From contig CBDHDB010000002.1 of the NCBI GenBank assembly GCA_965261385.1, positions 2,813,096 to 2,877,095 on the forward strand: a stretch of DNA of 64,000 bases, read 5' to 3'. Below are positions 1 to 64,000 of the stretch, piece by piece (position 1 is the stretch's first letter; every line of letters begins with the position of its first letter). Below the pieces are notes generated by a model. The model searched no databases and was not told the origin of the DNA. It saw only the letters and a program-made list of their open reading frames with translations. A program made the translations under genes and the position numbers. This DNA is from Dehalococcoidia bacterium. Its GTDB lineage: Bacteria; Chloroflexota; Dehalococcoidia; Lucifugimonadales; Australimonadaceae.

Positions 1-59
1 GACGGCTGCCGGACCCATCGCTCGCTGCGGACGCGGCGACGCTGGGCAAGCCCGCCCGC

Positions 60-2165
60 ATGCCCAAGACGCTCAAACCGATGTTTGCGCACTCGCTGGA
101 CGGGGCCTTCTCGTCGTCGGACTGGCTGTTCGAACCGAAACTGGACGGCTTCCGGGCGCTGGCGTTCCTCTCCGGCGATGAGAATGGTCGGAACGGGCGT
201 CTGCGGCTCCTCAGCAGGACCGGCAACGACCTCACCAAGAACTTCCCTGGCGTCGCCGAGGACTTGGCCGTCCTCCCCCACGACGAGATGATCATCGACG
301 GCGAAATCGTCGCGCTCAACGCCGAGGGGATGCCGGACTTCAACCTGCTGCAGAACAATTCGGGCATGAGGAGAATGCAGCTCCCCGAGGGACGCGATGA
401 GCCAGCGACCATCGCCTACTACCCATTCGACATCCTCTATCTGAATGGCCGCGACCTGCGGCAAGCGCCCCTCTACCAGAGGAAGCGGCTGCTGGCCCTG
501 GCGGTCGTGCCCAGCGACCGTATCCGCTCGGTGGAGTTCATTGAGGGCGAGGGCGAGGCGTTCTACCACATCGCGGAGCAGGTCGGCATCGAGGGCATCG
601 TCGCCAAGCGCCGCGACTCCCGGTACCAGGCGGGCGAGCGCTCGCGAAACTGGCTGAAGATCAAGCGCGTGCTCTCCCAAGAGTTCGTCGTCGCCGGGTA
701 CACGGCGGGTGAGGGAGAGCGGGCCAAGACGTTTGGCGCCGTCCTCCTTGGCTACTACGAGGATGGCGTACTCACCTACGCCGGACGTGCGGGCAGCGGG
801 TTCACCCAACAAACGCTCCTTGACACGCTGGAGGCGATGCAGCCGCTGCGCGTCGACGACTGCCCCTTCTCTGCCCCGCCGCCCGACGTCGACCCAAAGC
901 TCGCGACGTGGCTAAAGCCGGAGCTCGTAGCGCAGGTGAAGTTCTCCCAGTGGACCGCTGACTCGATCATGCGGGCGCCGGTCTTCCTTGGCCTGAGAGG
1001 AGATGTCCCGGCGCGAGCTGTCGTGCGCGAGTCGCCGGAGCCAGTCGCGTCGATAAAGACGATTGGCGCGTCGGCCGCTGAAACGACCGACCTTCGCTCC
1101 GAGTCAGCGGAGGCGCTCGAACAGCTCGCGCGGATCGCGAAGGACGGTCACGTCGAGGTCGGCGGGCAGAAGATTGCGGTCTCGAATCTCGACAAGGTCT
1201 TCTGGCCTGCGACCCGCGAGCGGAGCGCGGCCACCAAGGGCGAGATGCTCGCCTACTATGCGCGAGTCGCGCCCTACCTGCTGCCGCACCTGCGCGACCG
1301 CCCCCTCACCCTCACGCGCTACCCCAACGGCATCGACGGCCAGAGCTTCTACCAGAAGCGTTGGGAGCACGACCTGCCGCCGTTCGCCGAAACAGTGCGC
1401 CTCTTCTCGTCGGCGGCCGAGGGAGACGTCGACTACCTCGTCGTGAACAACTTGCCGACGCTTCTCTGGCTGGCGCAGCTCGCCGATCTGGAGCTGCACC
1501 CGTGGCTTTCTCGGACGACCGTCGAGCCGGACGCGGGGCGCCTAACCGAGAGCTTCACGGGTTCTAAGGAGGAGCTGCGCGAGAGCGTGCTCAACTACCC
1601 CGACTTCATCGTCTTCGACCTCGACCCGTACATCTACTCGGGCGAGGAAAAGGCAGGGGAAGAGCCGGAGCTGAACCGGCGGGCGTTCGCCAAGGGGGCG
1701 GAGGTCGCGCTCGCCCTGAAGGACCTGCTGGACCAGCTCTCCTTATCGTCGTTCCTCAAGACGTCGGGGAAGACGGGGCTGCACATCTATGTTCCCATCG
1801 TGCGGGAATACGACTACGGCGTGACGCGCAAAACGTGTGAGCTTATCGGCAAGTTCCTGCTGCGCCAGCGGCCGCTCGACGTGACGATGGAGTGGAGCGT
1901 TAGCAAGCGCTCCGGCAAGATATTCCTCGACTACAACATGAACGTGATGGAGAAGAACATGGCGTCGGTCTACTCGCTCCGCCCGCTGCCCGGCGCGCCG
2001 GTCTCCGTGCCCCTGCGCTGGGACGAGCTCGGCAGCGTCTACCCGAGCGACTTCAACATCGACTCCGTCCACGAGCGTCTGGCGGCGGTCGGCGACCTGT
2101 GGGGAGACATCCTGAAGGCCAAACATGACCTCCGGCGGCTGCTCGAAACGGCCATGAAGGAGTAG
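60..2165 (+). CDS. ligD: ATP-dependent DNA ligase LigD (ligase domain followed by primase-polymerase domain)
   Basis: 701-aa ORF. It has the ligase motif I KLDGFR near the N-terminus. The C-terminal half has the typical LigD polymerase signature (FWP..TKG..YY..PHLRDRPLTLTRYPNG..FYQK). The frame is open from nt 3 to the ATG, so the gene may extend upstream of the window (possible PE domain). Confidence 0.9.
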   Translation: MPKTLKPMFAHSLDGAFSSSDWLFEPKLDGFRALAFLSGDENGRNGRLRLLSRTGNDLTKNFPGVAEDLAVLPHDEMIIDGEIVALNAEGMPDFNLLQNNSGMRRMQLPEGRDEPATIAYYPFDILYLNGRDLRQAPLYQRKRLLALAVVPSDRIRSVEFIEGEGEAFYHIAEQVGIEGIVAKRRDSRYQAGERSRNWLKIKRVLSQEFVVAGYTAGEGERAKTFGAVLLGYYEDGVLTYAGRAGSGFTQQTLLDTLEAMQPLRVDDCPFSAPPPDVDPKLATWLKPELVAQVKFSQWTADSIMRAPVFLGLRGDVPARAVVRESPEPVASIKTIGASAAETTDLRSESAEALEQLARIAKDGHVEVGGQKIAVSNLDKVFWPATRERSAATKGEMLAYYARVAPYLLPHLRDRPLTLTRYPNGIDGQSFYQKRWEHDLPPFAETVRLFSSAAEGDVDYLVVNNLPTLLWLAQLADLELHPWLSRTTVEPDAGRLTESFTGSKEELRESVLNYPDFIVFDLDPYIYSGEEKAGEEPELNRRAFAKGAEVALALKDLLDQLSLSSFLKTSGKTGLHIYVPIVREYDYGVTRKTCELIGKFLLRQRPLDVTMEWSVSKRSGKIFLDYNMNVMEKNMASVYSLRPLPGAPVSVPLRWDELGSVYPSDFNIDSVHERLAAVGDLWGDILKAKHDLRRLLETAMKE

Positions 2166-2168
2166 ACG

Positions 2169-4397
2169 ATGCAGTCTTACCGTGTACTCGGGACGAGCGC
2201 GCCGCGCGTTGACGGCGCCGACAAGACAACGGGCGCTGCCCGCTATGCCTCCGACACCGACCTGCCCGGGACGTTATGGGCGAAGTCGCTGCGGAGCCCC
2301 TATCCGCATGCGCGGATCGTCCGCATCGACACGTCGAGGGCCGAGGGCCTCCCAGGCGTGCACGCTGTGCTGACAGGCGCCGACGTTGCGGGGGTCCTCT
2401 ACGGACGGCGGCTGCGGGACGTGCCGCCGCTCGCCCAGGAGCGCGTCCGGTTCGCCGGCGAGCGCGTAGCGGCCGTCGCGGCGGACGACGTGGAGACGGC
2501 GCAGCGAGCGGTCGAGCTCATCGAGGTCGAATACGAGGAGCTGCCGGCCGTCCTGGAGCCGGAAGACGCGCTGGCGGACGACGCGCCGCTGCTGCACCCG
2601 GACGTGCAGAGCTATGCCGGCCTGCCCACGCCCCTCCCGGCGCCCACCAACGCCTTCGTGAGCGATACGTGGGGGCGAGGCGATCCCGAGCGGGGGTTTG
2701 CCGAGGCCGACCTCATCGTCGAGGAAACGTACACGACACAGCGCGCGCATCAGGCGTACCTCGAACCACACTCGTGCGTCGTCTGGATCGATGGGGACGG
2801 GCGCGTGCAGATCTGGGCGTCCAACAAGGCGCCCCACCGCCTCAAGCTCAACTTGGTCGACGCCCTCGGCTTGGACCCGGCGGACATCGTGGTGCGCCAC
2901 TCAACAATAGGCGCGGACTTCGGCGGCAAGGGCTCGCCGATGGACATCCCCGTCTGCTACTTCCTGGCGAAGAAGACGGGAAGGCCGGTCAAGAGCGTAA
3001 TGACCTTCGCCGAGGAGTTCTCGGCAGCGAACCCGCGGCACCCCAGCGTCGTGCGGATGCGGACCGGAGTGAAGCGAGACGGAACGATCACGGCCCACGA
3101 GGCGCGGTTCCTCTTCAACAGCGGCGCCTACGGCGGATTCAAGCCCGTGCCCGGCGTCAACCTGCCTGGCGCGAGCCATGCCGCCGGGCCCTACCGCATA
3201 CCGCATACGCTCATCGAGGCCGTCCACGTCTACACCAACACGGTTCCCGGCGGCTTCTTCCGCGGGCCCGGGGCGGTGCAGGCCAACTTCGCGAGCGAGT
3301 CCCACATGGACGTCATCGCTTATCGCCTCGGCCTCGATCCGCTCACGTTTCGCCGGAAGAACCTCGTCCGCAGCGGCGAAGAGCTGGCCAACGGAATGCC
3401 GGGGCTGACGATGCGCCCGGAAGAGACGGTCGACGCTGCGGTGCGCGCATCCGGATACGGCGACCCCAAGCCGCCCAACGTTGGACGCGGCATATCCCTC
3501 GCCTACAAAGACCAAGGCGAGGGCGTGTCGTCGGCAGCCGTCACGTTCATGGCGGACGGCACGGTGCTGCTGAATACCTCGGTGTTCGAGCAGGGCACCG
3601 GCTCCTATACGGCCCTCGCCCAGATCGTCGGCGAGGCGCTCGGCCTGCCGCCCTCGGCCATCGAGGTCGAGGCGTGGGACTCGGACGACGGGCCATTCGA
3701 CACGGGCGTAGGCGCAAGCCGGGTGACGCGGGTCGCGGGGCCGGCGGCGTACGAGGCCGCCGGCATGGCCAAGGGCGAGCTGCTGAAGCTCGCAGCGGCG
3801 AGCCTCAGCTGGCCGGCGGACCGCGTCGCGTTGTCCGGCGACGACGTGGCGCGGACCGATACCGGAGAGTCGACGCCGTGGGCGGAGCTCGTGGCGCAAT
3901 CGGCGGCGCCTATCATGGGAAAGGCCACGAACAACGAGCACGAGCCCTCGCCGGTGGCTTCCGCGATGGTCCAGATTGCCGAAGTGCGGGTCGACCCGGA
4001 GACCGGGGCCGTCCAACTGCTGAAGCTGACGAGCGCCCACGATGTCGGCGTCGTCATCAACCCCATCGGCCACCAGGGGCAGATCAACGGCGGCGTCATC
4101 CAGGGCATGGGGAACGCGCTCACCGAGGAACTCCTGGTCGAGAATGGCCACGTCGTCAACCCCAGCTTTGCCGACTACAAGCTCCCGTCCATCGCCGACC
4201 TCCCGGAGATGCGGACGGCGCTCGTTGAGTCCGAGGAGGGCGTGGGCCCCTACCGCACGAAGGGCATCGGCGAGTACGCAATCGAGGGCGTAACCGCGGC
4301 GATCGCAAACGCAGTGGCCGACGCGATAGGCGTTCGCATCACCGACACGCCCGTGACAGCGGAGAAGGTCTACCGCGCGCTCCACCGGCAGGCCTAA
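2169..4397 (+). CDS. Xanthine dehydrogenase/aldehyde oxidase family molybdopterin-binding large subunit (orphan, no adjacent S/M subunits)
   Basis: 742-aa ORF starting 4 nt after the ligD stop. The N-terminus (RVDGADKTTGAARYASD) and overall layout are typical of CoxL/XdhA-type large subunits. Confidence 0.85.
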   Translation: MQSYRVLGTSAPRVDGADKTTGAARYASDTDLPGTLWAKSLRSPYPHARIVRIDTSRAEGLPGVHAVLTGADVAGVLYGRRLRDVPPLAQERVRFAGERVAAVAADDVETAQRAVELIEVEYEELPAVLEPEDALADDAPLLHPDVQSYAGLPTPLPAPTNAFVSDTWGRGDPERGFAEADLIVEETYTTQRAHQAYLEPHSCVVWIDGDGRVQIWASNKAPHRLKLNLVDALGLDPADIVVRHSTIGADFGGKGSPMDIPVCYFLAKKTGRPVKSVMTFAEEFSAANPRHPSVVRMRTGVKRDGTITAHEARFLFNSGAYGGFKPVPGVNLPGASHAAGPYRIPHTLIEAVHVYTNTVPGGFFRGPGAVQANFASESHMDVIAYRLGLDPLTFRRKNLVRSGEELANGMPGLTMRPEETVDAAVRASGYGDPKPPNVGRGISLAYKDQGEGVSSAAVTFMADGTVLLNTSVFEQGTGSYTALAQIVGEALGLPPSAIEVEAWDSDDGPFDTGVGASRVTRVAGPAAYEAAGMAKGELLKLAAASLSWPADRVALSGDDVARTDTGESTPWAELVAQSAAPIMGKATNNEHEPSPVASAMVQIAEVRVDPETGAVQLLKLTSAHDVGVVINPIGHQGQINGGVIQGMGNALTEELLVENGHVVNPSFADYKLPSIADLPEMRTALVESEEGVGPYRTKGIGEYAIEGVTAAIANAVADAIGVRITDTPVTAEKVYRALHRQA

Positions 4398-4455
4398 CAC
4401 GAGAGCGCCCGAGCGCAACTCCGATAGCCTCGCCAGCGCGCAGAAGGAGCGAACT

Positions 4456-5136
4456 TTGAAATCACTCATCGTTGGCGGATCATCAGGCATTGGCGCGGCG
4501 ATTATCCGCACGCTCCTAGGCGCCGGCCATGAAGTCGCCGCCACGTACCGGACGAGCATCCCGCCGGGACTCGACGCCGCGGCGTGGGTCAAGGCCGACA
4601 TCCGCTCTCTGCCCGACCTCGACGCCCTCGCCGGGCCGGCGGAGAACGCAGGCATGGTTGTCCTTTTGCCGGGCCTCTCCCCCGGCCAGAAGCTCGAAGA
4701 GTACGCGGACGACCAGATCGACGAGGTCGTCGACGTTAACTTCTCCGGCCAGTTCCGGGTGATTCAGCGTGTCGCTCCGGTCCTTCCGGACCCTTCCCAC
4801 ATCATCGTGATGGGCTCGCTGGCCGGCCAGCGAGGCTCGGCCGACCCCCTCTACGGCGCCACCAAGGGCGCGATGCACGCCCTCGTCAAGTCCTTGGCCA
4901 AGTCCCTTGCGCCGAGGACCCGCGTGAACGTCGTGGCGCCGGGCATGGTGACGGGGACCGGCATGTCCGACGACACGCCGCAGCAGGTCCTCGACGCGCA
5001 CCTCGCGGTGACGCCGACAGGCCACTTCATCAGCGCGGACGAGCTGTCGAGAATAGTGCTCGACCTCACCCAACCCCACTGGCGCCAGCTCAACGGCGCC
5101 TGTATCGACATCAACGGCGGCCAGTACGTGCGCTAG
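4456..5136 (+). CDS. SDR family oxidoreductase
   Basis: TTG start preceded by GAAGGAG. Has the Rossmann motif GGSSGIG and the catalytic Y..xK region (YGATKGA). Confidence 0.8.
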   Translation: MKSLIVGGSSGIGAAIIRTLLGAGHEVAATYRTSIPPGLDAAAWVKADIRSLPDLDALAGPAENAGMVVLLPGLSPGQKLEEYADDQIDEVVDVNFSGQFRVIQRVAPVLPDPSHIIVMGSLAGQRGSADPLYGATKGAMHALVKSLAKSLAPRTRVNVVAPGMVTGTGMSDDTPQQVLDAHLAVTPTGHFISADELSRIVLDLTQPHWRQLNGACIDINGGQYVR

Positions 5137-5300
5137 GGAGTCGATGGCAGCGGCAAGAACTATAGCATCCGGCCCTTGGAGGCTATTCGCCTACGGTCGT
5201 TCGGTAACATATGCGACGGCGGCGCTGACCCCAGCCGGAGATGGTCGAGGAAAGCGCCGCGCCGCCACTCAGGAATCCGGCCTGATAGGCTATCGCCGAC

Positions 5301-6146
5301 GTGCCCTACGAGCCATCCTCATTCCTGCGCAGCCTGAGCCTATTCACCGAGGCTCGGCATCAGCCGTTCCGGCTTCCCGCGGACGGTGAGGCCGTAGGCG
5401 GCGCAGTGCTCGTGCATGGGTTTCCCGGCACGCCCGCCGATATGCGACCGCTTGCCGCTTCCCTCGCCGCTGCCGGATGGTCTGTCGACGCGCCGCTGCT
5501 GCCCGGTTTCGGCCCCGAAATCATCACCCTACCCAACAGGAAGCACGCCGAGTGGTGTGCGACCGTCGCGGAGTGCGTCTGGGGAATGCGGCGGGAGCAC
5601 CGCAAAGTCATTGTCGTCGGCCACTCGCTTGGAGGTGCCGTCGGCGTTGTGTCGGCGGCGCTGGAGCCGGCGGACGGCTACGCGCTGCTCGCTCCGTTCT
5701 GGCGGTTCGGGGGCGCGCTGAGCCACCTTTTCTGGCCGCTGCTCCGGGTGTTTGCCGGCCGCTGGCGTCCCCTCAAGAACGCCGACTTCTCCGACCAACG
5801 CATCAGGCAAGGGTTGCTCCGCATCATCCCCGACCTGGAGATTGACGACTTTGACGTCCAACAAGAGCTGCGCGCGTTTCAAGTGCCGACCCAGCTCCTG
5901 AACGAGCTGCGCGGACTCGGCATCGCGACAGACAGAACGGCCAAACGCTTGGCCGCGCCGACCCTCGTGCTCCAAGGTCTGCGCGACACCCTGGTCAGGC
6001 CCGAGCACACCGCCTTGCTTGTCGAGCGCCTGCCCCAAGTGTCGCGTTTCGAGGTTGTCGACGGCTCGCACAGCCTTCCAAACCCAGAGGACGGCGCATG
6101 GGAGCGCGTTGAGCAGGCCGTGCTCAAGTTCGTCGCGAGCGTCTAA
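5301..6146 (+). CDS. alpha/beta hydrolase
   Basis: 281-aa ORF with the nucleophile elbow GHSLGG and the HGFPG oxyanion region. Confidence 0.75.
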   Translation: MPYEPSSFLRSLSLFTEARHQPFRLPADGEAVGGAVLVHGFPGTPADMRPLAASLAAAGWSVDAPLLPGFGPEIITLPNRKHAEWCATVAECVWGMRREHRKVIVVGHSLGGAVGVVSAALEPADGYALLAPFWRFGGALSHLFWPLLRVFAGRWRPLKNADFSDQRIRQGLLRIIPDLEIDDFDVQQELRAFQVPTQLLNELRGLGIATDRTAKRLAAPTLVLQGLRDTLVRPEHTALLVERLPQVSRFEVVDGSHSLPNPEDGAWERVEQAVLKFVASV

Positions 6147-7306
6147 AGCCCAGCCAGCCACGCTCCGAGACGCGACAGCGCCTCGCGGATGTTGTCCTGG
6201 GAGTTCGCAAACGAGATGCGCGCGTAGCCCTCGCCGAACTTGCCGAACGATGTGCCGGAGAGCAGCGAGACTCCGGCCTCGTCGAGCACGCGCCGCTCGA
6301 ACTCCCCGCTCGATAGGCCGGTCCCCGTGATGTTGGGGAAGGCGTAGAAGGCGCCCTTGGGCATGGGGCACGAGACGCCCGGCAGCGCGTTGAGTCCGTC
6401 CACCAAGAGATCGCGTCGCTCTTTGAACTCCGCGACCATCCCAACGACCGACTCCTGGGGCCCTTGAATCGCGGCCAGCGCCGCAATCTGGCTGAACGCG
6501 GCGGTGCACGACACACTGTTCGTCACGAGCCGCGTGACCGGCTCCACGAGCGGCTCCGGCAGAACGCCATACCCCACGCGCCAGCCAGTCATCGCGTAGC
6601 TCTTGGAGAGGCCGTCGAGCAGCACCGTCCGGTCCCACATGCCGGGGAACTGCGTGATGGAGCTATGGGAGCCTTCGTAGTAGAAGTCCTTGTATATCTC
6701 GTCGGCCAGCACCACGGCGTCCGCCTCCACGGCGAGATCGGCGATGCGCCGGAGGACAGAGTCGGGAATCACGCTCCCGCAAGGGTTGTTGGGCGAATTG
6801 ACGATGATCAGCTTGGTACGGGGCGTGATGAGCCCTTCCAGCTGGTCCGGGTCCAGGTTGTAGCCGAGCTCCTCGTGCAGCTGCATCGGGATCGGCGTAG
6901 CCCCGGCGAACCTGATCATCGACTCGTATATGGGGAAGCCGGGGTTCGGATAGACGACCTCGTCGCCCTCCTCAGCCAAGGCGAGGATAGTGAAGAACAT
7001 GATGGGTTTGCCGCCGGGCGTAACAATCACCCGGGACGCCGGCGTCTCGTAGTCCAAGCGGCGGCTCACGTCAGCGGCAATCGCCTGGCGCGCCTCGGTG
7101 ATGCCGGCCGATGGCACGTAGTGCGTATAGCCGTCGTCAAGCGCGTCCTTTGCCGCCTCGACGATGTGCTCAGGCGTGTCGAAGTCCGGTTCGCCGATGC
7201 CGAGGAAGACGATGCTGCGCCCCTGGGCTTCGAGCCCCTTGGCGCGGGCGAGCGCCTCAAAGGCGGTCTCGGTGCCGAGGCGGGACATACGCGACGCTAG
7301 GCGCAT
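6143..7306 (-). CDS. class I/II pyridoxal-phosphate aminotransferase (aspartate aminotransferase-like)
   Basis: 387 aa. Has the PLP-lysine motif SKSYAMTGWRVGY and the NPxNPCG motif. Confidence 0.85.
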   Translation of the reverse strand: MRLASRMSRLGTETAFEALARAKGLEAQGRSIVFLGIGEPDFDTPEHIVEAAKDALDDGYTHYVPSAGITEARQAIAADVSRRLDYETPASRVIVTPGGKPIMFFTILALAEEGDEVVYPNPGFPIYESMIRFAGATPIPMQLHEELGYNLDPDQLEGLITPRTKLIIVNSPNNPCGSVIPDSVLRRIADLAVEADAVVLADEIYKDFYYEGSHSSITQFPGMWDRTVLLDGLSKSYAMTGWRVGYGVLPEPLVEPVTRLVTNSVSCTAAFSQIAALAAIQGPQESVVGMVAEFKERRDLLVDGLNALPGVSCPMPKGAFYAFPNITGTGLSSGEFERRVLDEAGVSLLSGTSFGKFGEGYARISFANSQDNIREALSRLGAWLAGL

Positions 7307-7313
7307 TGGAGCG

Positions 7314-7592
7314 TCAGCCTGCTCCCCCGGCGATGGCGGGGAGGAAGTGGACCTCGGAGTCCTCGTCTAGGGTGGTCAGCAGGCCCATGTTGGTGGGTTC
7401 GCCATCCACGACGGCCGCAAGCCCCGGCATCAGGCGTTCGGCGTCATCCGGGTTGACGAGGCTTTCAGCGATGCCCGGATACCGCCCGTCCAGGTTCCGT
7501 ATGAGGGCGCGCAAGGTCGCTCCGGGCACTTCCGCGCTGGCCTCGCCACCCGTGTAACGTCTGAGCGGTATCGACAGAAAGACCCTCGCCAC
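7314..7592 (-). CDS. MoaD/ThiS-family ubiquitin-like sulfur-carrier protein, C-terminus ...AIAGGAG
   Basis: 92 aa, of beta-grasp-like size. A diglycine lies 2 residues before the stop. Located immediately downstream of the coxL-type gene. Confidence 0.6.
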   Translation of the reverse strand: MARVFLSIPLRRYTGGEASAEVPGATLRALIRNLDGRYPGIAESLVNPDDAERLMPGLAAVVDGEPTNMGLLTTLDEDSEVHFLPAIAGGAG

Positions 7593-7603
7593 GCCGCCGC
7601 GTC

Positions 7604-9910
7604 CTAGCGTCCGTTCTTGGCGCCCGGCTTGTTCGCCATCGCCTCCATGATCCGGTTCGGGTTCATGGGGGTCTGGTACAGCCGCGCGCCGATGGCGTTC
7701 GCAATCGCGTTGCCGACCGCAGGGGCAGGCGGAACGATGCTCGTCTCGCCGATGCCGCGCACGCCGAATGGGTGGTTCGTGTTGGGCACCTCGACCACGA
7801 TGGTGTCCAGCATCGGCAGGTCAAGGGCAGTGGGCATGCGATAGTCCAGGAAGCTGGAGTTCTGCATCACTCCGTCGGGGTTGGTGTAGTACTCCTCGTT
7901 GAGCGCCCAGCCGATGCCCTGCGCGGCGCCGCCTTGGAACTGGCCTTCCACGTAGGAAGGGTGCACCGCCTTGCCCGCGTCCTGGGCCGCGGTGTAGCGG
8001 AGTATCTGCACCTTGCCCGTCTCCGGGTCCACTTCCACGTCGACGACGTGCGCCGCGAAACTGCCGCCGCCGGAACCGCGGACGTTCACCGTTCCGGTCT
8101 TGGACACCGGGCCGCCGGTCTGGCCGAGCTTGCCGGCCGCCTCCTTGAACGTGAAACGCTGGTCGGGCGCAGTCTTGTTCTGGAAGACGCCGCCCTCGAA
8201 CTCGACGTTCTCCGGCTCCGTCTCCCAAATCATCGCCATTCGCTTCCTGATCTCCTCGACGACCTGCCGCGCCGCTTCTATCGCCGCCTGTCCGCTGGCG
8301 TAGGTCGTGCGGCTGCCGGCAGTGAGGTCGTTATAGCCAACCGAGTCCGTGTCCACGACCGTCGGATGCACGTCGTGAGCAGGCAAACCGAGGATCTCGG
8401 CGGCCTGCATCGCGATCGTGGTCCGCGTGCCGCCGATGTCGGGGTTGCCCTCCACCAGCGAGACCACGCCGTCGTCGTTGACGTTGATGGTGACTGACGA
8501 GCGGTTGCCCCCGCCGTTCCAGTAGCCGCTGGCCATGCCGCGCCCACGCAGCTTCCCATCCGGCCCCGTGCGCTCGAGGTCGCTCTTGAAGTGGTCGGAG
8601 TTCTTGATCGCTTCCATACACGCCACGTTCCCGATGCGCGGGAACACGGGGCCGTCCGGCCTGCGCGTGCCCTCTTCCGCTGCGTTGAGCAGGTGGAACT
8701 CCATCGGGTCCATGCCGATCAGCTCACACAGCTCGCTGACCAACGACTCGCTGGCGAACGTGGCCTGCGGTGTGCCCGGCGCGCGGTAGGCGGCCGTCTT
8801 GGACATGTTGATGACCACGTCGTAGGCGTCGATGCGGACGTTCGGCGCCTTGTAGCAGGCGAAGATGCCCGCCGTCGCCGCGCTGATGGACGAGCCGGGA
8901 TATGCGCCCGCCATGTAGCGGATGTCCGCCGTCACCGCGAGAATCCTACCGTCCGCGTCGACTCCGATCTTTGCGGTGACCTGCCCGCCCGGGCCGGGGC
9001 CGGTGGCGTCGAACACGGACTTGCGGTCCATGATCATCTTGACCGGCTTGCCGGACTTGCGGGACAGCATCGCGGCCAAGGGCTCCAGGTAGAGCCCTAT
9101 CTTGCCGCCGAACCCGCCGCCGATCTCCGTCGGCACAACGCGCACGTTGGAGAGCGGGAGCTTCAACACCGTGGCCAGATTGCTCCGCACGCCGAACGGC
9201 GCCTGGGTGGTCGTCCAGACCGCGAGCTTGTCGTCCGGGCTCCAGAAAGCGGTGGAGCTGTGCGGCTCGATGTAGCCTTGGTGGGCCCGCGCGATGGTGT
9301 ACGTGCGTTCGAGCACGTGGGCCGCCTCCGCGAACGCGGCGTCAGGGTCGCCGAACTCCGTACGGGTGTGCTCCGCGATGTTGGTCGGCGACACCTTCTC
9401 ACCCAGGTGGTTGCCTTCCAGATCGTCGTGGATGATGACTGCGTCCGGCTTCATCGCGTCTTCCAGGCTGATGACCGCAGGGAGCGGCTCGTACTCGACC
9501 TCGATGAGCTTGAGCGCCTCCAGGGCCGTGTTCTGGTCCACGGCCGCGACCGCCGCGACCGGATGCCCCCTGTACACGGTCTTGTCGTGCGCCATGACGC
9601 GCTGGCTGGCCCACTTCAGGTTGGTCACCTCTTCCATCATGTCCACTAGCTTGGAGCCGGTGACCGGCATGTCCTCGCCGGTGATAGCGGCGAAGACGCC
9701 CGGAGCGGCCTCGGCGCGTGAGACGTCCACTTTCTTGATGATGGCGTGAGCGTACGGGCTCCGCAGCACCGCGCCGTGGATGAGGCCTGGCAGTTTCACG
9801 TCCGCGCCGTACTGAGCGCGGCCCAGCACCTTGTCGATGCCGTCATGCCTGACGGGACGCGTGCCTATGACCTTGAATTCTTGGGCAGGCTTGTCGGTTG
9901 TCGTGGTCAT
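7604..9910 (-). CDS. XDH/aldehyde oxidase family molybdopterin-binding large subunit (CoxL-type)
   Basis: The long ORF runs to 9967, but the ATG at 9910 has a GGAGGAG RBS and avoids overlap with the upstream small subunit. Family-typical motifs are present, including AAYRAPG. Confidence 0.9.
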   Translation of the reverse strand: MTTTTDKPAQEFKVIGTRPVRHDGIDKVLGRAQYGADVKLPGLIHGAVLRSPYAHAIIKKVDVSRAEAAPGVFAAITGEDMPVTGSKLVDMMEEVTNLKWASQRVMAHDKTVYRGHPVAAVAAVDQNTALEALKLIEVEYEPLPAVISLEDAMKPDAVIIHDDLEGNHLGEKVSPTNIAEHTRTEFGDPDAAFAEAAHVLERTYTIARAHQGYIEPHSSTAFWSPDDKLAVWTTTQAPFGVRSNLATVLKLPLSNVRVVPTEIGGGFGGKIGLYLEPLAAMLSRKSGKPVKMIMDRKSVFDATGPGPGGQVTAKIGVDADGRILAVTADIRYMAGAYPGSSISAATAGIFACYKAPNVRIDAYDVVINMSKTAAYRAPGTPQATFASESLVSELCELIGMDPMEFHLLNAAEEGTRRPDGPVFPRIGNVACMEAIKNSDHFKSDLERTGPDGKLRGRGMASGYWNGGGNRSSVTINVNDDGVVSLVEGNPDIGGTRTTIAMQAAEILGLPAHDVHPTVVDTDSVGYNDLTAGSRTTYASGQAAIEAARQVVEEIRKRMAMIWETEPENVEFEGGVFQNKTAPDQRFTFKEAAGKLGQTGGPVSKTGTVNVRGSGGGSFAAHVVDVEVDPETGKVQILRYTAAQDAGKAVHPSYVEGQFQGGAAQGIGWALNEEYYTNPDGVMQNSSFLDYRMPTALDLPMLDTIVVEVPNTNHPFGVRGIGETSIVPPAPAVGNAIANAIGARLYQTPMNPNRIMEAMANKPGAKNGR

Positions 9911-9932
9911 TCGCGACTCCTCCGGAATGTCG

Positions 9933-10424
9933 TTAGCCGGCTTCGGCGGCGGCCTTCTCAACCGCACGGACGATTTTGTCGTACCCGGTGCACCGGCAGA
10001 GGTTGCCCGCCAGCCAGAAACGGATGCGGCGCTCGTCCGGATGGGGTTCGCGTTCCAGCAAGGCCCGCGCCGCCACTAGGAAACCGGGCGTGCAGATGCC
10101 GCACTGCAGCGCGGCCTCCTCCAGGAAGGCCTGCTGCAGCGGATGCAGTCCGTGGGGCGGGGCCATGCCCTCGATGGTGTCCACCTTCCTGCCGTTCACC
10201 TCAGCCCCGAGTACGAGGCAGGAGTCGACGATCCTCCCATCGAGGGAGACGGTGCAGGCGCCGCAATTTCCGTCGTTGCAGCCCTCTTTCGTGCCCGTCA
10301 GACCAATCGTCTCGCGCAGCGTCTCCAGCAAGGACTGGTATGGCGCGACGAGGAAATCGGTCGGCTGACCGTTGATCTCGCAAGAGACAGGAATCTTGGG
10401 AACGGGGTTGTGGGTTTGTGTCAT
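9933..10424 (-). CDS. (2Fe-2S)-binding small subunit (CoxS-type)
   Basis: 163 aa with the cysteine clusters CNDGNCGACTV and CGICTPG...CRCTGY. Confidence 0.9.
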   Translation of the reverse strand: MTQTHNPVPKIPVSCEINGQPTDFLVAPYQSLLETLRETIGLTGTKEGCNDGNCGACTVSLDGRIVDSCLVLGAEVNGRKVDTIEGMAPPHGLHPLQQAFLEEAALQCGICTPGFLVAARALLEREPHPDERRIRFWLAGNLCRCTGYDKIVRAVEKAAAEAG

Positions 10425-10432
10425 GAGTACTC

Positions 10433-11302
10433 TCAGCGGTTGGCTTGGGCTCTTCCTAGTGCGACGGCGAGCGTCCGGCGGGTGAGGACTTTGACAAGCT
10501 CCACCCGCTGCGCGGGACCGCCCCGCATATCCTCAATGGGAGACGCTTCCGTGGACGCGATTTCGCCCGCCTCGGCAAAGGTCTCCGGCGAGGCTGGCTT
10601 ACCGGCGAGGAAAGCCGACGCTTGGGTCGCGAGAATGGGCGTCGGACCGACGGCGGCCAACGCGATGCGGCCCGACGCGATGGCCCCGGATTCATCGAGG
10701 GTGATTGCGCTGGCCACCCCAGCGATGGCGATGTCCATCTCATTCCGGGGGATGAAGCGCTGGTACGCCGCGCCGAAACCCTTGGCCGGCGCGGGAATCT
10801 CGATCGAGACGAGCAACTCGCCCTCCTGGAGCGCGTTCTGTCCGGGACCCGTGCAGAACTCCTCGATGGGAAGCGACCGCGCTCCGTTCGGGCCTCGAAT
10901 GTGCGCGGCGCCGGAGTGCACGATGAGCGGACAGATGCCGTCCGCGCTGGGCGAGGCGTTGCACAGGTTGCCCCCCAGGCTCGCGCGCGACTGTATCTGG
11001 ATGCCGCCGATGAGGGAGGCCGCGTCGATGATGCCGGGGAACGCTGCGCTGACCGCCTCGTTCTCGTACACCTGATGGCAGGGAACCGCCGCGCCGACGC
11101 TGAGCCCGCCGTTCAACGAGAGGGCTGTCGTTTCAGGGATGCCCTTGACGTCGACGATGGCGTCGATCTCGAATCGTTCGCCCCGCAGCTGCACCAATAC
11201 GTCGGTGCCGCCTGCAAGCGCCTTGGCGCGCGGTCCGTGTTTCGCGAGCGCGGCGATGGCTTCGTCCAAGGTCCGAGCTGCAATGTAATTGAAGGGATGC
11301 AA
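10433..11302 (-). CDS. FAD-binding medium subunit (CoxM-type)
   Basis: 289 aa with FAD-binding PCMH-type motifs (GGTD..V, ASLGGNL). Forms an operon in the order M-S-L. Confidence 0.9.
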   Translation of the reverse strand: MHPFNYIAARTLDEAIAALAKHGPRAKALAGGTDVLVQLRGERFEIDAIVDVKGIPETTALSLNGGLSVGAAVPCHQVYENEAVSAAFPGIIDAASLIGGIQIQSRASLGGNLCNASPSADGICPLIVHSGAAHIRGPNGARSLPIEEFCTGPGQNALQEGELLVSIEIPAPAKGFGAAYQRFIPRNEMDIAIAGVASAITLDESGAIASGRIALAAVGPTPILATQASAFLAGKPASPETFAEAGEIASTEASPIEDMRGGPAQRVELVKVLTRRTLAVALGRAQANR

Positions 11303-11624
11303 CGCTGCTCCGAAGATTATGAGTTTGACGGCTCTGGCCGGTGGCGACCAATTATAACCGCGCCCATTATCACGAAAGGCCCATGCCCCCGCAACGCCAC
11401 TGGCGGACTAGACATGCCGCGTAGCCACGCTCTCGTTCCTTAGAGGCAATCCGGCGTCACTCGCGCATAATGCTCCGATATTCGGCATGGTCGGCCACTT
11501 GCTTGCTACTAGCCGACCATATGGCTACAATGCCGACGCCGCCGCTCCGTCCGCGCTCTAGCTGCTATGGCCAAGCCAAGCGGGCGACGGCTGAGCCGTT
11601 AAGGCTCGAGCCCATTGCGTTCTG

Positions 11625-11912
11625 ATGGAGGTCCCGTTCGTGGCTGAGGAAACGAATCGCCTATTCGTCGGGAACATGCCGTTTAGGATGACCCAGGACG
11701 AACTCTATGATCTGTTCGGGCAAGCCGGGGGGGTGGTGTCGGTGCATATCCCGACAGACCGCGAGACCGGCCGCCCGCGCGGGTTTGGGTTCGTCGAGAT
11801 GGAGACCCCGACCGGCAAGGACCAGGCGGTCCAGATGTTCAACGGATACTCTGTTGAGGGGAGGGCTCTCGTCGTTAACGAGGCCCGGCCTCGAGAGCAG
11901 CGCTCCTACTAA
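11625..11912 (+). CDS. RRM-type RNA-binding protein
   Basis: RNP-2 motif LFVGNM and RNP-1 motif RGFGFVEM. The true start may be the GTG at 11640, which is preceded by GGAGG. Confidence 0.85.
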   Translation: MEVPFVAEETNRLFVGNMPFRMTQDELYDLFGQAGGVVSVHIPTDRETGRPRGFGFVEMETPTGKDQAVQMFNGYSVEGRALVVNEARPREQRSY

Positions 11913-11930
11913 GCGGCCTCTCTCAGGCGC

Positions 11931-11953
11931 CAGCCCGGTCGAAAACCGGGCTG
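11931..11953 (+). terminator. Stem-loop downstream of the RRM gene (cagcccggt/accgggctg), no U-tract
   Basis: Perfect 9-bp stem with a 5-nt loop, read directly from the sequence. The lack of a T-run lowers confidence. Confidence 0.3.
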
Positions 11954-12028
11954 CGGCGGGATTCTCGCCTCCCTAACCCCGCCCTCTTGAAGGGAATCCT
12001 CATGCGGGCCGCGCCTGCCTGTAGCCCC

Positions 12029-13210
12029 TTAGACCGGCATCGCCAAGTCCATGTACTTGAAACCGGAGCCGGTGTTCATCAGCACCGTCTCAGTCTCCGG
12101 CGCCAGGAAGCCGGACTCACGGAGCTTCCTGTAGCCCACCAGCGTCGCCGCGCCCTCCGGCGCCGGCCAGATTCCCTCGGCGGCGCCCATCTCACGCATG
12201 CCGTCCAATATCTCATCGTCCGTCACAGTGACCGCCGTCCCGCCGCTCTCGCGCACCGCATCGAGAATCAGATAGTCGCCGATGGCCGCGGGCACCCGGA
12301 TGCCGGCCGCGATGGTCGCCGCATTCTCCCAAGGCGCGGCGTACCGTTCTCCGTTGTGGAACGCTCGCACTATGGGCGCGCAGCCCTCGGATTGCACGAC
12401 GATCATCTTCGGGCGCTCATCGTCAATCCAACCAAGCCGTTCCATCTCGTCGAACGCCTTCCACATGCCGACTATGCCCGTGCCGCCCCCCGTCGGATAG
12501 ACGATGGCTTCGGGTAGGCGCCACCCCAGGTCCTCGGCAATCTCGTATCCCATTGTCTTCTTACCTTCCACTCGATAGGGCTCCCGCAGAGTGGAAACGT
12601 CGAACAGCCCCAGCTCGGCGGCTTTCTCGCGGGATAGGCGGCCCGCGTCGGATATCAGCCCGTCCACGAGCGTCAGGTGCGCCCCCGCCAGCAAAGTCTC
12701 CTTCTTGTTGGCCTCCGGCGCGTCCTGCGGCATGAAGACGCAGCACTCCATGCCCCCTCGCGCGCAGTAGGACGCCAGCGCCCCTGCGGCATTCCCTGCC
12801 GATGGCGTGGTCAGGCGCATGAGCCCCAGCTCTTTCGCCCGCGATACGGCAGAGGACATGCCCCGCGCCTTGAACGACCCCGTCGGGTTGAGCCCCTCAT
12901 CCTTGATGAAGAGCGTTCGAGCGTCCAACGCGGCCTCCAGCCTCCGCGCCCGGAGCATGGGCGTTCCCCCCTCGCCTAGCGTCACGACGTTCGCCTCGTC
13001 TCTGACGGGCATTAGCTCGAAGTACCGCCATATGCCGCGGGGACGCCCGACGAAAGCCGCCGGATCGACCTCACGCCTTGCGCTTTCGAGGTCGTAGCGT
13101 GGGTAGAGGACCTTTTGTGCGTCGGGAGAGACGCCGTGCGGCTCGTCGGCGCTGTAGGTCCGGCCAGTCTCGGTGCATTCGAGGTGAGAGAGATAGCTTT
13201 TCATGTTCAC
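12029..13210 (-). CDS. thrC: threonine synthase
   Basis: 393 aa with the PLP-lysine motif SFKARG and the typical TS fold-type II layout. Confidence 0.9.
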   Translation of the reverse strand: MNMKSYLSHLECTETGRTYSADEPHGVSPDAQKVLYPRYDLESARREVDPAAFVGRPRGIWRYFELMPVRDEANVVTLGEGGTPMLRARRLEAALDARTLFIKDEGLNPTGSFKARGMSSAVSRAKELGLMRLTTPSAGNAAGALASYCARGGMECCVFMPQDAPEANKKETLLAGAHLTLVDGLISDAGRLSREKAAELGLFDVSTLREPYRVEGKKTMGYEIAEDLGWRLPEAIVYPTGGGTGIVGMWKAFDEMERLGWIDDERPKMIVVQSEGCAPIVRAFHNGERYAAPWENAATIAAGIRVPAAIGDYLILDAVRESGGTAVTVTDDEILDGMREMGAAEGIWPAPEGAATLVGYRKLRESGFLAPETETVLMNTGSGFKYMDLAMPV

Positions 13211-13297
13211 CGCATTCTACGTTCCGGTGAACATGAGATGCGGGACAGGGCTATCCGCCGGGAAAGGAGCGGGGCGACTCTTTTGCCAGGACGCTTC

Positions 13298-13723
13298 CTA
13301 GCCCCGCGTGATCCATCGCCAAAGGCGGGAAGCCGACCCCGACCCAGGGGGGTCATCGAGGACCTGTCCGCGCCACCTGCGCTCGACAGTGCGGCGCGGC
13401 CTCGTGAAGAAGGAGACGTAGGCGATGATGAACAGGGCGACACCGACATAAGCGATGGGCGCGGCGAGGCTGATGCCCATGAGGTTGACATCAATCCAGT
13501 TCACCACCACCGCGACAACGAGCAGGACGACACCGACCTGAAACAGGCGTCCGGGCGTGAAGCTGAACGAGAAGCGGCGCGGTCTGCTGGGGGGCGCGGC
13601 CCGATGCGCCGTGCGCTGCCCGCGCTTGGGGCGACCGGCGCTCTCGTCGGACGCCTCGTCGGACGCATCCTCATTCGCCTTGCCGAGAATCTCCTCGATC
13701 TCGCGCTGATACCGCTGCGACAT
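13298..13723 (-). CDS. hypothetical membrane protein
   Basis: The start at 13723 is preceded by GGAGGAG. Acidic N-terminus followed by two hydrophobic helices. No family was recognised. Confidence 0.5.
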   Translation of the reverse strand: MSQRYQREIEEILGKANEDASDEASDESAGRPKRGQRTAHRAAPPSRPRRFSFSFTPGRLFQVGVVLLVVAVVVNWIDVNLMGISLAAPIAYVGVALFIIAYVSFFTRPRRTVERRWRGQVLDDPPGSGSASRLWRWITRG

Positions 13724-13884
13724 CCCTTGTTCTCCTCCGGGCTGGGCGGATTTCCGCCCGGCGTGGCCGAAGCCTTGCACCCCTCCAAGCCACTGCCTAA
13801 AGCATAGCAGCCAGCAAAAAACAAGTGTAGGTGGAGAACCGCGCCCATTCGGGCTCCATCGCGAGCCCGGATATACTGACTACG

Positions 13885-14109
13885 ATGATTAAGCGCGTGG
13901 CCCTCGACATTCCCGACCTGCATTGCGACGGGTGCATCGCGTCCGTTAGCCAGGTGTTGGAGACCTTCTCCGGCATCAGTGAGATCGTAGGCGACCTCGA
14001 AAAGCTGACCCTGACGGTCGAGTACGACCTCACGACAATCACTCCCCAGGCGATGAAGGCGCAGCTGGCGGCCATCGGCTACCCGGTGGCGGGCGCGCGC
14101 GATCTCTAG
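13885..14109 (+). CDS. heavy-metal-associated (HMA) domain protein
   Basis: Metal-binding motif HCDGC in a roughly 70-aa ferredoxin-like sized ORF. Convergent with the CDF transporter and overlaps it by 4 nt. Confidence 0.7.
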   Translation: MIKRVALDIPDLHCDGCIASVSQVLETFSGISEIVGDLEKLTLTVEYDLTTITPQAMKAQLAAIGYPVAGARDL

Positions 14110-15014
14110 ACGCGGCCTCGCTCCGCATCCGGGACATGCGCCTCGTCGCACGCTCCGCCGTCCCCCCGTTCGAGCTGAATCGTGACGTGCCCGATGGAGT
14201 AGCGGGCATGCATCATCACGTGCAGCTCGTCCTGCAATGCGCGTACGCAGCCTCCCGTGCATGCGTCCGCAATGGTCACATGCGCGCTGAGCGCGTGATA
14301 GCCGGACGTAATGGTCCAGATGTGGAGGTCGTGACAACCCTCGACGTGCTCGATGTCCTCGATGTCGGCGCGCAGCGAGGCCACGTCAACGTGCGCCGGG
14401 GTCCCCTCCAGCAGGACGTGCGTCGCCTCTCGGACGACCCGCACAGCGCCGTACACCAGGATGAGCGCTATGACGACGCTTAGGATTGGGTCGGCGATCC
14501 GCCAGTCGAAAGCCAGCACCAAGACGCCCGCAACGACCGCCGCCAGGGAGCCAAGCGCGTCGCCCCCCACATGGAAGAGCGCGGCGCGCACGTTCAGGTC
14601 CGAGTGGGACGACCGGAGCAGCAGCGTCGCGGCTATCACGTTGGCTGCGATGCCCCCGGACGCGACCGCCGAAACGATCCCTCCGCGCACCTCGGGGGGC
14701 GCGGCCATGCGCTGCGCGGCCTCGAACACGATGAGCGCGGCCATCGTGAGCAGAATGACGCCGTTGGTGAGCGCCACGAGTATCTCGGCCCGCATGAACC
14801 CGAAGCTGCGCGATGCGGTGCCGGGTTTCGTGGCGAGCCACGCGGCGGCCGAGGCCAGGCCAAGCGCGAGGACGTCGGACACGGTGTGTCCGGCGTCGGC
14901 GAGGAGGGCGAGGCTCCCGCTGATGAGCGCCCCCGCGACCTCGACCCCGAAGTAGGCCAGCACGACGCCGGCGGCGAGGCCGAGCGCCCGGCGCGATGAT
15001 CTGTGCTCGTCCAT
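14106..15014 (-). CDS. cation diffusion facilitator family transporter
   Basis: Only the C-terminal 302 aa of the 572-aa ORF look like real protein (MDEHRSS...SLALLADAGHTVSD, HVGGD). The upstream part is a high-GC read-through artefact that overlaps the next gene. Confidence 0.9.
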   Translation of the reverse strand: MDEHRSSRRALGLAAGVVLAYFGVEVAGALISGSLALLADAGHTVSDVLALGLASAAAWLATKPGTASRSFGFMRAEILVALTNGVILLTMAALIVFEAAQRMAAPPEVRGGIVSAVASGGIAANVIAATLLLRSSHSDLNVRAALFHVGGDALGSLAAVVAGVLVLAFDWRIADPILSVVIALILVYGAVRVVREATHVLLEGTPAHVDVASLRADIEDIEHVEGCHDLHIWTITSGYHALSAHVTIADACTGGCVRALQDELHVMMHARYSIGHVTIQLERGDGGACDEAHVPDAERGRV

Positions 15015-15052
15015 GTCCCCATCCTTACCGGGGTAGGCGCGCCGCTTGCCCG

Positions 15053-15703
15053 CTATACGCCGAGGAACTTGATCGTGCTGTGGGCCTTGTGGATGCGGTT
15101 GATATTCACGAGCAGCGCGGTCAGCTCCTCCACGTACCGGGAGTTGGAGAGCGGGCCCGCGTCGAGCGCGCGCAGGCCGGATATGTCGCCGGCCAGGTCG
15201 AGCGTTTCCCTGCGCGCGTCGTCGTCGTCCGCGCAGACGGCCACGTCGCCGTGAAGCTCCAGATCCGGCTTGAGAAGGTCGCGCGCGCTCAGGTTCTGGA
15301 ACGCGGACGCGACCCGGCTCTCCGGGAGCAGGTCGCGGGTCAGCTCGCCCGCGGAGCCTTCCGGCACGGACACTGCCCGCATCTGACCGTCCGCGAACTC
15401 CAGCGGCGCTACGATGCTGATGACGAGCTTGCCCGCCAGCCCGTCCCTCAGCGCCGTGGCCGTTGGACGCAGGCCCTCGAACGGCACGGACAGCAGAACA
15501 GCGCCAGCGCCGCTTACGGCTTCCTCGTTGGCCGCGCCGGTGATGGGGAGGCCGGGCCTCGTTTCCAGCAGGCCCGCAGCCGCCTCGGCCGCCCGGCCCG
15601 CGTCGCGTGACCCGATGACGATCTCGTGGCCGGCCATGGCGAGCCGCAGGCCAAGCCCTCTGCCCTCCGGCCCCGTGCCTCCAACGATAGCTATGCGCGA
15701 CAT
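15053..15703 (-). CDS. npdG: NADPH-dependent F420 reductase
   Basis: 216 aa. The N-terminus IAIVGGTGPEGRGLGLRLA is typical of Fno/NpdG. Confidence 0.85.
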   Translation of the reverse strand: MSRIAIVGGTGPEGRGLGLRLAMAGHEIVIGSRDAGRAAEAAAGLLETRPGLPITGAANEEAVSGAGAVLLSVPFEGLRPTATALRDGLAGKLVISIVAPLEFADGQMRAVSVPEGSAGELTRDLLPESRVASAFQNLSARDLLKPDLELHGDVAVCADDDDARRETLDLAGDISGLRALDAGPLSNSRYVEELTALLVNINRIHKAHSTIKFLGV

Positions 15704-15712
15704 ACGGCTCCC

Positions 15713-16660
15713 CTATCCCTGTGCAAGGGGAGCCAGGCCGGTGATCTCGGCGAGGCGCTCCGCGTGCTCTTCCAGGTCGAACACCGGATTGAGCAGCACC
15801 TCGTCCACGCCCATCTCCGACCACTCTTCGAGTAGCTCTTGTATCTTGGACGCGCTACCCCAGACCGCTGCCCGGTCGGCGTTGTCGGCGTTGCCGTAGT
15901 AGTAGCCGTACCACTCCCGCAGCCGCCGGTAGGCGCGCGCCTCGTCGTCGTCGACCGCCAGGTACAGACGTTTCGATATGGGGAAGGTCGCGGGGTCGCG
16001 GTCGGCCTCGGCCAGCAGCGATTTCACCAGCTCCACTTTGCGCGGGAAATCGTCGAGCACCGAGCTTCCCGCGCCCATCCAGCCGTCGGCGATACGAACG
16101 GCCCGTTTGAGGGCCTGGTCCACGTTCGCGCCGAACCAGATAGGCGGGTGCGGCTTCTGCGCGGGCTTCGGCTCGATGTTCACGCCGTCCAGGTTGTAGA
16201 AGGCCCCAGAGTAGTTCGCCGGCGTCTGGGTCCAGAGCGCCCGGAGGACCTCGACCTGCTCGGTGAAACGGCTCACCCGATGCTCGGGGCTGACGCCATA
16301 CATCGGAAGCTCGTCGGCGTTGTTCCCCAGGCCCACGCCCAGGACGAGACGGCCCCCGCTCATCTGGTCGACGTCCGCCATGAGCTTGGCCAGGTGTATG
16401 GGGTTGTGCCTAGGCAGCACCAGCACGGAAACGCCCAGCCGCGCCTTGGACGTCTGTCCCGCGATGTAGGCGAGGAAGGTCGTCGGATGGAGCACGTTGG
16501 GCCGTCCCGTCACGCGCTCTTGGGTCCAGAGGCTGGAGTACCCCAGCGCCTCGGCCCGCCGTACGAACCGGCCCACGAATTCCATGTCCACCTTGCCGTC
16601 GGGAAATATGTGCGGCGAGGCGATCCCTATCTTCATCCCATCTGCTATCGACATTGCCAT
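15713..16660 (-). CDS. LLM-class (luciferase-like) F420-dependent oxidoreductase
   Basis: 315 aa with a TIM-barrel LLM pattern (LGVGLG, PPIWFG). Adjacent to the F420 reductase. Confidence 0.85.
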   Translation of the reverse strand: MAMSIADGMKIGIASPHIFPDGKVDMEFVGRFVRRAEALGYSSLWTQERVTGRPNVLHPTTFLAYIAGQTSKARLGVSVLVLPRHNPIHLAKLMADVDQMSGGRLVLGVGLGNNADELPMYGVSPEHRVSRFTEQVEVLRALWTQTPANYSGAFYNLDGVNIEPKPAQKPHPPIWFGANVDQALKRAVRIADGWMGAGSSVLDDFPRKVELVKSLLAEADRDPATFPISKRLYLAVDDDEARAYRRLREWYGYYYGNADNADRAAVWGSASKIQELLEEWSEMGVDEVLLNPVFDLEEHAERLAEITGLAPLAQG

Positions 16661-16689
16661 TCCTCCGGGGGAGTCATGGTAGGGGATGG

Positions 16690-16860
16690 GCTGCGCCGGG
16701 GAAAGTGGGCTCCTCCCCCGCGCTTCGCTGCGCTTGCGCGTTCCCTCTCCCTTGCCCTCTCCCGCAGACGAGAGAGGGAACCTGAGACGGGAGGGGGAGG
16801 GGCTGCGAGGTTCCCGCCTGCGCGGGAATGACGGATGGGAGCGCGGGAATGACGGATGGG
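16690..16860 (+). repeat. Composite hairpin repeat element (core at 16807-16834)
   Basis: Contains ctctcccgcagacgagagaggg, then GAGGTTCCCGCCTGCGCGGGAATGACGG, then a partial second gcgggaatgacgg. Confidence 0.85.
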
Positions 16861-16870
16861 GATGGCGGGG

Positions 16871-18322
16871 TCATACATAGATCTGGAGGGAGGGGGGCTC
16901 CATGAAGGCGAGGGCCAGGGCGTCGGCGCGGTCGGGAGACTTGACGCCACGTTTGCGGAGGCTGGTCTTGCTCTCCAAACGGATGCGCCCGGTGCTCGAT
17001 ATGTCGTAGCGCAGGGCGAGGAGCTGGCTGGCCAGGATCGCGTCGTCCGGGATGTCGATGGCGTCCTCCCGGAGGAGGCGGGCGATCTCCCAGAAGATCT
17101 CGGCGCGCATGTCCACGAACTGGGAGGGGCGTTTCGCCTTCCCGCCAGCCTCCACGCCGATCACCGGGACGCCGAGGACGCCAAGCCTATCGACGACGCC
17201 ACCGCCGACCCCGTTCTCGTCCACGAACACGGCGGGCACGCGGAGGGCGTCCGCCCATGCCTTGACCTCGTCGGCCACCTGCATCGTGTCGAGGCCGCGC
17301 TTGAGGGGGATGAGATGTTCCACGCGAGAGCCGCGGCGGATGCAGATGACGGACTCGGCGTCGCCGAACCGGGCGACGTCGACGCCCATGCGGTAGGGGT
17401 GGTTGAGGTAGTCGCGGTCTATCTCTCCCGCTGGGAGGGGGGAGGGCTGCGAGGTTCCCGCCTGCGCGGGAATGACGGATGGGAACGCGGGGGTGACGGA
17501 TGGGGACGCGGCCATGTCGGAAGGGGAAGAGAGGGGGACGGGGTCGCCGCGCCAGCGGGCGACGGCGCGGTCGACATGGTGGCGCGTGGTGAGAGAGTCT
17601 TCGAGGGCGTCGGGGAAGCGGCCGAGCACCGAGGCGATGTACAGCGGCGAGTCTTCTCCCCAGTCGCGGCGGCGGCGCTCCACGTCCTCGGGGTTGACCA
17701 GGCCAGGGATGTGGAAACGCTTGCGGCGGAAGTTGGGCGAGTCCAGGGCGGAGATCGCTATCCGGTGGTAGAGGGCGGACTTGGAGTGGAAGGACTCGTA
17801 CAGCTCGCCCTCGTGGGAGAGCGGGTTGCCGAGGAGGAGCGCCTTCTTGGGGTTCAGGCGCTTGAGGGCTTCGAAGTAGGGCTGCTTGACGCCTTGGGCC
17901 TCCGTGACGACGACGAGCAGGTTCGGCGAGTGGAACCCTTGCAGGTTGTGCTGGGAGTTGGAGCAGAAGGCGATGGCGAACCGGTCGTCGTCGATGACGT
18001 ACTTGTCCGCGGTCAGCTTGCCGGGCAGGCGTCCGTTGGCCGCGGCGAGGGCGACGCCGAGCTCGTGCCAGAGTATCTCTTTCACCTGGCGAGCTGTCGG
18101 GCCGGTGACGACGGCTTTGGCGTGGGGCCGGGTGTGGAGCCACCAGAGGACGGCGCGGGCGGCGGCCCAGTCCTTGCCCGATGAGTTGGCGGCCACGACG
18201 GAGACGGCAGTGTAGCGGGCGAGGGCGTCGAGGATGGCTTCCTGCTTGTCGTAGGGCTTGCCGGCGTCCTGGAGGACCTCTTTGACGAATCGGGCGGGGT
18301 GGTTCTTGTATTGGGCGAGCAT
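16871..18322 (-). CDS. phage terminase large subunit-like protein (solitary), carrying an in-frame repeat insertion
   Basis: Walker A-like AANSSGKD and Walker B-like LLVVVTEA. RNaseH-like nuclease motifs MGVDVARFGD and SPDRADAL. The ATG at 18322 is preceded by GAGGAAGG. Confidence 0.75.
   Translation of the reverse strand: MLAQYKNHPARFVKEVLQDAGKPYDKQEAILDALARYTAVSVVAANSSGKDWAAARAVLWWLHTRPHAKAVVTGPTARQVKEILWHELGVALAAANGRLPGKLTADKYVIDDDRFAIAFCSNSQHNLQGFHSPNLLVVVTEAQGVKQPYFEALKRLNPKKALLLGNPLSHEGELYESFHSKSALYHRIAISALDSPNFRRKRFHIPGLVNPEDVERRRRDWGEDSPLYIASVLGRFPDALEDSLTTRHHVDRAVARWRGDPVPLSSPSDMAASPSVTPAFPSVIPAQAGTSQPSPLPAGEIDRDYLNHPYRMGVDVARFGDAESVICIRRGSRVEHLIPLKRGLDTMQVADEVKAWADALRVPAVFVDENGVGGGVVDRLGVLGVPVIGVEAGGKAKRPSQFVDMRAEIFWEIARLLREDAIDIPDDAILASQLLALRYDISSTGRIRLESKTSLRKRGVKSPDRADALALAFMEPPSLQIYV
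17423..17515 (+). repeat. Composite hairpin repeat inside the terminase-like CDS (core 17451-17478)
   Basis: Same core as the intergenic copies. It is translated on the minus strand as ...PSVIPAQAGTSQPSPLPAGE... with no stop codon. Confidence 0.85.
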
Positions 18323-18479
18323 GAGCCTTCCTCGACACATAAGGGCCGAGCGGCTCGTCCGCTCTTACTGGGGTGGGGTGTTGCGTCCCATTGTGACGGT
18401 TTCATGACATTTGGTAAATGGGCAGTTGTCACAAGGGGCCTAGGGGGCGCGTGGATTGGCAGGCAGACGCGCAGACCCT

Positions 18480-18615
18480 CTCTCTAGCTCTCATAGGTAG
18501 AACGGGATCACAACGGAAGGGTTCGATACTCATGGCCAGTAGACTTTGCGCTCTAAGGCAGGCAACAGCACCTAAGGCCCTCAGGCGGTTCCAGTCCCCG
18601 ACAGTGGGAGGCGCT
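18480..18615 (+). other. Conserved non-coding element, paralog of 58427-58567 (degenerate tRNA-like 3' part)
   Basis: About 80% identity by eye over roughly 105 nt to the 58.5-kb copy (caacggaa..ttcgatactc..cagtagactt.gcgctct..ggcaggcaacagcacctaa). No convincing ORF. Confidence 0.3.
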
Positions 18616-18741
18616 CCTCCCGTAGTTGTGTCGTTGACGGTCGGCTCAGGCATCGGCGCAGGTCTCGGCAGTCCGCATCTCGCTAGACCAGCTCCTGCAA
18701 CCCAACTAACGTCACCCTCAATATGTATTCTGGATGTAAGA

Positions 18742-20016
18742 CTACGCGAACGGCTTCTCTATGACTTCGTAATCTCCAAGGAACTTGTATGGAGGTATTC
18801 CTTCAACGATGTCTACTTCGCCGTTTGAATACTCTGCATGGGTGATGGACTTGGTCCATCCCGGCAAAGGCTTGTCGGTGTATGGGTTTGAGTAGAATTC
18901 TGCTTTTGCTCTTGTTATCGTCCAAGGATACAGGTCGGAAAACGCTATCACTCCCATGACATGTCGATTCTGAGGCCCTGAGTTGTTGGCCCAAAATCCG
19001 TCGTTCCTTCGGCTAGAGAAGGGACTTTGAAACGTTTCAGCGTTTGCTAGGTGTACGTACGAACTAGACCCTAGTCTACCCAACAGCGCTTCGTCCAGGC
19101 GGTCATCGGTACGGTCACGACGCATGGCGATTATCATGTTTTCCGCGATCTTGTGATGTCGCGCCTTTTCATAGAGCCGAGTCTTCGTCCTGCCTATGTC
19201 GTCGACGGGACTTACTCTAGACGGATATCGCCATATAAACCTTCCAGCTCTTGGACGGTTCTCTGGTAGAACCGGAATCAGCCGACTCATCAGTGTCCAG
19301 TTCCCATGATGAAATGAGCTTGTCGCGAGCAGGTTGGGATTTTGACCACAAAGCATGTAAGAGCGAAGCTAGTCGTTATAGTCCGTCTCCCTTATCAGTT
19401 CTTCGAAGTGGCATTTCAGTTGCTGTTTGGTAGGGAGTGATTCCAATTTCCCTTGGGTTTCGAGGTGCAAGACAAAGTCAGGCAAAGAAATCTCATTCAG
19501 GGTGTCCCAAACCGACAGTTCTAGTTGGTCCCTTTCCAAGGCGGTGCCACTTTCCAAATCGATGTTGGTGGCTTCAACTACGTAAATGAATTGAGTTCCA
19601 TCTTGGACGTTCACCTGAACTCTAAAATCTAGTAGGTGGCTCCTAAGAGAAGGTTGGGCCTCCACCGGATCGCCTGTACCATTCAAGAATTCATGCAAAA
19701 ACAGCTCAAAGAATGCAGCATAAAAGGCCTTGTCATTTATTCTTGATCCAGGTCCTTTGTGGCGCATGGGGCCTACAAGCATGCGCTGGTGCTCGGACGG
19801 GAATCGGTCGACCCAACGCTGAAGCATAGACCGCACTCGTTCATATTCAGGGAGCGAAGAACGATCGAGAAAAGCGTAGACTGACTCAACGCTGCGCGAT
19901 GGTTCGATGTAGTCCCTGGGTTTGTCGTCGAATAGTCGGACTATGAGATTTCTCCAAATGACAAAGGCGCTTGTACTCCGCTCCCGCCAGCACTCCCACG
20001 ATAGTTCTACAAGCCG
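18742..20016 (-). pseudogene. Decayed low-GC gene of unknown function (in-frame TAG at 19369-19371, no start codon for the upstream 60 codons)
   Basis: ORFs 19369..19836 and 18742..19356 are in the same frame, separated by a single TAG. The frame stays open upstream to 20016 without an ATG, GTG or TTG. GC content is clearly lower than in the flanks. Confidence 0.45.
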
Positions 20017-20099
20017 TTATATTACATTGATAAGCATGGGAACAGAGTCAGCGGGCATGAGGGTCTCAGTCGTGACAGACCTTTGCATGGTGGGGACTA

Positions 20100-20815
20100 C
20101 GACCGGTTGCGGGCGAACGCTTTTCCTCCCCCGAGCGTCGCTGCGCTGGCGCGTCCCCTCTCGCAGACGGGCGGGGTTTCCTGGATTCCCGTTTTCGCGG
20201 GAACGACGGGTGGGGGGAGGGGTGCTGACGGCGGGCGAACGTTTCTCCCTCACCCGCGCTGCGCGCGACCTCTCCCGCTGGGAGAGGTGAGGGGCTGCGA
20301 GGTTCCCGCCTGCGCGGGAATGACGGGAGGGCGCCGGGATGACGGAGGGGCGCGGGAGGGGAGGCTGCGAGGTTCCCGCCTTCGCGGGAATGACGGGTTG
20401 GGTTTGGGGTGACGGGGGTAGTTGCGGGCGGGGCGTTCTCCTTCCCCGCGCTTCGTTGCGCTGGCGCGTCCCCTCCCGCAGACGGGCGGGGGGTTCCTGG
20501 GTTCCCGCTTTCGCGGGAATCTCTCACGTTGGCCTATCGGCCAACACCACAACCGACGAAAATAGGGGCTGGAGGACGGAGCGAGGGATCGCGGTGCTGT
20601 CGCCCCGCTACGAGGTTCCCGCCTGCGCGGGAATGACGGAAGGGGGCGTGGGTGGCGGGGGTTAGTTGCGGGCGAACGCTTCTCCTCCCCCGCGTTTCGC
20701 TGCGCTGGCGCCTCCCCTCCCGCAGACGGGCGGGGAGGGCTGCGAGGTTCCCGCCTGCGCGGGAATGACGGAAAGGGCGCGGGAATGACGGAAAGGGCGC
20801 GGGAAATGACGGGAG
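20100..20815 (+). repeat. Dense cluster of six composite hairpin-repeat units
   Basis: Cores at 20183 (variant), 20299, 20369, 20499 (truncated), 20612 and 20744, plus extra gcgggaatgacgg partial copies. The modules between cores are themselves repeated elsewhere in the window. Confidence 0.9.
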
Positions 20816-20828
20816 GGGGGCGGGGGCC

Positions 20829-22886
20829 ATGGGGGTTGGCGGGGTGTACAATCTCGGCGTGGCAAGGCTCTACCGCTACTCCCGGTGGGACGGTTCTCAG
20901 GAGCCGTTCGAAGCCGATGCCGGAGCGCTCCTCGATGCTATGGCCGAGGACGTCATCGACCACGGCGATGTTCGCCGCGCTCTCCGCGACCTCCTCCGGC
21001 GCGGCGCCGACGGCGAGGACACGCGCCTTCCCGGTCTTCAGGACCTCCTCGACCGCCTGGGCTCGCGCCGCAGGGAGACGCTCGACCGGTACGACATGGA
21101 CTCCGTGATGCGCGACCTGAAGGAGCGCCTCGACGACGTTCTCCAGACCGAGCGGGCGGGCACGGACCGCCGGCTCGGCGAGATCGAGCAGGACCTCGCC
21201 CGCATGAGTGATGAGGAGGCGGAGCAGGCCGGCAAGCTGCGCGACCTCTTCCGCCAGCGGGCCGACCGCAACCGCGAACGTCTCGATCAGCTCCCCCCGA
21301 GCACGGCGGGCGCCCTGCGCGAGCTCCAGGACTTCGACTTCATCGACCCGGAGGCGCAGCGGAAGTTCCAAGAGCTCATGGACGAGCTCCGCAAGGAGAT
21401 GCTCGGCTCCGTCGCCTCCGAGATGCGGCAGCAGATAGAGAACATGGACCCCGAGCAGATGGCCCAGATGCGCGAGATGCTGCGGGACCTGAACCAGATG
21501 ATGCGGGACAAGCTCGCCGGTCTAGAGCCCGACTTCGAGGGCTTCATGGACAAGTGGGGCCCCATGTTCGGAGACGATCCGCCGCGCAGCTTCGACGAGC
21601 TGATGGAGATGCTCGCGCGCCAGATGGGGCAGATGCAGTCGCTCCTCGACAGCATGTCCCCGGAGCAGCGTCGCGAGCTGTTCGAGGCGATGAACTCCGC
21701 CATGGACGGCGACACCGCCGGGGAGCTGGCCGAGCTGGCCGCGAACCTGGGCCAGCTGATCCCGTTCGACGACTTCTCGGAGCAGTACCCGTTCATGGGC
21801 GAGGAGAACCTCACCCTCGAACAGGCGATGAACGTCATGGGCGAGATGCAGTCGATGGACGACCTGGAAGCGCAGATCCAGCAGGCGATGCGCCGGGGCG
21901 ACCTCGACGAGCTGGACGCCGACATGCTCGAAACGATCCTCGGTGAGGAGGCCCGCCAAGACCTGGACCGGCTCGCGGAGATGGCGAAGCGGCTGGAAGA
22001 GGCGGGCTACCTGCGGCGGAACGGCGACCGCCTGGAGCTGACCCCGGCAGGCGTGCGGAAGATCGGTCAGAAGGCGCTGCGCGACCTCTTCGGCGACCTC
22101 CGCAAGGGGCGCGGGGGCGACCACGAGCTAACGCTGCGGGGCTCCGGCGGCGAGCACACGGACGAGACCAAGCCCTACGAGTTCGGCGATCCGCTGGAGA
22201 TTCACCTGCACCGCACCATCATGAACGCCATCGAGCGCCAAGGCGTCGGGACGCCCGTCAAGATCGGCATCGAGGACTTCGAGGTGAAACGCACCGAGCA
22301 CATGGTGCAAGCCGCCACGGTCCTGCTCATCGACCAGAGCCGGTCGATGGGGCTGTTCGGCTCCTGGGGCGCGGCCAAGCGGGTGGCGCTGGCGTTGGAG
22401 GCGCTCATACGCGGGAAGTTCCCCCGCGACCGCTTCTGGATGCTCGGCTTCTCGGACTACGCGGTCCCCATCAGCGCCGACGACCTCCCGACGCTCTCGT
22501 GGAACGCGTGGGTGTCCGGCACGAACATGCAGCACGCCTTCGCGATGTCACGCCGTCTGCTCGCCCCCTACAAGGACTGCTCCAAGCAGATCCTGATGAT
22601 CACGGACGGCGAGCCCACGGCCCACCTAGAAGGGACGCGGGCCTACTTCAACTATCCGCCGACGTACCGCACCATCCAGGAGACGCTGCGGGAGGTCCGC
22701 CGCTGCACCACCGAGGGCATCACCATCAACACGTTCATGCTGGAGACGAGCTACTACCTCCTCGACTTCATCGACCACGTGACGCGGATAAACAACGGCC
22801 GGGCGCTGTATACGTCGCCGTCCAACCTGGGGCAGTACGTGCTGGTGGACTATCTGAACAATCGGAAGCGTCGGGTGGTTAGTTAG
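20829..22886 (+). CDS. VWA domain-containing protein with a long acidic coiled-coil region (MoxR/CoxE-associated type)
   Basis: N-terminus YRYSRWDGSQ. The C-terminal VWA fold has the MIDAS-like motif DQSRSM. The start is uncertain (ATG 20829, GTG 20844 or GTG 20859) and lies inside the edge of the repeat cluster. Confidence 0.8.
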   Translation: MGVGGVYNLGVARLYRYSRWDGSQEPFEADAGALLDAMAEDVIDHGDVRRALRDLLRRGADGEDTRLPGLQDLLDRLGSRRRETLDRYDMDSVMRDLKERLDDVLQTERAGTDRRLGEIEQDLARMSDEEAEQAGKLRDLFRQRADRNRERLDQLPPSTAGALRELQDFDFIDPEAQRKFQELMDELRKEMLGSVASEMRQQIENMDPEQMAQMREMLRDLNQMMRDKLAGLEPDFEGFMDKWGPMFGDDPPRSFDELMEMLARQMGQMQSLLDSMSPEQRRELFEAMNSAMDGDTAGELAELAANLGQLIPFDDFSEQYPFMGEENLTLEQAMNVMGEMQSMDDLEAQIQQAMRRGDLDELDADMLETILGEEARQDLDRLAEMAKRLEEAGYLRRNGDRLELTPAGVRKIGQKALRDLFGDLRKGRGGDHELTLRGSGGEHTDETKPYEFGDPLEIHLHRTIMNAIERQGVGTPVKIGIEDFEVKRTEHMVQAATVLLIDQSRSMGLFGSWGAAKRVALALEALIRGKFPRDRFWMLGFSDYAVPISADDLPTLSWNAWVSGTNMQHAFAMSRRLLAPYKDCSKQILMITDGEPTAHLEGTRAYFNYPPTYRTIQETLREVRRCTTEGITINTFMLETSYYLLDFIDHVTRINNGRALYTSPSNLGQYVLVDYLNNRKRRVVS

Positions 22887-22898
22887 GGGTTGGCGAAT

Positions 22899-23048
22899 AT
22901 GGACTCGCCCAAGGACAAACCCGAAATCGACACTGCCGACCGGCGCCCCATAGGGTTGGGCAAGGGCTTGGCGGAGCTCCGCGATTCCTTCTTCGAGCCG
23001 TTGCCTGATGAGTTGCTTGATTTGTTCGAGGGGAAGGGCGAGTCTTAG
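22899..23048 (+). CDS. short antitoxin-like ORF (49 aa)
   Basis: The C-terminal motif GLGKGLAELRDSFFEPLPDELLDLFEG resembles the tail of PIN-associated antitoxins. No intact toxin follows it. Confidence 0.3.
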   Translation: MDSPKDKPEIDTADRRPIGLGKGLAELRDSFFEPLPDELLDLFEGKGES

Positions 23049-23293
23049 GGAGGCTAGTCCCCATATCTGAGCGGGTGCCTAATCCAGGCGTGCGCGGGGA
23101 CGCCACTTTCGTTTTTAGCCTTCCGCTGCCTGGAGACCTTGCAGTCGTACAGGGGGTTTCTCGTAGGCGGCCTCCAGGCCGGCCAAACCTTAACCTGGCG
23201 CTCATTGACCGGGGGGCGGGGCAGCCGTAGAGTGGGGATGTCGGGTGGAGCGCAGGAAGTCTCTTTCCTGGGTCTCCCCCAAGGGGAAGCAGA

Positions 23294-23647
23294 TTGCGTA
23301 GACATGCCTTCGGTAAGGAGTTTGAGCTTAAGAAGCTACCTCTCGACTGCGAGCTAACCCGATTCGGCTGGCTGTTCGGGGCCTCGCGGCAGTGGCGCGG
23401 GGGCGATGGGCTCCACGTTCGAGAGTACGGAGGGAACCTCCTCGCGCACTATGACCGGGTCGACCCACGGCGCAACATGGTGGGGCACTGGATCGTGGAC
23501 GCGCCTTTTGAGCTAGCCGTCGGCAGCGCCGGACTCGTCGGAATGCTGGCGAGCTTCACCATCAGCGCAGGCGCGACGCTGGCCTGGATCACGGCGACTA
23601 TCGTCACGTCCATCACGGCGAGCGCTCTCGGTCGCACGCGCTTCTAG
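23294..23647 (+). CDS. hypothetical protein with a hydrophobic C-terminus
   Basis: ORF only. No family was recognised and the start is uncertain. Confidence 0.25.
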   Translation: MRRHAFGKEFELKKLPLDCELTRFGWLFGASRQWRGGDGLHVREYGGNLLAHYDRVDPRRNMVGHWIVDAPFELAVGSAGLVGMLASFTISAGATLAWITATIVTSITASALGRTRF

Positions 23648-23717
23648 CGTTCGCCGGTTTGACGCTCCCTGCGTATCCCGATACTGCGAGCTATGTCAGA
23701 GGAGGGGGGCAGTTGAG

Positions 23718-23939
23718 ATGAACCTTCCAGTAAGCGGCAAGGGGCATGACGATTCCTCGACGGCGCAGGGCGATATTGTTCGGGAATGGGGGTCGCCCAC
23801 GGGTCTCGATGAGTGCCAAGAGCTCATAGATGACTTGGCCGCAGCCCAACAGGCGCTCGCAGAGTATGAAGCCGCTGGCGTAGAGGGCGCTATTCCCTAT
23901 AGCGAGTACAAGGCAAAGCGCCTTGGAACGAAGTCCTGA
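23718..23939 (+). CDS. putative antitoxin of the RelE/ParE module
   Basis: 73-aa ORF overlapping the downstream toxin by 17 nt, which is typical TA organisation. Confidence 0.6.
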   Translation: MNLPVSGKGHDDSSTAQGDIVREWGSPTGLDECQELIDDLAAAQQALAEYEAAGVEGAIPYSEYKAKRLGTKS

Positions 23940-24195
23940 GTACGAGCTGCACATAGCTCCTCGCGCTCAACGTGAGCTCGAACGCCTGCCGCTCACGGAC
24001 TATGAACGGGTGGACGAGCGCATTGGGCCGCTCGCGCAAAACCCACGTCCTCATGGTGCCGCCAAGCTCTGGGACAAGGCCTACCGGATACGCATTGGCC
24101 CGTGGAGAGTCATCTACATCGTCGATGACGCCAAACGAGTTGTAGTGATAACCGGCGTCCTACGGAGGGAGAAGGACACCTATCGTTTGACGTAG
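23923..24195 (+). CDS. type II toxin, RelE/ParE family
   Basis: 90 aa with the pattern ...AQRELERLP...YRIRIGPWRVIYIVDDAKRVVVITGV.RR, typical of RelE/StbE. Confidence 0.85.
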   Translation: MERSPEYELHIAPRAQRELERLPLTDYERVDERIGPLAQNPRPHGAAKLWDKAYRIRIGPWRVIYIVDDAKRVVVITGVLRREKDTYRLT

Positions 24196-24235
24196 CTCTC
24201 TCGATACGAGACATCGCCTAACTGCCCGACGTCGG

Positions 24236-24310
24236 GGATCCGGGGGCGAGGTTCCCGCCTGCGCGGGAATGACGGGAGAGAGCGAGAATGACGGGGCGAG
24301 CGGGGATAGC
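24236..24310 (+). repeat. Composite hairpin repeat (core 24248-24275)
   Basis: Exact core GAGGTTCCCGCCTGCGCGGGAATGACGG followed by a partial gagaatgacgg. Confidence 0.85.
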
Positions 24311-24399
24311 GGGAAGGTTGCGGGCGTGACGGGCGGGGCTTGCGGGGGACGGCTTGGGCTCCTTATACTCAATCGCACAACAGAAGACCGCGACCGACC

Positions 24400-24507
24400 T
24401 TTAAATCCAGTCCTGTGAGGCTGGCAAGGCAGGGACCGGGGCCGTGGATGTTCGCGTCCAGGGCCTGATTACGAGACCTCTTTGCCAGCGGCTGAGAGGT
24501 TTTTTTC
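24400..24507 (+). promoter_or_regulatory. PyrR-binding leader/attenuator of the pyr operon
   Basis: aaAUCCAGuccugugAGGCUgg resembles the PyrR binding loop. It is followed by the hairpin acctct...agaggt and a T7 run that abuts the pyrR TTG start. The GAGAGG RBS lies within the 3' arm of the hairpin. Confidence 0.6.
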
Positions 24508-25059
24508 TTGCCCGACGAGCGCCAGATACTGACAAGCGACGACATGCGGCGCGTGATTAGCCGCATCGCTCACGAGATCGTCGAGCGCAATCACGGCGCC
24601 GCCGACCTGCTGCTCGTCGGGCTCCAGCGTCGCGGAGTGCCGCTGGCGAACCGCATCGCCGCCGCCATCGCCACCTTCGAGGGCGCCGACGTTCCGGTCG
24701 GATCGCTCGACATCAATCTCTACCGGGACGACCTCACGAGCCGTCCCCAGCCCTTGGTGAGGCCGACGGAGTTCCCCGTCGGCGTGGACGGCAAGATCGT
24801 CGTCCTGGTGGATGACGTCTTCTACACGGGCCGCACCGTGCGGGCCGCCCTCAACGCGCTGATGGACCTGGGCAGGCCGCGTGCGGTCCAGCTGGCCGTC
24901 ATGGTCGATCGGGGCCACCACGAACTGCCCATCCGGGCCGACTACGTGGGCAAGAACGTGCCCACGAGCCTGAACGAAGAAATACAGGTACGTGTCGCCG
25001 AGTTCGACGCCACTGAAGAGGTGGCGCTGGTCAGGCACGACCGGCGGGTGCTGTCATGA
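24508..25059 (+). CDS. pyrR: bifunctional pyr operon regulator/uracil phosphoribosyltransferase PyrR
   Basis: 183 aa with the PRPP-binding motif [13 protein letters not shown]. It is the first gene of the pyr operon. Confidence 0.9.
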
Positions 25060-25114
25060 CGACGAACGCTCCGCCCCCCTCCTCAATCCTCCCCCGGACG
25101 GAGAGGGAGGACAG

Positions 25115-26251
25115 ATGAACCCTCCTCTGCATGAGGGACACGTGCAAGGGGAAGGGGGACAGACGAACCAGCGGCGCAAGCACATCCTCGACCTCGACGA
25201 CTTTTCGCGCGAGGAGATTGTGGGCGTGCTCGACCTCGCCGAGGCGATGCGCGAGCTGCTGGGGCGCAGCATCAAGAAGGCGCCGTCGCTGCGGGGGAAG
25301 GTCGTCATCACGGTGTTCCTCGAACCGAGCACGCGGACGCGGGTCTCGTTCGAGCAGGCGGGGAAGATGCTCAGCGCGGACGTCATCAACGTTAGCGGGT
25401 CGGGCAGCAGCGCGGAGAAGGGCGAGTCGCTCCTCAACACGGCGCTCACGCTCCAGGCGATGCGCGCGGACCTCATCGTCATTCGCAGCCCGCACTCGGG
25501 CGCGCCCTACTTCCTCGCCAGGAATCTCGAACGCGCGGGCGTCGTGAATGCAGGCGACGGCCGCCACGCCCACCCGACGCAGGCGCTCCTCGACCTAATG
25601 ACGATGCGGCATCACATGGGCGACCTCGACGGCAAGAAGGTCGTACTCGTGGGCGACTCGCTGCACAGCCGCGTCGCGCGGTCGGACATCTTCGGACTGA
25701 CCGCAATGGGCGCTTCGGTCGTGCTCTCCGGGCCTCCAACGATGATTCCGCTCGACCTGCTCAAGGGCGGCCCCCTCCCGGCCTCCCCCGCAGACGGGGG
25801 AGGAGATCAGAAGGGGCCGCGAGGTTCCCGCCTTCGCGGGAATGACGGCGGCGGCGGGAATGACGGAGGAACCCGCGGGAATGACGGGGGCGGCAGGAAT
25901 GACGGAGGAGCCCCTGGCCTCACGGTCGAGCCTGACCTCGACGCCGCGATAGAGGACGCCGACGCGGTCATCGCCTTGCGCGTCCAGAAGGAGCGTCAAG
26001 AGGCAGGGATGCTGCCGAGCATGCGCGAATACACGCGCCGCTGGATGATTTCGGAGGCCAGGCTCCGCCGGGCCAAGCCGGGGGCGCTGCTCATGCACCC
26101 GGGCCCGATGAACGAGGGCGTCGAGATTGCGTCCTCCTTGGCGCACGGGCCCGGCGCGCAAATCGAGGAGCAGGTCACGAACGGCGTGGCGATTCGGATG
26201 GCGCTGCTTTACCAACTACTCACCGGCGCGCAAGAAGAGGCTTCCGAGTGA
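25115..26251 (+). CDS. pyrB: aspartate carbamoyltransferase catalytic subunit with a roughly 52-codon repeat-derived insertion
   Basis: Motifs STRTR, HPTQ and LRVQKERQ. The ATG at 25115 is preceded by GAGGGAGG. The longer ORF from 24992 overlaps pyrR and is unlikely to be real. Confidence 0.9.
   Translation: MNPPLHEGHVQGEGGQTNQRRKHILDLDDFSREEIVGVLDLAEAMRELLGRSIKKAPSLRGKVVITVFLEPSTRTRVSFEQAGKMLSADVINVSGSGSSAEKGESLLNTALTLQAMRADLIVIRSPHSGAPYFLARNLERAGVVNAGDGRHAHPTQALLDLMTMRHHMGDLDGKKVVLVGDSLHSRVARSDIFGLTAMGASVVLSGPPTMIPLDLLKGGPLPASPADGGGDQKGPRGSRLRGNDGGGGNDGGTRGNDGGGRNDGGAPGLTVEPDLDAAIEDADAVIALRVQKERQEAGMLPSMREYTRRWMISEARLRRAKPGALLMHPGPMNEGVEIASSLAHGPGAQIEEQVTNGVAIRMALLYQLLTGAQEEASE
25765..25920 (+). 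repeat. Composite hairpin repeat inserted in frame in pyrB (core 25821-25848 plus three gggaatgacgg partial copies)
   Basis: cctcccccgcagacgggggagg plus GAGGTTCCCGCCTTCGCGGGAATGACGG, translated as ...PADGGGDQKGPRGSRLRGNDGGGGNDGGTRGNDGGGRNDGG... Confidence 0.85.
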
Positions 26252-27585
26252 GCCGCGCCATCCTCATCAAGGGCGCCCGGCTCATCGACCCCGCCGCCGG
26301 GACCGATGGCGTGGGCGACCTGCTCCTGCAGGACGGCCGCATCCAGGCGTCCGGGGCCGCCCCGCCCAGCGACGCGCTGGTCGTCGACGGCTCGGGCCTG
26401 GTCGCCGTGCCGGGGTTCATCGACCTGCACACGCACCTGCGGGAGCCGGGATTCGAGGACAAGGAGTCGATCGCGACGGGAACGGCCGCCGCCGCCGCGG
26501 GCGGCTTCACGACGGTCTGCGCCATGCCCAACACGGAGCCAGCCATCGACTCGGCGACGGTCGTCGATTTCATCGCGCAGCAAGCGAGGTTGGCGGGGCC
26601 GGTGCGCGTGCTCTCGTTCGGCGCCGTCTCCAAGGGACGGAAGGGCGTCGAGCTTACGGACATGGAGGAGCTCGCCAAGGCGGGAGTCGTGGGCTTCACC
26701 GACGACGGCAGCCCCGTCGCCACGGGTCATCTGATGGAGATGGCGCTGCTCTACGCCGGCCAGCTTGGTCTGCCCATCATGGACCACTGTGAAGACCACA
26801 CCATCACCAAGGGTCTCGGCATGAACGAGGGCCCGGTGGCCTCGCGGTTGGGTCTCGCGGGCTATCCCGCGGCGGCGGAGGAGTCGCTGATCGCCCGAGA
26901 CATCGCGGTGCTGGGGCTGACCGGCGGTCGCTTCCACGTCGCGCACCTGAGCACGGCGGGGAGCGTCGAGATGGTGAGAGCGGCCAAGAAGCGCGGACTA
27001 AACGTGACCGCAGAGGTCACGCCATCCCATCTGACGATGACCGACGAGTGGGTGCTCGGCACGCAGGGCCGCACGTCGAGCGCGCAGGCGTTGACCGCAG
27101 TCGCCTACGAGACGCGGGCCAAGGTGAGCCCGCCGCTGCGCTCGGACTTCGACCGCGAAGCGCTCATCGAAGGCCTGCGCGACGGCACGATCGACGCCAT
27201 CGCGACGGACCATGCTCCGCATACCTTCGGGGACAAGGCGGTCCCCTTCGACGAGGCGGCAGTGGGCATCTCGGTGCTGGAAACAGCGTTCGCGTCGCTG
27301 ATAGGGCTCGTTCACGCGGGGGCCATCGACCTGCCGACGCTCGTCGCGCGCCTCACAACGGGGCCTGCCGACGTACTCGGGGAACGTTTCGCCGGACTCG
27401 CCACGCTTGAGGAAGGGACACCGGCCGACGTGACGCTGTTCGACCCAGACGAGAGCTGGGTCGTCGACCCCGCTACGTTCGCTTCGAAAGGGAAGAACAC
27501 GCCGCTCGCGGGCGCCGCGTTGAAAGGGAAGGTGAAGATGACCATCGCGGACGGGCAAATCGCCTACGACGGCATCGGCCTATGA
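26248..27585 (+). CDS. pyrC: dihydroorotase
   Basis: 445 aa with the metal-binding motif DLHTHLR. The GTG start overlaps the pyrB stop. Confidence 0.9.
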   Translation: MSRAILIKGARLIDPAAGTDGVGDLLLQDGRIQASGAAPPSDALVVDGSGLVAVPGFIDLHTHLREPGFEDKESIATGTAAAAAGGFTTVCAMPNTEPAIDSATVVDFIAQQARLAGPVRVLSFGAVSKGRKGVELTDMEELAKAGVVGFTDDGSPVATGHLMEMALLYAGQLGLPIMDHCEDHTITKGLGMNEGPVASRLGLAGYPAAAEESLIARDIAVLGLTGGRFHVAHLSTAGSVEMVRAAKKRGLNVTAEVTPSHLTMTDEWVLGTQGRTSSAQALTAVAYETRAKVSPPLRSDFDREALIEGLRDGTIDAIATDHAPHTFGDKAVPFDEAAVGISVLETAFASLIGLVHAGAIDLPTLVARLTTGPADVLGERFAGLATLEEGTPADVTLFDPDESWVVDPATFASKGKNTPLAGAALKGKVKMTIADGQIAYDGIGL

Positions 27586-28649
27586 CCAAGGCCTACCTGG
27601 TCCTAAGCGACGGCGCGATCTACGAGGGGCGCTCCTTCGGCGCGGAAACCTCCGCGTTCGGGGAGGTCGTGTTCAACACGAGCATGTTCGGCTACCAGGA
27701 GATGCTCACCGACCCGTCGTACGCGGGCCAAATCGTCGTTCCGACATACCCGCTCCAAGGCAACTACGGCATCAATGACACGGTCGCGGAGTCGCGCCAG
27801 ATACAAGTCGCTGCGTTCGTCGTGCGAGAGCACTCGTCGACTCCCAGCCACTACGACTCGACGCGCACCATGCACGAGTACCTCGCGGAGGCCGGCGTCC
27901 CCGGCGTCTGGGGCGTGGACACGCGGGCGATCACGCGGCGCATCCGCTCCTCTGGCGTGATGATGGGAGCGGTCGCTATTGGAAATCCCCAGGACGCGCT
28001 GCGGGAGCTGACCTCCCGCCCGGCGTACGACACGGTCAATTTCGTCGAGCGCGTCACGGTCGGCGCCGGGTACGAATGGAGCGGCGAAGGCGACAAGCGC
28101 GTGGCGGTCGTGGACTGCGGGGTGAAATACAACATCCTGCGTCTGCTCGCTCAGCGCGGCTGCCAGGTGCGCGTGTTCCCCGCGGCGGCGACCGCCGAGG
28201 AAGTGCTGGCGGGCAGGCCCGACGGCGTGGTCTTCTCCCCCGGCCCCGGCGACCCGGTCCACAACGGCCCGACCGTCGCAACGGCCAAGACAATCATCGA
28301 GCGCATCCCGACGCTCGGCATCTGCCTCGGGCACCAGATCATAGCCAGGGCGCTGGGCGGCGACACGTACAAGCTGAAGTTCGGCCATCGCGGCGGGAAC
28401 CATCCTGTGCAGGACCTGGCCACCGGGCGGGTCTACATCACCGCGCAGAACCACGGCTACGCGGTGTCCGACGGCGGGTTGCCCGATGACATCGTCGTCA
28501 CGCACCGGAACCTGAACGACGGCACCATCGAGGGCCTGCGCCACCGCAACCGTCCAGTACTGACAATCCAGTACCACTCGGAGGCGTCCCCGGGGCCGTT
28601 GGACAACGAGTACATCTTCGACGAGTTCGTGGGGATGGTACGCGGGTGA
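27582..28649 (+). CDS. carA: carbamoyl-phosphate synthase small (glutaminase) subunit
   Basis: 355 aa with the GATase triad region GICLGHQ and the pattern HRGGNHPV...HGY. Confidence 0.95.
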   Translation: MTKAYLVLSDGAIYEGRSFGAETSAFGEVVFNTSMFGYQEMLTDPSYAGQIVVPTYPLQGNYGINDTVAESRQIQVAAFVVREHSSTPSHYDSTRTMHEYLAEAGVPGVWGVDTRAITRRIRSSGVMMGAVAIGNPQDALRELTSRPAYDTVNFVERVTVGAGYEWSGEGDKRVAVVDCGVKYNILRLLAQRGCQVRVFPAAATAEEVLAGRPDGVVFSPGPGDPVHNGPTVATAKTIIERIPTLGICLGHQIIARALGGDTYKLKFGHRGGNHPVQDLATGRVYITAQNHGYAVSDGGLPDDIVVTHRNLNDGTIEGLRHRNRPVLTIQYHSEASPGPLDNEYIFDEFVGMVRG

Positions 28650-28712
28650 TGCTTGAAAGCGATGTGCTATAGTGATGTGCGTTCACTGCACATTTCTGAC
28701 GAGGTGAATAAG

Positions 28713-28976
28713 ATGCGTACGACGCTCGATATAGACGAGAGGCTCCTCGGGGATGTGATCCGCGCGGTGGGGGTGAAGGGCAAGAGCAAGGCGGTGGAGG
28801 AAGCCTTGCGTATGTACCTCCGGTCGTGGGCCGCCAAGAAGCTCATCGAGGCTGTCGGCACGATTGATCTCACCGAGAACATGGAGGAGTTCAGGCGCGC
28901 CGACTCCCTTAGAGAAGAGAAACTCGACCGGATGAGAAGGGGAGCCACAGAGCAGAACCCTGTTCGTGCTAGGTGA
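28713..28976 (+). CDS. vapB: type II antitoxin VapB-like
   Basis: MRTTLDIDERLL start preceded by GAGGTGA. Overlaps the PIN gene by 4 nt. Confidence 0.7.
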   Translation: MRTTLDIDERLLGDVIRAVGVKGKSKAVEEALRMYLRSWAAKKLIEAVGTIDLTENMEEFRRADSLREEKLDRMRRGATEQNPVRAR

Positions 28977-29374
28977 AGGACCCCATGATCCTCCCCGACA
29001 CCTCTGTCTGGATAGAATATTTTCGGCGACGCGAGTCTCCAACGCAGGTGGAACTCCGGCATCTCCTCGAACGGGATCAGGTAATTGTTGCCGGAGTCGT
29101 CCTCACCGAACTCCTGCGCGGAGCCCGCTCCGAGGGGGAGTTTGAATTTTTGACGCGAACCCTAGGCCTGCTTCCTCAGGCAGAGGTCTCCGAGGATACA
29201 TGGGTGCGATGCGGCGAGGTCTCTTACAGTCTAATGCGGCAGGGAACCACCATCGGGCTGGTCGACGCGCTGATTGCCGCTATGGCCCTCGACGGCGGGC
29301 ATGACGTCTACGCGCTCGATTCCGATTTTCATCTCATACCCGGCCTCCGCCTCCATCAGCCCACGAATTCATGA
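28973..29374 (+). CDS. vapC: PIN-domain toxin VapC
   Basis: ILPDTSVWIEYF (first acidic residue), ..TELLRG.. and a C-terminal D..F pattern. Its stop overlaps the carB ATG (ATGA). Confidence 0.85.
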   Translation: MKDPMILPDTSVWIEYFRRRESPTQVELRHLLERDQVIVAGVVLTELLRGARSEGEFEFLTRTLGLLPQAEVSEDTWVRCGEVSYSLMRQGTTIGLVDALIAAMALDGGHDVYALDSDFHLIPGLRLHQPTNS

Positions 29375-32300
29375 CATCTCCCGACCCTAAGCCCCAAAAA
29401 GTCCTGGTCATCGGAAGCGGGCCTATCGTCATCGGCCAGGCGGCCGAGTTCGACTACGCCGGCGCTCAGGCGTGCAAGTCGCTTCGCGAGGAGGGCATCA
29501 CCGTCGTTCTCGTCAACTCCAACCCCGCGACAATCATGACCGACGAGGAAATCGCGGACGCGGTCTACATCGAGCCGCTGACCGTCGACGTCATCGAGCG
29601 GATCATCGCCCGCGAAAGGCCGGACGGGCTGTTGCCAACGCTGGGGGGGCAGACCGGGCTGAATCTCGCCGTCGACCTCCACGAGGCCGGCGTGCTCGAC
29701 CGGCACAACGTGCGGCTGCTCGGCACGTCCATCGAGACCATCAAGACCGCGGAGGACCGTGAGCTGTTCCGCTCACTGCTGAACCGCCTGGGCGAGCCCG
29801 TGCCGCCCAGCGAGATAGCGAACTCGCTGGACGAGGCGATGGCCGTCGGCCACGACCTGGGGCTGCCGCTCGTCGTGCGTCCCGCGTACACTCTCGGCGG
29901 GACCGGGGGCGGCTTCGCCACGACCATGGAGGAGCTCGAACTGGTCGCGGCGAGCGGCCTTGCGGCGAGCCCCATCCGCCAGGTCCTAATCGAGCGCTCG
30001 GTGCGGGGCTGGCGCGAGGTCGAGTACGAGGTGATGCGCGATTCCGCGGATACGTGCATCACCATCTGCAACATGGAGAACCTGGACGCGATGGGCGTCC
30101 ACACGGGCGATAGCATCGTCATCGCGCCGAGCCAGACGCTATCCGATAAGGAGCACCAGATGCTCCGAACGGCGAGTATCCGCATCATCCGCGCTCTGGG
30201 CATCGAGGGGGGCTGCAACATCCAGTTTGGACTCTCACCGAGTCCGGTCGTCGGCGAATCGCTTCCCGGCGGCGCGCCTGAGCCGATGCAGTATTTCGTG
30301 ATCGAGGTGAACCCGCGGGTCAGCAGGTCGTCCGCACTCGCATCCAAGGCGACGGGGTACCCAATCGCGAGAGTGGCCTCCAAGATCGCGGTCGGACGCA
30401 GGCTCGACGAGATACCGAACGCCGTCACCCAGCGCACCAAGGCCGCTTTCGAGCCTGCGCTCGATTACTGCGTCATCAAGATTCCGCGCTGGCCGTTCGA
30501 CAAGTTCGCCACCGGCGACCGGGTCATCAGCACGCAGATGAAGGCGACGGGCGAGGTGATGGCGATCGACCGCGGGTTCGAGGCGGCGCTGCAAAAGGCC
30601 GTACGGTCGCTGGAGCTTGGCGGCAAGTCCCTGCTCTGGGAAGACCCGGAGTGGGCCGGCGACGGCATCGACACCCTGCCGCTGGAGCCAACCGACCTGC
30701 GCCTATGGGCGATGACGGCGGCCCTGCGCAGGGGCGTTGAAATCGACGCCCTCGCCAAGGCCGCGCAGGTCGAGCCGTGGTTCCTGCACGGCCTCAAACG
30801 CATCGTGGAGATGGAGGAGCGGCTGCGCTCCGAGGAGCTTTCGCGCGATCTCATGTGGGACGCCAAGCGGCTCGGCATGCCGGACGAAAGCATCGGGACC
30901 CTGACCGGCCGCACGCAGGAGCAGGTGCGGACGTTGCGGCATGAGTTCGATGTCAGGCCCGTCTACAAGATGGTGGACACCTGCGCCGCCGAGTTCGAGG
31001 CGGTTACGCCCTACTTCTACAGCACGTACGACCAGGAGAACGAGTCGAGTCCCTTGCCGGGCGAGAAGGCCATCGTCATTGGGAGCGGCCCAATCCGCAT
31101 AGGGCAAGGCATCGAATTCGACTACTGCTCCGTCCATGCGGCGTGGGCGCTGGACGGCGCGGGCGTCAGCTCAATCATGGTGAACTCGAACCCGGAGACC
31201 GTGTCCACTGACTTCGACACGAGCGACCGCCTGTACTTCGAGCCCCTCGACGATGAGAGCGTGCGGGACGTCATCGAGAACGAGAGCGTCGATGGGAAAT
31301 ATCCCCCCTCGGTCGTGCAGTTTGGCGGGCAGACCGCCATCAATCTCAGCCAGGCGATCAGCGCCGCAGGGCTGCCCATCCTCGGCTCATCGGCGGACGC
31401 CATCGACATCGCCTCCGACCGCGAGCGCTTCGGCCAGCTCATGGCGAGTCTTGGCGTGCCGCAGCCGCCCGGCTCCACCGCGACCTTCCTCGAAGAGGGT
31501 ATCGAGACGGCCACCAAGCTCGGTTTCCCGCTGGTTGTGAGGCCGAGCTATGTGCTGGGCGGGCGGGCGATGGAGATTGTCGACAACATCACCGAGTTCG
31601 TGCGCTATCTGAACCGCGCGTTCGAGGCGGCGCCCGGTCGGCCCATCCTCATCGATAAGTACTTCCAAGGCCGCGAGGTCGAGGTCGACGCCGTGGTGGA
31701 TGGCCAAGAGGTGCTGATCCCAGGAATCATGGAGCACATCGAGCGGGCGGGAGTGCATTCGGGCGACTCCATGGCCATCTACCCCGCCGACGGACTTTCC
31801 GACCACGAGCGCCAGACCATCGTCGACTACACCACGCGCATCGGCCTTGCCATAGGCGTCCGCGGACTGATGAATATCCAGTACGTAATCATGAACGAGA
31901 GCAAACCCTACGGCCTAACCGTCGCCGCCGACACCGGGCTATCGGCGGTCTACGTCATCGAGGTCAACCCGCGCTCCAGCCGGACGATCCCGTTCATCTC
32001 CAAGGTGACGGGCATCCCGATGGTGCAGATGGCGACGCACGTGATGCTGGGCCGGACGATCGCAGAACAGGGGTACGCCGGCGGACTGCAGCCCGACCCG
32101 CCGATGACCAGCGTGAAGGCGCCCGTGTTCTCGATGTCGAAGCTGACCGGCGTCGACACGTACCTGGGGCCCGAGATGAAATCGACGGGCGAGGTGATGG
32201 GCATCGACGTGGCGCCGCGTCCCGCAGTGGCGAAGGCGCTCATCGCCGCCGGGCTGATGCTCCCGCCGTCCGGCACGCTTCTCGTGACCATCGCCGACCG

Positions 32301-32700
32301 CGACAAGGCCGAGGCGGTCCCGTGGCTCAAGACGATGGGCAGCCTCGACTATCGCTTCTATGCGACGACGGGCACCGCCGCGCTGATGCGGGGGCTGGGC
32401 CTCGAGGTAACGGAAATCAACAAGGTCGGGGAGCCCGAGCCGAATGCCTACTCGGTGGTCGCCGACGGCACGGTCGATGCGGTCGTGAACACGATAGCCG
32501 AGGTTGCGCAAGCGATGCGGGACGGGTTCGAGATACGCCGGTCGGCGACGGAGCGCAGGATCCCCTGCTATACGTCGATGGACACGGCGAAGGCCGCCGT
32601 CGAGGCGCTGGCGCACGGCGGCTCCGAGTACCACGTCGCCCGCACCTCCGAGTACGTAGGCGGCGCCGCAAGAGCCGGCCTAGAGCAGCCTGTACAATGA
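29371..32700 (+). CDS. carB: carbamoyl-phosphate synthase large subunit
   Basis: 1109 aa with duplicated ATP-grasp halves and the conserved N-terminus VLVIGSGPIVIGQAAEFDYAG. Confidence 0.97.
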   Translation: MTSPDPKPQKVLVIGSGPIVIGQAAEFDYAGAQACKSLREEGITVVLVNSNPATIMTDEEIADAVYIEPLTVDVIERIIARERPDGLLPTLGGQTGLNLAVDLHEAGVLDRHNVRLLGTSIETIKTAEDRELFRSLLNRLGEPVPPSEIANSLDEAMAVGHDLGLPLVVRPAYTLGGTGGGFATTMEELELVAASGLAASPIRQVLIERSVRGWREVEYEVMRDSADTCITICNMENLDAMGVHTGDSIVIAPSQTLSDKEHQMLRTASIRIIRALGIEGGCNIQFGLSPSPVVGESLPGGAPEPMQYFVIEVNPRVSRSSALASKATGYPIARVASKIAVGRRLDEIPNAVTQRTKAAFEPALDYCVIKIPRWPFDKFATGDRVISTQMKATGEVMAIDRGFEAALQKAVRSLELGGKSLLWEDPEWAGDGIDTLPLEPTDLRLWAMTAALRRGVEIDALAKAAQVEPWFLHGLKRIVEMEERLRSEELSRDLMWDAKRLGMPDESIGTLTGRTQEQVRTLRHEFDVRPVYKMVDTCAAEFEAVTPYFYSTYDQENESSPLPGEKAIVIGSGPIRIGQGIEFDYCSVHAAWALDGAGVSSIMVNSNPETVSTDFDTSDRLYFEPLDDESVRDVIENESVDGKYPPSVVQFGGQTAINLSQAISAAGLPILGSSADAIDIASDRERFGQLMASLGVPQPPGSTATFLEEGIETATKLGFPLVVRPSYVLGGRAMEIVDNITEFVRYLNRAFEAAPGRPILIDKYFQGREVEVDAVVDGQEVLIPGIMEHIERAGVHSGDSMAIYPADGLSDHERQTIVDYTTRIGLAIGVRGLMNIQYVIMNESKPYGLTVAADTGLSAVYVIEVNPRSSRTIPFISKVTGIPMVQMATHVMLGRTIAEQGYAGGLQPDPPMTSVKAPVFSMSKLTGVDTYLGPEMKSTGEVMGIDVAPRPAVAKALIAAGLMLPPSGTLLVTIADRDKAEAVPWLKTMGSLDYRFYATTGTAALMRGLGLEVTEINKVGEPEPNAYSVVADGTVDAVVNTIAEVAQAMRDGFEIRRSATERRIPCYTSMDTAKAAVEALAHGGSEYHVARTSEYVGGAARAGLEQPVQ

Positions 32701-32734
32701 CGATGATTGCGCGGCGGAGAGCCGCGCGCGAGGT

Positions 32735-34285
32735 TTGATGGTCGAAGATTCACGAGAAACTCAGCAGCCGGAGGACGCCCCGCGTCCATCCCGGCGGCGG
32801 TCGCCGCGGCGGCCCGCCCCGGACGCCGAATCGCCAGACGCCCCGATTGCCGGGATACAACCGGAGAGCGAGCCTTCCAAGCCCCCTGCGCGCCGCCGCA
32901 GGACCACCCGGACGAGGACGGAAGCGTCGGCTGATGCGACGCCAGAGGCTGCCGCAGCGGCAGAATCCGGCGCAACGGCGGATGAGCAGCCAAGGCCGAC
33001 GCGCAGGAGGCGTCCTCGCAAGTCGCCTGCCGAGGCCGAGGCGACTTCGGCAGCCTCCGACGAGTCGGCGGCCCAAGCAGCGCCGCAGGCCGCGCCAGCC
33101 GCGGAGGCGGACGAGCAGCCAAGGCCAGCGCGCAGAAGGCGTCCCCGAAGACCGTCTACCGAAACCACTGGGGCGAGAGCGGAGGAGTCGCCGGCCCAAG
33201 CCGCTCCGCAGGCCGAGCCCACTGGAGAAGACTCCTCGCGGCGTCGGCGCGGACGTGGGCGCGAGGGTCGTCAGGCGGACGCTCCAGGCGCCACGGGAGT
33301 CTCGGCGTCCAGGGCGGAATCCTTCGAGGAAAGAGGCGAGCAATCGTCCCGCTCGGGACGCGGACGGCGCGGTCGCGGCGGACAGTCCGAGGCGGACTGG
33401 ACGGCGGTCGAGAAACCTCAGAAAGCCTTCATGCATCCGAGCGAGAAGGAATTCGCCGACCTCCTAGACTACTACCACATCAACTATCTCTACGAACCCC
33501 GGTCCTTCCCCCTACGCTGGGATGGAAACCGGGTCGTCGAGATGTTTACTCCCGACTTCTACCTGCCGGAGTACGACCAGTACTTCGAACTGACGACGAT
33601 GAAGCAAAGCCTGGTCACGCAGAAGAACCGGAAGCTTCGTCACGTCCGTGAGATGTACCCGGGGGTCAACGTCCAACTGCTTTACCGGCGCGACCTCATG
33701 CGCCTGATGGGCAAGTACGGATTCGGGCCGCTCTCCGAAGTCTCCGTCGAGGGCACGGAGCAGGTGTTGTTCGACGCGGAGCAAGTGCAGACGCGGGTGA
33801 GGGAGCTCGGCAAACAGGTGTCGCTGGACTACGCGGGCAAAGAGCCGGTGCTGGTCGGCGTGCTGCGCGGGGTGGTGGTCTTCATGGCCGACCTCATGCG
33901 AATGATCGACCTCCCGCTCCAGATCGAGTTCATGGAGATATCGCACTACGGCGAGCGTGAGGAGAGCATCGATATCATCAGGGACGTCATGACGGAGCTG
34001 AAGGGCCGCCACGTGCTCGTCGTCGAGGACATCGTCGACACCGGGCTGACCTTGCGCTACCTGCTGGAGCACTTGCAGGCGAAGGGCCCCGCCAGCCTCA
34101 AGGTCTGCACGCTCTTGGACAAGTCGGTGCGCAGGATGGCCGACATCCCTATCGAGTACGTGGGTTTCGAGGTCCCGGACGAATTCGTCATCGGGTACGG
34201 CCTCGACTACGGCGGCCGCTACCGAAACCTCCCGTACATTGGCGTGCTCCAGCCCGTCGAACCCAAGGCGGTCGCTCAGCGTTAG
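32735..34285 (+). CDS. hpt: hypoxanthine phosphoribosyltransferase fused to an Arg/Pro/Ala-rich disordered N-terminus and a PD-(D/E)xK-like middle domain
   Basis: The C-terminal roughly 180 aa have the HPRT motif VLVVEDIVDTGLT. The middle region has TPDFYLP...YFELTTMK. The N-terminal roughly 225 aa are low complexity with a 129-nt tandem duplication. Confidence 0.8.
   Translation: MMVEDSRETQQPEDAPRPSRRRSPRRPAPDAESPDAPIAGIQPESEPSKPPARRRRTTRTRTEASADATPEAAAAAESGATADEQPRPTRRRRPRKSPAEAEATSAASDESAAQAAPQAAPAAEADEQPRPARRRRPRRPSTETTGARAEESPAQAAPQAEPTGEDSSRRRRGRGREGRQADAPGATGVSASRAESFEERGEQSSRSGRGRRGRGGQSEADWTAVEKPQKAFMHPSEKEFADLLDYYHINYLYEPRSFPLRWDGNRVVEMFTPDFYLPEYDQYFELTTMKQSLVTQKNRKLRHVREMYPGVNVQLLYRRDLMRLMGKYGFGPLSEVSVEGTEQVLFDAEQVQTRVRELGKQVSLDYAGKEPVLVGVLRGVVVFMADLMRMIDLPLQIEFMEISHYGEREESIDIIRDVMTELKGRHVLVVEDIVDTGLTLRYLLEHLQAKGPASLKVCTLLDKSVRRMADIPIEYVGFEVPDEFVIGYGLDYGGRYRNLPYIGVLQPVEPKAVAQR
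32978..33220 (+). repeat. Tandem duplication (about 129-nt unit, about 1.9 copies) within the hpt-fusion N-terminus
   Basis: ADEQPRPTRRRRPRK...AAQAAPQA is repeated as ADEQPRPARRRRPRR...PAQAAPQA. Confidence 0.7.
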
Positions 34286-34365
34286 CGCGCCGGGGGCGGG
34301 GCGTTTGTGCGTTCCGCCCAATATGATGTACCCTCGCGCGAAAGACTGTGGAGGAGAGAGTAGCT

Positions 34366-35520
34366 ATGGTCATGCAAGGCACCGACATGAAGGTCGCCGA
34401 GACCCCAACCGGCGATCTCGAGGACTTCCGAGTCCCCGACGCTTACGAGAACTGGCTGGAGAGCGAAGGGGTGATGGTCCACAAGACCTTCTACGTCCCC
34501 AACTGGAACGAGGTCGAGGTCGGCCCGTGGGAGCGCAAGGGCGGCTCCGGCGCCGTCATCCACATCGACAACGCGCATATGCCGAACGACCTCCACGTCG
34601 TGGACATCAAGCCGGGCGGCGTCTCCGAGCCCGAGCACCACATGTACGAGATCAACTTCTACATCGTCCAGGGCCGGGGGGCCACTACCGTGTGGATGGA
34701 CGAGAACAGCAAGCAGACGTTCGAGTGGAAGGCCGGCTCCCTCTTCACCATCCCGCTCAACGCCTGGTACCAGCACTTCAACGGCTCCGGCGACGAGAAG
34801 GTGCGCTACATGGCGACGACCAACGCGCCGCCGATGATGCGTCTCTTCCGCGACACGGACTTCATGTTCAACAACGACTTCCAGTTCCGCTCCCGCTACT
34901 CCGACGACGAGACCTACTTCAGCGGGAACGGCACGCTCTACAACAAGCGCATCTGGGAGACCAACTTCATCCCCAACGCGCCGGACATGGCGCTCTACGG
35001 ATGGAAGGAGCGCGGCGCGGGCGGCATCAACGCAATGCTCCAGATGGGCAAGAACGACATGGGGAACCACATCTCCGAGTTCCCCATCGGCACGTACAAG
35101 AAGGCCCACCGCCACGGGCCCGGCGCGCACCTCTTCCTGCTCAGCGGCGACTCCGGCTTCTCGCTGCTGTGGACGAAGGACGACCGCTCCGACATGGTGA
35201 AGTGCGACTGGCAGGTCGGCTCCATCGTTGTTGTTCCGAACGACGGCACGTACCACCAGCACTTCAACTCCGGCACGAAGCGGGCCCGGTACATGGCCCT
35301 GCGGGGCGGCAACGGCGGATTCTACGCCCCCAACCAGCGGCAGTCCGCCGATGTCAGCATCAAGGACGGCGGCATCCAAGTTGAGTACGAGGACGAGGCC
35401 CGCCAGATCCACGAGATCTTTGAGGCAGAGCTCGCCAAGAGCGGCGCGCAGTGCAACATGAAGGCGTTCATCCCTTACTGCACCGGCAACGCAGGAGTCC
35501 TCGACGAGCGCGCCACCTAG
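34366..35520 (+). CDS. bicupin protein (gentisate 1,2-dioxygenase-like)
   Basis: Two cupin-like halves. The ATG at 34366 is preceded by GGAGGAGAGAG. Confidence 0.7.
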   Translation: MVMQGTDMKVAETPTGDLEDFRVPDAYENWLESEGVMVHKTFYVPNWNEVEVGPWERKGGSGAVIHIDNAHMPNDLHVVDIKPGGVSEPEHHMYEINFYIVQGRGATTVWMDENSKQTFEWKAGSLFTIPLNAWYQHFNGSGDEKVRYMATTNAPPMMRLFRDTDFMFNNDFQFRSRYSDDETYFSGNGTLYNKRIWETNFIPNAPDMALYGWKERGAGGINAMLQMGKNDMGNHISEFPIGTYKKAHRHGPGAHLFLLSGDSGFSLLWTKDDRSDMVKCDWQVGSIVVVPNDGTYHQHFNSGTKRARYMALRGGNGGFYAPNQRQSADVSIKDGGIQVEYEDEARQIHEIFEAELAKSGAQCNMKAFIPYCTGNAGVLDERAT

Positions 35521-35553
35521 CCATAGACCGTCCCAACACGCGCAACCAACGAA

Positions 35554-35584
35554 GGGCGGGGGCCAAGGCCCCCGCCCTTTTCTT
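35554..35584 (+). terminator. Rho-independent terminator
   Basis: gggcggggg-ccaagg-cccccgccc followed by ttttcttt. Confidence 0.8.
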
Positions 35585-35736
35585 TACCCCATTGCGGCGA
35601 GGTCTGCGGGAAGGGCCGCGTGAGGAACGGCCTGAGTTCACCGCATTACCTGAGCCACGGACAAGCGGAAAGACGTGAATGGGAGAGGGACAGCGGGGCA
35701 GGAATAGAGAAGAGCGTAGGCGCCCGAAGGGGAGCG

Positions 35737-35937
35737 TCACCCAGCGACGTAGAGTCCAATCATTGTGGCCATCAACGTCACCCATGAGCCGCCTATGAAG
35801 AGGTACAGGGTGCGTATCTCGCGGTGCAGGTCGCTGACGGATTGGGCCAATCCCCCCAACCGCTCATTGACCTGCTCGTAGGCGCCTTCAAGCCTGCTGA
35901 CGCGGGTTTCTATTGGAAGTGAGGCTTGCGTCGTCAT
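35737..35937 (-). CDS. small coiled-coil/transmembrane protein
   Basis: 66 aa: an amphipathic N-terminal half followed by one transmembrane helix. No family was recognised. Confidence 0.4.
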   Translation of the reverse strand: MTTQASLPIETRVSRLEGAYEQVNERLGGLAQSVSDLHREIRTLYLFIGGSWVTLMATMIGLYVAG

Positions 35938-36059
35938 CGGAACTCCCTACTCGTTAACTTAGCACACCCGCCTGGCGACCCGGGCTTGCCAAGAGCCAGA
36001 CTAGAAGCCCGCGCGATAAATGCACAATGGGCAAGTGACACCGCGCTCGCCAACGCAAC

Positions 36060-36926
36060 TCAACCCCGGATTGCGCGGAGGGCTTGGGCGGCGGCGGCGT
36101 AGTCGCGGGCGCCGGTCTTGAGAATCGGCGGGACGAGGTAGACGCCTCGGACGCCGCCGGCGATGAAATCGGCGAGCATCTCTGCTGCAATGTCGGCGGC
36201 AGGGCGGCCCTTCTCAAGGTCGGAGCGCACGCCGTCCGGGACGTTCCCGAAGACGAGTCCGTCGGCGGTGAGAACTTGGAGTCCCCAAAAGACGGGCACG
36301 GGCATGGGCCCACCGGCAATCGACTCGTAGAGGTCGAGGAAGCGCTCGCGCTCGTCCAACGAGTAGATGGGCTGGGTCATCAGGAACTGGACTCCCGCCT
36401 CCACCTTTGCCGCCGCGAGCTTGGCCTCTCGCTCGAAGTCCTTCTCCAAGTCCGCCGCGCCGCCGATACAGAGGTCGGCCGGGCCTTGGAGATTCGCTCC
36501 TCGGTAGTCCACTCCTGCCTTCAGCGCCGCCACGTCCCTTATCAGCGCGGTGGAGGCGGTGTCGCGCACCTGCTTGACGCCGTGCCGCAGCTCGCGCTCG
36601 ATGAGGTTGTCGCCGCCGAGGACGAGGACATTCTCCAGGCCGAGCATCGCCGCGCCCAGCAGCTGGGATTGCAAAGCGATCTTGTTCATGTCGCGGGGTG
36701 AGAGGGCGAAGATGGTCTGCTTGCCCAAGCGCTGCCGGATGACGCTCGCGACGGTGATGGAGTCGGCGCGCGGGAGGCGGCCGGGGTTGTAGGCGACCGA
36801 GATGAAGTCGGCGGGCACGCCGGCGACGCGGTCGACGAAGGCCGGATCCGCGGAGCGCGGCGGCGAGAAGTCGCAGATTACGACAGACCCCTCAGCCTGG
36901 TTGTAGGCGTCGACGACGGTGGTCAT
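36060..36926 (-). CDS. methylenetetrahydrofolate reductase family protein
   Basis: 288 aa from the ATG at 36926. A TIM-barrel MetF-like pattern was recognised by eye. Confidence 0.65.
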   Translation of the reverse strand: MTTVVDAYNQAEGSVVICDFSPPRSADPAFVDRVAGVPADFISVAYNPGRLPRADSITVASVIRQRLGKQTIFALSPRDMNKIALQSQLLGAAMLGLENVLVLGGDNLIERELRHGVKQVRDTASTALIRDVAALKAGVDYRGANLQGPADLCIGGAADLEKDFEREAKLAAAKVEAGVQFLMTQPIYSLDERERFLDLYESIAGGPMPVPVFWGLQVLTADGLVFGNVPDGVRSDLEKGRPAADIAAEMLADFIAGGVRGVYLVPPILKTGARDYAAAAQALRAIRG

Positions 36927-37639
36927 GGCGCGCTCGCCCTCATCCCCCCGCCAGCCCGTCGCGCAGAGGGCCGGCCCGTCGCGCAGAGGTCGGCGAGCAC
37001 GCACGACGCGCATCGCGGCTCACGCTTCACGCACACCTCCTTGGCGTGGGCGTCGAGGAGCGCATGGTACTCGTTGTACAGCTGAGCATCGCGGGGGAGG
37101 TTTTGCTCGAAAAGCGCCTTGTAGGCGTCGTAGCCCCTCAGGACACGGCGCGGCGTCATGCGGTCGATGATGCGCTGGGTGTAGACGTCGATCACGAAGG
37201 ACGGGAGGCCCGCCGCGTAGAGAACGATGTCGTCCGCAGTCTCCGGCCCTATACCGTGGACGGCAAGCAGTTCGGCGCGCAGCCGATGGGGGTCCATGCG
37301 GCGCCACTCCTCGACGCTGTCGCCGTAGCGCCCAAGGAACTCGGCCATAGCCTTGAGCTTGCGGGCCTTGGCGTTGAAATAGCCGCTGGGCCGGACCGTC
37401 TCGGCGAGCTCGGGCTCCGGCGCGGCGCGCAGGGCCGACGCGGACATGAGCCCCGCCGCGCGGAGGTTGGCGATGGCTCGCGCGGCGTTCGTCCACGCCG
37501 TGTTCTGGGTGAGTATCGCACCGACGATCGTCTCGAACGGGCCGTCGCCGGGCCACCAACCCTGGGGGCCGTAGTGGTCGAAGAGCCGCCGGTACACCTC
37601 GCCGAGCAGCTGCTCCGCGCGCGCGGAGCGGGGCGTCAT
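36923..37639 (-). CDS. endonuclease III-like HhH-GPD base-excision DNA glycosylase
   Basis: HhH motif LLAVHGIGPETADDI and a C-terminal 4Fe-4S cluster loop, CVKREPRCASCVLADLC. Confidence 0.8.
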   Translation of the reverse strand: MTPRSARAEQLLGEVYRRLFDHYGPQGWWPGDGPFETIVGAILTQNTAWTNAARAIANLRAAGLMSASALRAAPEPELAETVRPSGYFNAKARKLKAMAEFLGRYGDSVEEWRRMDPHRLRAELLAVHGIGPETADDIVLYAAGLPSFVIDVYTQRIIDRMTPRRVLRGYDAYKALFEQNLPRDAQLYNEYHALLDAHAKEVCVKREPRCASCVLADLCATGRPSARRAGGGMRASAP

Positions 37640-38403
37640 GCTCGCTCCGTCACGACGTCGACGCGCTTCACCGGCGTGATGGACGCCGCCGTGATTTCGC
37701 AGCCGATGCCGTAGAACTCGACGCCCGCGCCGGCGGACGCGGCCACAGCGTCGGCGAAGGCAGGGTCGGCGGGATGCATGGCGACGGCGCAGGCGTCGTC
37801 GCGCTGCACCACGAAGAAGACGGCGGCCCGCTCACCTTGGGCGACCGCCTTGGCCAGCTCCTCAACGTGCTTGCGGCCGCGAAGGGTGGGGGCGTCGGGG
37901 AAGAGCGCCACGCCGTCCTCGACGAGGTTGCAGTTCTTCGCCTCGCCCCAGCACCGGTCCTCCCCTACCCTCGCGGACGGGAGGCCGGGAAGGTGGGCCG
38001 GGCCCTCGAACAGCAGGTCGAGCCTGCTCGCGCCGCAGGCAACCTCCCTCCGAACGCGCTCAAAGTCGTTGAGCTCGGGGAGCAGCCCGGCCCGCCACGC
38101 CTCGATCACAAGGCCAGGAGGCCGCCGGGAGTCAACGCCGACCCACCGCCCTCCGTACTCGACCAGCTCGACGTCGAAGCGCGTCTTGCGCTTGGGGGAG
38201 GCGGCATGCCGCAGCAGGACGCATGCGCCCGGCACGAAGAGCTCCGCCATGCGCCCCGAATTGGGGACGTGCGCCAGCTGCAACGAGCCGTCGACCTCCA
38301 CCTCCGCAACGAACCGGTTGGGCCGGCGGACGAACGTCGCCGTCAGGCTAGGGGCGGGAGCGGGGGTTACGGAGATTGTCGGTCTGCTATCGTCGTTCGT
38401 CAT
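37636..38403 (-). CDS. sfsA: SfsA family nuclease/DNA-binding protein
   Basis: FVRRPNRFVAEVEVDG...AHVPNSGRM is typical of SfsA. The start at 38403 was chosen over 38484. Confidence 0.85.
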   Translation of the reverse strand: MTNDDSRPTISVTPAPAPSLTATFVRRPNRFVAEVEVDGSLQLAHVPNSGRMAELFVPGACVLLRHAASPKRKTRFDVELVEYGGRWVGVDSRRPPGLVIEAWRAGLLPELNDFERVRREVACGASRLDLLFEGPAHLPGLPSARVGEDRCWGEAKNCNLVEDGVALFPDAPTLRGRKHVEELAKAVAQGERAAVFFVVQRDDACAVAMHPADPAFADAVAASAGAGVEFYGIGCEITAASITPVKRVDVVTERA

Positions 38404-38445
38404 TTCATCCGGCGGCTCTGAGGCGGCGTCCGGCGCCGTCCAGTG

Positions 38446-38740
38446 GGGAAGTTGCGGTCCCGCTACGAGTAGGAAGTTCCCCACTTGTACAGTCCCTTAC
38501 GAGTAACAACTTCCCCGAAAAACACGGAAAACCGGCGGTTTCGAGGAGTGTTTCCATGGCCACGGCCTGCTTCCCGGGTCTTGGAACAACTTCCTCACCC
38601 ACTTGCATTGCGTAACTCATGGCGGCTGCTCCGGGCAGGGGACCGTAGTTGGGACGCTCTGAAGCGGGGTAGCGACACTCCATCGTAGAGGGCGTGGGGG
38701 CGATTGGGCAATGGGCAAGTGTCAGTGCGTTGCTTGGGGT
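38446..38740 (+). other. AT-richer conserved non-coding element (copy A), inverted paralog of 50400-50765
   Basis: Shares with the reverse complement of copy B the blocks ttacgagtaa..ccgaaaa, gttt(c/t)catggcc(ac/gt)ggcctgcttcc(c/t)gggtc and ttgggcaatgggca. Confidence 0.35.
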
Positions 38741-38793
38741 ATGGGCCCCGCGTAGGTTAGCCTCAGTCTCCCATCCTGCTCTTCGGCGGTCCC

Positions 38794-39450
38794 ATGCTAC
38801 GACCCACCGACGCCCTGCCGACCTACCTCCGCGACTACCGCGAGATGCGCCACAGCCACGACCACGACCTCCTTAGCGTGTTCAGAGCGGTCCGACGCCT
38901 CATCGGCGCCCCGGACACCGTCTATCCCGGCTGCTACGTACACCTCTCGCCGTCGCTGGTGTTCCCCCGCGTGTGCTACGTGGACTCGGTCAAGGGGTTT
39001 GGCGTAGCCATGCAGTCCGACGATCTGACCGTGTGGCTCGACGCGCACAAGGAGTACGCGGAGCCGGCCTCTGTATGCGCAGTCGAGACAGCCTACGACA
39101 GGATCCCGTCCACGCTGTTCGCGAGGTTCGGCCTGATGGTGTCGCTCAATGCAGGAGCCGTCTCCCAGGAGTGCAAACCGCTGCTGACTCCCGGCGCTCA
39201 CCTCCTCGTCAACGACGGCCACTACGACGCGGCCCGCGCCCACGTAGACGGCGACTACACGCTTGTGGCGGTCCTCGGCGCCGACGGCGCTCTCGAAACG
39301 AGCGAGGAAGAGCTGCGCGAGTATTTCGTCAGCAAGCAGGGGCAGCCGCTAACACGCGACATGCTCGCTGAGAACGAGCGGCGCGCGCCAAGCAAGGCGC
39401 GGCACAAGATGGCCCGCGCAGCGGACGCGTACCTGTTCCGGTTCAGATAG
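38794..39450 (+). CDS. hypothetical protein
   Basis: 218-aa ORF with protein-like composition. No confident family assignment. Confidence 0.45.
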   Translation: MLRPTDALPTYLRDYREMRHSHDHDLLSVFRAVRRLIGAPDTVYPGCYVHLSPSLVFPRVCYVDSVKGFGVAMQSDDLTVWLDAHKEYAEPASVCAVETAYDRIPSTLFARFGLMVSLNAGAVSQECKPLLTPGAHLLVNDGHYDAARAHVDGDYTLVAVLGADGALETSEEELREYFVSKQGQPLTRDMLAENERRAPSKARHKMARAADAYLFRFR

Positions 39451-39475
39451 GCGGGCGCGCCAGCAGCCCTCAGAT

Positions 39476-39545
39476 AACACCACAACCGACGAAAATAGGG
39501 GGTGGGACGGCACTCTCTCTAAACTCTCCCCCGCAGACGAGATTC
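39476..39545 (+). repeat. Repeat fragment (aacaccacaaccgacgaaaatagg module plus ctcccccgcagacgag hairpin)
   Basis: The same modules occur at 20541-20565 and, inverted, at 50110-50135. Confidence 0.7.
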
Positions 39546-39555
39546 TTGCGTAGCC

Positions 39556-39948
39556 CTATGCACCGGTCCGTGCGGCGGTGCGAATGGCGTGCTCTACGTA
39601 GTCCTTGCGGGAGATACGCAGGCGCTTGGCCTCTTCGACGATGGTTTCAGCGATCGCTGCATCGAGGTAGAGGTTGACGCGTTTCACCTCAGTCCGGCGC
39701 GGGCGAACCAGCAGGACGGGGAGCAGTGTAGTCCCTTGCGGTACGCTGATGTCCTCTGGGGCGCTGGGCATGGCGAAGGTGCGGCCGCGAGCTTCGGCGG
39801 CGTCCATCCAGTCGGCTATTGCTTCCTGTGCGTTCGCGATGGCGTTGTCAATGGTCGCGCCCATAGCGTGGCAGCCGGGCAGGTCAGGGAAGACGATGCC
39901 GTAGGCGCCCTTCTTGCCGTCGAGTAGTGCGGGGTACCGCATGCTCAT
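39556..39948 (-). CDS. hicB: HicB family antitoxin
   Basis: YPALLDGKKGAYGIVFPDLPGCHAMG is typical of the HicB N-terminal domain. A ribbon-helix-helix-like C-terminus is present. Confidence 0.85.
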   Translation of the reverse strand: MSMRYPALLDGKKGAYGIVFPDLPGCHAMGATIDNAIANAQEAIADWMDAAEARGRTFAMPSAPEDISVPQGTTLLPVLLVRPRRTEVKRVNLYLDAAIAETIVEEAKRLRISRKDYVEHAIRTAARTGA

Positions 39949-40135
39949 GCCTCCCATCCAGCTATTTTGGCAATGCTGCGGGCGACCCCTGGCGAGACTT
40001 CGCGATGCCGTGGCAGTTGTATCTGCTCGGTGATGACGCTGTGCAGTAGATGTCGTGCTTGTTGCCGGGTCGCGCGAGGCGCCAACCTTCCCTGAGGAGT
40101 TGCTGCCGTATCCTTCGGATGTTGGTCTCTATCAC
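39945..40135 (-). pseudogene. hicA: hicA toxin gene with an apparent frameshift
   Basis: The N-terminal part (IRRIRQQLLREGWRLARPGNKHDIY) and the C-terminal part (HSVITEQIQLPRHREVSPGVARSIAKIAGWEA) are in different frames. The span is 191 nt, not a multiple of 3. Confidence 0.55.
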
Positions 40136-40284
40136 GGGCCTATTCTAACGCGCGCGATTCGTGCATCAGTCAACACTTTGCCATTGCATTGGATACGAGG
40201 GCCGACGCATGGCGGCACAGGGGGCTGAGTGGACAAGGGAATGTTCCACGCAGGTCCGCCGCGCCGCTGTTGTATAGTTCGGAC

Positions 40285-40464
40285 ATGGATATTCGACAGT
40301 GCGACGAGTGCGGAACGCCGGTCGAGAGAGGCGTGGACGGCGTGGTCCAGTGCCCCATGTGCCTGATGACGTACGCTGATTCCCTGCTCACGGACGACAC
40401 CATCATCGAGGAGGGACTCTCCCTCAGCGAGGTTATGCGCATGGTCAGCGAGGCCCAGCGATGA
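40285..40464 (+). CDS. small zinc-ribbon protein
   Basis: CDEC...CPMC. Its end overlaps the start of the following gene. Confidence 0.45.
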   Translation: MDIRQCDECGTPVERGVDGVVQCPMCLMTYADSLLTDDTIIEEGLSLSEVMRMVSEAQR

Positions 40465-41249
40465 GCGACGAGCTTCTCGTGCAGCGCGACGGGCCCGTTG
40501 CGACGGTCATCATCAACCGTCCGGAGCAGCGCAACGCCATCTCCCACGCTATGTGGCAGGCCCTCCCCGGCCTTCTGGCCGAGCTCGAAGGCGACGACGC
40601 GGTGCGGGTCATCGTCTTTACCGGCGCGGGCGACAAGGCGTTCTCCGCAGGCGCCGACATTAAGGACTTCGAGGAGACCCGCAGCACCCCGGAGAGGGCG
40701 CGCAGCTACCGTGGCACGGTCAACGCCGCCTGCGAGGCCATCGGTCGCCTCTCCAAGCCCACCATCGCCTCCATACGCGGCTACTGCCTCGGCGGGGGCT
40801 TCGAGCTTGCGCTCTACGCGGACATCCGCATCGCGGCCTCCGACGCCCAGCTCGGCCTGCCCGCCGCAAAACGCGGCATCGTCATCTCCCACGGCCACGT
40901 GGACCGGGTCATGCGCCTCGCGGGCTCCGGTGGCGCGAGCTATCTCCTATTGACGGGACGCTCCATCTCCGCCGACCAAGCCCTCGCCGCCGGCCTCCTC
41001 AGCGTCGTGGTCGAGCCGGAGGATTTACAGAGCGAGACCGGCGTCCTCGCCACCGAGATTGCCGAGCTGTCGCCGGTGTCACATCGCTTCCACAAGGAGG
41101 TCGTGCGCGACCTCCTCGAGTTCGGACCGGCGGACCAGGTCCCCCAGGAGCGTCACGACGCGCTGCGGACAACCGAAGCCAGTGAGGACTTCCTCGAAGG
41201 CGTCCGCTCCTTCAAAGAGAAGCGCAAGCCCCAGTTTCCTGGACGCTGA
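40461..41249 (+). CDS. enoyl-CoA hydratase/isomerase family protein
   Basis: 262 aa with crotonase-fold motifs (NRPEQRNA, FSAGADI, GGGFELAL). Confidence 0.9.
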   Translation: MSDELLVQRDGPVATVIINRPEQRNAISHAMWQALPGLLAELEGDDAVRVIVFTGAGDKAFSAGADIKDFEETRSTPERARSYRGTVNAACEAIGRLSKPTIASIRGYCLGGGFELALYADIRIAASDAQLGLPAAKRGIVISHGHVDRVMRLAGSGGASYLLLTGRSISADQALAAGLLSVVVEPEDLQSETGVLATEIAELSPVSHRFHKEVVRDLLEFGPADQVPQERHDALRTTEASEDFLEGVRSFKEKRKPQFPGR

Positions 41250-41354
41250 CGGGGGCGAGGCGCTGACTGGACAAACGCCTTCCCGCGTGCCATCGTTCAC
41301 CTCCTAGGACATGGAGGGCGCGCCCCGAAGAGAGGGAGCGCGAAAGGAGACGTT

Positions 41355-42341
41355 ATGGCAGAAATCGTACTTGGGCTCGGCACGTCCCACTCGCCTCTCC
41401 TCAGCATCCCGAACGGGCTCTGGGCCTCGTACGCGGAGCGAGACAAGGAGAACCGAAACCTCTATCGCGTCCCGGACGGCAAGCACGTCAACTACGAAGA
41501 ACTCCTCTCCGAGGCCGACCCCGCCGTCCGGAAGGAGCTGACGGAGGACGTGTTCGAACGGCGACACGAGGCCAACCAGCGCGGCATCGCCAAGGTGGCC
41601 GAAGCCCTCGCCGAAGCCGACCCGGACGTGCTCATCATGTTCGGCGACGACCAGAGCGAGATCTTCGATAAGGAGGCGATGCCTCCCTTCTGCGTCTTCT
41701 GGCAGGACGAGGTGTCGTTCGGGCCCCGCGCCGGCCGCAACCAAGAGTCGGACCGGGCCCGCATCGACTACTACGGCGGAGACGACGCCCGCCTCTACCC
41801 CGTCCACGCCGAGCTGGGCAGGCATATCGTCCAGTCGTTGAACGACCAGAACTTCGACACGATGCACGTCCGCCGGATGAGGGAAGGGCAGAACATGAGC
41901 CACGCCTTCGGGTTCGTCTGGCGCCGGCTGATGTCCGGCAAGGTCGTGCCGACGGTCCCCGTCCACATCAACACCTACTTCCCGCCCAACCAGCCGACGC
42001 CCGAGCGCTGCTGGAACTTCGGCAAGGCAGTCCGGGAAGCCGTGTCCAGCTGGGACAGCGGGACGCGCGTCGCGGTCCTCGGATCAGGCGGCTTCAGCCA
42101 CTTCATCGTCGACGAGGAGATCGACCAGCGCTGCCTCAAGCTCATCGAGGAGCGAGACGAGCAAGGAGTCGCCGCCCTGCCGACGGAGCGGCTCCAAGCC
42201 GGGACCTCCGAGATACGAAACTGGTTCGCGGCGGCCGGGGCGATGGGCGACGACATGGAATTCGACCTGTTCGACTACGTCCCCTGCTACCGCTCCGAGG
42301 CCGGGACGGGCTGCGGCATGGCTTTCGCCAAGTGGTCGTAG
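41355..42341 (+). CDS. class III extradiol ring-cleavage dioxygenase (LigB family)
   Basis: 328 aa. The N-terminus GLGTSHSP and the GSGGFSHF motif are typical of the LigB/gallate dioxygenase family. Confidence 0.8.
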   Translation: MAEIVLGLGTSHSPLLSIPNGLWASYAERDKENRNLYRVPDGKHVNYEELLSEADPAVRKELTEDVFERRHEANQRGIAKVAEALAEADPDVLIMFGDDQSEIFDKEAMPPFCVFWQDEVSFGPRAGRNQESDRARIDYYGGDDARLYPVHAELGRHIVQSLNDQNFDTMHVRRMREGQNMSHAFGFVWRRLMSGKVVPTVPVHINTYFPPNQPTPERCWNFGKAVREAVSSWDSGTRVAVLGSGGFSHFIVDEEIDQRCLKLIEERDEQGVAALPTERLQAGTSEIRNWFAAAGAMGDDMEFDLFDYVPCYRSEAGTGCGMAFAKWS

Positions 42342-42377
42342 CCTAGCCGCCGACGGACCCACTGGCGTTCGCCTCCG

Positions 42378-43244
42378 TCACCAAGGCAGCATCGGCTCGG
42401 CTGCGAAGGTGACGAAGGCGACCGCCAGATAGAGCAGCGAGTACTTGTACGCCGCGACGACTTGGCGCACCTCGCCGCCATTGAGCAGCGGCCACGTAGT
42501 CCGCAGCCAATTCACGCCGAGCAGCGTCGTAACGATCGCGAAGGTCAGCCCGCCGTAGCCCGCAGCCAGCGGAAGCCACGCCATCGCCGTGAGTAGGACG
42601 ACGTACAGCAGCACCTGCCGCACGGTGTCGCGCCGGCTGGCCACCGCCGCCAGCATCGGCACCTTCGCCGCGGCGTAGTCCTCCCGGAGCAGCATCGAGA
42701 GCGTCCAGAAGTGCGGGGGCGTCCAGAAGAAGACGAAGGCGAACATGTAGATTCCCACCGTCGTGATTTCCGACGAAACGGCGGCCGCGCCGATGAGCGG
42801 AGGGAACGCTCCGGCAGCCCCGCCGATGACGATGTTGTTCCACGAGCGGCGCTTCAGGAGCATGGTGTAGACCAGCACGTAGACAGCCGCGGCGCCGAAG
42901 GTGAGCGCCGCCGCCAGCAGGTTTGCCCCCGCCGCCATGAGCGCCGTCGCCATCGCCACCAACACCCCCCCCATGACGGCGGCGCCGCGCGGACTCACCT
43001 CCTGCGCAGGCACGGGGCGCGTCTGCGTGCGGCGCATCACGGTGTCGATGTCCGCGTCCAGACCCTGATTGATGGCGTTGGCGCCCGCGGCGGCGAGCGC
43101 GCCCGCGACAATGACCGTCAGCAGCACACCCACGTCCGGCGGCCCCTCCGCCGCCCGCCAGGCGCCCGCGGCCCCAGTCAGCACGAGCAGGGATATGACC
43201 CGCGGCTTGGAGAGCGCGACGACACGGCGTAGGAACGCCGCCAT
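42378..43244 (-). CDS. ctaB: protoheme IX farnesyltransferase (heme O synthase)
   Basis: Only the C-terminal 288 aa of the 566-aa ORF are plausible (MAAFLRRVVALSKPRVISLL..., UbiA-type motifs). Confidence 0.9.
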   Translation of the reverse strand: MAAFLRRVVALSKPRVISLLVLTGAAGAWRAAEGPPDVGVLLTVIVAGALAAAGANAINQGLDADIDTVMRRTQTRPVPAQEVSPRGAAVMGGVLVAMATALMAAGANLLAAALTFGAAAVYVLVYTMLLKRRSWNNIVIGGAAGAFPPLIGAAAVSSEITTVGIYMFAFVFFWTPPHFWTLSMLLREDYAAAKVPMLAAVASRRDTVRQVLLYVVLLTAMAWLPLAAGYGGLTFAIVTTLLGVNWLRTTWPLLNGGEVRQVVAAYKYSLLYLAVAFVTFAAEPMLPW

Positions 43245-44122
43245 CAGCGCGAGCGTCCGAGCAACGCGAAGCTCAGCTGGGCCACGACGGCCCACCACAC
43301 CGCAGCGGCCAGCCCTAAGTGCAACACCCTCAGCGCCTGGGGCAGCTGCATCGCCACCGCGGTCACCCCGACTGCGACCTGCGCGCCAGCTAGCAGCGCG
43401 GCTATGACGCTCAGCCGCAGCGTCCAGCCGCCCGAGCCGCGCGCCTGCCACGCGGTCCACGCGAGCGCCAACAGCAGCAGCGTCGCCGCTACACGGTGCG
43501 TTAGATGCAAGCCTGTGGCCTCCGCGCTGCTGCGCGCGTCGCACAGCGGCAGACCGGGGCACCCCGCGCTCTGCCCCGCGCCGACAATCGCTCCGCCCGC
43601 GAGCAGGACGAACCCCGAGGCGACGGCCAGCGCCCGCCATCGCCGAACGTCCGGCGGCGGGGTTAGGCGCACGTCGAGCGCTCGGACCGCGCCGGCCGTG
43701 AGCAGTGCCAGCGTCAACATCGAAAAGACCAAGTGCGCCAGCCGCACCATGCCGTGCAGCTCGGTGAGCACCGTGACGCCCCCCAGCACCGCCTGCGCAA
43801 GGATTGCCGCCAGCGCGCCGACAAGCAGGCGGGCGCTCAGCCGGTCGGCGCGACGGGCGCGGAACGCGAACAGCGCGGAGACGGCAGCGAGCAGCATCGT
43901 CACGCCGGCGTAGGCGCGATGCCCGAACTCGATGGCCGTCGCGCCCTCGATCTCCGGGATGAGCACGCCCTCGCACAGCGGCCAGTCCGGGCAGCCTAGG
44001 CCGGAGCCCGATACGCGCACCCACGCTCCGTAGGCGATGAGGCCGAACGTCAGCACCGCCGCTCCGAGCGCAAGCCATCCGGCGCGGCGGGTATGCGCCG
44101 TAAGAGGTTGCCGCGCCTGCAT
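43244..44122 (-). CDS. ctaA: heme A synthase (COX15/CtaA)
   Basis: 292 aa, polytopic membrane protein, with SGSGLGCPDWPLC. Confidence 0.85.
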   Translation of the reverse strand: MQARQPLTAHTRRAGWLALGAAVLTFGLIAYGAWVRVSGSGLGCPDWPLCEGVLIPEIEGATAIEFGHRAYAGVTMLLAAVSALFAFRARRADRLSARLLVGALAAILAQAVLGGVTVLTELHGMVRLAHLVFSMLTLALLTAGAVRALDVRLTPPPDVRRWRALAVASGFVLLAGGAIVGAGQSAGCPGLPLCDARSSAEATGLHLTHRVAATLLLLALAWTAWQARGSGGWTLRLSVIAALLAGAQVAVGVTAVAMQLPQALRVLHLGLAAAVWWAVVAQLSFALLGRSR

Positions 44123-44126
44123 GGGC

Positions 44127-44327
44127 CTACACGCTCCTCGATGACATGACCGCCAGCAGGACGATCAGCCCCGCAGGCAGCAACGTCCAAACGACCTCAG
44201 CCGGACGCGCTCCCCAGATGCCGCGCGCGGCATGTGTGCGGACGGGCATACGCAAGGCCGTGACGATAATGGCTGCTTCGGCCAGCGCCATCAGGCTAAC
44301 GACTATCCAGAATCCTGCGGTGGGCAT
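44127..44327 (-). CDS. small two-helix membrane protein (resembles the N-terminal TM region of cytochrome oxidase subunit II)
   Basis: 66 aa. EVVWTLLPAGLIVLLAV resembles CoxB TM2. Lies upstream of ctaA. Confidence 0.4.
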   Translation of the reverse strand: MPTAGFWIVVSLMALAEAAIIVTALRMPVRTHAARGIWGARPAEVVWTLLPAGLIVLLAVMSSRSV

Positions 44328-44452
44328 TTATGATGCGCTACATGAACCGCGCGCGGTTGCCGTGTGGCAAGGCCGCGCGCTTACTCTATGGTAGCGTAAC
44401 CGAGTCCGCCGCCGCTACGGCGGAAAAGTCCCAGGGCTCGCCGGAGGGAGTG

Positions 44453-45214
44453 ATGGACATTCGAGAAGAAGAGCTCGATCTACCCGTGGACGAGGGGACG
44501 ATGGCCACGTTCGTGTACCGGCCCGACGACGACGAGCCCCGGCCGGCCATCATCATGGTCCACGACGCGCTCGGCCTCAGCGTCGACGCCCGCGCCCAAG
44601 CGCGATGGATCGCCGAGCAGGGCTACGTGGTCGCCGCTCCCGATACGTTCCACCGGGCGGGGCGCCTACTGACCACAACCGCTCTCGGCGGCGGCGAAGA
44701 AGCCACCCGCCGCATCCGCCAGGGTATGACCAACGACGACCACCGCTCCGATATGGCCCGCCGCGCCGCGTTCCTCAGAGAGCAACCAGCCGTCAACGGG
44801 CGGGTGGGGCTGACCGGCTTCTGCCTGGGCGGACGCATCTCCTACCTGGGCGCGACGATGGGCGGCGTGTTCGACGCCGTCGTCGCCTTCTATCCGACGC
44901 GCCTCCGCGAGCCGGACCCCGCCGTCCCCGGCTCACCGAGCCCCATCGATGACGCGGGCAACATCACGCGGCCGCTGCTCATGTTCTTTCCGGAGCTCGA
45001 CGGCTTCAACCCGGCAGAGGGAGTGGACGTCATCCGCGCCGCCTCCGAGAACTCTCCCGGCGAGGTCGAGGCAGTCTGGGTCGAGGGAGCAGACCACGGG
45101 TTCGCCCAGCCTGCGGGCAGCAAGCATCATCCGCAGCGCAGCGCCGAGGCGTGGGAGCGGGCGCTCTCATTCTTCGCCGAGCATCTCAGCGCAACGCCCT
45201 CGCGGGCGCAGTAG
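44453..45214 (+). CDS. dienelactone hydrolase family protein
   Basis: The start is preceded by GGAGGGAG. Has the nucleophile region GFCLGG and a C-terminal GADHGF. Confidence 0.85.
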   Translation: MDIREEELDLPVDEGTMATFVYRPDDDEPRPAIIMVHDALGLSVDARAQARWIAEQGYVVAAPDTFHRAGRLLTTTALGGGEEATRRIRQGMTNDDHRSDMARRAAFLREQPAVNGRVGLTGFCLGGRISYLGATMGGVFDAVVAFYPTRLREPDPAVPGSPSPIDDAGNITRPLLMFFPELDGFNPAEGVDVIRAASENSPGEVEAVWVEGADHGFAQPAGSKHHPQRSAEAWERALSFFAEHLSATPSRAQ

Positions 45215-45215
45215 T

Positions 45216-45262
45216 CAGCGAGATTCCCGCCTGCGCGGGAATGACGGAGTGCCCGTGCCCTC
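45216..45262 (+). repeat. Hairpin repeat (core 45220-45247) between the two DLH paralogs
   Basis: GAGATTCCCGCCTGCGCGGGAATGACGG. Confidence 0.85.
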
Positions 45263-45293
45263 GCGGGCGAGGCAATAGCAATAAGGAGCGCAC

Positions 45294-46028
45294 ATGGACA
45301 TCATCGAGCAGATCATCGACATCGAGACAGCCGACGGGCCGATGGCCGCGCCGGGCGCGCGTCCGGCAACCGGCGGGCCCCATCCCGCCGTGATCGTCGT
45401 CATGGAAGCGTTCGGGGTGAACCTGAACATCATCGGCATCACCACCCGCTTCGCCGAGCAGGGCTACGTCGCCGTCGCGCCCGACCTCTTCCATCGATCG
45501 GGCCGCCTCCGCTACGCCCCGTACGACAAGCTCCAGGAGATGCGGGCCGAGCTCCGCGTCGGCTTCAGCGACGCATCGGTCGACGCGGACATTCAGGCGA
45601 CCATCGACCATCTCAACGCCGACCCCGGCGTCAGCGGCGCCAGCGGCATCGTGGGTTTCTGCCTTGGCGGGCGAATCTCCCTGCAGTCCGCGGTCCGGGC
45701 GCGCGGCCTCTCCGGCGCGGCCATCTACTACGGCGGCTTCATGTTCCCCGGCGACGACCAGCCCGAGGCGTTCTCCGCACTCGCCGAGTCGCCGGACCTG
45801 AGCATTCCCGTGGTGGGCTTCTTCGGCAACGGCGACCAGAACCCCACGCCCGAGCAGGCCCACGCCTTGGACGACCGCCTAACGGCCTTGGACAAGGAGC
45901 ACCGCTTCCACTACTACGAAGGCGCCGGCCACGGCTTCTTCTGCGACGACCGCGGCAGCCACAACCCCGAAGCCGCTGCCGACGCGTGGGAGAAGACGCT
46001 CGCCTTCTTCGCCCAGAGCCTTCGCTAG
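45294..46028 (+). CDS. dienelactone hydrolase family protein (paralog)
   Basis: GFCLGG and GAGHGF motifs. Confidence 0.85.
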   Translation: MDIIEQIIDIETADGPMAAPGARPATGGPHPAVIVVMEAFGVNLNIIGITTRFAEQGYVAVAPDLFHRSGRLRYAPYDKLQEMRAELRVGFSDASVDADIQATIDHLNADPGVSGASGIVGFCLGGRISLQSAVRARGLSGAAIYYGGFMFPGDDQPEAFSALAESPDLSIPVVGFFGNGDQNPTPEQAHALDDRLTALDKEHRFHYYEGAGHGFFCDDRGSHNPEAAADAWEKTLAFFAQSLR

Positions 46029-46066
46029 CCCCTTCCTCAGTCTCCCCCTCGAAGACGGGGGAGGAG

Positions 46067-47455
46067 CTAGAGCCCGTAGGTCTCCAGGAAGCGCAGCCAG
46101 ATCTCGCTGAGGGTGGGGAATGACGGCGTGGCGTGCCAGAGGCGGTCCAACGTCACCTCGCCCACGATGGCGATGGTGGCCGCGTGGGTGAGCTCGGCCA
46201 CGCCCGGCCCCACGAACGTCGCGCCCACCAGCACCCGACGGTCCTCGTCGACGACGAACTTCACGCCGCCCTTGAACCCTTCGCCAAGCAGCGGCGCGGC
46301 TGCGACGCCCCACCCCATCTCGACGACGCGAATATTCAGCCCCTTGTTGCGCGCGGCCCGCTCCGTCAGCCCTACGCTCCCCACCTGCGGGTCCGTGAAT
46401 ATGACCGCGGGCACGGCCCCGTTGTCCGCCCACGCCGACGCATCCTTGCCGAGGATGTGGTCGCCCGCCTGACGCGCCTGGTACTTACCCTGATGCGTAA
46501 GCAGCGCCCGGCCGTTCACGTCGCCCACCGCGTAGAGCCAGCCCCCCTCCACGCCCTCGACCTGCAGATGGTCGTTGACCGTGACGAAACGGCTCGCCGT
46601 TACCCCGACGGTATCGAGGCCAACGCCGTCCACGACGCCTGCCCTGCCCGCCGCCACGACGATCTGCTCCGCCGAAATCTCTTCGCCGTTGTCCATCGTC
46701 GCCTTCACGCCCGCTTCCGTGCGCTCCACGGACGACACGACGCAGCCGAGGCGGAACACGACCCCCTGCTCTTCGAGCGACGAGATAACCGCCTCCAGGG
46801 CGAACGGCTCCAGCGTGGCCGAGTCCTGGGGCTGCAGCCGCTCCAGCACCGTGACGCTGCCCGTCCCCAGCGACTTCCACGCCTGCGCCATCTCGAGGCC
46901 GACGACGCCGCCGCCGATGATGATCAAGCTCTCGGGCACGCTCGGCGCCGACGTGATCTCGCGGCTCGTCCAAGGCGCGGCTTCCGCCAGCCCCGGAATC
47001 GGCGGAACGAACCCCACCGACCCCGTCGCCAGCACGACGGCCTTCCGCGCCTCGAGCTCGACCTCCGCGCCGTTTGCCTGCTCGACGACCACGCGTCTCT
47101 CGCCTGTCAGCCGGCCCTTCCCGCGAATGAGAGCGGCGCCGACCGAATCGACCCATGCCGCCTGGCCGCTGTCGTCCCATCTGCTGGCGAAGGCGTCGCG
47201 GGCCCGCAGCGCGCGGGCGGCGTCCACCGTTCCCGTGACGGCGTCGCGGGCCGCCGGAACACGCCGCGCCGCGGCGAGCGCCTCGGCGGGCCTCAGCAGC
47301 GCCTTGCTGGGCATACAGGCCCAGTACGTGCACTCCCCGCCCACCAGCTCCGACTCCACAATTGCGGTGCTGAGGCCGCCGGGCGACGTTCGCCCCGCCA
47401 CGTTCTCGCCCGCCGCCCCGCCGCCGATGATGATTACGTCGTAGGTTTCGGTCAT
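46067..47455 (-). CDS. FAD-dependent pyridine nucleotide-disulfide oxidoreductase (dihydrolipoyl dehydrogenase/mycothione reductase-like)
   Basis: GGGAAG dinucleotide fold, a redox-active pair in GGECTYWACMPSK, and a C-terminal dimerisation domain. Confidence 0.85.
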   Translation of the reverse strand: MTETYDVIIIGGGAAGENVAGRTSPGGLSTAIVESELVGGECTYWACMPSKALLRPAEALAAARRVPAARDAVTGTVDAARALRARDAFASRWDDSGQAAWVDSVGAALIRGKGRLTGERRVVVEQANGAEVELEARKAVVLATGSVGFVPPIPGLAEAAPWTSREITSAPSVPESLIIIGGGVVGLEMAQAWKSLGTGSVTVLERLQPQDSATLEPFALEAVISSLEEQGVVFRLGCVVSSVERTEAGVKATMDNGEEISAEQIVVAAGRAGVVDGVGLDTVGVTASRFVTVNDHLQVEGVEGGWLYAVGDVNGRALLTHQGKYQARQAGDHILGKDASAWADNGAVPAVIFTDPQVGSVGLTERAARNKGLNIRVVEMGWGVAAAPLLGEGFKGGVKFVVDEDRRVLVGATFVGPGVAELTHAATIAIVGEVTLDRLWHATPSFPTLSEIWLRFLETYGL

Positions 47456-47638
47456 GTTCGTCCCCGCGTCTTCGGTTGATTGCGTTCTAGGTTACCGGCA
47501 TCGTTCGGAATATAGGAGGAGCCACAGCGCCGCCGAATCCCCATCCTTTGGTCCGTGTCTGCAGAGACGGATGGGGAGGCAGGGAGTCCCGGCGGATCCC
47601 AATGGGCGTTAACTTCGCTCTGTCCCCGTCTGGGGTTG

Positions 47639-48160
47639 CTACCGGGGGTGGCCTTTGTAGATGGCGACGGGGAGGCGGGACCAGCGGAGGTGCTCGATGA
47701 GCAGGGTCTCGCCGAGCTCGAACTGTAGGTAGGTCTCGAGGTCGATGGGGAAACGCACCCGCCCCAGCGTGGTTACGTATGGTTTCGGCGGGAGAGGGTT
47801 GAACGAGCTGCGGCGGACGATGGGGCCAAGTCTGCCCGGCACGAACCCATGCCGCCTGTACAGCTCGAACCCTCCCAGCAGCGAGCGAGTGAAGAACAGC
47901 ACCGCGACCATCAGGAAAATGCTGGACACCTGAAAGCCTTGCACCGCAACGCCGAACACCTGGGTGACGGCGAGAAGCGCGACGCTGACGAGGGCGATCA
48001 CCAGGTTGCGCGTCGCGGGGCGCAGCAGGTCGCGGCGCTCGGACGCCCACGCCAGCCGGAACTGCACGCCGCAGTGGACGCATGTGGCGTCGCGGGTGAG
48101 GTAAAGGTGTCTGCACTCGCCGGACTCGTCGGTCTGTTTCGGCGGTATGGGTCTGTTCAT
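47639..48160 (-). CDS. hypothetical membrane protein with an N-terminal zinc-ribbon-like motif
   Basis: The ATG at 48160 overlaps the upstream stop (ATGA). Has C..H...CVHC and two hydrophobic helices. Confidence 0.5.
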   Translation of the reverse strand: MNRPIPPKQTDESGECRHLYLTRDATCVHCGVQFRLAWASERRDLLRPATRNLVIALVSVALLAVTQVFGVAVQGFQVSSIFLMVAVLFFTRSLLGGFELYRRHGFVPGRLGPIVRRSSFNPLPPKPYVTTLGRVRFPIDLETYLQFELGETLLIEHLRWSRLPVAIYKGHPR

Positions 48161-48864
48161 GCGGGCATATCTCCGGCCTCGTACCGTTCGGCCCATCCTA
48201 TGAGCCAGTCGAACAGCTTGAGGAAGCTCTTTGGGACTTCGCGCTCGCGCTCGGGGTGGCATTGAACGCCGATTAGCCAGGGGTGCTCCGGGCTCTCGAC
48301 CGCCTCGATTATCCCGTCGTCGGGGCTGTAGGCGCAGGCCATGAGGCCCGGGGCGCGCTGCGCTTCCTTGAAGCCCTGGTGATGGCGGCTATTGGCGCGA
48401 TAGATGGCGCCCGCCCCAATGATGGCGCCGAACCGGCTCCCCGGCGAGACGTAGACGGGATGCATCGCCGACGTTTCGCTCGGAGGGGGATAGCCGATGG
48501 TGTGGGCGGGCAGGTCTTGAATCAGCTTTCCGCCCATGGCGACGTTGATGAGCTGCATGCCGCGGCATATGCCGAACGTGGGCATATCGCGCTCGACGGC
48601 GCAAAGGAGCAGGGCCGTCTCCATCGCGTCGCGCTCGGGGTAGGTCTGCCCGGCGCCGCCGGGCTGCGGCTGCTCGCCGTACAGGCTGGGTTGGATGTCG
48701 TAGCCGCCGGAGAGGAGGAGGCCGGAGACGCCGTCGAGGGCGTCGTCGAGGGTGGTGTAGGTCTTGGGAGTGAGGACGCGGACGTCGCCGCCCCTGGAGG
48801 TGATCGAGGCGGCATAGGGCTCCGCCTCGCGGGGGCCGGTGGCTGTCACTGCGATGAGGGGCAC
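48157..48864 (-). CDS. class I glutamine amidotransferase, gamma-glutamyl-GABA hydrolase (peptidase C26) family
   Basis: GICRGMQ nucleophile and a ...HH... / HPE region. Confidence 0.85.
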   Translation of the reverse strand: MPLIAVTATGPREAEPYAASITSRGGDVRVLTPKTYTTLDDALDGVSGLLLSGGYDIQPSLYGEQPQPGGAGQTYPERDAMETALLLCAVERDMPTFGICRGMQLINVAMGGKLIQDLPAHTIGYPPPSETSAMHPVYVSPGSRFGAIIGAGAIYRANSRHHQGFKEAQRAPGLMACAYSPDDGIIEAVESPEHPWLIGVQCHPEREREVPKSFLKLFDWLIGWAERYEAGDMPA

Positions 48865-48874
48865 GGCCCTGCGC

Positions 48875-49876
48875 CTATGCCACGCCGACGGCCAAGCTCA
48901 TGGCCGCCATGTCGACGTTAGCGTCGAGCAGCTCGGCGGCGCGCTGGGCCTTGTCCGGGTGGTGGACCGTGACCGCCGCGCTCAGCGATTCCAGCGCGGC
49001 GGCGGCCTCGTGGGTGTTCTGCGGTACCGCGATGAGAGGCGCGTCGAGGTCGTCGGCGCGCTGGTAGACGTACTGAGAGGGGGTGTCGCAGCCGGTGAGG
49101 ATGAGGGCGCTGAGAGGGAAGTTGAGGGCGGACATCTGGATATCGATGCGCCCGCCGCGGACGATGACGGCCTGGTTGGGGAGGCGGCCGAAGTAGTTGC
49201 CGCCCCACTCGGTAATCAGGCCGCCGATGAGGAAGTGCTCGATGAGCGCGCCGGCCGCGTCGGGAGCGGTGAAGTAGACGCCGCCCAGGCAATCGACGAC
49301 CTGCTGCACGGTTGGCGCCAGCAGCAACCGGTCTTCGGGCAGCGCGCCGAACGCGGGAACGCCATCCCCGGCGAGCTCAGAGAGGAGGCGTGCTGCGACG
49401 TCGTGCTCGGCATAGAGGGTGCGCTTGTTCACGAGAAGGCCAGCGAGCCGCGAGCCAAATGCGCTTCGCCAAGCGTCGGCAGTCTCGCCTCCAAGGGAGC
49501 GAGCGTAGGGGATGACGCCGACGACGCGGGCGTCGAGTCCCTCGGCAAGGGTCGGGGACGAGCCGTTGTCCAGCGGAAGACCCTCGACTACGACAATGTC
49601 CGAGGAGCCGTCCAAGGCTTGGACGATTCGCACGGCCTCGCCGATTAGCTCGGGTGCGGGGTCGCCGTCGGCGGTCGCGGCATCCCCGTCAATCGTCGCC
49701 GTATCCGAAGATCCACCGAGCTCCGCGAAGAAGGCGGGGTCGAAGTCGCCGGTCGTCGAGAGAGGCTTGACGAGGGAGACTCGCTTGCCCGCGGAACGCC
49801 AGGACGCAGCCAACCCCGCCGCCACCGCCGTGACGCCTGAGCCGGAAGTCTGACCTGCAAGATAAACGATGCCCAT
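48875..49876 (-). CDS. DRTGG domain protein (phosphotransacetylase N-terminal-like)
   Basis: CobQ/MinD-like N-terminus and an LILTGC..P...PLIAV DRTGG-like C-terminus. Confidence 0.65.
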   Translation of the reverse strand: MGIVYLAGQTSGSGVTAVAAGLAASWRSAGKRVSLVKPLSTTGDFDPAFFAELGGSSDTATIDGDAATADGDPAPELIGEAVRIVQALDGSSDIVVVEGLPLDNGSSPTLAEGLDARVVGVIPYARSLGGETADAWRSAFGSRLAGLLVNKRTLYAEHDVAARLLSELAGDGVPAFGALPEDRLLLAPTVQQVVDCLGGVYFTAPDAAGALIEHFLIGGLITEWGGNYFGRLPNQAVIVRGGRIDIQMSALNFPLSALILTGCDTPSQYVYQRADDLDAPLIAVPQNTHEAAAALESLSAAVTVHHPDKAQRAAELLDANVDMAAMSLAVGVA

Positions 49877-49924
49877 CTAGTCCCGTGCTCCCGTCGTTGG
49901 CAGGGTTGCGAAATTATAGCAGTC

Positions 49925-50395
49925 CCCTGCCCCTCCCCTCCGTCATTGCCTCGAAAATAGACGCCCACGCCCCCTCCGTCATTCCCGCGCAGGCGGGAAC
50001 CTCGTAGCGGGGCGACAGCACCGCGATCCCTCCCCGCGCCCCAACCGTCTTCCCACGCCCCAACCGTCATTCCCGCGAAAGCGGGAATCCAGGTATCGGC
50101 GTCCGCTCGCCTATTTTCCTTGGTTGTGGTGTTGGACGAGGCCAACATAGGGGATTGCCTCGAAAATAGACGCCCACGCTCCCCTCCCGTCATTCCCGCG
50201 CAGGCGGGAACCTCGCAGCGGCGCGACAGCGGCGCGGTCCATCCCCCTCTTCCCGTCTGCTCCGGTTCTCCCCACCGTCTGCGGGGGAGAGCTAGAGAGG
50301 GGGCCGCCCCACTCGCCACTTTCGTCCGTTGTGGTGTGGAGCGTTGGCCCGTCTGCGGGGGAGAGCTAGAGAGGGGGCCGCCCCGCCAACCAGGT
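49925..50395 (-). repeat. Second cluster of composite hairpin repeats, inverted orientation
   Basis: Cores at 49976-50003, 50064-50090 and 50187-50214 (ccgtcattcccgcgcaggcgggaacctc), plus cccgtctgcggggg hairpins at about 50255 and 50350. Confidence 0.9.
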
Positions 50396-50399
50396 TCCC

Positions 50400-50765
50400 G
50401 GGGAGTTCAACTACCAAATTCTGAACAGTTGCCTGCGACGCCTGCCCATTGCCCAACCCCATTGATATTTCTACAATGAAGTGTCGGATTATCGTCATGT
50501 CTAGGACCACGAATCCCCCAACCACTTACGCCGGACTGTTCCCTGCCGCCCCCGTCTGCGGGAGAGACTACGAGGGGGCTGGAGCGCACGAAATACAAAT
50601 TTTCGGTCAGATAGTAGTTCCGCGACCCAGGAAGCAGGCCACGGCCATGAAAACAACCTCTGTCAACCCCCAAATGTCATCGATTTTCGGATACTTTTTT
50701 ACTCGTAATCTCCCCGAAAAATCGAGTACTTCCCACTCGTAACCTCCCCGATAGATTCGGGGACT
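50400..50765 (-). other. AT-richer conserved non-coding element (copy B), inverted paralog of 38446-38740
   Basis: See copy A. Contains two direct tcggggagRttacgagt units 34 nt apart, read on the minus strand. Confidence 0.35.
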
Positions 50766-50854
50766 TTCCTCATCCCGCCTGCGCGGGACTGAGGTGCGGC
50801 GCAGGCAGCCTATATAATCGTTGTTCGGTAAGAGACGGCGCGGCAGGCGAGGTT

Positions 50855-51814
50855 ATGTCAGACTCAGTGAGCATCCAGGTCCCGGCGACGACGGCCAACC
50901 TTGGCCCAGGCTTCGATTGCCTGGGCATGGCGCTGTCAATGTGGAACACGATGCGTGTCGGCTGGTCGGAACGCCCGTATCTGGAGATTCACGGCTCGGG
51001 CGAGGGGCGTCTGTCGCTCGATGAGCGAAACCTGATGTACCGCTCGGCCCAGCGAGTCCTCGACGAGACAGGCAACAGCCGCCGGAGCCTGTCGATCGAG
51101 AGCTGGCAGGAGATACCGCTCAGCCGCGGACTCGGGAGCAGCTCGGCGGCAATCGTCGGCGGGCTGTACGGGGCGAACGCGCTCCTCGATCACCCGATCG
51201 ACCCGCATGGGCTGCTGCAACTCGCGGCCCAGATCGAGGGGCATCCCGACAATGTCGCGCCGGCGCTGATGGGCGGGTTGAGCATCGCCATCGCGGACGG
51301 GGACACCGTCCACGCCGCGCCCGTTCCGCTGCCCGCCAACCTTCAATGCGTGGCGTACATACCCGACACGCCGATGGCGACGAAGCAGGCGCGGAGCGTG
51401 CTCGAACCGCAACCGGCGCGGACCGACGCGGTGTTCAACGTGGGGCGCGCCGCGCTGCTCGTGGCGAGCCTCGCGCTGGATAGGCCGGAGTACCTGCGTC
51501 TCGCGACGCAGGACCGGCTGCACCAGCCCCAACGGCAGAAGGTATATCGTCAGATGAAGGTCATCTTCGACCACGCGTTGGCGGCGGGCGCGCGCGGCGT
51601 GTTTCTATCCGGCGCGGGCTCGTCAATCGTCGCGTTCACGACGCGGGAGGAGAACCGCGCGTTCACCATCGGTTACGAGATGGCGGACGCCGGGGACAAG
51701 TCAGGGCTGACGGGCACGTTCCGCGTGCTCGAACCCGCAACGACGGGCGCCGGCCCCGTTGACCAAGTCCCGGACTCTGCCGTTCCTCCTCCCCCGTCTG
51801 CGGGGGAGGACTGA
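50855..51814 (+). CDS. thrB: homoserine kinase
   Basis: GHMP kinase motifs PATTANLGPGFD and RGLGSSSAA. The last roughly 8 codons and the stop lie inside a hairpin repeat. Confidence 0.9.
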   Translation: MSDSVSIQVPATTANLGPGFDCLGMALSMWNTMRVGWSERPYLEIHGSGEGRLSLDERNLMYRSAQRVLDETGNSRRSLSIESWQEIPLSRGLGSSSAAIVGGLYGANALLDHPIDPHGLLQLAAQIEGHPDNVAPALMGGLSIAIADGDTVHAAPVPLPANLQCVAYIPDTPMATKQARSVLEPQPARTDAVFNVGRAALLVASLALDRPEYLRLATQDRLHQPQRQKVYRQMKVIFDHALAAGARGVFLSGAGSSIVAFTTREENRAFTIGYEMADAGDKSGLTGTFRVLEPATTGAGPVDQVPDSAVPPPPSAGED

Positions 51815-51830
51815 GGAGGGGGGCCGCTTG

Positions 51831-53075
51831 ATGGGAACGCTCGTCCAGAAGTACGGCGGCACGTCGGTAGGCGACGCCGAGAAAATCAGGCGCGTCGCAC
51901 AGCGCATCGCCGCAACCCGCGCGGCGGGGAACCAGGTGGCGGTGGTCGTGTCCGCGATGGGAGACACGACAGACCGGCTGATCGAGCTGGCGGAGTCCAT
52001 CTCCTCCACGCCGGAGCCCCGCGAGCTTGACATCCTGCTGTCGACGGGGGAGCTCGTGTCCTGCACGCTGCTGGCGATGGCGCTGCGCGAGCTGGGAGAG
52101 CAGGCAATCAGCATGAGCGGCGCCCAGGCCGGAGTGCGCACGGACACCGCCCACGGACGGGCGACCATCGTGAGCTTCGACGCCGAGCGCGTCCGGAGCG
52201 AGCTGGACGCCGGGCGGATCGTCATCGTGGCCGGCTTCCAGGGAATCAACGAGGAAATGGATGTGACGACGCTGGGCCGCGGCGGCTCGGACACTACGGC
52301 CGTGGCGCTCGCCGCCGCGCTGGGGGCCGCTCGCTGCGAAGTCTACACGGATGTCGACGGCATCTACACAGCCGATCCCCGCATCGTGCCGAAGGCGCGC
52401 AAGCTGAGCGAGATCGGCTACGAGGAGATGCTGGAGCTGGCGAGCTACGGGGCGAAGATGCACCCGCGGTCGATCGAGCTGGGCGCGTGGTACAAGACCC
52501 CCATCCTGGTGGCGTCGAGCCGCGAGGACTTGCCCGGCACGCTGATCCACGACCTCGAGGCGGAAGGACCGGGACAAACGGAAGGACAGGGAATGGAAGT
52601 CTCGAACAAAGTCAGAGGCGTGACCTACGACCGGGACGTGGCGCGCATCACGGTGCGGGCCGTGCCCGATCGGCCCGGAATCGCGGCGGCGGTGTTCAAG
52701 CCGCTCTCCGATGCCAACGTGAGCGTCGACACCATCGTGCAGAACGCGAGCGCCGAGCGGCTAACCGACCTCTCATTCACGGTCGACCGAACGGACCTCC
52801 GCCTTGCGCTGGAGCTGACGAGCAAGATCGCGGACGAAATCGGCGCGGCGGACTGCGTGTCGCACGACCACCTGGGGCAGGTGAGCATCGTCGGGACGGG
52901 GATGCAGAACGCGCCGGGAGTCGCGTCCTTGATGTTCTCGACGCTGGCGCAGGCGGGAGTGAACATCGAGATGATCACGACGTCGCAGATCCGCATCACC
53001 TGCATCGTGGACGAAGAGCAGGTCAACGAGGCGGTGCAGGCGCTCCACGACGCGTTCGAGCTCGATCAGGAGTAG
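51831..53075 (+). CDS. lysC: aspartate kinase
   Basis: VQKYGGTSVG, with two C-terminal ACT domains. The ATG at 51831 is preceded by GAGGAGGGGGG. Confidence 0.95.
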   Translation: MGTLVQKYGGTSVGDAEKIRRVAQRIAATRAAGNQVAVVVSAMGDTTDRLIELAESISSTPEPRELDILLSTGELVSCTLLAMALRELGEQAISMSGAQAGVRTDTAHGRATIVSFDAERVRSELDAGRIVIVAGFQGINEEMDVTTLGRGGSDTTAVALAAALGAARCEVYTDVDGIYTADPRIVPKARKLSEIGYEEMLELASYGAKMHPRSIELGAWYKTPILVASSREDLPGTLIHDLEAEGPGQTEGQGMEVSNKVRGVTYDRDVARITVRAVPDRPGIAAAVFKPLSDANVSVDTIVQNASAERLTDLSFTVDRTDLRLALELTSKIADEIGAADCVSHDHLGQVSIVGTGMQNAPGVASLMFSTLAQAGVNIEMITTSQIRITCIVDEEQVNEAVQALHDAFELDQE

Positions 53076-53169
53076 TCCCGGCTCCGCCAGGGGCGTTCCC
53101 TTCGGTCGTCCTCCATCGACGTGAGAGGACGCATTCACCCTGGCGCAGGCCGTGGCAGCGAGGAGAACC

Positions 53170-53886
53170 ATGAGCATTCAGTTGCCCAAGGCCATCTTCT
53201 TCGACATGGACAACACCATCCTGGCCTACGACAGCATCTCTCCCAAGAGCTGGGGACAGGCCTTCACCAGGTTCGCGCAACGGTTCGACGGCCTGGACGT
53301 TCAACAGTTCAGGGAGACCGTGAGCGCAATGCGCTCGTGGTTCTGGAGCGACCCGGCACGCGACCAGCGGGCGCGCTCGGACCTGGCGGCGGCCCGGCGT
53401 GAGATGGTTGCGCTGGCCTTTTCTCACCTGGGCGTGGATGCCGGGGAGACAGCCAACGAGATTGCCGACGCTTACGGCGACATTCAGGAAGCGTCGGTAG
53501 AGCCGTATCCCAGCGCCATCGAAACCCTGCAACGTCTTCGAGAGATGGGAAAGGGGATGGCGCTCATCACCAACGGCGCCTCCAGATTCCAGCGGCCCAA
53601 GATCCACCGCTTCGGGCTAGAGCGCTTCTTCGACTGCATCATCATCGAAGACGAGTTTGGCGTGGGCAAGCCGGACCTCCGGGTATACCGGCACGCCATG
53701 GAGCAGCTGGCGGTGCAGCCGTCGGAGGCCATGATGGTAGGCGACAACTTGCATGCCGACATCGCCGCCGCTCAGTCTCTGGGCATACACGCAGTGTGGG
53801 TTGACTGGAAGGGCAGCGGCCTGCCGGAGAGCAGTCCAACAACGCCGGATAGCGCGGTGCGGACGATTTCGGAGCTGTTGGCGTAG
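53170..53886 (+). CDS. HAD family hydrolase
   Basis: Motif I FFDMDNTIL. Later motifs LITNG and VGDN..AD. Confidence 0.8.
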   Translation: MSIQLPKAIFFDMDNTILAYDSISPKSWGQAFTRFAQRFDGLDVQQFRETVSAMRSWFWSDPARDQRARSDLAAARREMVALAFSHLGVDAGETANEIADAYGDIQEASVEPYPSAIETLQRLREMGKGMALITNGASRFQRPKIHRFGLERFFDCIIIEDEFGVGKPDLRVYRHAMEQLAVQPSEAMMVGDNLHADIAAAQSLGIHAVWVDWKGSGLPESSPTTPDSAVRTISELLA

Positions 53887-54080
53887 GGGATTAGCGTAGG
53901 GGATTGGCCCTCCAGGGAGCGGCGCAGGGAGCCGCCTGCTGTAGGGCAAGCGCTTTCGAGTGCATTCGAGCGCGCGTCCCGCGCTGGGCAGTTGCTGGGC
54001 GTTCTCCCGATGCCTCTCCCGCGCTTCTCCAGATCGAGCGCCTCCGCCCCGCCGCGGCCTGCTTTAAGGGCGACGACGGG

Positions 54081-54593
54081 ATGCGCGAAATCTCGCCGCA
54101 AACCCGCGGGAACCTGCTTGACGGTGTGACCCGGCTACGCCAATCTAGCGTCCCAACCGAAGCGCCACCCAGGAGAACAACCTTGGCGACGGTCGAAGAG
54201 ATACTGACCAAGAGCAGGGTGATTGCGGTGGTGGGGCTTTCGGACAGGCCGGACCGGCCATCTCACGGGGTGGCGCGGTATCTGCAAGCGCAGGGGTACC
54301 GGGTGATCCCGGTGAACCCCGCGCTGACCGGGCCGGTGCTCGGCGAAGCGCCGTACCGCAGACTGGAGGACGTAGAAGAGCACGTCGACCTCGTCGACAT
54401 ATTCAGGAGACCGGTAGATGTGCCGCCCGTCGTAGAAGCGGCCATCGAAATCGGCGCCTCCGTAGTGTGGATGCAGCTGGGGATTATCCACGAGGAGGCC
54501 GCCGCAAAGGCAAGGGCAGCAGGGCTCGACGTCGTGATGGACAAGTGCACGGCAATCGAGCACCGGACCTTGCTCGGAGACCGAACAATCTAA
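54081..54593 (+). CDS. CoA-binding domain protein
   Basis: RVIAVVGLSDRPDRPSH...GYRVIPVNP. The start is uncertain; a TTG at 54183 is also possible. Confidence 0.75.
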   Translation: MREISPQTRGNLLDGVTRLRQSSVPTEAPPRRTTLATVEEILTKSRVIAVVGLSDRPDRPSHGVARYLQAQGYRVIPVNPALTGPVLGEAPYRRLEDVEEHVDLVDIFRRPVDVPPVVEAAIEIGASVVWMQLGIIHEEAAAKARAAGLDVVMDKCTAIEHRTLLGDRTI

Positions 54594-54646
54594 AACAGAC
54601 CGCCGTCACGAAAGGGGGTAAGTGCGCTGTCGAGCGGAGTGTGGAG

Positions 54647-55498
54647 ATGGTTTACCGTGAAGCGGACCACGTCAGGTTGCTGAAGGAGCGGACGCGCACG
54701 TCGATCAGCCTCGCCATGGAAGGCAGGTGGGAAGAGGCGGCGCAGCTCAACCGGGAGATTCTCGAAGCGTGCCCCGATAACGTCCAAGCCTTGAACCGGC
54801 TCGGCAAGGCGCTGATCGAGCTCGGCCACATGGAGGATGCGCTCCAAACGTTCGCGCTGGCGCTGGAGATGGAGCCGGACAACCCCATCGCGGCCAAGCA
54901 CGTTGCCCGGCTCAACTGGGCCGCTGAGAAGGGGCCCTCCGCCAACGCCCACTCGAATGGACTTCCGGGCCTCAGCGTCAAGATGTTCACCGGCGACAGC
55001 GGGAAGAGCGCGGAGGTCGTCCTGCTGGCCTCCGATCACGCGGGCCATCCGTCGCCCGGCACGCCGGTGTCGCTGGAGCGCAACGGCTCGACCCTTGCCG
55101 TGTTCGACGCCGCGGGCGTCTGCCTCGGACTGACCCCGCCCAAACTGGCGCACCGGCTCATCGCCCTCATGGAGGGCGGCAACCGATACGACGGTGCAGT
55201 GTCCGGCCTGACGAACGGCGCGGTGCGTGTGGTGCTTCGCGAGGCGCACCAAGACCCGAGCCAGCGGTCGAAGGTCTCCTTCCCGCCGACCTCGGCTCCT
55301 GAGCCGGAGCCTGCCGAAGAGGCGCCCGCGCCGGAGTGGGCGGAGAATGAACTACCTGTCGCCGAGGCTCCTCCGGTCTTCAGCGAGGAGGAGTCGCAGG
55401 CGCTGGAGCTGGCGGGTGTCGGGGCGGCGCTCGATGGCGGACTGTTCGACGACATGCTGCTGCCCGAGCTGATCGAGGAGGACGAGCCGCCGCTATAG
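54647..55498 (+). CDS. TPR repeat protein with an acidic C-terminus
   Basis: TPR-like helices (ALNRLGKALIELGHMEDALQTFALALEMEPDN). Confidence 0.6.
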   Translation: MVYREADHVRLLKERTRTSISLAMEGRWEEAAQLNREILEACPDNVQALNRLGKALIELGHMEDALQTFALALEMEPDNPIAAKHVARLNWAAEKGPSANAHSNGLPGLSVKMFTGDSGKSAEVVLLASDHAGHPSPGTPVSLERNGSTLAVFDAAGVCLGLTPPKLAHRLIALMEGGNRYDGAVSGLTNGAVRVVLREAHQDPSQRSKVSFPPTSAPEPEPAEEAPAPEWAENELPVAEAPPVFSEEESQALELAGVGAALDGGLFDDMLLPELIEEDEPPL

Positions 55499-55558
55499 GC
55501 CCACTACAACCCCCCGGTGCGGGCGCTATACTCCTCACCACCCTAGGAGCAGCCCCGC

Positions 55559-55903
55559 ATGACCTCTTCTCCCGACCCGGGCCGGTCCCTCGCCGCCCAC
55601 GTGCAGCGTCTCACCGAGATGATGCAAGCCATGGACGCTGAGCACAAAGCCTACGAGGAATGGCTCCTACGCGTAGACGCCGACCTCAATACGCGCATAG
55701 CGGCTACCGAGGACGAGCTAGCCCAAACGAACCGGCGGATAGAGACCATACGCGCCGAGTCGGCCGACCAGCGCCGAGCGCACCAAGCGTGGGTGCAGAC
55801 CGTCGAAGCCCAGATCGCCAGCCACCGCGAGACCATGAGTGGCCTCCTCGACGGCCTCGTCCAAGCCCAAGCCGACATCTCCCGCCTCGACGCCGCCTCC
55901 TAA
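55559..55903 (+). CDS. hypothetical coiled-coil protein
   Basis: 114-aa ORF with heptad-like composition. No family was recognised. Confidence 0.4.
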   Translation: MTSSPDPGRSLAAHVQRLTEMMQAMDAEHKAYEEWLLRVDADLNTRIAATEDELAQTNRRIETIRAESADQRRAHQAWVQTVEAQIASHRETMSGLLDGLVQAQADISRLDAAS

Positions 55904-55904
55904 C

Positions 55905-55950
55905 CCCACCCCCGTCACTCCCGCGCAGGCGGGAACCTCGCCCCCTCTCT
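55905..55950 (-). repeat. Hairpin repeat (core 55912-55939)
   Basis: ccgtcactcccgcgcaggcgggaacctc. Confidence 0.8.
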
Positions 55951-55965
55951 GCCATCCCATGCAGC

Positions 55966-58056
55966 CTATTCCTCCAGCGACTCCGCTAGGAGCTCCAGCA
56001 GGTCTTTGGCGGCCTTGTGGTCGGCGGCACCTTTGGCGGTGATGCCCTCTTCCATCATCTGGAGGCAGAATGGGCAGGAGACGCCCACGACATCGGCTTC
56101 GGTCTCCAGGAAGTGGTCGGTGCGGATGTGGTTGACGCGGACGCCCTGCTCTTCCATCCACATGCGCCCGCCGCCGGCGCCGCAGCAGAAACCTCGCTCG
56201 CGGCACTTGCCCTCGCCCATCTCAACGAGCTCCAAGCCGGGGATGGCGCGGGCAATCTCTCGCGGCGGGTCGTAGATGTCGTTGTGCCGGCCCAGGTAAC
56301 AAGAGTCATGGTAGGCGACGGAGATGGGGACAGCCTTCTTGGGCCGGATGCGGTTCTCGCGGAGAAGCTGGGCGACGAGCTCGGTGTAGTGGACCACCTC
56401 AAAGTCGCCGCCTAGCTGCGGGTACTCGTTCTTGATCGTGTTGAAGCAGTGGGGGCACAGGGTGACGACCTTCCGCACCTCGTAGCCCTTCATCGTCTCG
56501 ATGTTCTGCTCGGCCATCATCTGAAAGAGGTACTCGTTGCCGAGGCGGCGGGCCGGGTCGCCCGTGCAGGTCTCCTCGCTTCCGAGCACGCGGTACTTCA
56601 CCCCGGCCAGCTTGAGCACGGACGCCATAGCCCGCGCCGTCTGCTGGCCGCGCCCATCGAGCGCCGAGGTGCAGCCGACCCAGAGCAGCAGCTCGTTGTC
56701 GGGGTCGTCGGCCATGGCGACGGCTTCGGTCCCCTCCATCCAGTCGGTCCGCGTGGCCTGGGTGCCGCGCCAGGGATGGCCGCGCTGCTCCATCGAGTTG
56801 AGTGCGCCCATCGCGGTCTCGGGAACGTCGGCCTCCTCCATCGTGAGGTAGCGGCGCATGTCGACGATGGAGTCGATGTGCTCGACGAATGCGGGGCAGG
56901 CCTCCATGCAGGCGCGGCAGGTCGTGCAGGACCAGAGGACCTCGGGGCTGATGAAGCCGTGGACGAGGTCGCTTTCCGGCTCCGGAGGCGGAGCGTCGGC
57001 GCCCTCGGCGAGGAGGACCGGCGCGCGGGAGACCATGTAGGCCTTCGCATCCTGCACAAGCTTCCTCGGCGAGAGAGGCTTGCCGCTGCGCCATGCGGGG
57101 CACTGGTCCTGACAGCGTCCGCAGTTCGTGCAGGAGTCGTAGTCGAGCAGCTGTTTGGAGGTGAGCTGGGTGAGCTCGCGCGCGCCGAAGACCTCCAGCG
57201 TATCGAGGTCCCCCATGGACCGGAGGGCACCCTTGGGGCGGGTGACCGAGGAGCGCATCACAAGATTGATGGGGCTCACGAAGATGTGCATGAGGGGACC
57301 GAACCGCCACGCGGCGTAGACGAACGTGGCCGACATGAGCGCGGCGTGGGCCCACCAGAGGACGAAGTGCGATACCTCCATGCCGTAGACGGTTGCGCCC
57401 ACGGCCCGGATGCCTTGGGCAATGACGTATGAAAAGGGCGACCAGTAAGCAGACGACACGCTGTAGAGGTCGCTCGCCGGCTCGAGCTCGGTGGCGGCCA
57501 TGCGCAGAGACTGCAACACGAAGCCGGAAAGGGCCATGCTCAGGAGCAGGACGAGGAGCACGCCGTTCTCCAGCATCGTGTTCAGACGGGGCGGTCTAAC
57601 GACGTAGCGGCGGTAGGCGGCGAGCGCGACGCCCGAGATGAGCATCAGGCCGCCGATGTCCCAGACGAGCTCCAGCTGTACGCCGATGCGGCGGCTCGCC
57701 AGATGCCAGCCAAACCACTTCTCGGCGTTGAATTCCACGGCGTCGAGGCTCGTCGCGATGAATAGGATGGCCATCCCCCAGAAGATGAGGAAGTGCATCG
57801 CACCGGGGTAGCGCTCATGTTTCGCAAACCTTCGGTGGCCGGCGGCGTCGGTGAGCAGCGTACTGAAAGCGGCCCTGAGCCTCGCGCCCCAAGGGCCAAC
57901 GTCCGGGTTGGGCTTCCCAAGCCGCCAGTACCGCGAACGCCGCCAGAGCGCCCAGGCGACCGCCGCAAGCGAGATGACGCCGACGAGATAGACGACCGCT
58001 CCCAACGGGTAGCCGATATTCCAGAAGTCGAGGCGTCCGTTCAGCTCAGGGGGCAA
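55966..58056 (-). CDS. membrane-anchored (Fe-S)-binding oxidoreductase, NarI/DsrM-like N-terminus fused to an HdrD/DsrK-like CCG-domain C-terminus
   Basis: 696 aa with 5-6 N-terminal transmembrane helices. Has two 4Fe-4S ferredoxin motifs (CTNCGRCQDQCP, CTTCRACMEACP) and CCG motifs (CPHCFNT, GFCCGAGGG). Confidence 0.8.
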   Translation of the reverse strand: MPPELNGRLDFWNIGYPLGAVVYLVGVISLAAVAWALWRRSRYWRLGKPNPDVGPWGARLRAAFSTLLTDAAGHRRFAKHERYPGAMHFLIFWGMAILFIATSLDAVEFNAEKWFGWHLASRRIGVQLELVWDIGGLMLISGVALAAYRRYVVRPPRLNTMLENGVLLVLLLSMALSGFVLQSLRMAATELEPASDLYSVSSAYWSPFSYVIAQGIRAVGATVYGMEVSHFVLWWAHAALMSATFVYAAWRFGPLMHIFVSPINLVMRSSVTRPKGALRSMGDLDTLEVFGARELTQLTSKQLLDYDSCTNCGRCQDQCPAWRSGKPLSPRKLVQDAKAYMVSRAPVLLAEGADAPPPEPESDLVHGFISPEVLWSCTTCRACMEACPAFVEHIDSIVDMRRYLTMEEADVPETAMGALNSMEQRGHPWRGTQATRTDWMEGTEAVAMADDPDNELLLWVGCTSALDGRGQQTARAMASVLKLAGVKYRVLGSEETCTGDPARRLGNEYLFQMMAEQNIETMKGYEVRKVVTLCPHCFNTIKNEYPQLGGDFEVVHYTELVAQLLRENRIRPKKAVPISVAYHDSCYLGRHNDIYDPPREIARAIPGLELVEMGEGKCRERGFCCGAGGGRMWMEEQGVRVNHIRTDHFLETEADVVGVSCPFCLQMMEEGITAKGAADHKAAKDLLELLAESLEE

Positions 58057-58094
58057 GTCCGGCCTCCATGTGAGGTGGCCGCGAGTTTAGCAGG

Positions 58095-58215
58095 TCTCCC
58101 CTACCCTTCCGTCGTTCCCGCGCCCTCCCGCCCGACTCTCCGTCATTCCAGCGCAGGCGGGCACCTCGCAGCGACGCGACAGCAGCGCGGTCCCTCCTCC
58201 CCCGGTCTGCGACGC
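58095..58215 (-). repeat. Degenerate composite hairpin repeat (core 58140-58167)
   Basis: ccgtcattccagcgcaggcgggcacctc, plus a partial ccgtcgttcccgcgcc and the ggaccgcgctgctgtcgcg module. Confidence 0.75.
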
Positions 58216-58390
58216 ATGATGCGAAAATGACATGGTGGGAGCAGCCGGAGCGGCGCCCAGTGAGGGCGGAATCGGCGCCGCTCCGGCGCATCGCACGACC
58301 GCAAAGGCTTGTTTTGCCTCAAGATGTGTCATCCATTCACTCGTAACTTCCCCGGCCTACGAGTGGACGAGGGCTGCCTCTCGCAAAAAC

Positions 58391-58420
58391 GGTCTCATTT
58401 GGTCGCATTTGGTCGCATTT
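58391..58420 (+). repeat. Three tandem 10-bp units (ggtctcattt ggtcgcattt ggtcgcattt)
   Basis: Read directly from the sequence. The period equals one helical turn. Lies immediately upstream of the tRNA-like element. Confidence 0.7.
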
Positions 58421-58426
58421 GCTCCT

Positions 58427-58567
58427 GGCGGAACCACCCCTAGCCCCTCCATGGACAGGAGGCAATCGCAACGGAAAGCTTCGATACTCGTGGGCAGTAG
58501 ACTTGCGCTCTGGGGCAGGCAACAGCACCTAAAGGTCCTCACGTGGTTCGAGTCCCCGCCAGGGGCC
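58427..58567 (+). other. Conserved non-coding element with a tRNA-like T-arm/acceptor-like 3' end (better-preserved paralog of 18480-18615)
   Basis: cgtGGTTCGAGTCCccg followed by ccagggg. A possible closing helix forms between ggcgg-aaccac (58427-58437) and gtggtt...ccgcc (58543-58560). It does not fold as a canonical tRNA. Confidence 0.35.
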
Positions 58568-59331
58568 TATTTTGACGATAGACAGAACCATCTTCGAGAT
58601 GTGGCTCGTCCTGGCAGGCTCGCCAAAGGCTGTCACTGCAAGATGACAACGAGGGCGGCGGGGGCGGCAACAATGCCGCCCATGCTCGCGGTCAGACGTC
58701 GTCCCGCATCGTCAACATTCGTAGTACACAATCGACACGAAAAACTCAGGTGCTCGTGGGCGGTGGATCTGAAGGCCGCCAAGTACGGACAGTCTGATGG
58801 TCACGGTTCCTGCCCCTTCGGCATCCGATAGCCGACGGGCGGCTCCTGAAGGGGTGCGTGGGCTTGTCCGCGTCCTCGCCCAGCTAGCGGGGGAACTGCT
58901 TCACCGCATGTGCGGACGCTCCCCCTGCCGTCGGTGTGTCCAATGCCCCAGGCCGCTCAATGGCGAGCTCAGCGAAAGGAACCCGAGTGTCGCTCATGTA
59001 CTGGACGAGTACAACGTATTTGACACACGGCCTTGCCTGTGTAGACTGGCGCTTGGCGCGTCCGAGAGGGTCTCACTCGATGATTGATCTGTCCGGCATA
59101 CACCGTCCGCCCCTGCGCGCGGGCATTGCCTACCGGCCTGGCTAACACCGCCGGCTTGCCGACCACCACGTGGCTGGATCGCGGCGCTTCGTCCCATTCG
59201 CCTCCACTATAGTTTGACCGTCATCCCGCCCCGGTGGTCTCCTGATATACCGCTCCGGTGTTTGCCGCGTGCGCGATACGCCATAGCGCGGGCACCCCGA
59301 GAGCGTGAGCCATCCAAACGGGAGGACTCGC

Positions 59332-60450
59332 ATGGCGTCGCCGGTGCAAGCAGTCTCGTCACTCTACGGGGGGTTCTGGAACTTCGAGCTCCAGGACTTC
59401 TGCTACATGACGAACCGGTACTTCCCTCCCGCCGGCCTCATTGGCGAGCTCGCATCGAGCCTTCCCGAGCTCGTCAAGTCGTACCCCTCGACGAACCGTC
59501 ACCTCTCGTCGCTCGTTGCCGCGCCCCTCGGCCTCACCCACGAGCAGGTCGTCGTTGGGAACGGCGCGGCGGAGATCATCAGCGTCCTCAGCGGTCTGCG
59601 CGTCGAGCGCCTGGCCGTGCCCATCCCGACGTTCGACGAATACCCCAACCGCGCCGCCGTCCAGGGCAAGCCCGTCAGTCGTTACCCCACGGACGCTGAG
59701 TTCGTCCTGGACGTCGACGGGTTCATCGCGCACGTGGCGGAGACTGGCGCGAACGCAGTGGTCCTCATCCGGCCCAACAACCCATCAGGGACGCTCATCC
59801 CCAAGAGCAGCGTTGTCGATATGCTCCAGGCCTTCCGCCGCCTTGACCTAGTCGTCATCGACGAGTCGTTCCTCTACTTCGCGTCGCCCGACTGGCCGCA
59901 GCTGAGCGCGTTGAGCCTCATACACGAGTTCCCGAACCTGGTCATCGTCAACAGCATGTCGAAGGCCTACGGCGTGCCGGGGCTCCGGCTGGGCTACGCC
60001 GTCTCCGGCGACGCCGCCCTCGTCGCTCGCCTGCGCGCCGAGCTCCCCATCTGGAGCGTGAACTCGCTTGCGCAGCTGTTCATCGAGCGCGTCCAGCGAT
60101 ACGAGGCCGAGTTCGCCGAGTCCTGTGTACTCGTGACCCGTGCGACACAGGCCCTCTACGAGGGACTCCGGACGGTCCCCTTCCTCCACCCGTATCCGAC
60201 CCACGGCAACTACGTCCTCTGCCGCACCTCGCCCGAGCTTAGCGGGGCGGAGGTCACCGCTCGCCTGTTTGACGAGCACCGGGTGCTCGTCAACGACTGT
60301 AGTCGAAAGCAAGGACTCGACTATAGGTTCTTCCGCATCGCCTCGCGGACAACCGAGGAAAACGAATGGCTGGTCGGCATTCTCCGCACGATGGCGGCCG
60401 GCGAGCCGCGAGCGCTCCGCTCGGCCGCGCCCGACGGAGTTAGTAGGTAG
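59332..60450 (+). CDS. class I/II PLP-dependent aminotransferase/decarboxylase (HisC/CobD-like)
   Basis: NPSGTL and SMSKAYGVPGLRLGY motifs. The ATG at 59332 is preceded by GGGAGG. Confidence 0.8.
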   Translation: MASPVQAVSSLYGGFWNFELQDFCYMTNRYFPPAGLIGELASSLPELVKSYPSTNRHLSSLVAAPLGLTHEQVVVGNGAAEIISVLSGLRVERLAVPIPTFDEYPNRAAVQGKPVSRYPTDAEFVLDVDGFIAHVAETGANAVVLIRPNNPSGTLIPKSSVVDMLQAFRRLDLVVIDESFLYFASPDWPQLSALSLIHEFPNLVIVNSMSKAYGVPGLRLGYAVSGDAALVARLRAELPIWSVNSLAQLFIERVQRYEAEFAESCVLVTRATQALYEGLRTVPFLHPYPTHGNYVLCRTSPELSGAEVTARLFDEHRVLVNDCSRKQGLDYRFFRIASRTTEENEWLVGILRTMAAGEPRALRSAAPDGVSR

Positions 60451-60455
60451 ACGTC

Positions 60456-61253
60456 ATGCAGGCAGTAATCCTCGCAGCGGGACAGGGCACGAGACTCCGT
60501 CCATTCACCAACGAATGCCCCAAACCCCTGGTGAGCGTTCAGGGTAAGCCCATGCTGTACTACCAGCTCGAGGCGCTCGACGGGGCGGGCGTTCGGGAGT
60601 GCGTGATCGTCGTAGGCTGCTGCGCCGACCTGGTCCGCGAGACCATCGGCGCCCGGTTCGGCAACGTCGCCATCTCCTACGTTGAGAACGACATATACGA
60701 CCGGACGAACAACATCTACTCGCTCTGGCTGGCGCGGCGAAGCATCGTTGACGACATCCTGTTGCTCGAGGGCGATCTCGTCTTCGAGCCCGGCCTGCTG
60801 CTTGACCTGCTCGACGCGCCCTATGACAACGTCGCCGTGGTTGACCGCTACGACTCCACCATGAACGGGACGGTCATCCAAGCGGCTGGCGACCTGGCAA
60901 CCGCCATGGTGCTCAAGGCGGACCAGCCCCCCGATTTCGACTACGGCTCCGCGCTCAAGACGGTCAACATCTACAAACTCTCGGGTAGGGCGGTGCGCTG
61001 GCAGGTGATGCCGTACCTCGATGAGTACATCGCGCGGGGCCAGACTAGCCACTATTACGAGATAGCCTTCGCACGCGCCATTGCCGACGGCTCGTTGCGC
61101 ATGCACGTGCTCGGCACGGGCCCACGGTGGTGGACGGAGATCGACAACGTCGATGATCTACGCCACGCCCAGACCATGTCGCTGCTGCCCACCCATCGCC
61201 CGCGCTCCGGGCTGACAGCACAGCGCGGCCCAGTAGGGAGGATCGTGCGATGA
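60456..61253 (+). CDS. LicC-like sugar/phospho-alcohol nucleotidyl(cytidylyl)transferase
   Basis: AVILAAGQGTRLRP..PKPLV, and NNIYSLWLA, which is typical of the LicC/phosphocholine cytidylyltransferase group. Confidence 0.8.
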   Translation: MQAVILAAGQGTRLRPFTNECPKPLVSVQGKPMLYYQLEALDGAGVRECVIVVGCCADLVRETIGARFGNVAISYVENDIYDRTNNIYSLWLARRSIVDDILLLEGDLVFEPGLLLDLLDAPYDNVAVVDRYDSTMNGTVIQAAGDLATAMVLKADQPPDFDYGSALKTVNIYKLSGRAVRWQVMPYLDEYIARGQTSHYYEIAFARAIADGSLRMHVLGTGPRWWTEIDNVDDLRHAQTMSLLPTHRPRSGLTAQRGPVGRIVR

Positions 61254-61990
61254 CTGAGCGCGACGCCGCCGGAAGGGCGGAGATTGACCAGCTGATAAGG
61301 ACCATCCCGCCCATGGACGTCACGGTGGCGGCGGAACTCCTCCGGGAGGCGAAGGAGGTCTTCGACGAGCAAGGAGGGGTGTTCTTCCTGAGGCAGGGGA
61401 CCTGCCTTGGAGCCGTCCGCGACGGCGCCTTCATTACTTGGGACGACGATATCGACCTCGGCTCCATCTACGGGATGCACGGCCTAACCAAGCGGTCGGT
61501 CGCGTCGGTGGCCGACGCCTTCAGGGCTCGCGGATTCCACGTCGAGACGGCAACGTACGGCGGCGAGTCGTGGCTCGGGGTCATGAAGCGCCACATACGG
61601 ATCGACTGGCTTTGCTACCGCGTCCGCAAGGGCCACATCGTCCACTTCCCGAACGTGTCGATTCCGGCGGAGCTGTTCACCCGCCTCGAAGAGATCGACT
61701 TCGTCGGCGAGAGGTTTCTGGTACCGAGTCCGCCTGAAGAGTACCTCCGCTGCAAGTACGGACCGCACTGGGCGACGCCCAAGCGCATCGGTTACGAGAA
61801 GGACGTCGTCGATAACCTCCCGGCTGAGCAGCCTGCTTGGCCTCGGCTCCTCTGGCGGTTCCTCGCGGCCCGTCTTGCGGGCAGAACGGCTGTGCTTCAA
61901 TATGGGAAATCCTGGTCTTACAGCCTATGGGCCTGCAACTTTGCCCACCAAGCCTTGGCCCGGGACTCCGGGCTGCCCATGGGCGCGTAG
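61250..61990 (+). CDS. LicD family phosphotransferase
   Basis: LRQGTCLGAVRDGAFITWDDDIDLG is the LicD signature. Confidence 0.8.
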   Translation: MTERDAAGRAEIDQLIRTIPPMDVTVAAELLREAKEVFDEQGGVFFLRQGTCLGAVRDGAFITWDDDIDLGSIYGMHGLTKRSVASVADAFRARGFHVETATYGGESWLGVMKRHIRIDWLCYRVRKGHIVHFPNVSIPAELFTRLEEIDFVGERFLVPSPPEEYLRCKYGPHWATPKRIGYEKDVVDNLPAEQPAWPRLLWRFLAARLAGRTAVLQYGKSWSYSLWACNFAHQALARDSGLPMGA

Positions 61991-62017
61991 AGAACCAACG
62001 GACAAGAGGATATCTTC

Positions 62018-63124
62018 ATGCAGAACGGCGACCACCTGACCATACGCGGCAAGCGGTTTCACTACACTTGGCTGCGCGACCATTGCTTGTGTCCTGAGTG
62101 CTTCCACCAGGACTCCTCGCAAAAAATCTACGACATAAGCATGGACCCGGTTCCCCCGGAACCGCGGTCCGTGGAAGAGACCTCCTCAGAGCTGCGCATT
62201 TCCTGGAACGGAGCCCAGCCCCACGAAAGTGTATTTCCCATCCATTGGCTGCTTGAACATTCCTACGACCCCTCGCCGGGTCCCGAGCAGCCCAGCGAAT
62301 CGGCCCTGTGGGATGCGGCTTACATGGACGCCCATCCGCCTGGATTTTTCGATGCTTCCTCCACTCCCTTTGAGTCGTGGGGCCGGCAACTTGCTGCCCT
62401 GGGCTTGGCAGTAATTCACAACCTTCACCACACCGAGCTGCATACTTGGGTCACGGACATCGCCCCGATACACCTCACTGAGTACGGCGTCACTTGCCGG
62501 GTTAGGCCGACGCCCGGAGCCAAGGACCTGGCCCTGTCCAACGCCGGTGACAGCCTCTTGCCCCACACCGATGGCTCTTATAGGTGGGGAGAAAGGCTGG
62601 TGCAGTTCCTCTGCGCCCGCAGCAACACGACGTCCGGAGGCGACACAATCCTTGTAGACGGGTTCCGCGTGGCCCGGGACTTTCGACTGCAACATCCTCG
62701 CGCGTTCGACCTGCTGGCCTCAACTCGCATACAATTCCGCCAATATGACAGGCAGGCCGGATATCTGTTCAAGCATTCCACTCCCCTTTTGCTCCTCGAT
62801 AATGGAGGGGAAGTCGAAGCCGTCTGCTATTGTCCCAAGAACCTTGACTGGCAGCTTCCCTTCGACCAGGTGGAGGAGTATTACCGGGCATACAGACTCT
62901 TCTCCAGCTGCCTCAACGACCCCCAGTACCAATATCGGTTCCGGTTGGAGGAGGGCGACTGCGTGATCTTCCAGAATTTCAGGGTCCTCCACAGCCGCAG
63001 CAAATACGACCCAGCCTCAGGAGACAGGGACTTCGAGACCGGCTACGTTGACTGGAGCTACGTAGCTGCGCGCCTCGAGTACCAGCGCGTCAAAGGCTCA
63101 AGGCAGCCTTCGGGTGCGGCCTGA
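62018..63124 (+). CDS. Fe(II)/2-oxoglutarate dioxygenase of the gamma-butyrobetaine hydroxylase/TmpA type
   Basis: N-terminal zinc motif RDHCLCPEC..H, plus HTDGSY (HxD) and VLHSR (distal His). GC content is lower than in the neighbouring genes. Confidence 0.8.
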   Translation: MQNGDHLTIRGKRFHYTWLRDHCLCPECFHQDSSQKIYDISMDPVPPEPRSVEETSSELRISWNGAQPHESVFPIHWLLEHSYDPSPGPEQPSESALWDAAYMDAHPPGFFDASSTPFESWGRQLAALGLAVIHNLHHTELHTWVTDIAPIHLTEYGVTCRVRPTPGAKDLALSNAGDSLLPHTDGSYRWGERLVQFLCARSNTTSGGDTILVDGFRVARDFRLQHPRAFDLLASTRIQFRQYDRQAGYLFKHSTPLLLLDNGGEVEAVCYCPKNLDWQLPFDQVEEYYRAYRLFSSCLNDPQYQYRFRLEEGDCVIFQNFRVLHSRSKYDPASGDRDFETGYVDWSYVAARLEYQRVKGSRQPSGAA

Positions 63125-63412
63125 GTACGCCGGTTCCCCAGTGCAAGAGGACCTGTTCTACCGCGCCATCAATTAATTGCTGGAGCCAAGCGCATCTAGA
63201 GGTCGTACGATGCCATGGCAAACAGCCGCCGGAGACGGCCTACGGCGAATTAGGTTAGGCCAATTCCTGACTTGAGGTGATTCCCACTGATACCATGGCA
63301 GCATAACCGAGTGACATTTCTGTCGGCCACTTAAACGGACATTTATCCTGAACAGCGACACCCTAATGGTCCAACTTCCGTCCGCCCTTGACACAACGGC
63401 CGGGGCGGACTC

Positions 63413-63553
63413 TTGTCCGACAAGCCCGACCATGAGCTGTATGCAGAGCTCCGGCAAGAGATATTCGGAGGCAAGCCTCTTCCTGGGAATCCCGCCGACT
63501 TGATCCGGGAGGCCCGTGAGATCAGGGATGCGGAAATCGAGAGGTGGGCATGA
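63413..63553 (+). CDS. possible antitoxin remnant
   Basis: 46-aa TTG-initiated ORF whose stop overlaps (ATGA) the following short PIN-like start. Confidence 0.2.
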   Translation: MSDKPDHELYAELRQEIFGGKPLPGNPADLIREAREIRDAEIERWA

Positions 63554-63624
63554 ACGGGTTCGTGGTGACCGATGCAAGCCTGGCGCCCGAGCCCAGGGCT
63601 GGTAGCGCTGCGCAGCCACACTAG
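63550..63624 (+). pseudogene. possible truncated PIN (VapC) N-terminus
   Basis: MNGFVVTDASL... resembles the start of a PIN domain, but the ORF stops after 24 codons. Confidence 0.2.
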
Positions 63625-63634
63625 GAGGAGCGCG

Positions 63635-64000
63635 ATGAGTGAGTGCGACGCCGCCGGGAGTGCGGAGATGGACCAGCTGATGAGGACCACCCCGCCGATG
63701 GACGCCACCGTGGCAGCGGAGCTCCTCCGGGAGGCAAAGGAGGTCTTCGACGAGCTGGGGGTTGTGTTCTTCCTGAGGCAGGGGACCTGCCTCGGGGCGG
63801 TTCGCGATGGCGCCTTCATCCCTTGGGACGACGATATCGACCTCGGCTCCATCTACGGGATGCACGGCCTAACCAAGCGGTCGGTCGCGTCGGTGGCCGA
63901 CGCCTTCAGGGCTCGCGGATTCCACGTCGAGACGGCAACGTACGGCGGCGAGTCGTGGCTCGGCATCATGAAACGCCACATAAAGATCGACTGGTTCTGC
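63635..64000 (+). CDS. second LicD family phosphotransferase (partial, runs off the window)
   Basis: The ATG is preceded by TAGGAGGAG. Paralog of 61250-61990, with a 141-nt tract (63823-63963) identical to 61438-61578. Confidence 0.8.
   Translation, partial: MSECDAAGSAEMDQLMRTTPPMDATVAAELLREAKEVFDELGVVFFLRQGTCLGAVRDGAFIPWDDDIDLGSIYGMHGLTKRSVASVADAFRARGFHVETATYGGESWLGIMKRHIKIDWFC

Follow-up and report, generated by a model that had tools for sequence, protein, structure and literature searches.

A probable kinase-free head-group operon with a recently inserted dioxygenase gene in a multi-context 6.6-kb unit of a Dehalococcoidia-type bacterium

Introduction

The Lic pathway of Streptococcus pneumoniae and Haemophilus employs a LicA kinase, a LicC cytidylyltransferase and a LicD phosphotransferase, and its logic is CDP activation of a phospho-head-group followed by transfer to a glycan. 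Treponema denticola has a CDP-choline/CDP-ethanolamine (Kennedy) route consisting of LicCA and a choline phosphotransferase. The locus considered here lies near the end of a window of 64,000 nucleotides, the whole stretch of DNA that was analysed, and raises the question of where the head group would come from when the kinase is missing: a LicC-like gene and two licD genes stand together with a pyridoxal phosphate (PLP) enzyme and a dioxygenase, and neither the unit nor the related loci contain a licA kinase or a licB transporter. Open reading frames and Pfam searches give this five-gene set the same positions and families as an earlier sequence-only reading, whose remark that PEP mutase, kinase and glycosyltransferase are lacking also holds for the 6.6-kb unit in which the genes lie. 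The most likely product of the operon is an activated phospho-amino-alcohol, which it would attach to a molecule of the cell surface. We rate it somewhat better than an even chance that this is a kinase-free head-group operon of Lic/Kennedy type, with a recently inserted dioxygenase, inside a unit that occurs in many contexts.

The conserved gene pair

The conserved core of the locus is a CobD-like PLP enzyme (59332-60450, forward strand; Pfam Aminotran_1_2, E 3.6e-30; longest open reading frame from 59305) and a LicC/PntC-like nucleotidyltransferase, hereafter the NTP enzyme (60456-61253, forward strand; Pfam NTP_transferase, PF00483, and NTP_transf_3, PF12804, above cut-off). Of 80 metagenome loci (JGI), 54 have the two genes side by side, in the order PLP-NTP among relatives of 45-63% identity and NTP-PLP among those of 31-44%, and this wide co-conservation marks them as a genuine pair. 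Directly 3' of the pair and on the same strand, a CDP-alcohol phosphatidyltransferase is found in 8 of the 22 long loci, while LicD and methyltransferases occur in three each. LicD adjoins the pair in only 6/80 loci, and two relatives carry PLP-NTP-LicD without the dioxygenase (L014, NTP identity 65%; L015, 90%). A PLP-NTP pair followed by a phosphatidyltransferase or LicD points to a route of Kennedy/Lic type, with decarboxylation of a phospho-amino acid taking over from the kinase step. Activation and transfer of a head group with a CobD-type supply, as first proposed from the sequence, thus remains the best reading, with the pair tied to LicD in this clade. A full-text literature search found no description of the PLP-LicC-like pair, and to our knowledge it has not been characterised before. 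The pair is common on environmental Chloroflexota-like contigs.

The PLP enzyme has the CobD/HisC fold and is probably a phospho-amino-acid decarboxylase, a prediction drawn from motif and homology. Its top NCBIfam model is CobD (TIGR01140, 192.8 bits against a cut-off of 290.55), followed by hisC with 156.8 bits; both scores fall under the respective equivalog cut-offs, so that the enzyme could also be a transaminase, making for example serinol phosphate. The top PDB matches, 6oux and 1lc5, are both decarboxylases and rank above the HisC structures, and the sequence contains an SMSK lysine motif. The SxSK motif is typical of the enzyme class of CobD (L-threonine-O-3-phosphate decarboxylase) and SMUL_1544, which we take to be the protein of 6oux. 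In the account of Keller et al. (2016) cited in PMC6461909, SMUL_1544 is an L-serine-O-phosphate decarboxylase. The enzyme of the window shares the fold and the motif with these two but differs from them in its score below the equivalog cut-off, in a context free of cobamide genes and in its LicC-like partner. Its substrate would most likely be O-phospho-L-serine, giving phosphoethanolamine, with phosphothreonine giving aminopropanol phosphate as the alternative. No kinase would be needed in the unit because the CobD-type enzyme would itself supply the phospho-head-group.

The NTP enzyme is the probable, predicted cytidylyltransferase for this product: judged by family and gene linkage, it would use CTP to convert the product of the PLP enzyme into a CDP-amino-alcohol. 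AAGQGTRLRP matches the N-terminal GxGxR signature of the NTP_transferase fold, and the top PDB match is LicC (1jyk, E 1.5e-16; 3.8e-29 with a profile). The confident alignment to LicC covers residues 2-125 only, and the C-terminal half, which in LicC holds the region of the choline-binding aromatic box, is unaligned.

Upstream of the pair, a consensus scan finds a promoter-like site, TTGACA-16-TAGACT (59020-59047, forward strand; 10/12 matches), which is conserved in related operons of 90-94% identity (L015, L100, L019). Behind it, alignment shows that a 5' leader some 285 nt long is conserved (59048-59331, forward strand). The leader of copy L001 gave no Rfam match at E<=1, and the fold z-score of the leader is +0.7.

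A duplicated LicD gene

The final step would be transfer of the phospho-amino-alcohol by LicD to a surface glycan or glycolipid. LicD1 (61250-61990, forward strand; 246 aa; Pfam PF04991, 48.6 bits against a cut-off of 22.6) consists of the catalytic domain only and lacks a C-terminal domain of about 85 aa; its gene calls are shorter in some copies, which show indels. LicD2 starts at 63636 on the forward strand, so that its 5' part (63636-64000) lies in the window and the gene continues past the window end; in related loci the full-length protein has 301 aa, C-terminal domain included. Residues 1-217 of LicD1 duplicate LicD2 and the final 29 aa are unrelated by protein alignment. The 5' parts of the two genes share about 90-93% DNA identity, and the stretch 61197-61900 is duplicated from 63584 onward (blastn). 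The acidic DxD-type motif WDDDID is invariant in the LicD alignment. Full-length LicD2 is the likely working copy, and LicD1 would be a partial duplicate in which the catalytic domain survives.

The dioxygenase and its insertion

Between the duplicated licD 5' regions lies an inserted segment of 1.7 kb (61901-63583, forward strand) with the dioxygenase gene (62018-63124, forward strand; 368 aa; Pfam TauD, E 3.3e-33, and GBBH-like_N) and a putative toxin-antitoxin remnant, two short overlapping open reading frames at about 63400-63625 on the forward strand. The ends of these frames look VapB/VapC-like in translation, and the assignment as a remnant, which goes back to the sequence-only reading, gained no backing from an NCBIfam match or from a BLASTP match to the antitoxin of a related locus; the frames are absent from L100.

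The dioxygenase is a TauD-fold Fe/2OG enzyme of the GBBH/TmpA/DfmD family with a divergent substrate pocket. It is a 28-35% relative of its PDB matches TmpA (trimethyl-AEP hydroxylase), DfmD and gamma-butyrobetaine hydroxylase (GBBH), and scores 213.6 bits with the TmpA model (NF049936, cut-off 400) and 187.6 with the GBBH model (TIGR02409, cut-off 414.75). Like all three, it has a TauD fold with a zinc N-domain, together with an iron triad and the arginine that binds 2OG: the CxCxxC...H zinc motif and the HxD...H triad are intact as originally described, and alignment to human GBBH adds the arginine. In GBBH the trimethylammonium group is held by a cage and an Asn pair formed by Y177, Y194, Y366, N191 and N292. 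Equivalents of Y177, H202, D204, H347, R360 and Y366 are kept, among them two of the three cage tyrosines, whereas Y194 is replaced by Leu, N191 by Asp, and the N292 region is deleted; an alignment of the dioxygenase clade shows the altered pattern throughout. Since one cage tyrosine and the Asn pair of GBBH/TmpA are missing, the trimethylammonium substrate proposed on family grounds is doubtful, and the substrate is more likely to be a primary than a quaternary amine.

The dioxygenase is a very recent insert and no original member of the operon. Six copies (the window, L001 and L003-L006) show 0 differences over 1107 nt of the gene, while their NTP genes differ by up to 3.9% and their LicD genes by up to 4.6%; across the whole 1.7-kb segment L001, L003, L004 and L006 have 3-4 base differences, compared with 17 in the next 250 nt. 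The related operon L015 has PLP-NTP-LicD without the segment. In L100, a 94%-related operon on a circular 2.8-Mb genome, the dioxygenase has 99.5% DNA identity against 88-94% in the flanks, and the junction differs, since here the gene is fused to LicD codons 1-15 and begins at the NTP stop codon. The dioxygenase came in with the 1.7-kb insertion, which also duplicated the 5' region of licD, and then spread unchanged through diverged operon copies. It is missing from every one of the 80 PLP-NTP loci, which goes against the expected co-conservation with the module. It had been allowed from the start that the gene and the remnant could be an unrelated insertion between duplicated licD genes lacking co-conservation; the position and the missing co-conservation are as described there, but two operon arrangements, in the window and in L100, show that the association recurs within the clade, so that the enzyme may still have a tailoring role.

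A minority view, which we nevertheless take seriously at roughly one chance in three, is that the dioxygenase is an unrelated accessory gene, for instance for scavenging an environmental aminoalkylphosphonate or betaine, that inserted into a well-expressed operon and then spread as the duplicated licD arms recombined homologously. The insertion between duplicated licD sequence and the identical insert in diverged backgrounds both favour this, as do orthologs found in transposase-rich cassettes and alone, and a Moorena (cyanobacterial) homolog of 44% identity that is paired with a PhnZ/TmpB-like HD oxygenase, a C-P cleavage pair. Against it, the gene occurs within this operon on two occasions, each with its own junctions, and tblastn with the Moorena HD protein as query found no TmpB/PhnZ-like HD partner in the window or any locus.

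Somewhat more doubtful is the integrated pathway of the sequence-only reading, with all five genes in one route and the dioxygenase as the hydroxylase of the free or CDP-activated head group, yielding an unusual hydroxylated phospho- or phosphono-amine decoration. Head groups of 1-hydroxy-2-aminoethylphosphonate occur in nature, which speaks for such a product. In both arrangements the gene stands between NTP and licD and shares their strand, starting at the NTP stop codon in L100, and it is intact in most copies, with a frameshift in L018 as the sole exception; partial loss of the quaternary-amine cage fits a primary-amine head group. Among the orthologs of 69-81% identity in other contexts, that of 69% adjoins a glycosyltransferase, but those of 73-81% occur without the PLP-NTP module, and the absence from all 80 pair loci weighs on the same side. 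The insertion is also so young that no conclusion on selection can be drawn from it, and the phosphonate variant lacks a Ppm gene. Hydroxylation of phosphoethanolamine at either carbon would give a chemically unstable product, so a catabolic role fits better than a decorative one. On our main reading, because the gene occurs in two different arrangements within the operon, we put the odds at about even that its enzyme draws its substrate from the amino-alkyl phosphate head groups with which the operon itself works.

Phosphonate and cobamide readings

A phosphonate pathway of Pnt type is improbable. It would have the PLP enzyme produce 2-aminoethylphosphonate (AEP) by transamination, the NTP enzyme activate it as PntC, LicD transfer it, and the dioxygenase act like PhnY* or TmpA. 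The NTP profile does align to the PntC domain of 6pd1 across residues 2-246, LicC-like enzymes are able to activate AEP (PMC6697681), and the closest characterised relatives of the dioxygenase act on phosphonates. In 6pd1, on the other hand, PntC is fused to an AEP transaminase of class V, a different class from the CobD/HisC-type PLP enzyme of the window. A regular-expression search of six-frame translations for the Ppm signature EDKxxxxxNS gave 0 matches in the window and 103 loci, which leaves the phosphonate option of the sequence-only reading unsupported, and two PEP_mutase-family genes near one dioxygenase ortholog carry EDQ instead of EDK...NS. Very improbable indeed is that the pair makes the cobamide nucleotide loop as CobD and a CobY-like guanylyltransferase: CobD is the top NCBIfam model and NTP_transf_3 is MobA-like, but the nearest structural relative of the NTP enzyme is LicC, the partners are LicD or CDP-alcohol phosphatidyltransferases and not cbiB/cobS, and the unit holds no cobamide genes.

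A mobile or multi-copy unit

The 6.6-kb unit is found in at least seven genomic contexts at 97-99.9% identity, and the whole block is mobile or multi-copy, edged by direct copies of a MITE-like repeat, M. The left M (58418-58566, forward strand; about 150 nt) marks the left edge of the unit by a sharp identity boundary, and a direct-repeat partner stands at the right end in loci. Repeat M has a conserved core (TCCATGGACAGGAGGCAATCGCAACGGAAAGCTTCGATACTCGTGGGCAGTAGAC...) flanked by imperfect inverted arms; GGGGACTCGAACCAC at its ends on both strands forms terminal inverted repeats, the arms are degenerate in several copies, and in the fold of the right-hand copy a stem of 20 bp closes the structure. 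Searches for Rfam families, tRNA and tmRNA gave no match to M. Most copies are followed by an 'ext' segment (TTGACGATAGACAGAACCATCTTCGAGATG...; 58567-58640, forward strand, from alignments). A second, diverged M lies beside a low-GC insert at 18477-18657 on the forward strand (blastn 85-87%; nhmmer E 3.9e-38). Upstream of the left M, blastn boundaries and alignment delimit a 190-nt module (58227-58417) with 14-bp and 8-bp hairpins and three tandem GGTCGCATTT repeats, which is common to L002, L004 and partly L006 and absent in L001 and L003; in the latter two, identity stops sharply at 58427-58433.

The unit resembles MITE-flanked composite elements and cassette arrays in its multi-copy repeat with imperfect terminal inverted arms, in the direct copies around a cargo in many contexts and in a related allele without M: L015 has a palindrome-to-ext junction in its place. 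It differs from them as follows. Neither open reading frames, Pfam nor related loci reveal a transposase or integrase gene in the unit; no clear duplication of a target site could be made out; and left edges vary by copy (58227, 58396, 58427-58433, 58821), with no precise common end. The two boldest readings, in our estimate unlikely, are that the PLP-LicC-like pair stands for an undescribed and widespread bacterial route that leads straight from phospho-amino acids to CDP-ethanolamine-type head groups with no kinase, and that in this lineage the newly gained TmpA-like dioxygenase turns such a head group into a new hydroxylated surface decoration, the operon then being cargo of a non-autonomous element recombining through M.

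Significance

The operon as we read it, kinase-free and supplied by a decarboxylase, shares with the Lic pathway the succession of a LicC-family enzyme and LicD, but a CobD-type PLP enzyme stands in place of the choline kinase, and there is no choline transporter. With the PLP enzyme in the kinase's place, the cell probably makes the head group itself, starting from a phospho-amino acid, and this head group would probably be a primary amine rather than choline. The cytidylyltransferase and phosphotransferase logic of the CDP-choline/CDP-ethanolamine (Kennedy) pathway is matched by the 8/22 long loci with a small CDP-alcohol phosphatidyltransferase; unlike in that pathway, LicD holds the transferase position in the clade of the window, and a decarboxylase, not a kinase, comes first. 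If the PLP enzyme does supply a phospho-amino-alcohol, bacteria would have a self-contained way to Kennedy/Lic-type head groups from central metabolites, free of choline or ethanolamine uptake. The dioxygenase insert offers a clean natural case in which one gene has swept across diverged operon copies, and the multi-context 6.6-kb unit and its flanking repeat lend themselves to asking how a metabolic operon moves without an obvious transposase.

Gene content of the locus

The right-hand end of the window holds five genes in the same orientation (+ strand), and they are real and belong to the families assigned to them by the sequence-only reading. They comprise a PLP enzyme of the class I/II fold (59332–60450, with a longer ORF from 59305), an NTP_transferase (60456–61253), a partial LicD of 246 aa whose gene overlaps the stop codon of the NTP gene (LicD1; 61250–61990), a dioxygenase with TauD fold and GBBH-like N-domain (62018–63124), and a second licD (LicD2) that starts at 63636, runs past the window end and encodes 301 aa in related loci. 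A "TA remnant" had also been proposed, which neither family search nor BLAST supported.

The top model of the PLP enzyme is CobD (TIGR01140, 192.8 bits), followed by HisC (156.8 bits), both under the curated cut-offs, and its closest solved structures, 6oux and 1lc5, are two phospho-amino-acid decarboxylases. LicC (1jyk) is the best solved relative of the NTP enzyme (E = 1.5e-16; 3.8e-29 when a 25-homolog profile is used); the alignment to LicC covers the N-terminal half only and that to the PntC domain of 6pd1 the full length. Enzymes of the LicC family activate phosphocholine or 2-aminoethylphosphonate (AEP), with a selectivity that is mainly steric (PMC6697681). The nearest characterised relatives of the dioxygenase are DfmD, TmpA and GBBH, with scores under all equivalog cut-offs, and trimethyl-AEP is the substrate of both DfmD and TmpA (PMC9296572). 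A 378-aa protein, P0082, matches 87% of the NTP query at 81% identity, yet has only methyltransferase domains recorded in Pfam; a fusion or an artefact of the reading frame may be the cause.

Upstream of the operon (59020–59331), a promoter-like TTGACA-16-TAGACT near consensus is followed by a leader of ~285 nt, which is kept in operons only 90–94% identical in their genes. A riboswitch in this leader is not supported, with no Rfam match on the same leader in L001 (a contig with a near-identical copy of the locus) and a fold z-score of +0.7. Elsewhere in the window, a PyrR binding site (RF00515; 24394–24509, + strand) scored 54.9 bits, barely above the gathering score.

The dioxygenase gene as a recent insert

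A conserved five-gene pathway, as suggested in the sequence-only reading, is refuted on that reading's own terms, since the dioxygenase lies in an insert between licD duplicates and has orthologs elsewhere. Two related operons, L015 (on a 3.49-Mb contig, NTP enzyme 90% identical) and L014 (65%), have no dioxygenase and consist plainly of PLP, NTP and LicD genes, the last encoding 301–302 aa. Compared with L015, the window type has an additional 1.7 kb (61901–63583), bordered by duplicated sequence made up of the final 53 nt of the NTP gene and the first ~650 nt of licD. This makes LicD1 a partial duplicate, in which the entire catalytic domain with its invariant motifs WDDDID and KYG is present and the ~85-aa C-terminal domain of LicD2 and its orthologs is missing; in some copies the LicD1 gene call is shortened and indels are present there. 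Orthologs of the dioxygenase at 69%, 73% and 81% identity occur outside the operon, one of them alone and another (73%) close to two genes that belong to the PEP-mutase family but are not Ppm; look-up of a 79% ortholog, P0003, gave no record.

A different arrangement was found in L100, a locus on a circular contig of 2.83 Mb whose NTP enzyme is 94% identical. Its gene order is PLP–NTP–dioxygenase–LicD (301 aa), with neither the long licD duplicate nor the "TA" segment; LicD codons 1–15 are fused to the dioxygenase, which has its start at the stop codon of the NTP gene. In the dioxygenase DNA, L100 and the window type share 99.5% identity, and in the flanking operon only 88–94%. Among the near-identical copies, the 1107-nt dioxygenase gene shows no difference between the window, L001, L003, L004, L005 and L006 and a single one in L002, and the same copies diverge by up to 1.5% in the PLP gene, 3.9% in the NTP gene and 4.6% in LicD1. 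The identical tract (L003 ~9846–11118) coincides with the dioxygenase, and where the whole inserted segment is kept (L001, L003, L004, L006) 3–4 bases differ.

Judging from a dioxygenase that is near-identical while the flanking genes diverge, the insert is of more recent date than the DNA around it and has spread among operons of diverged background. Homologous recombination via the duplicated licD arms would allow such a spread. The association of dioxygenase and operon is recurrent, for which selection on a joint function and a permissive landing site are about evenly balanced explanations.

The 69% ortholog is found in four loci (L007–L010, ~7970–13420) together with a Caps_synth/Gly_transf_sug glycosyltransferase between two DDE_Tnp_1_4 fragments, and this transposase-rich cassette occurs in at least four contexts, one of them a circular contig of 67.5 kb. 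On L018, a contig 99.9% identical to the window, a single indel splits the dioxygenase (1588–2695) into ORFs of 111 and 243 aa, so that the gene is either truly inactivated in one strain or misassembled.

Dioxygenase substrate pocket

Pocket residues are numbered here as in human GBBH, and their roles, such as that of Y177 and Y366 in the cage, are those which we take to be established for GBBH. The dioxygenase keeps the zinc ligands, H202/D204/H347, R360, Y177 and Y366; relative to human GBBH, Y194 is replaced by Leu, N191 by Asp, and the Asn pair at N292 is deleted. All of the clade has this "DLALS" version, cyanobacterial homologs (~44% identity) among them, and more distant GBBH/TMLH-like sequences retain the Tyr. 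Because of these changes a quaternary-amine substrate appears doubtful, and a primary-amine aminoalkyl phosph(on)ate would be a reasonable guess. The dioxygenase is a very recent mobile addition with an atypical pocket.

In the cyanobacterium Moorena, an HD protein of 183 aa comes after the homolog and has PhnZ and TmpB as its best matches among solved structures, which is the arrangement of oxidative C–P cleavage pairs; neither the window nor any other locus contained an HD partner. The Moorena cluster (L102, L103; 7339–10483) consists, in this order, of a methyltransferase, the 44% dioxygenase homolog, the PhnZ/TmpB-like HD protein and a CmcI-type methyltransferase, and adjoins a very large gene (~3180 aa) with sulfotransferase and SDR genes. 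The Ppm signature EDKxxxxxNS had no match in the window and all 103 loci, and the gene neighbourhood therefore gives a phosphonate route no support. The two PEP_mutase-family genes near the 73% ortholog were considered as a phosphonate lead and rejected, as both carry EDQ and not the EDK...NS of Ppm.

A 6.6-kb unit in many contexts

The exact dioxygenase protein is present on six contigs of three assemblies with unrelated flanks, to which further look-ups add two contigs. The shared unit extends over ~6.6 kb at 97–99.9% identity (blastn), from ~58430 to ~1 kb past the window end, corresponding to L001 6408–13014. Seven different left-hand contexts were counted: an Hdr-like gene (window, L018), MFS (L001), a luciferase-like gene (L002, L004), adh_short with F420 genes (L003), a distinct context of its own (L005), DUF4349 (L006) and ABC/IS3 (L019). 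In L004 the left flank is that of L002 and the right flank that of L001. On most contigs the unit is situated at or near the contig end, and the contig closest to the window stops inside it; the exact window proteins are also encoded on a contig of 2.89 Mb. No transposase or integrase gene was found within the unit.

Each edge of the unit is formed by a ~150-nt repeat that we call M, in direct orientation and with ~86% identity between the copies; the left one is at window 58418–58566, and the right one is seen in the loci only. M has a strongly conserved core, and its best-preserved copy also has imperfect inverted arms of 20–26 nt. L003 is laid out as M, operon, M, the gene for a 1110-aa Cache-repeat protein and M again, and in L002 a second M copy lies ahead of transporter genes. 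At the site where L001 has M, L015 has an intact junction between a palindrome and the segment that follows most M copies (window 58567–58640), as expected for an inserted element. M has one match in GTDB genomes, in the Dehalococcoidia MAG OZ244741.1 directly upstream of an IS, and this MAG also has an IS segment in common with L001 (98.7% identical); no match was found in JGI metagenomes, IMG/VR, plasmids or phages. As a structured RNA, M is rejected on present data: there was no match to Rfam (E ≤ 1 and gathering-threshold scans), no tRNA or tmRNA was called by ARAGORN, and five copies gave conflicting folds of no unusual stability. We read M as MITE-like; the left edges of the unit differ between copies, with no readable target duplication.

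A diverged M copy lies at window 18477–18657, between a terminase-like gene and a low-GC segment (16871–18340, − strand, and 18620–20060 are the flanking features). The former is an orphan gene resembling a terminase large subunit (PHROG 2, E = 2e-35); the latter, ~1.4 kb, holds two minus-strand ORFs of 204 and 155 aa with no family match, and its bin (18001–20000) has a GC content of 0.55 against ~0.66 for the window. Several small elements were observed around the unit. Just left of M, a module of 190 nt (58227–58417) contains two hairpins, a perfect one of 14 bp and another of 8 bp, together with GGTCGCATTT repeated three times in tandem; it is common to L002, L004 and partly L006, is absent from L001 and L003, and looks like a protein-binding or element-end sequence. 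A near-perfect palindrome of ~37 nt, CCCTATAGGGCCGCTCATATGTGAGCGCCCCTATAAG, occurs immediately to the left of the M copy at the right-hand edge (L001 12822–12860) and on both sides of the operon in L015 (8373–8419 and ~12000–12040). GC-rich CTCTCCC...GGGAGAG hairpins occur at several unit junctions, such as the left flank of L001. Elsewhere in the window, secondary blastn matches revealed three copies of a ~70–93-nt repeat (20583–20652, 49945–50035, 50154–50246). The most unexpected results, which go beyond the sequence-only reading, are that diverged operons carry an identical insert and that the unit is found at many sites, bounded by a MITE-like repeat.

The PLP–NTP core and its neighbours

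Aligned NTP homologs were used to scan JGI metagenomes and gave 80 loci, in which genes were located by tblastn. The PLP gene adjoins the NTP gene in 54 of them, most of the others being too short to tell; it lies upstream in relatives of 45–63% identity and downstream in those of 31–44%. LicD is present in 6 of the 80 loci and the dioxygenase in none. When the flanking genes of the 22 long loci were checked against Pfam, CDP-alcohol phosphatidyltransferase was the commonest family (9 proteins; directly downstream on the same strand in 8 loci), followed by LicD, methyltransferases and GT4 glycosyltransferases with three each. NTP homologs are carried by MAGs labelled Dehalococcoidia and Chloroflexota, and with the single genome match of M, in a Dehalococcoidia MAG, this points to a host in Dehalococcoidia/Chloroflexota; the sample label ROBB21 of one homolog presumably points to sponge-associated MAGs, and says nothing firm on the sample of the window.

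Modules of CobD-like PLP enzyme, LicC-like NTP transferase and CDP-alcohol phosphatidyltransferase are found in eight JGI loci (L032, L036, L054, L058, L068, L073, L088 and L091), where the phosphatidyltransferase is small (196–236 aa) with the motif DGxxAR...GxxxDxxxD. This three-gene module may represent a bacterial Kennedy-like route, and in L032, where a SAM methyltransferase sits inside it, perhaps leads to a methylated head group.

Because the usual neighbours of the NTP enzyme are a CobD-type enzyme and a CDP-alcohol transferase or LicD, linkage and family suggest that it would make a CDP-activated amino-alcohol phosphate from the product of the PLP enzyme. The sequence-only reading saw no kinase, which would be explained if the phosphate enters with phosphoserine or phosphothreonine. 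This is how the module would differ from the Lic and Kennedy pathways, the phosphate being derived from a phospho-amino acid and a kinase being unnecessary. Literature searches on a pathway of CobD-like enzyme and cytidylyltransferase found no relevant description. The well-supported part of our analysis is the order of PLP decarboxylase, cytidylyltransferase and LicD as a putative kinase-independent head-group module of the Lic/Kennedy kind, whose key step we infer, and this module is widespread and apparently uncharacterised.
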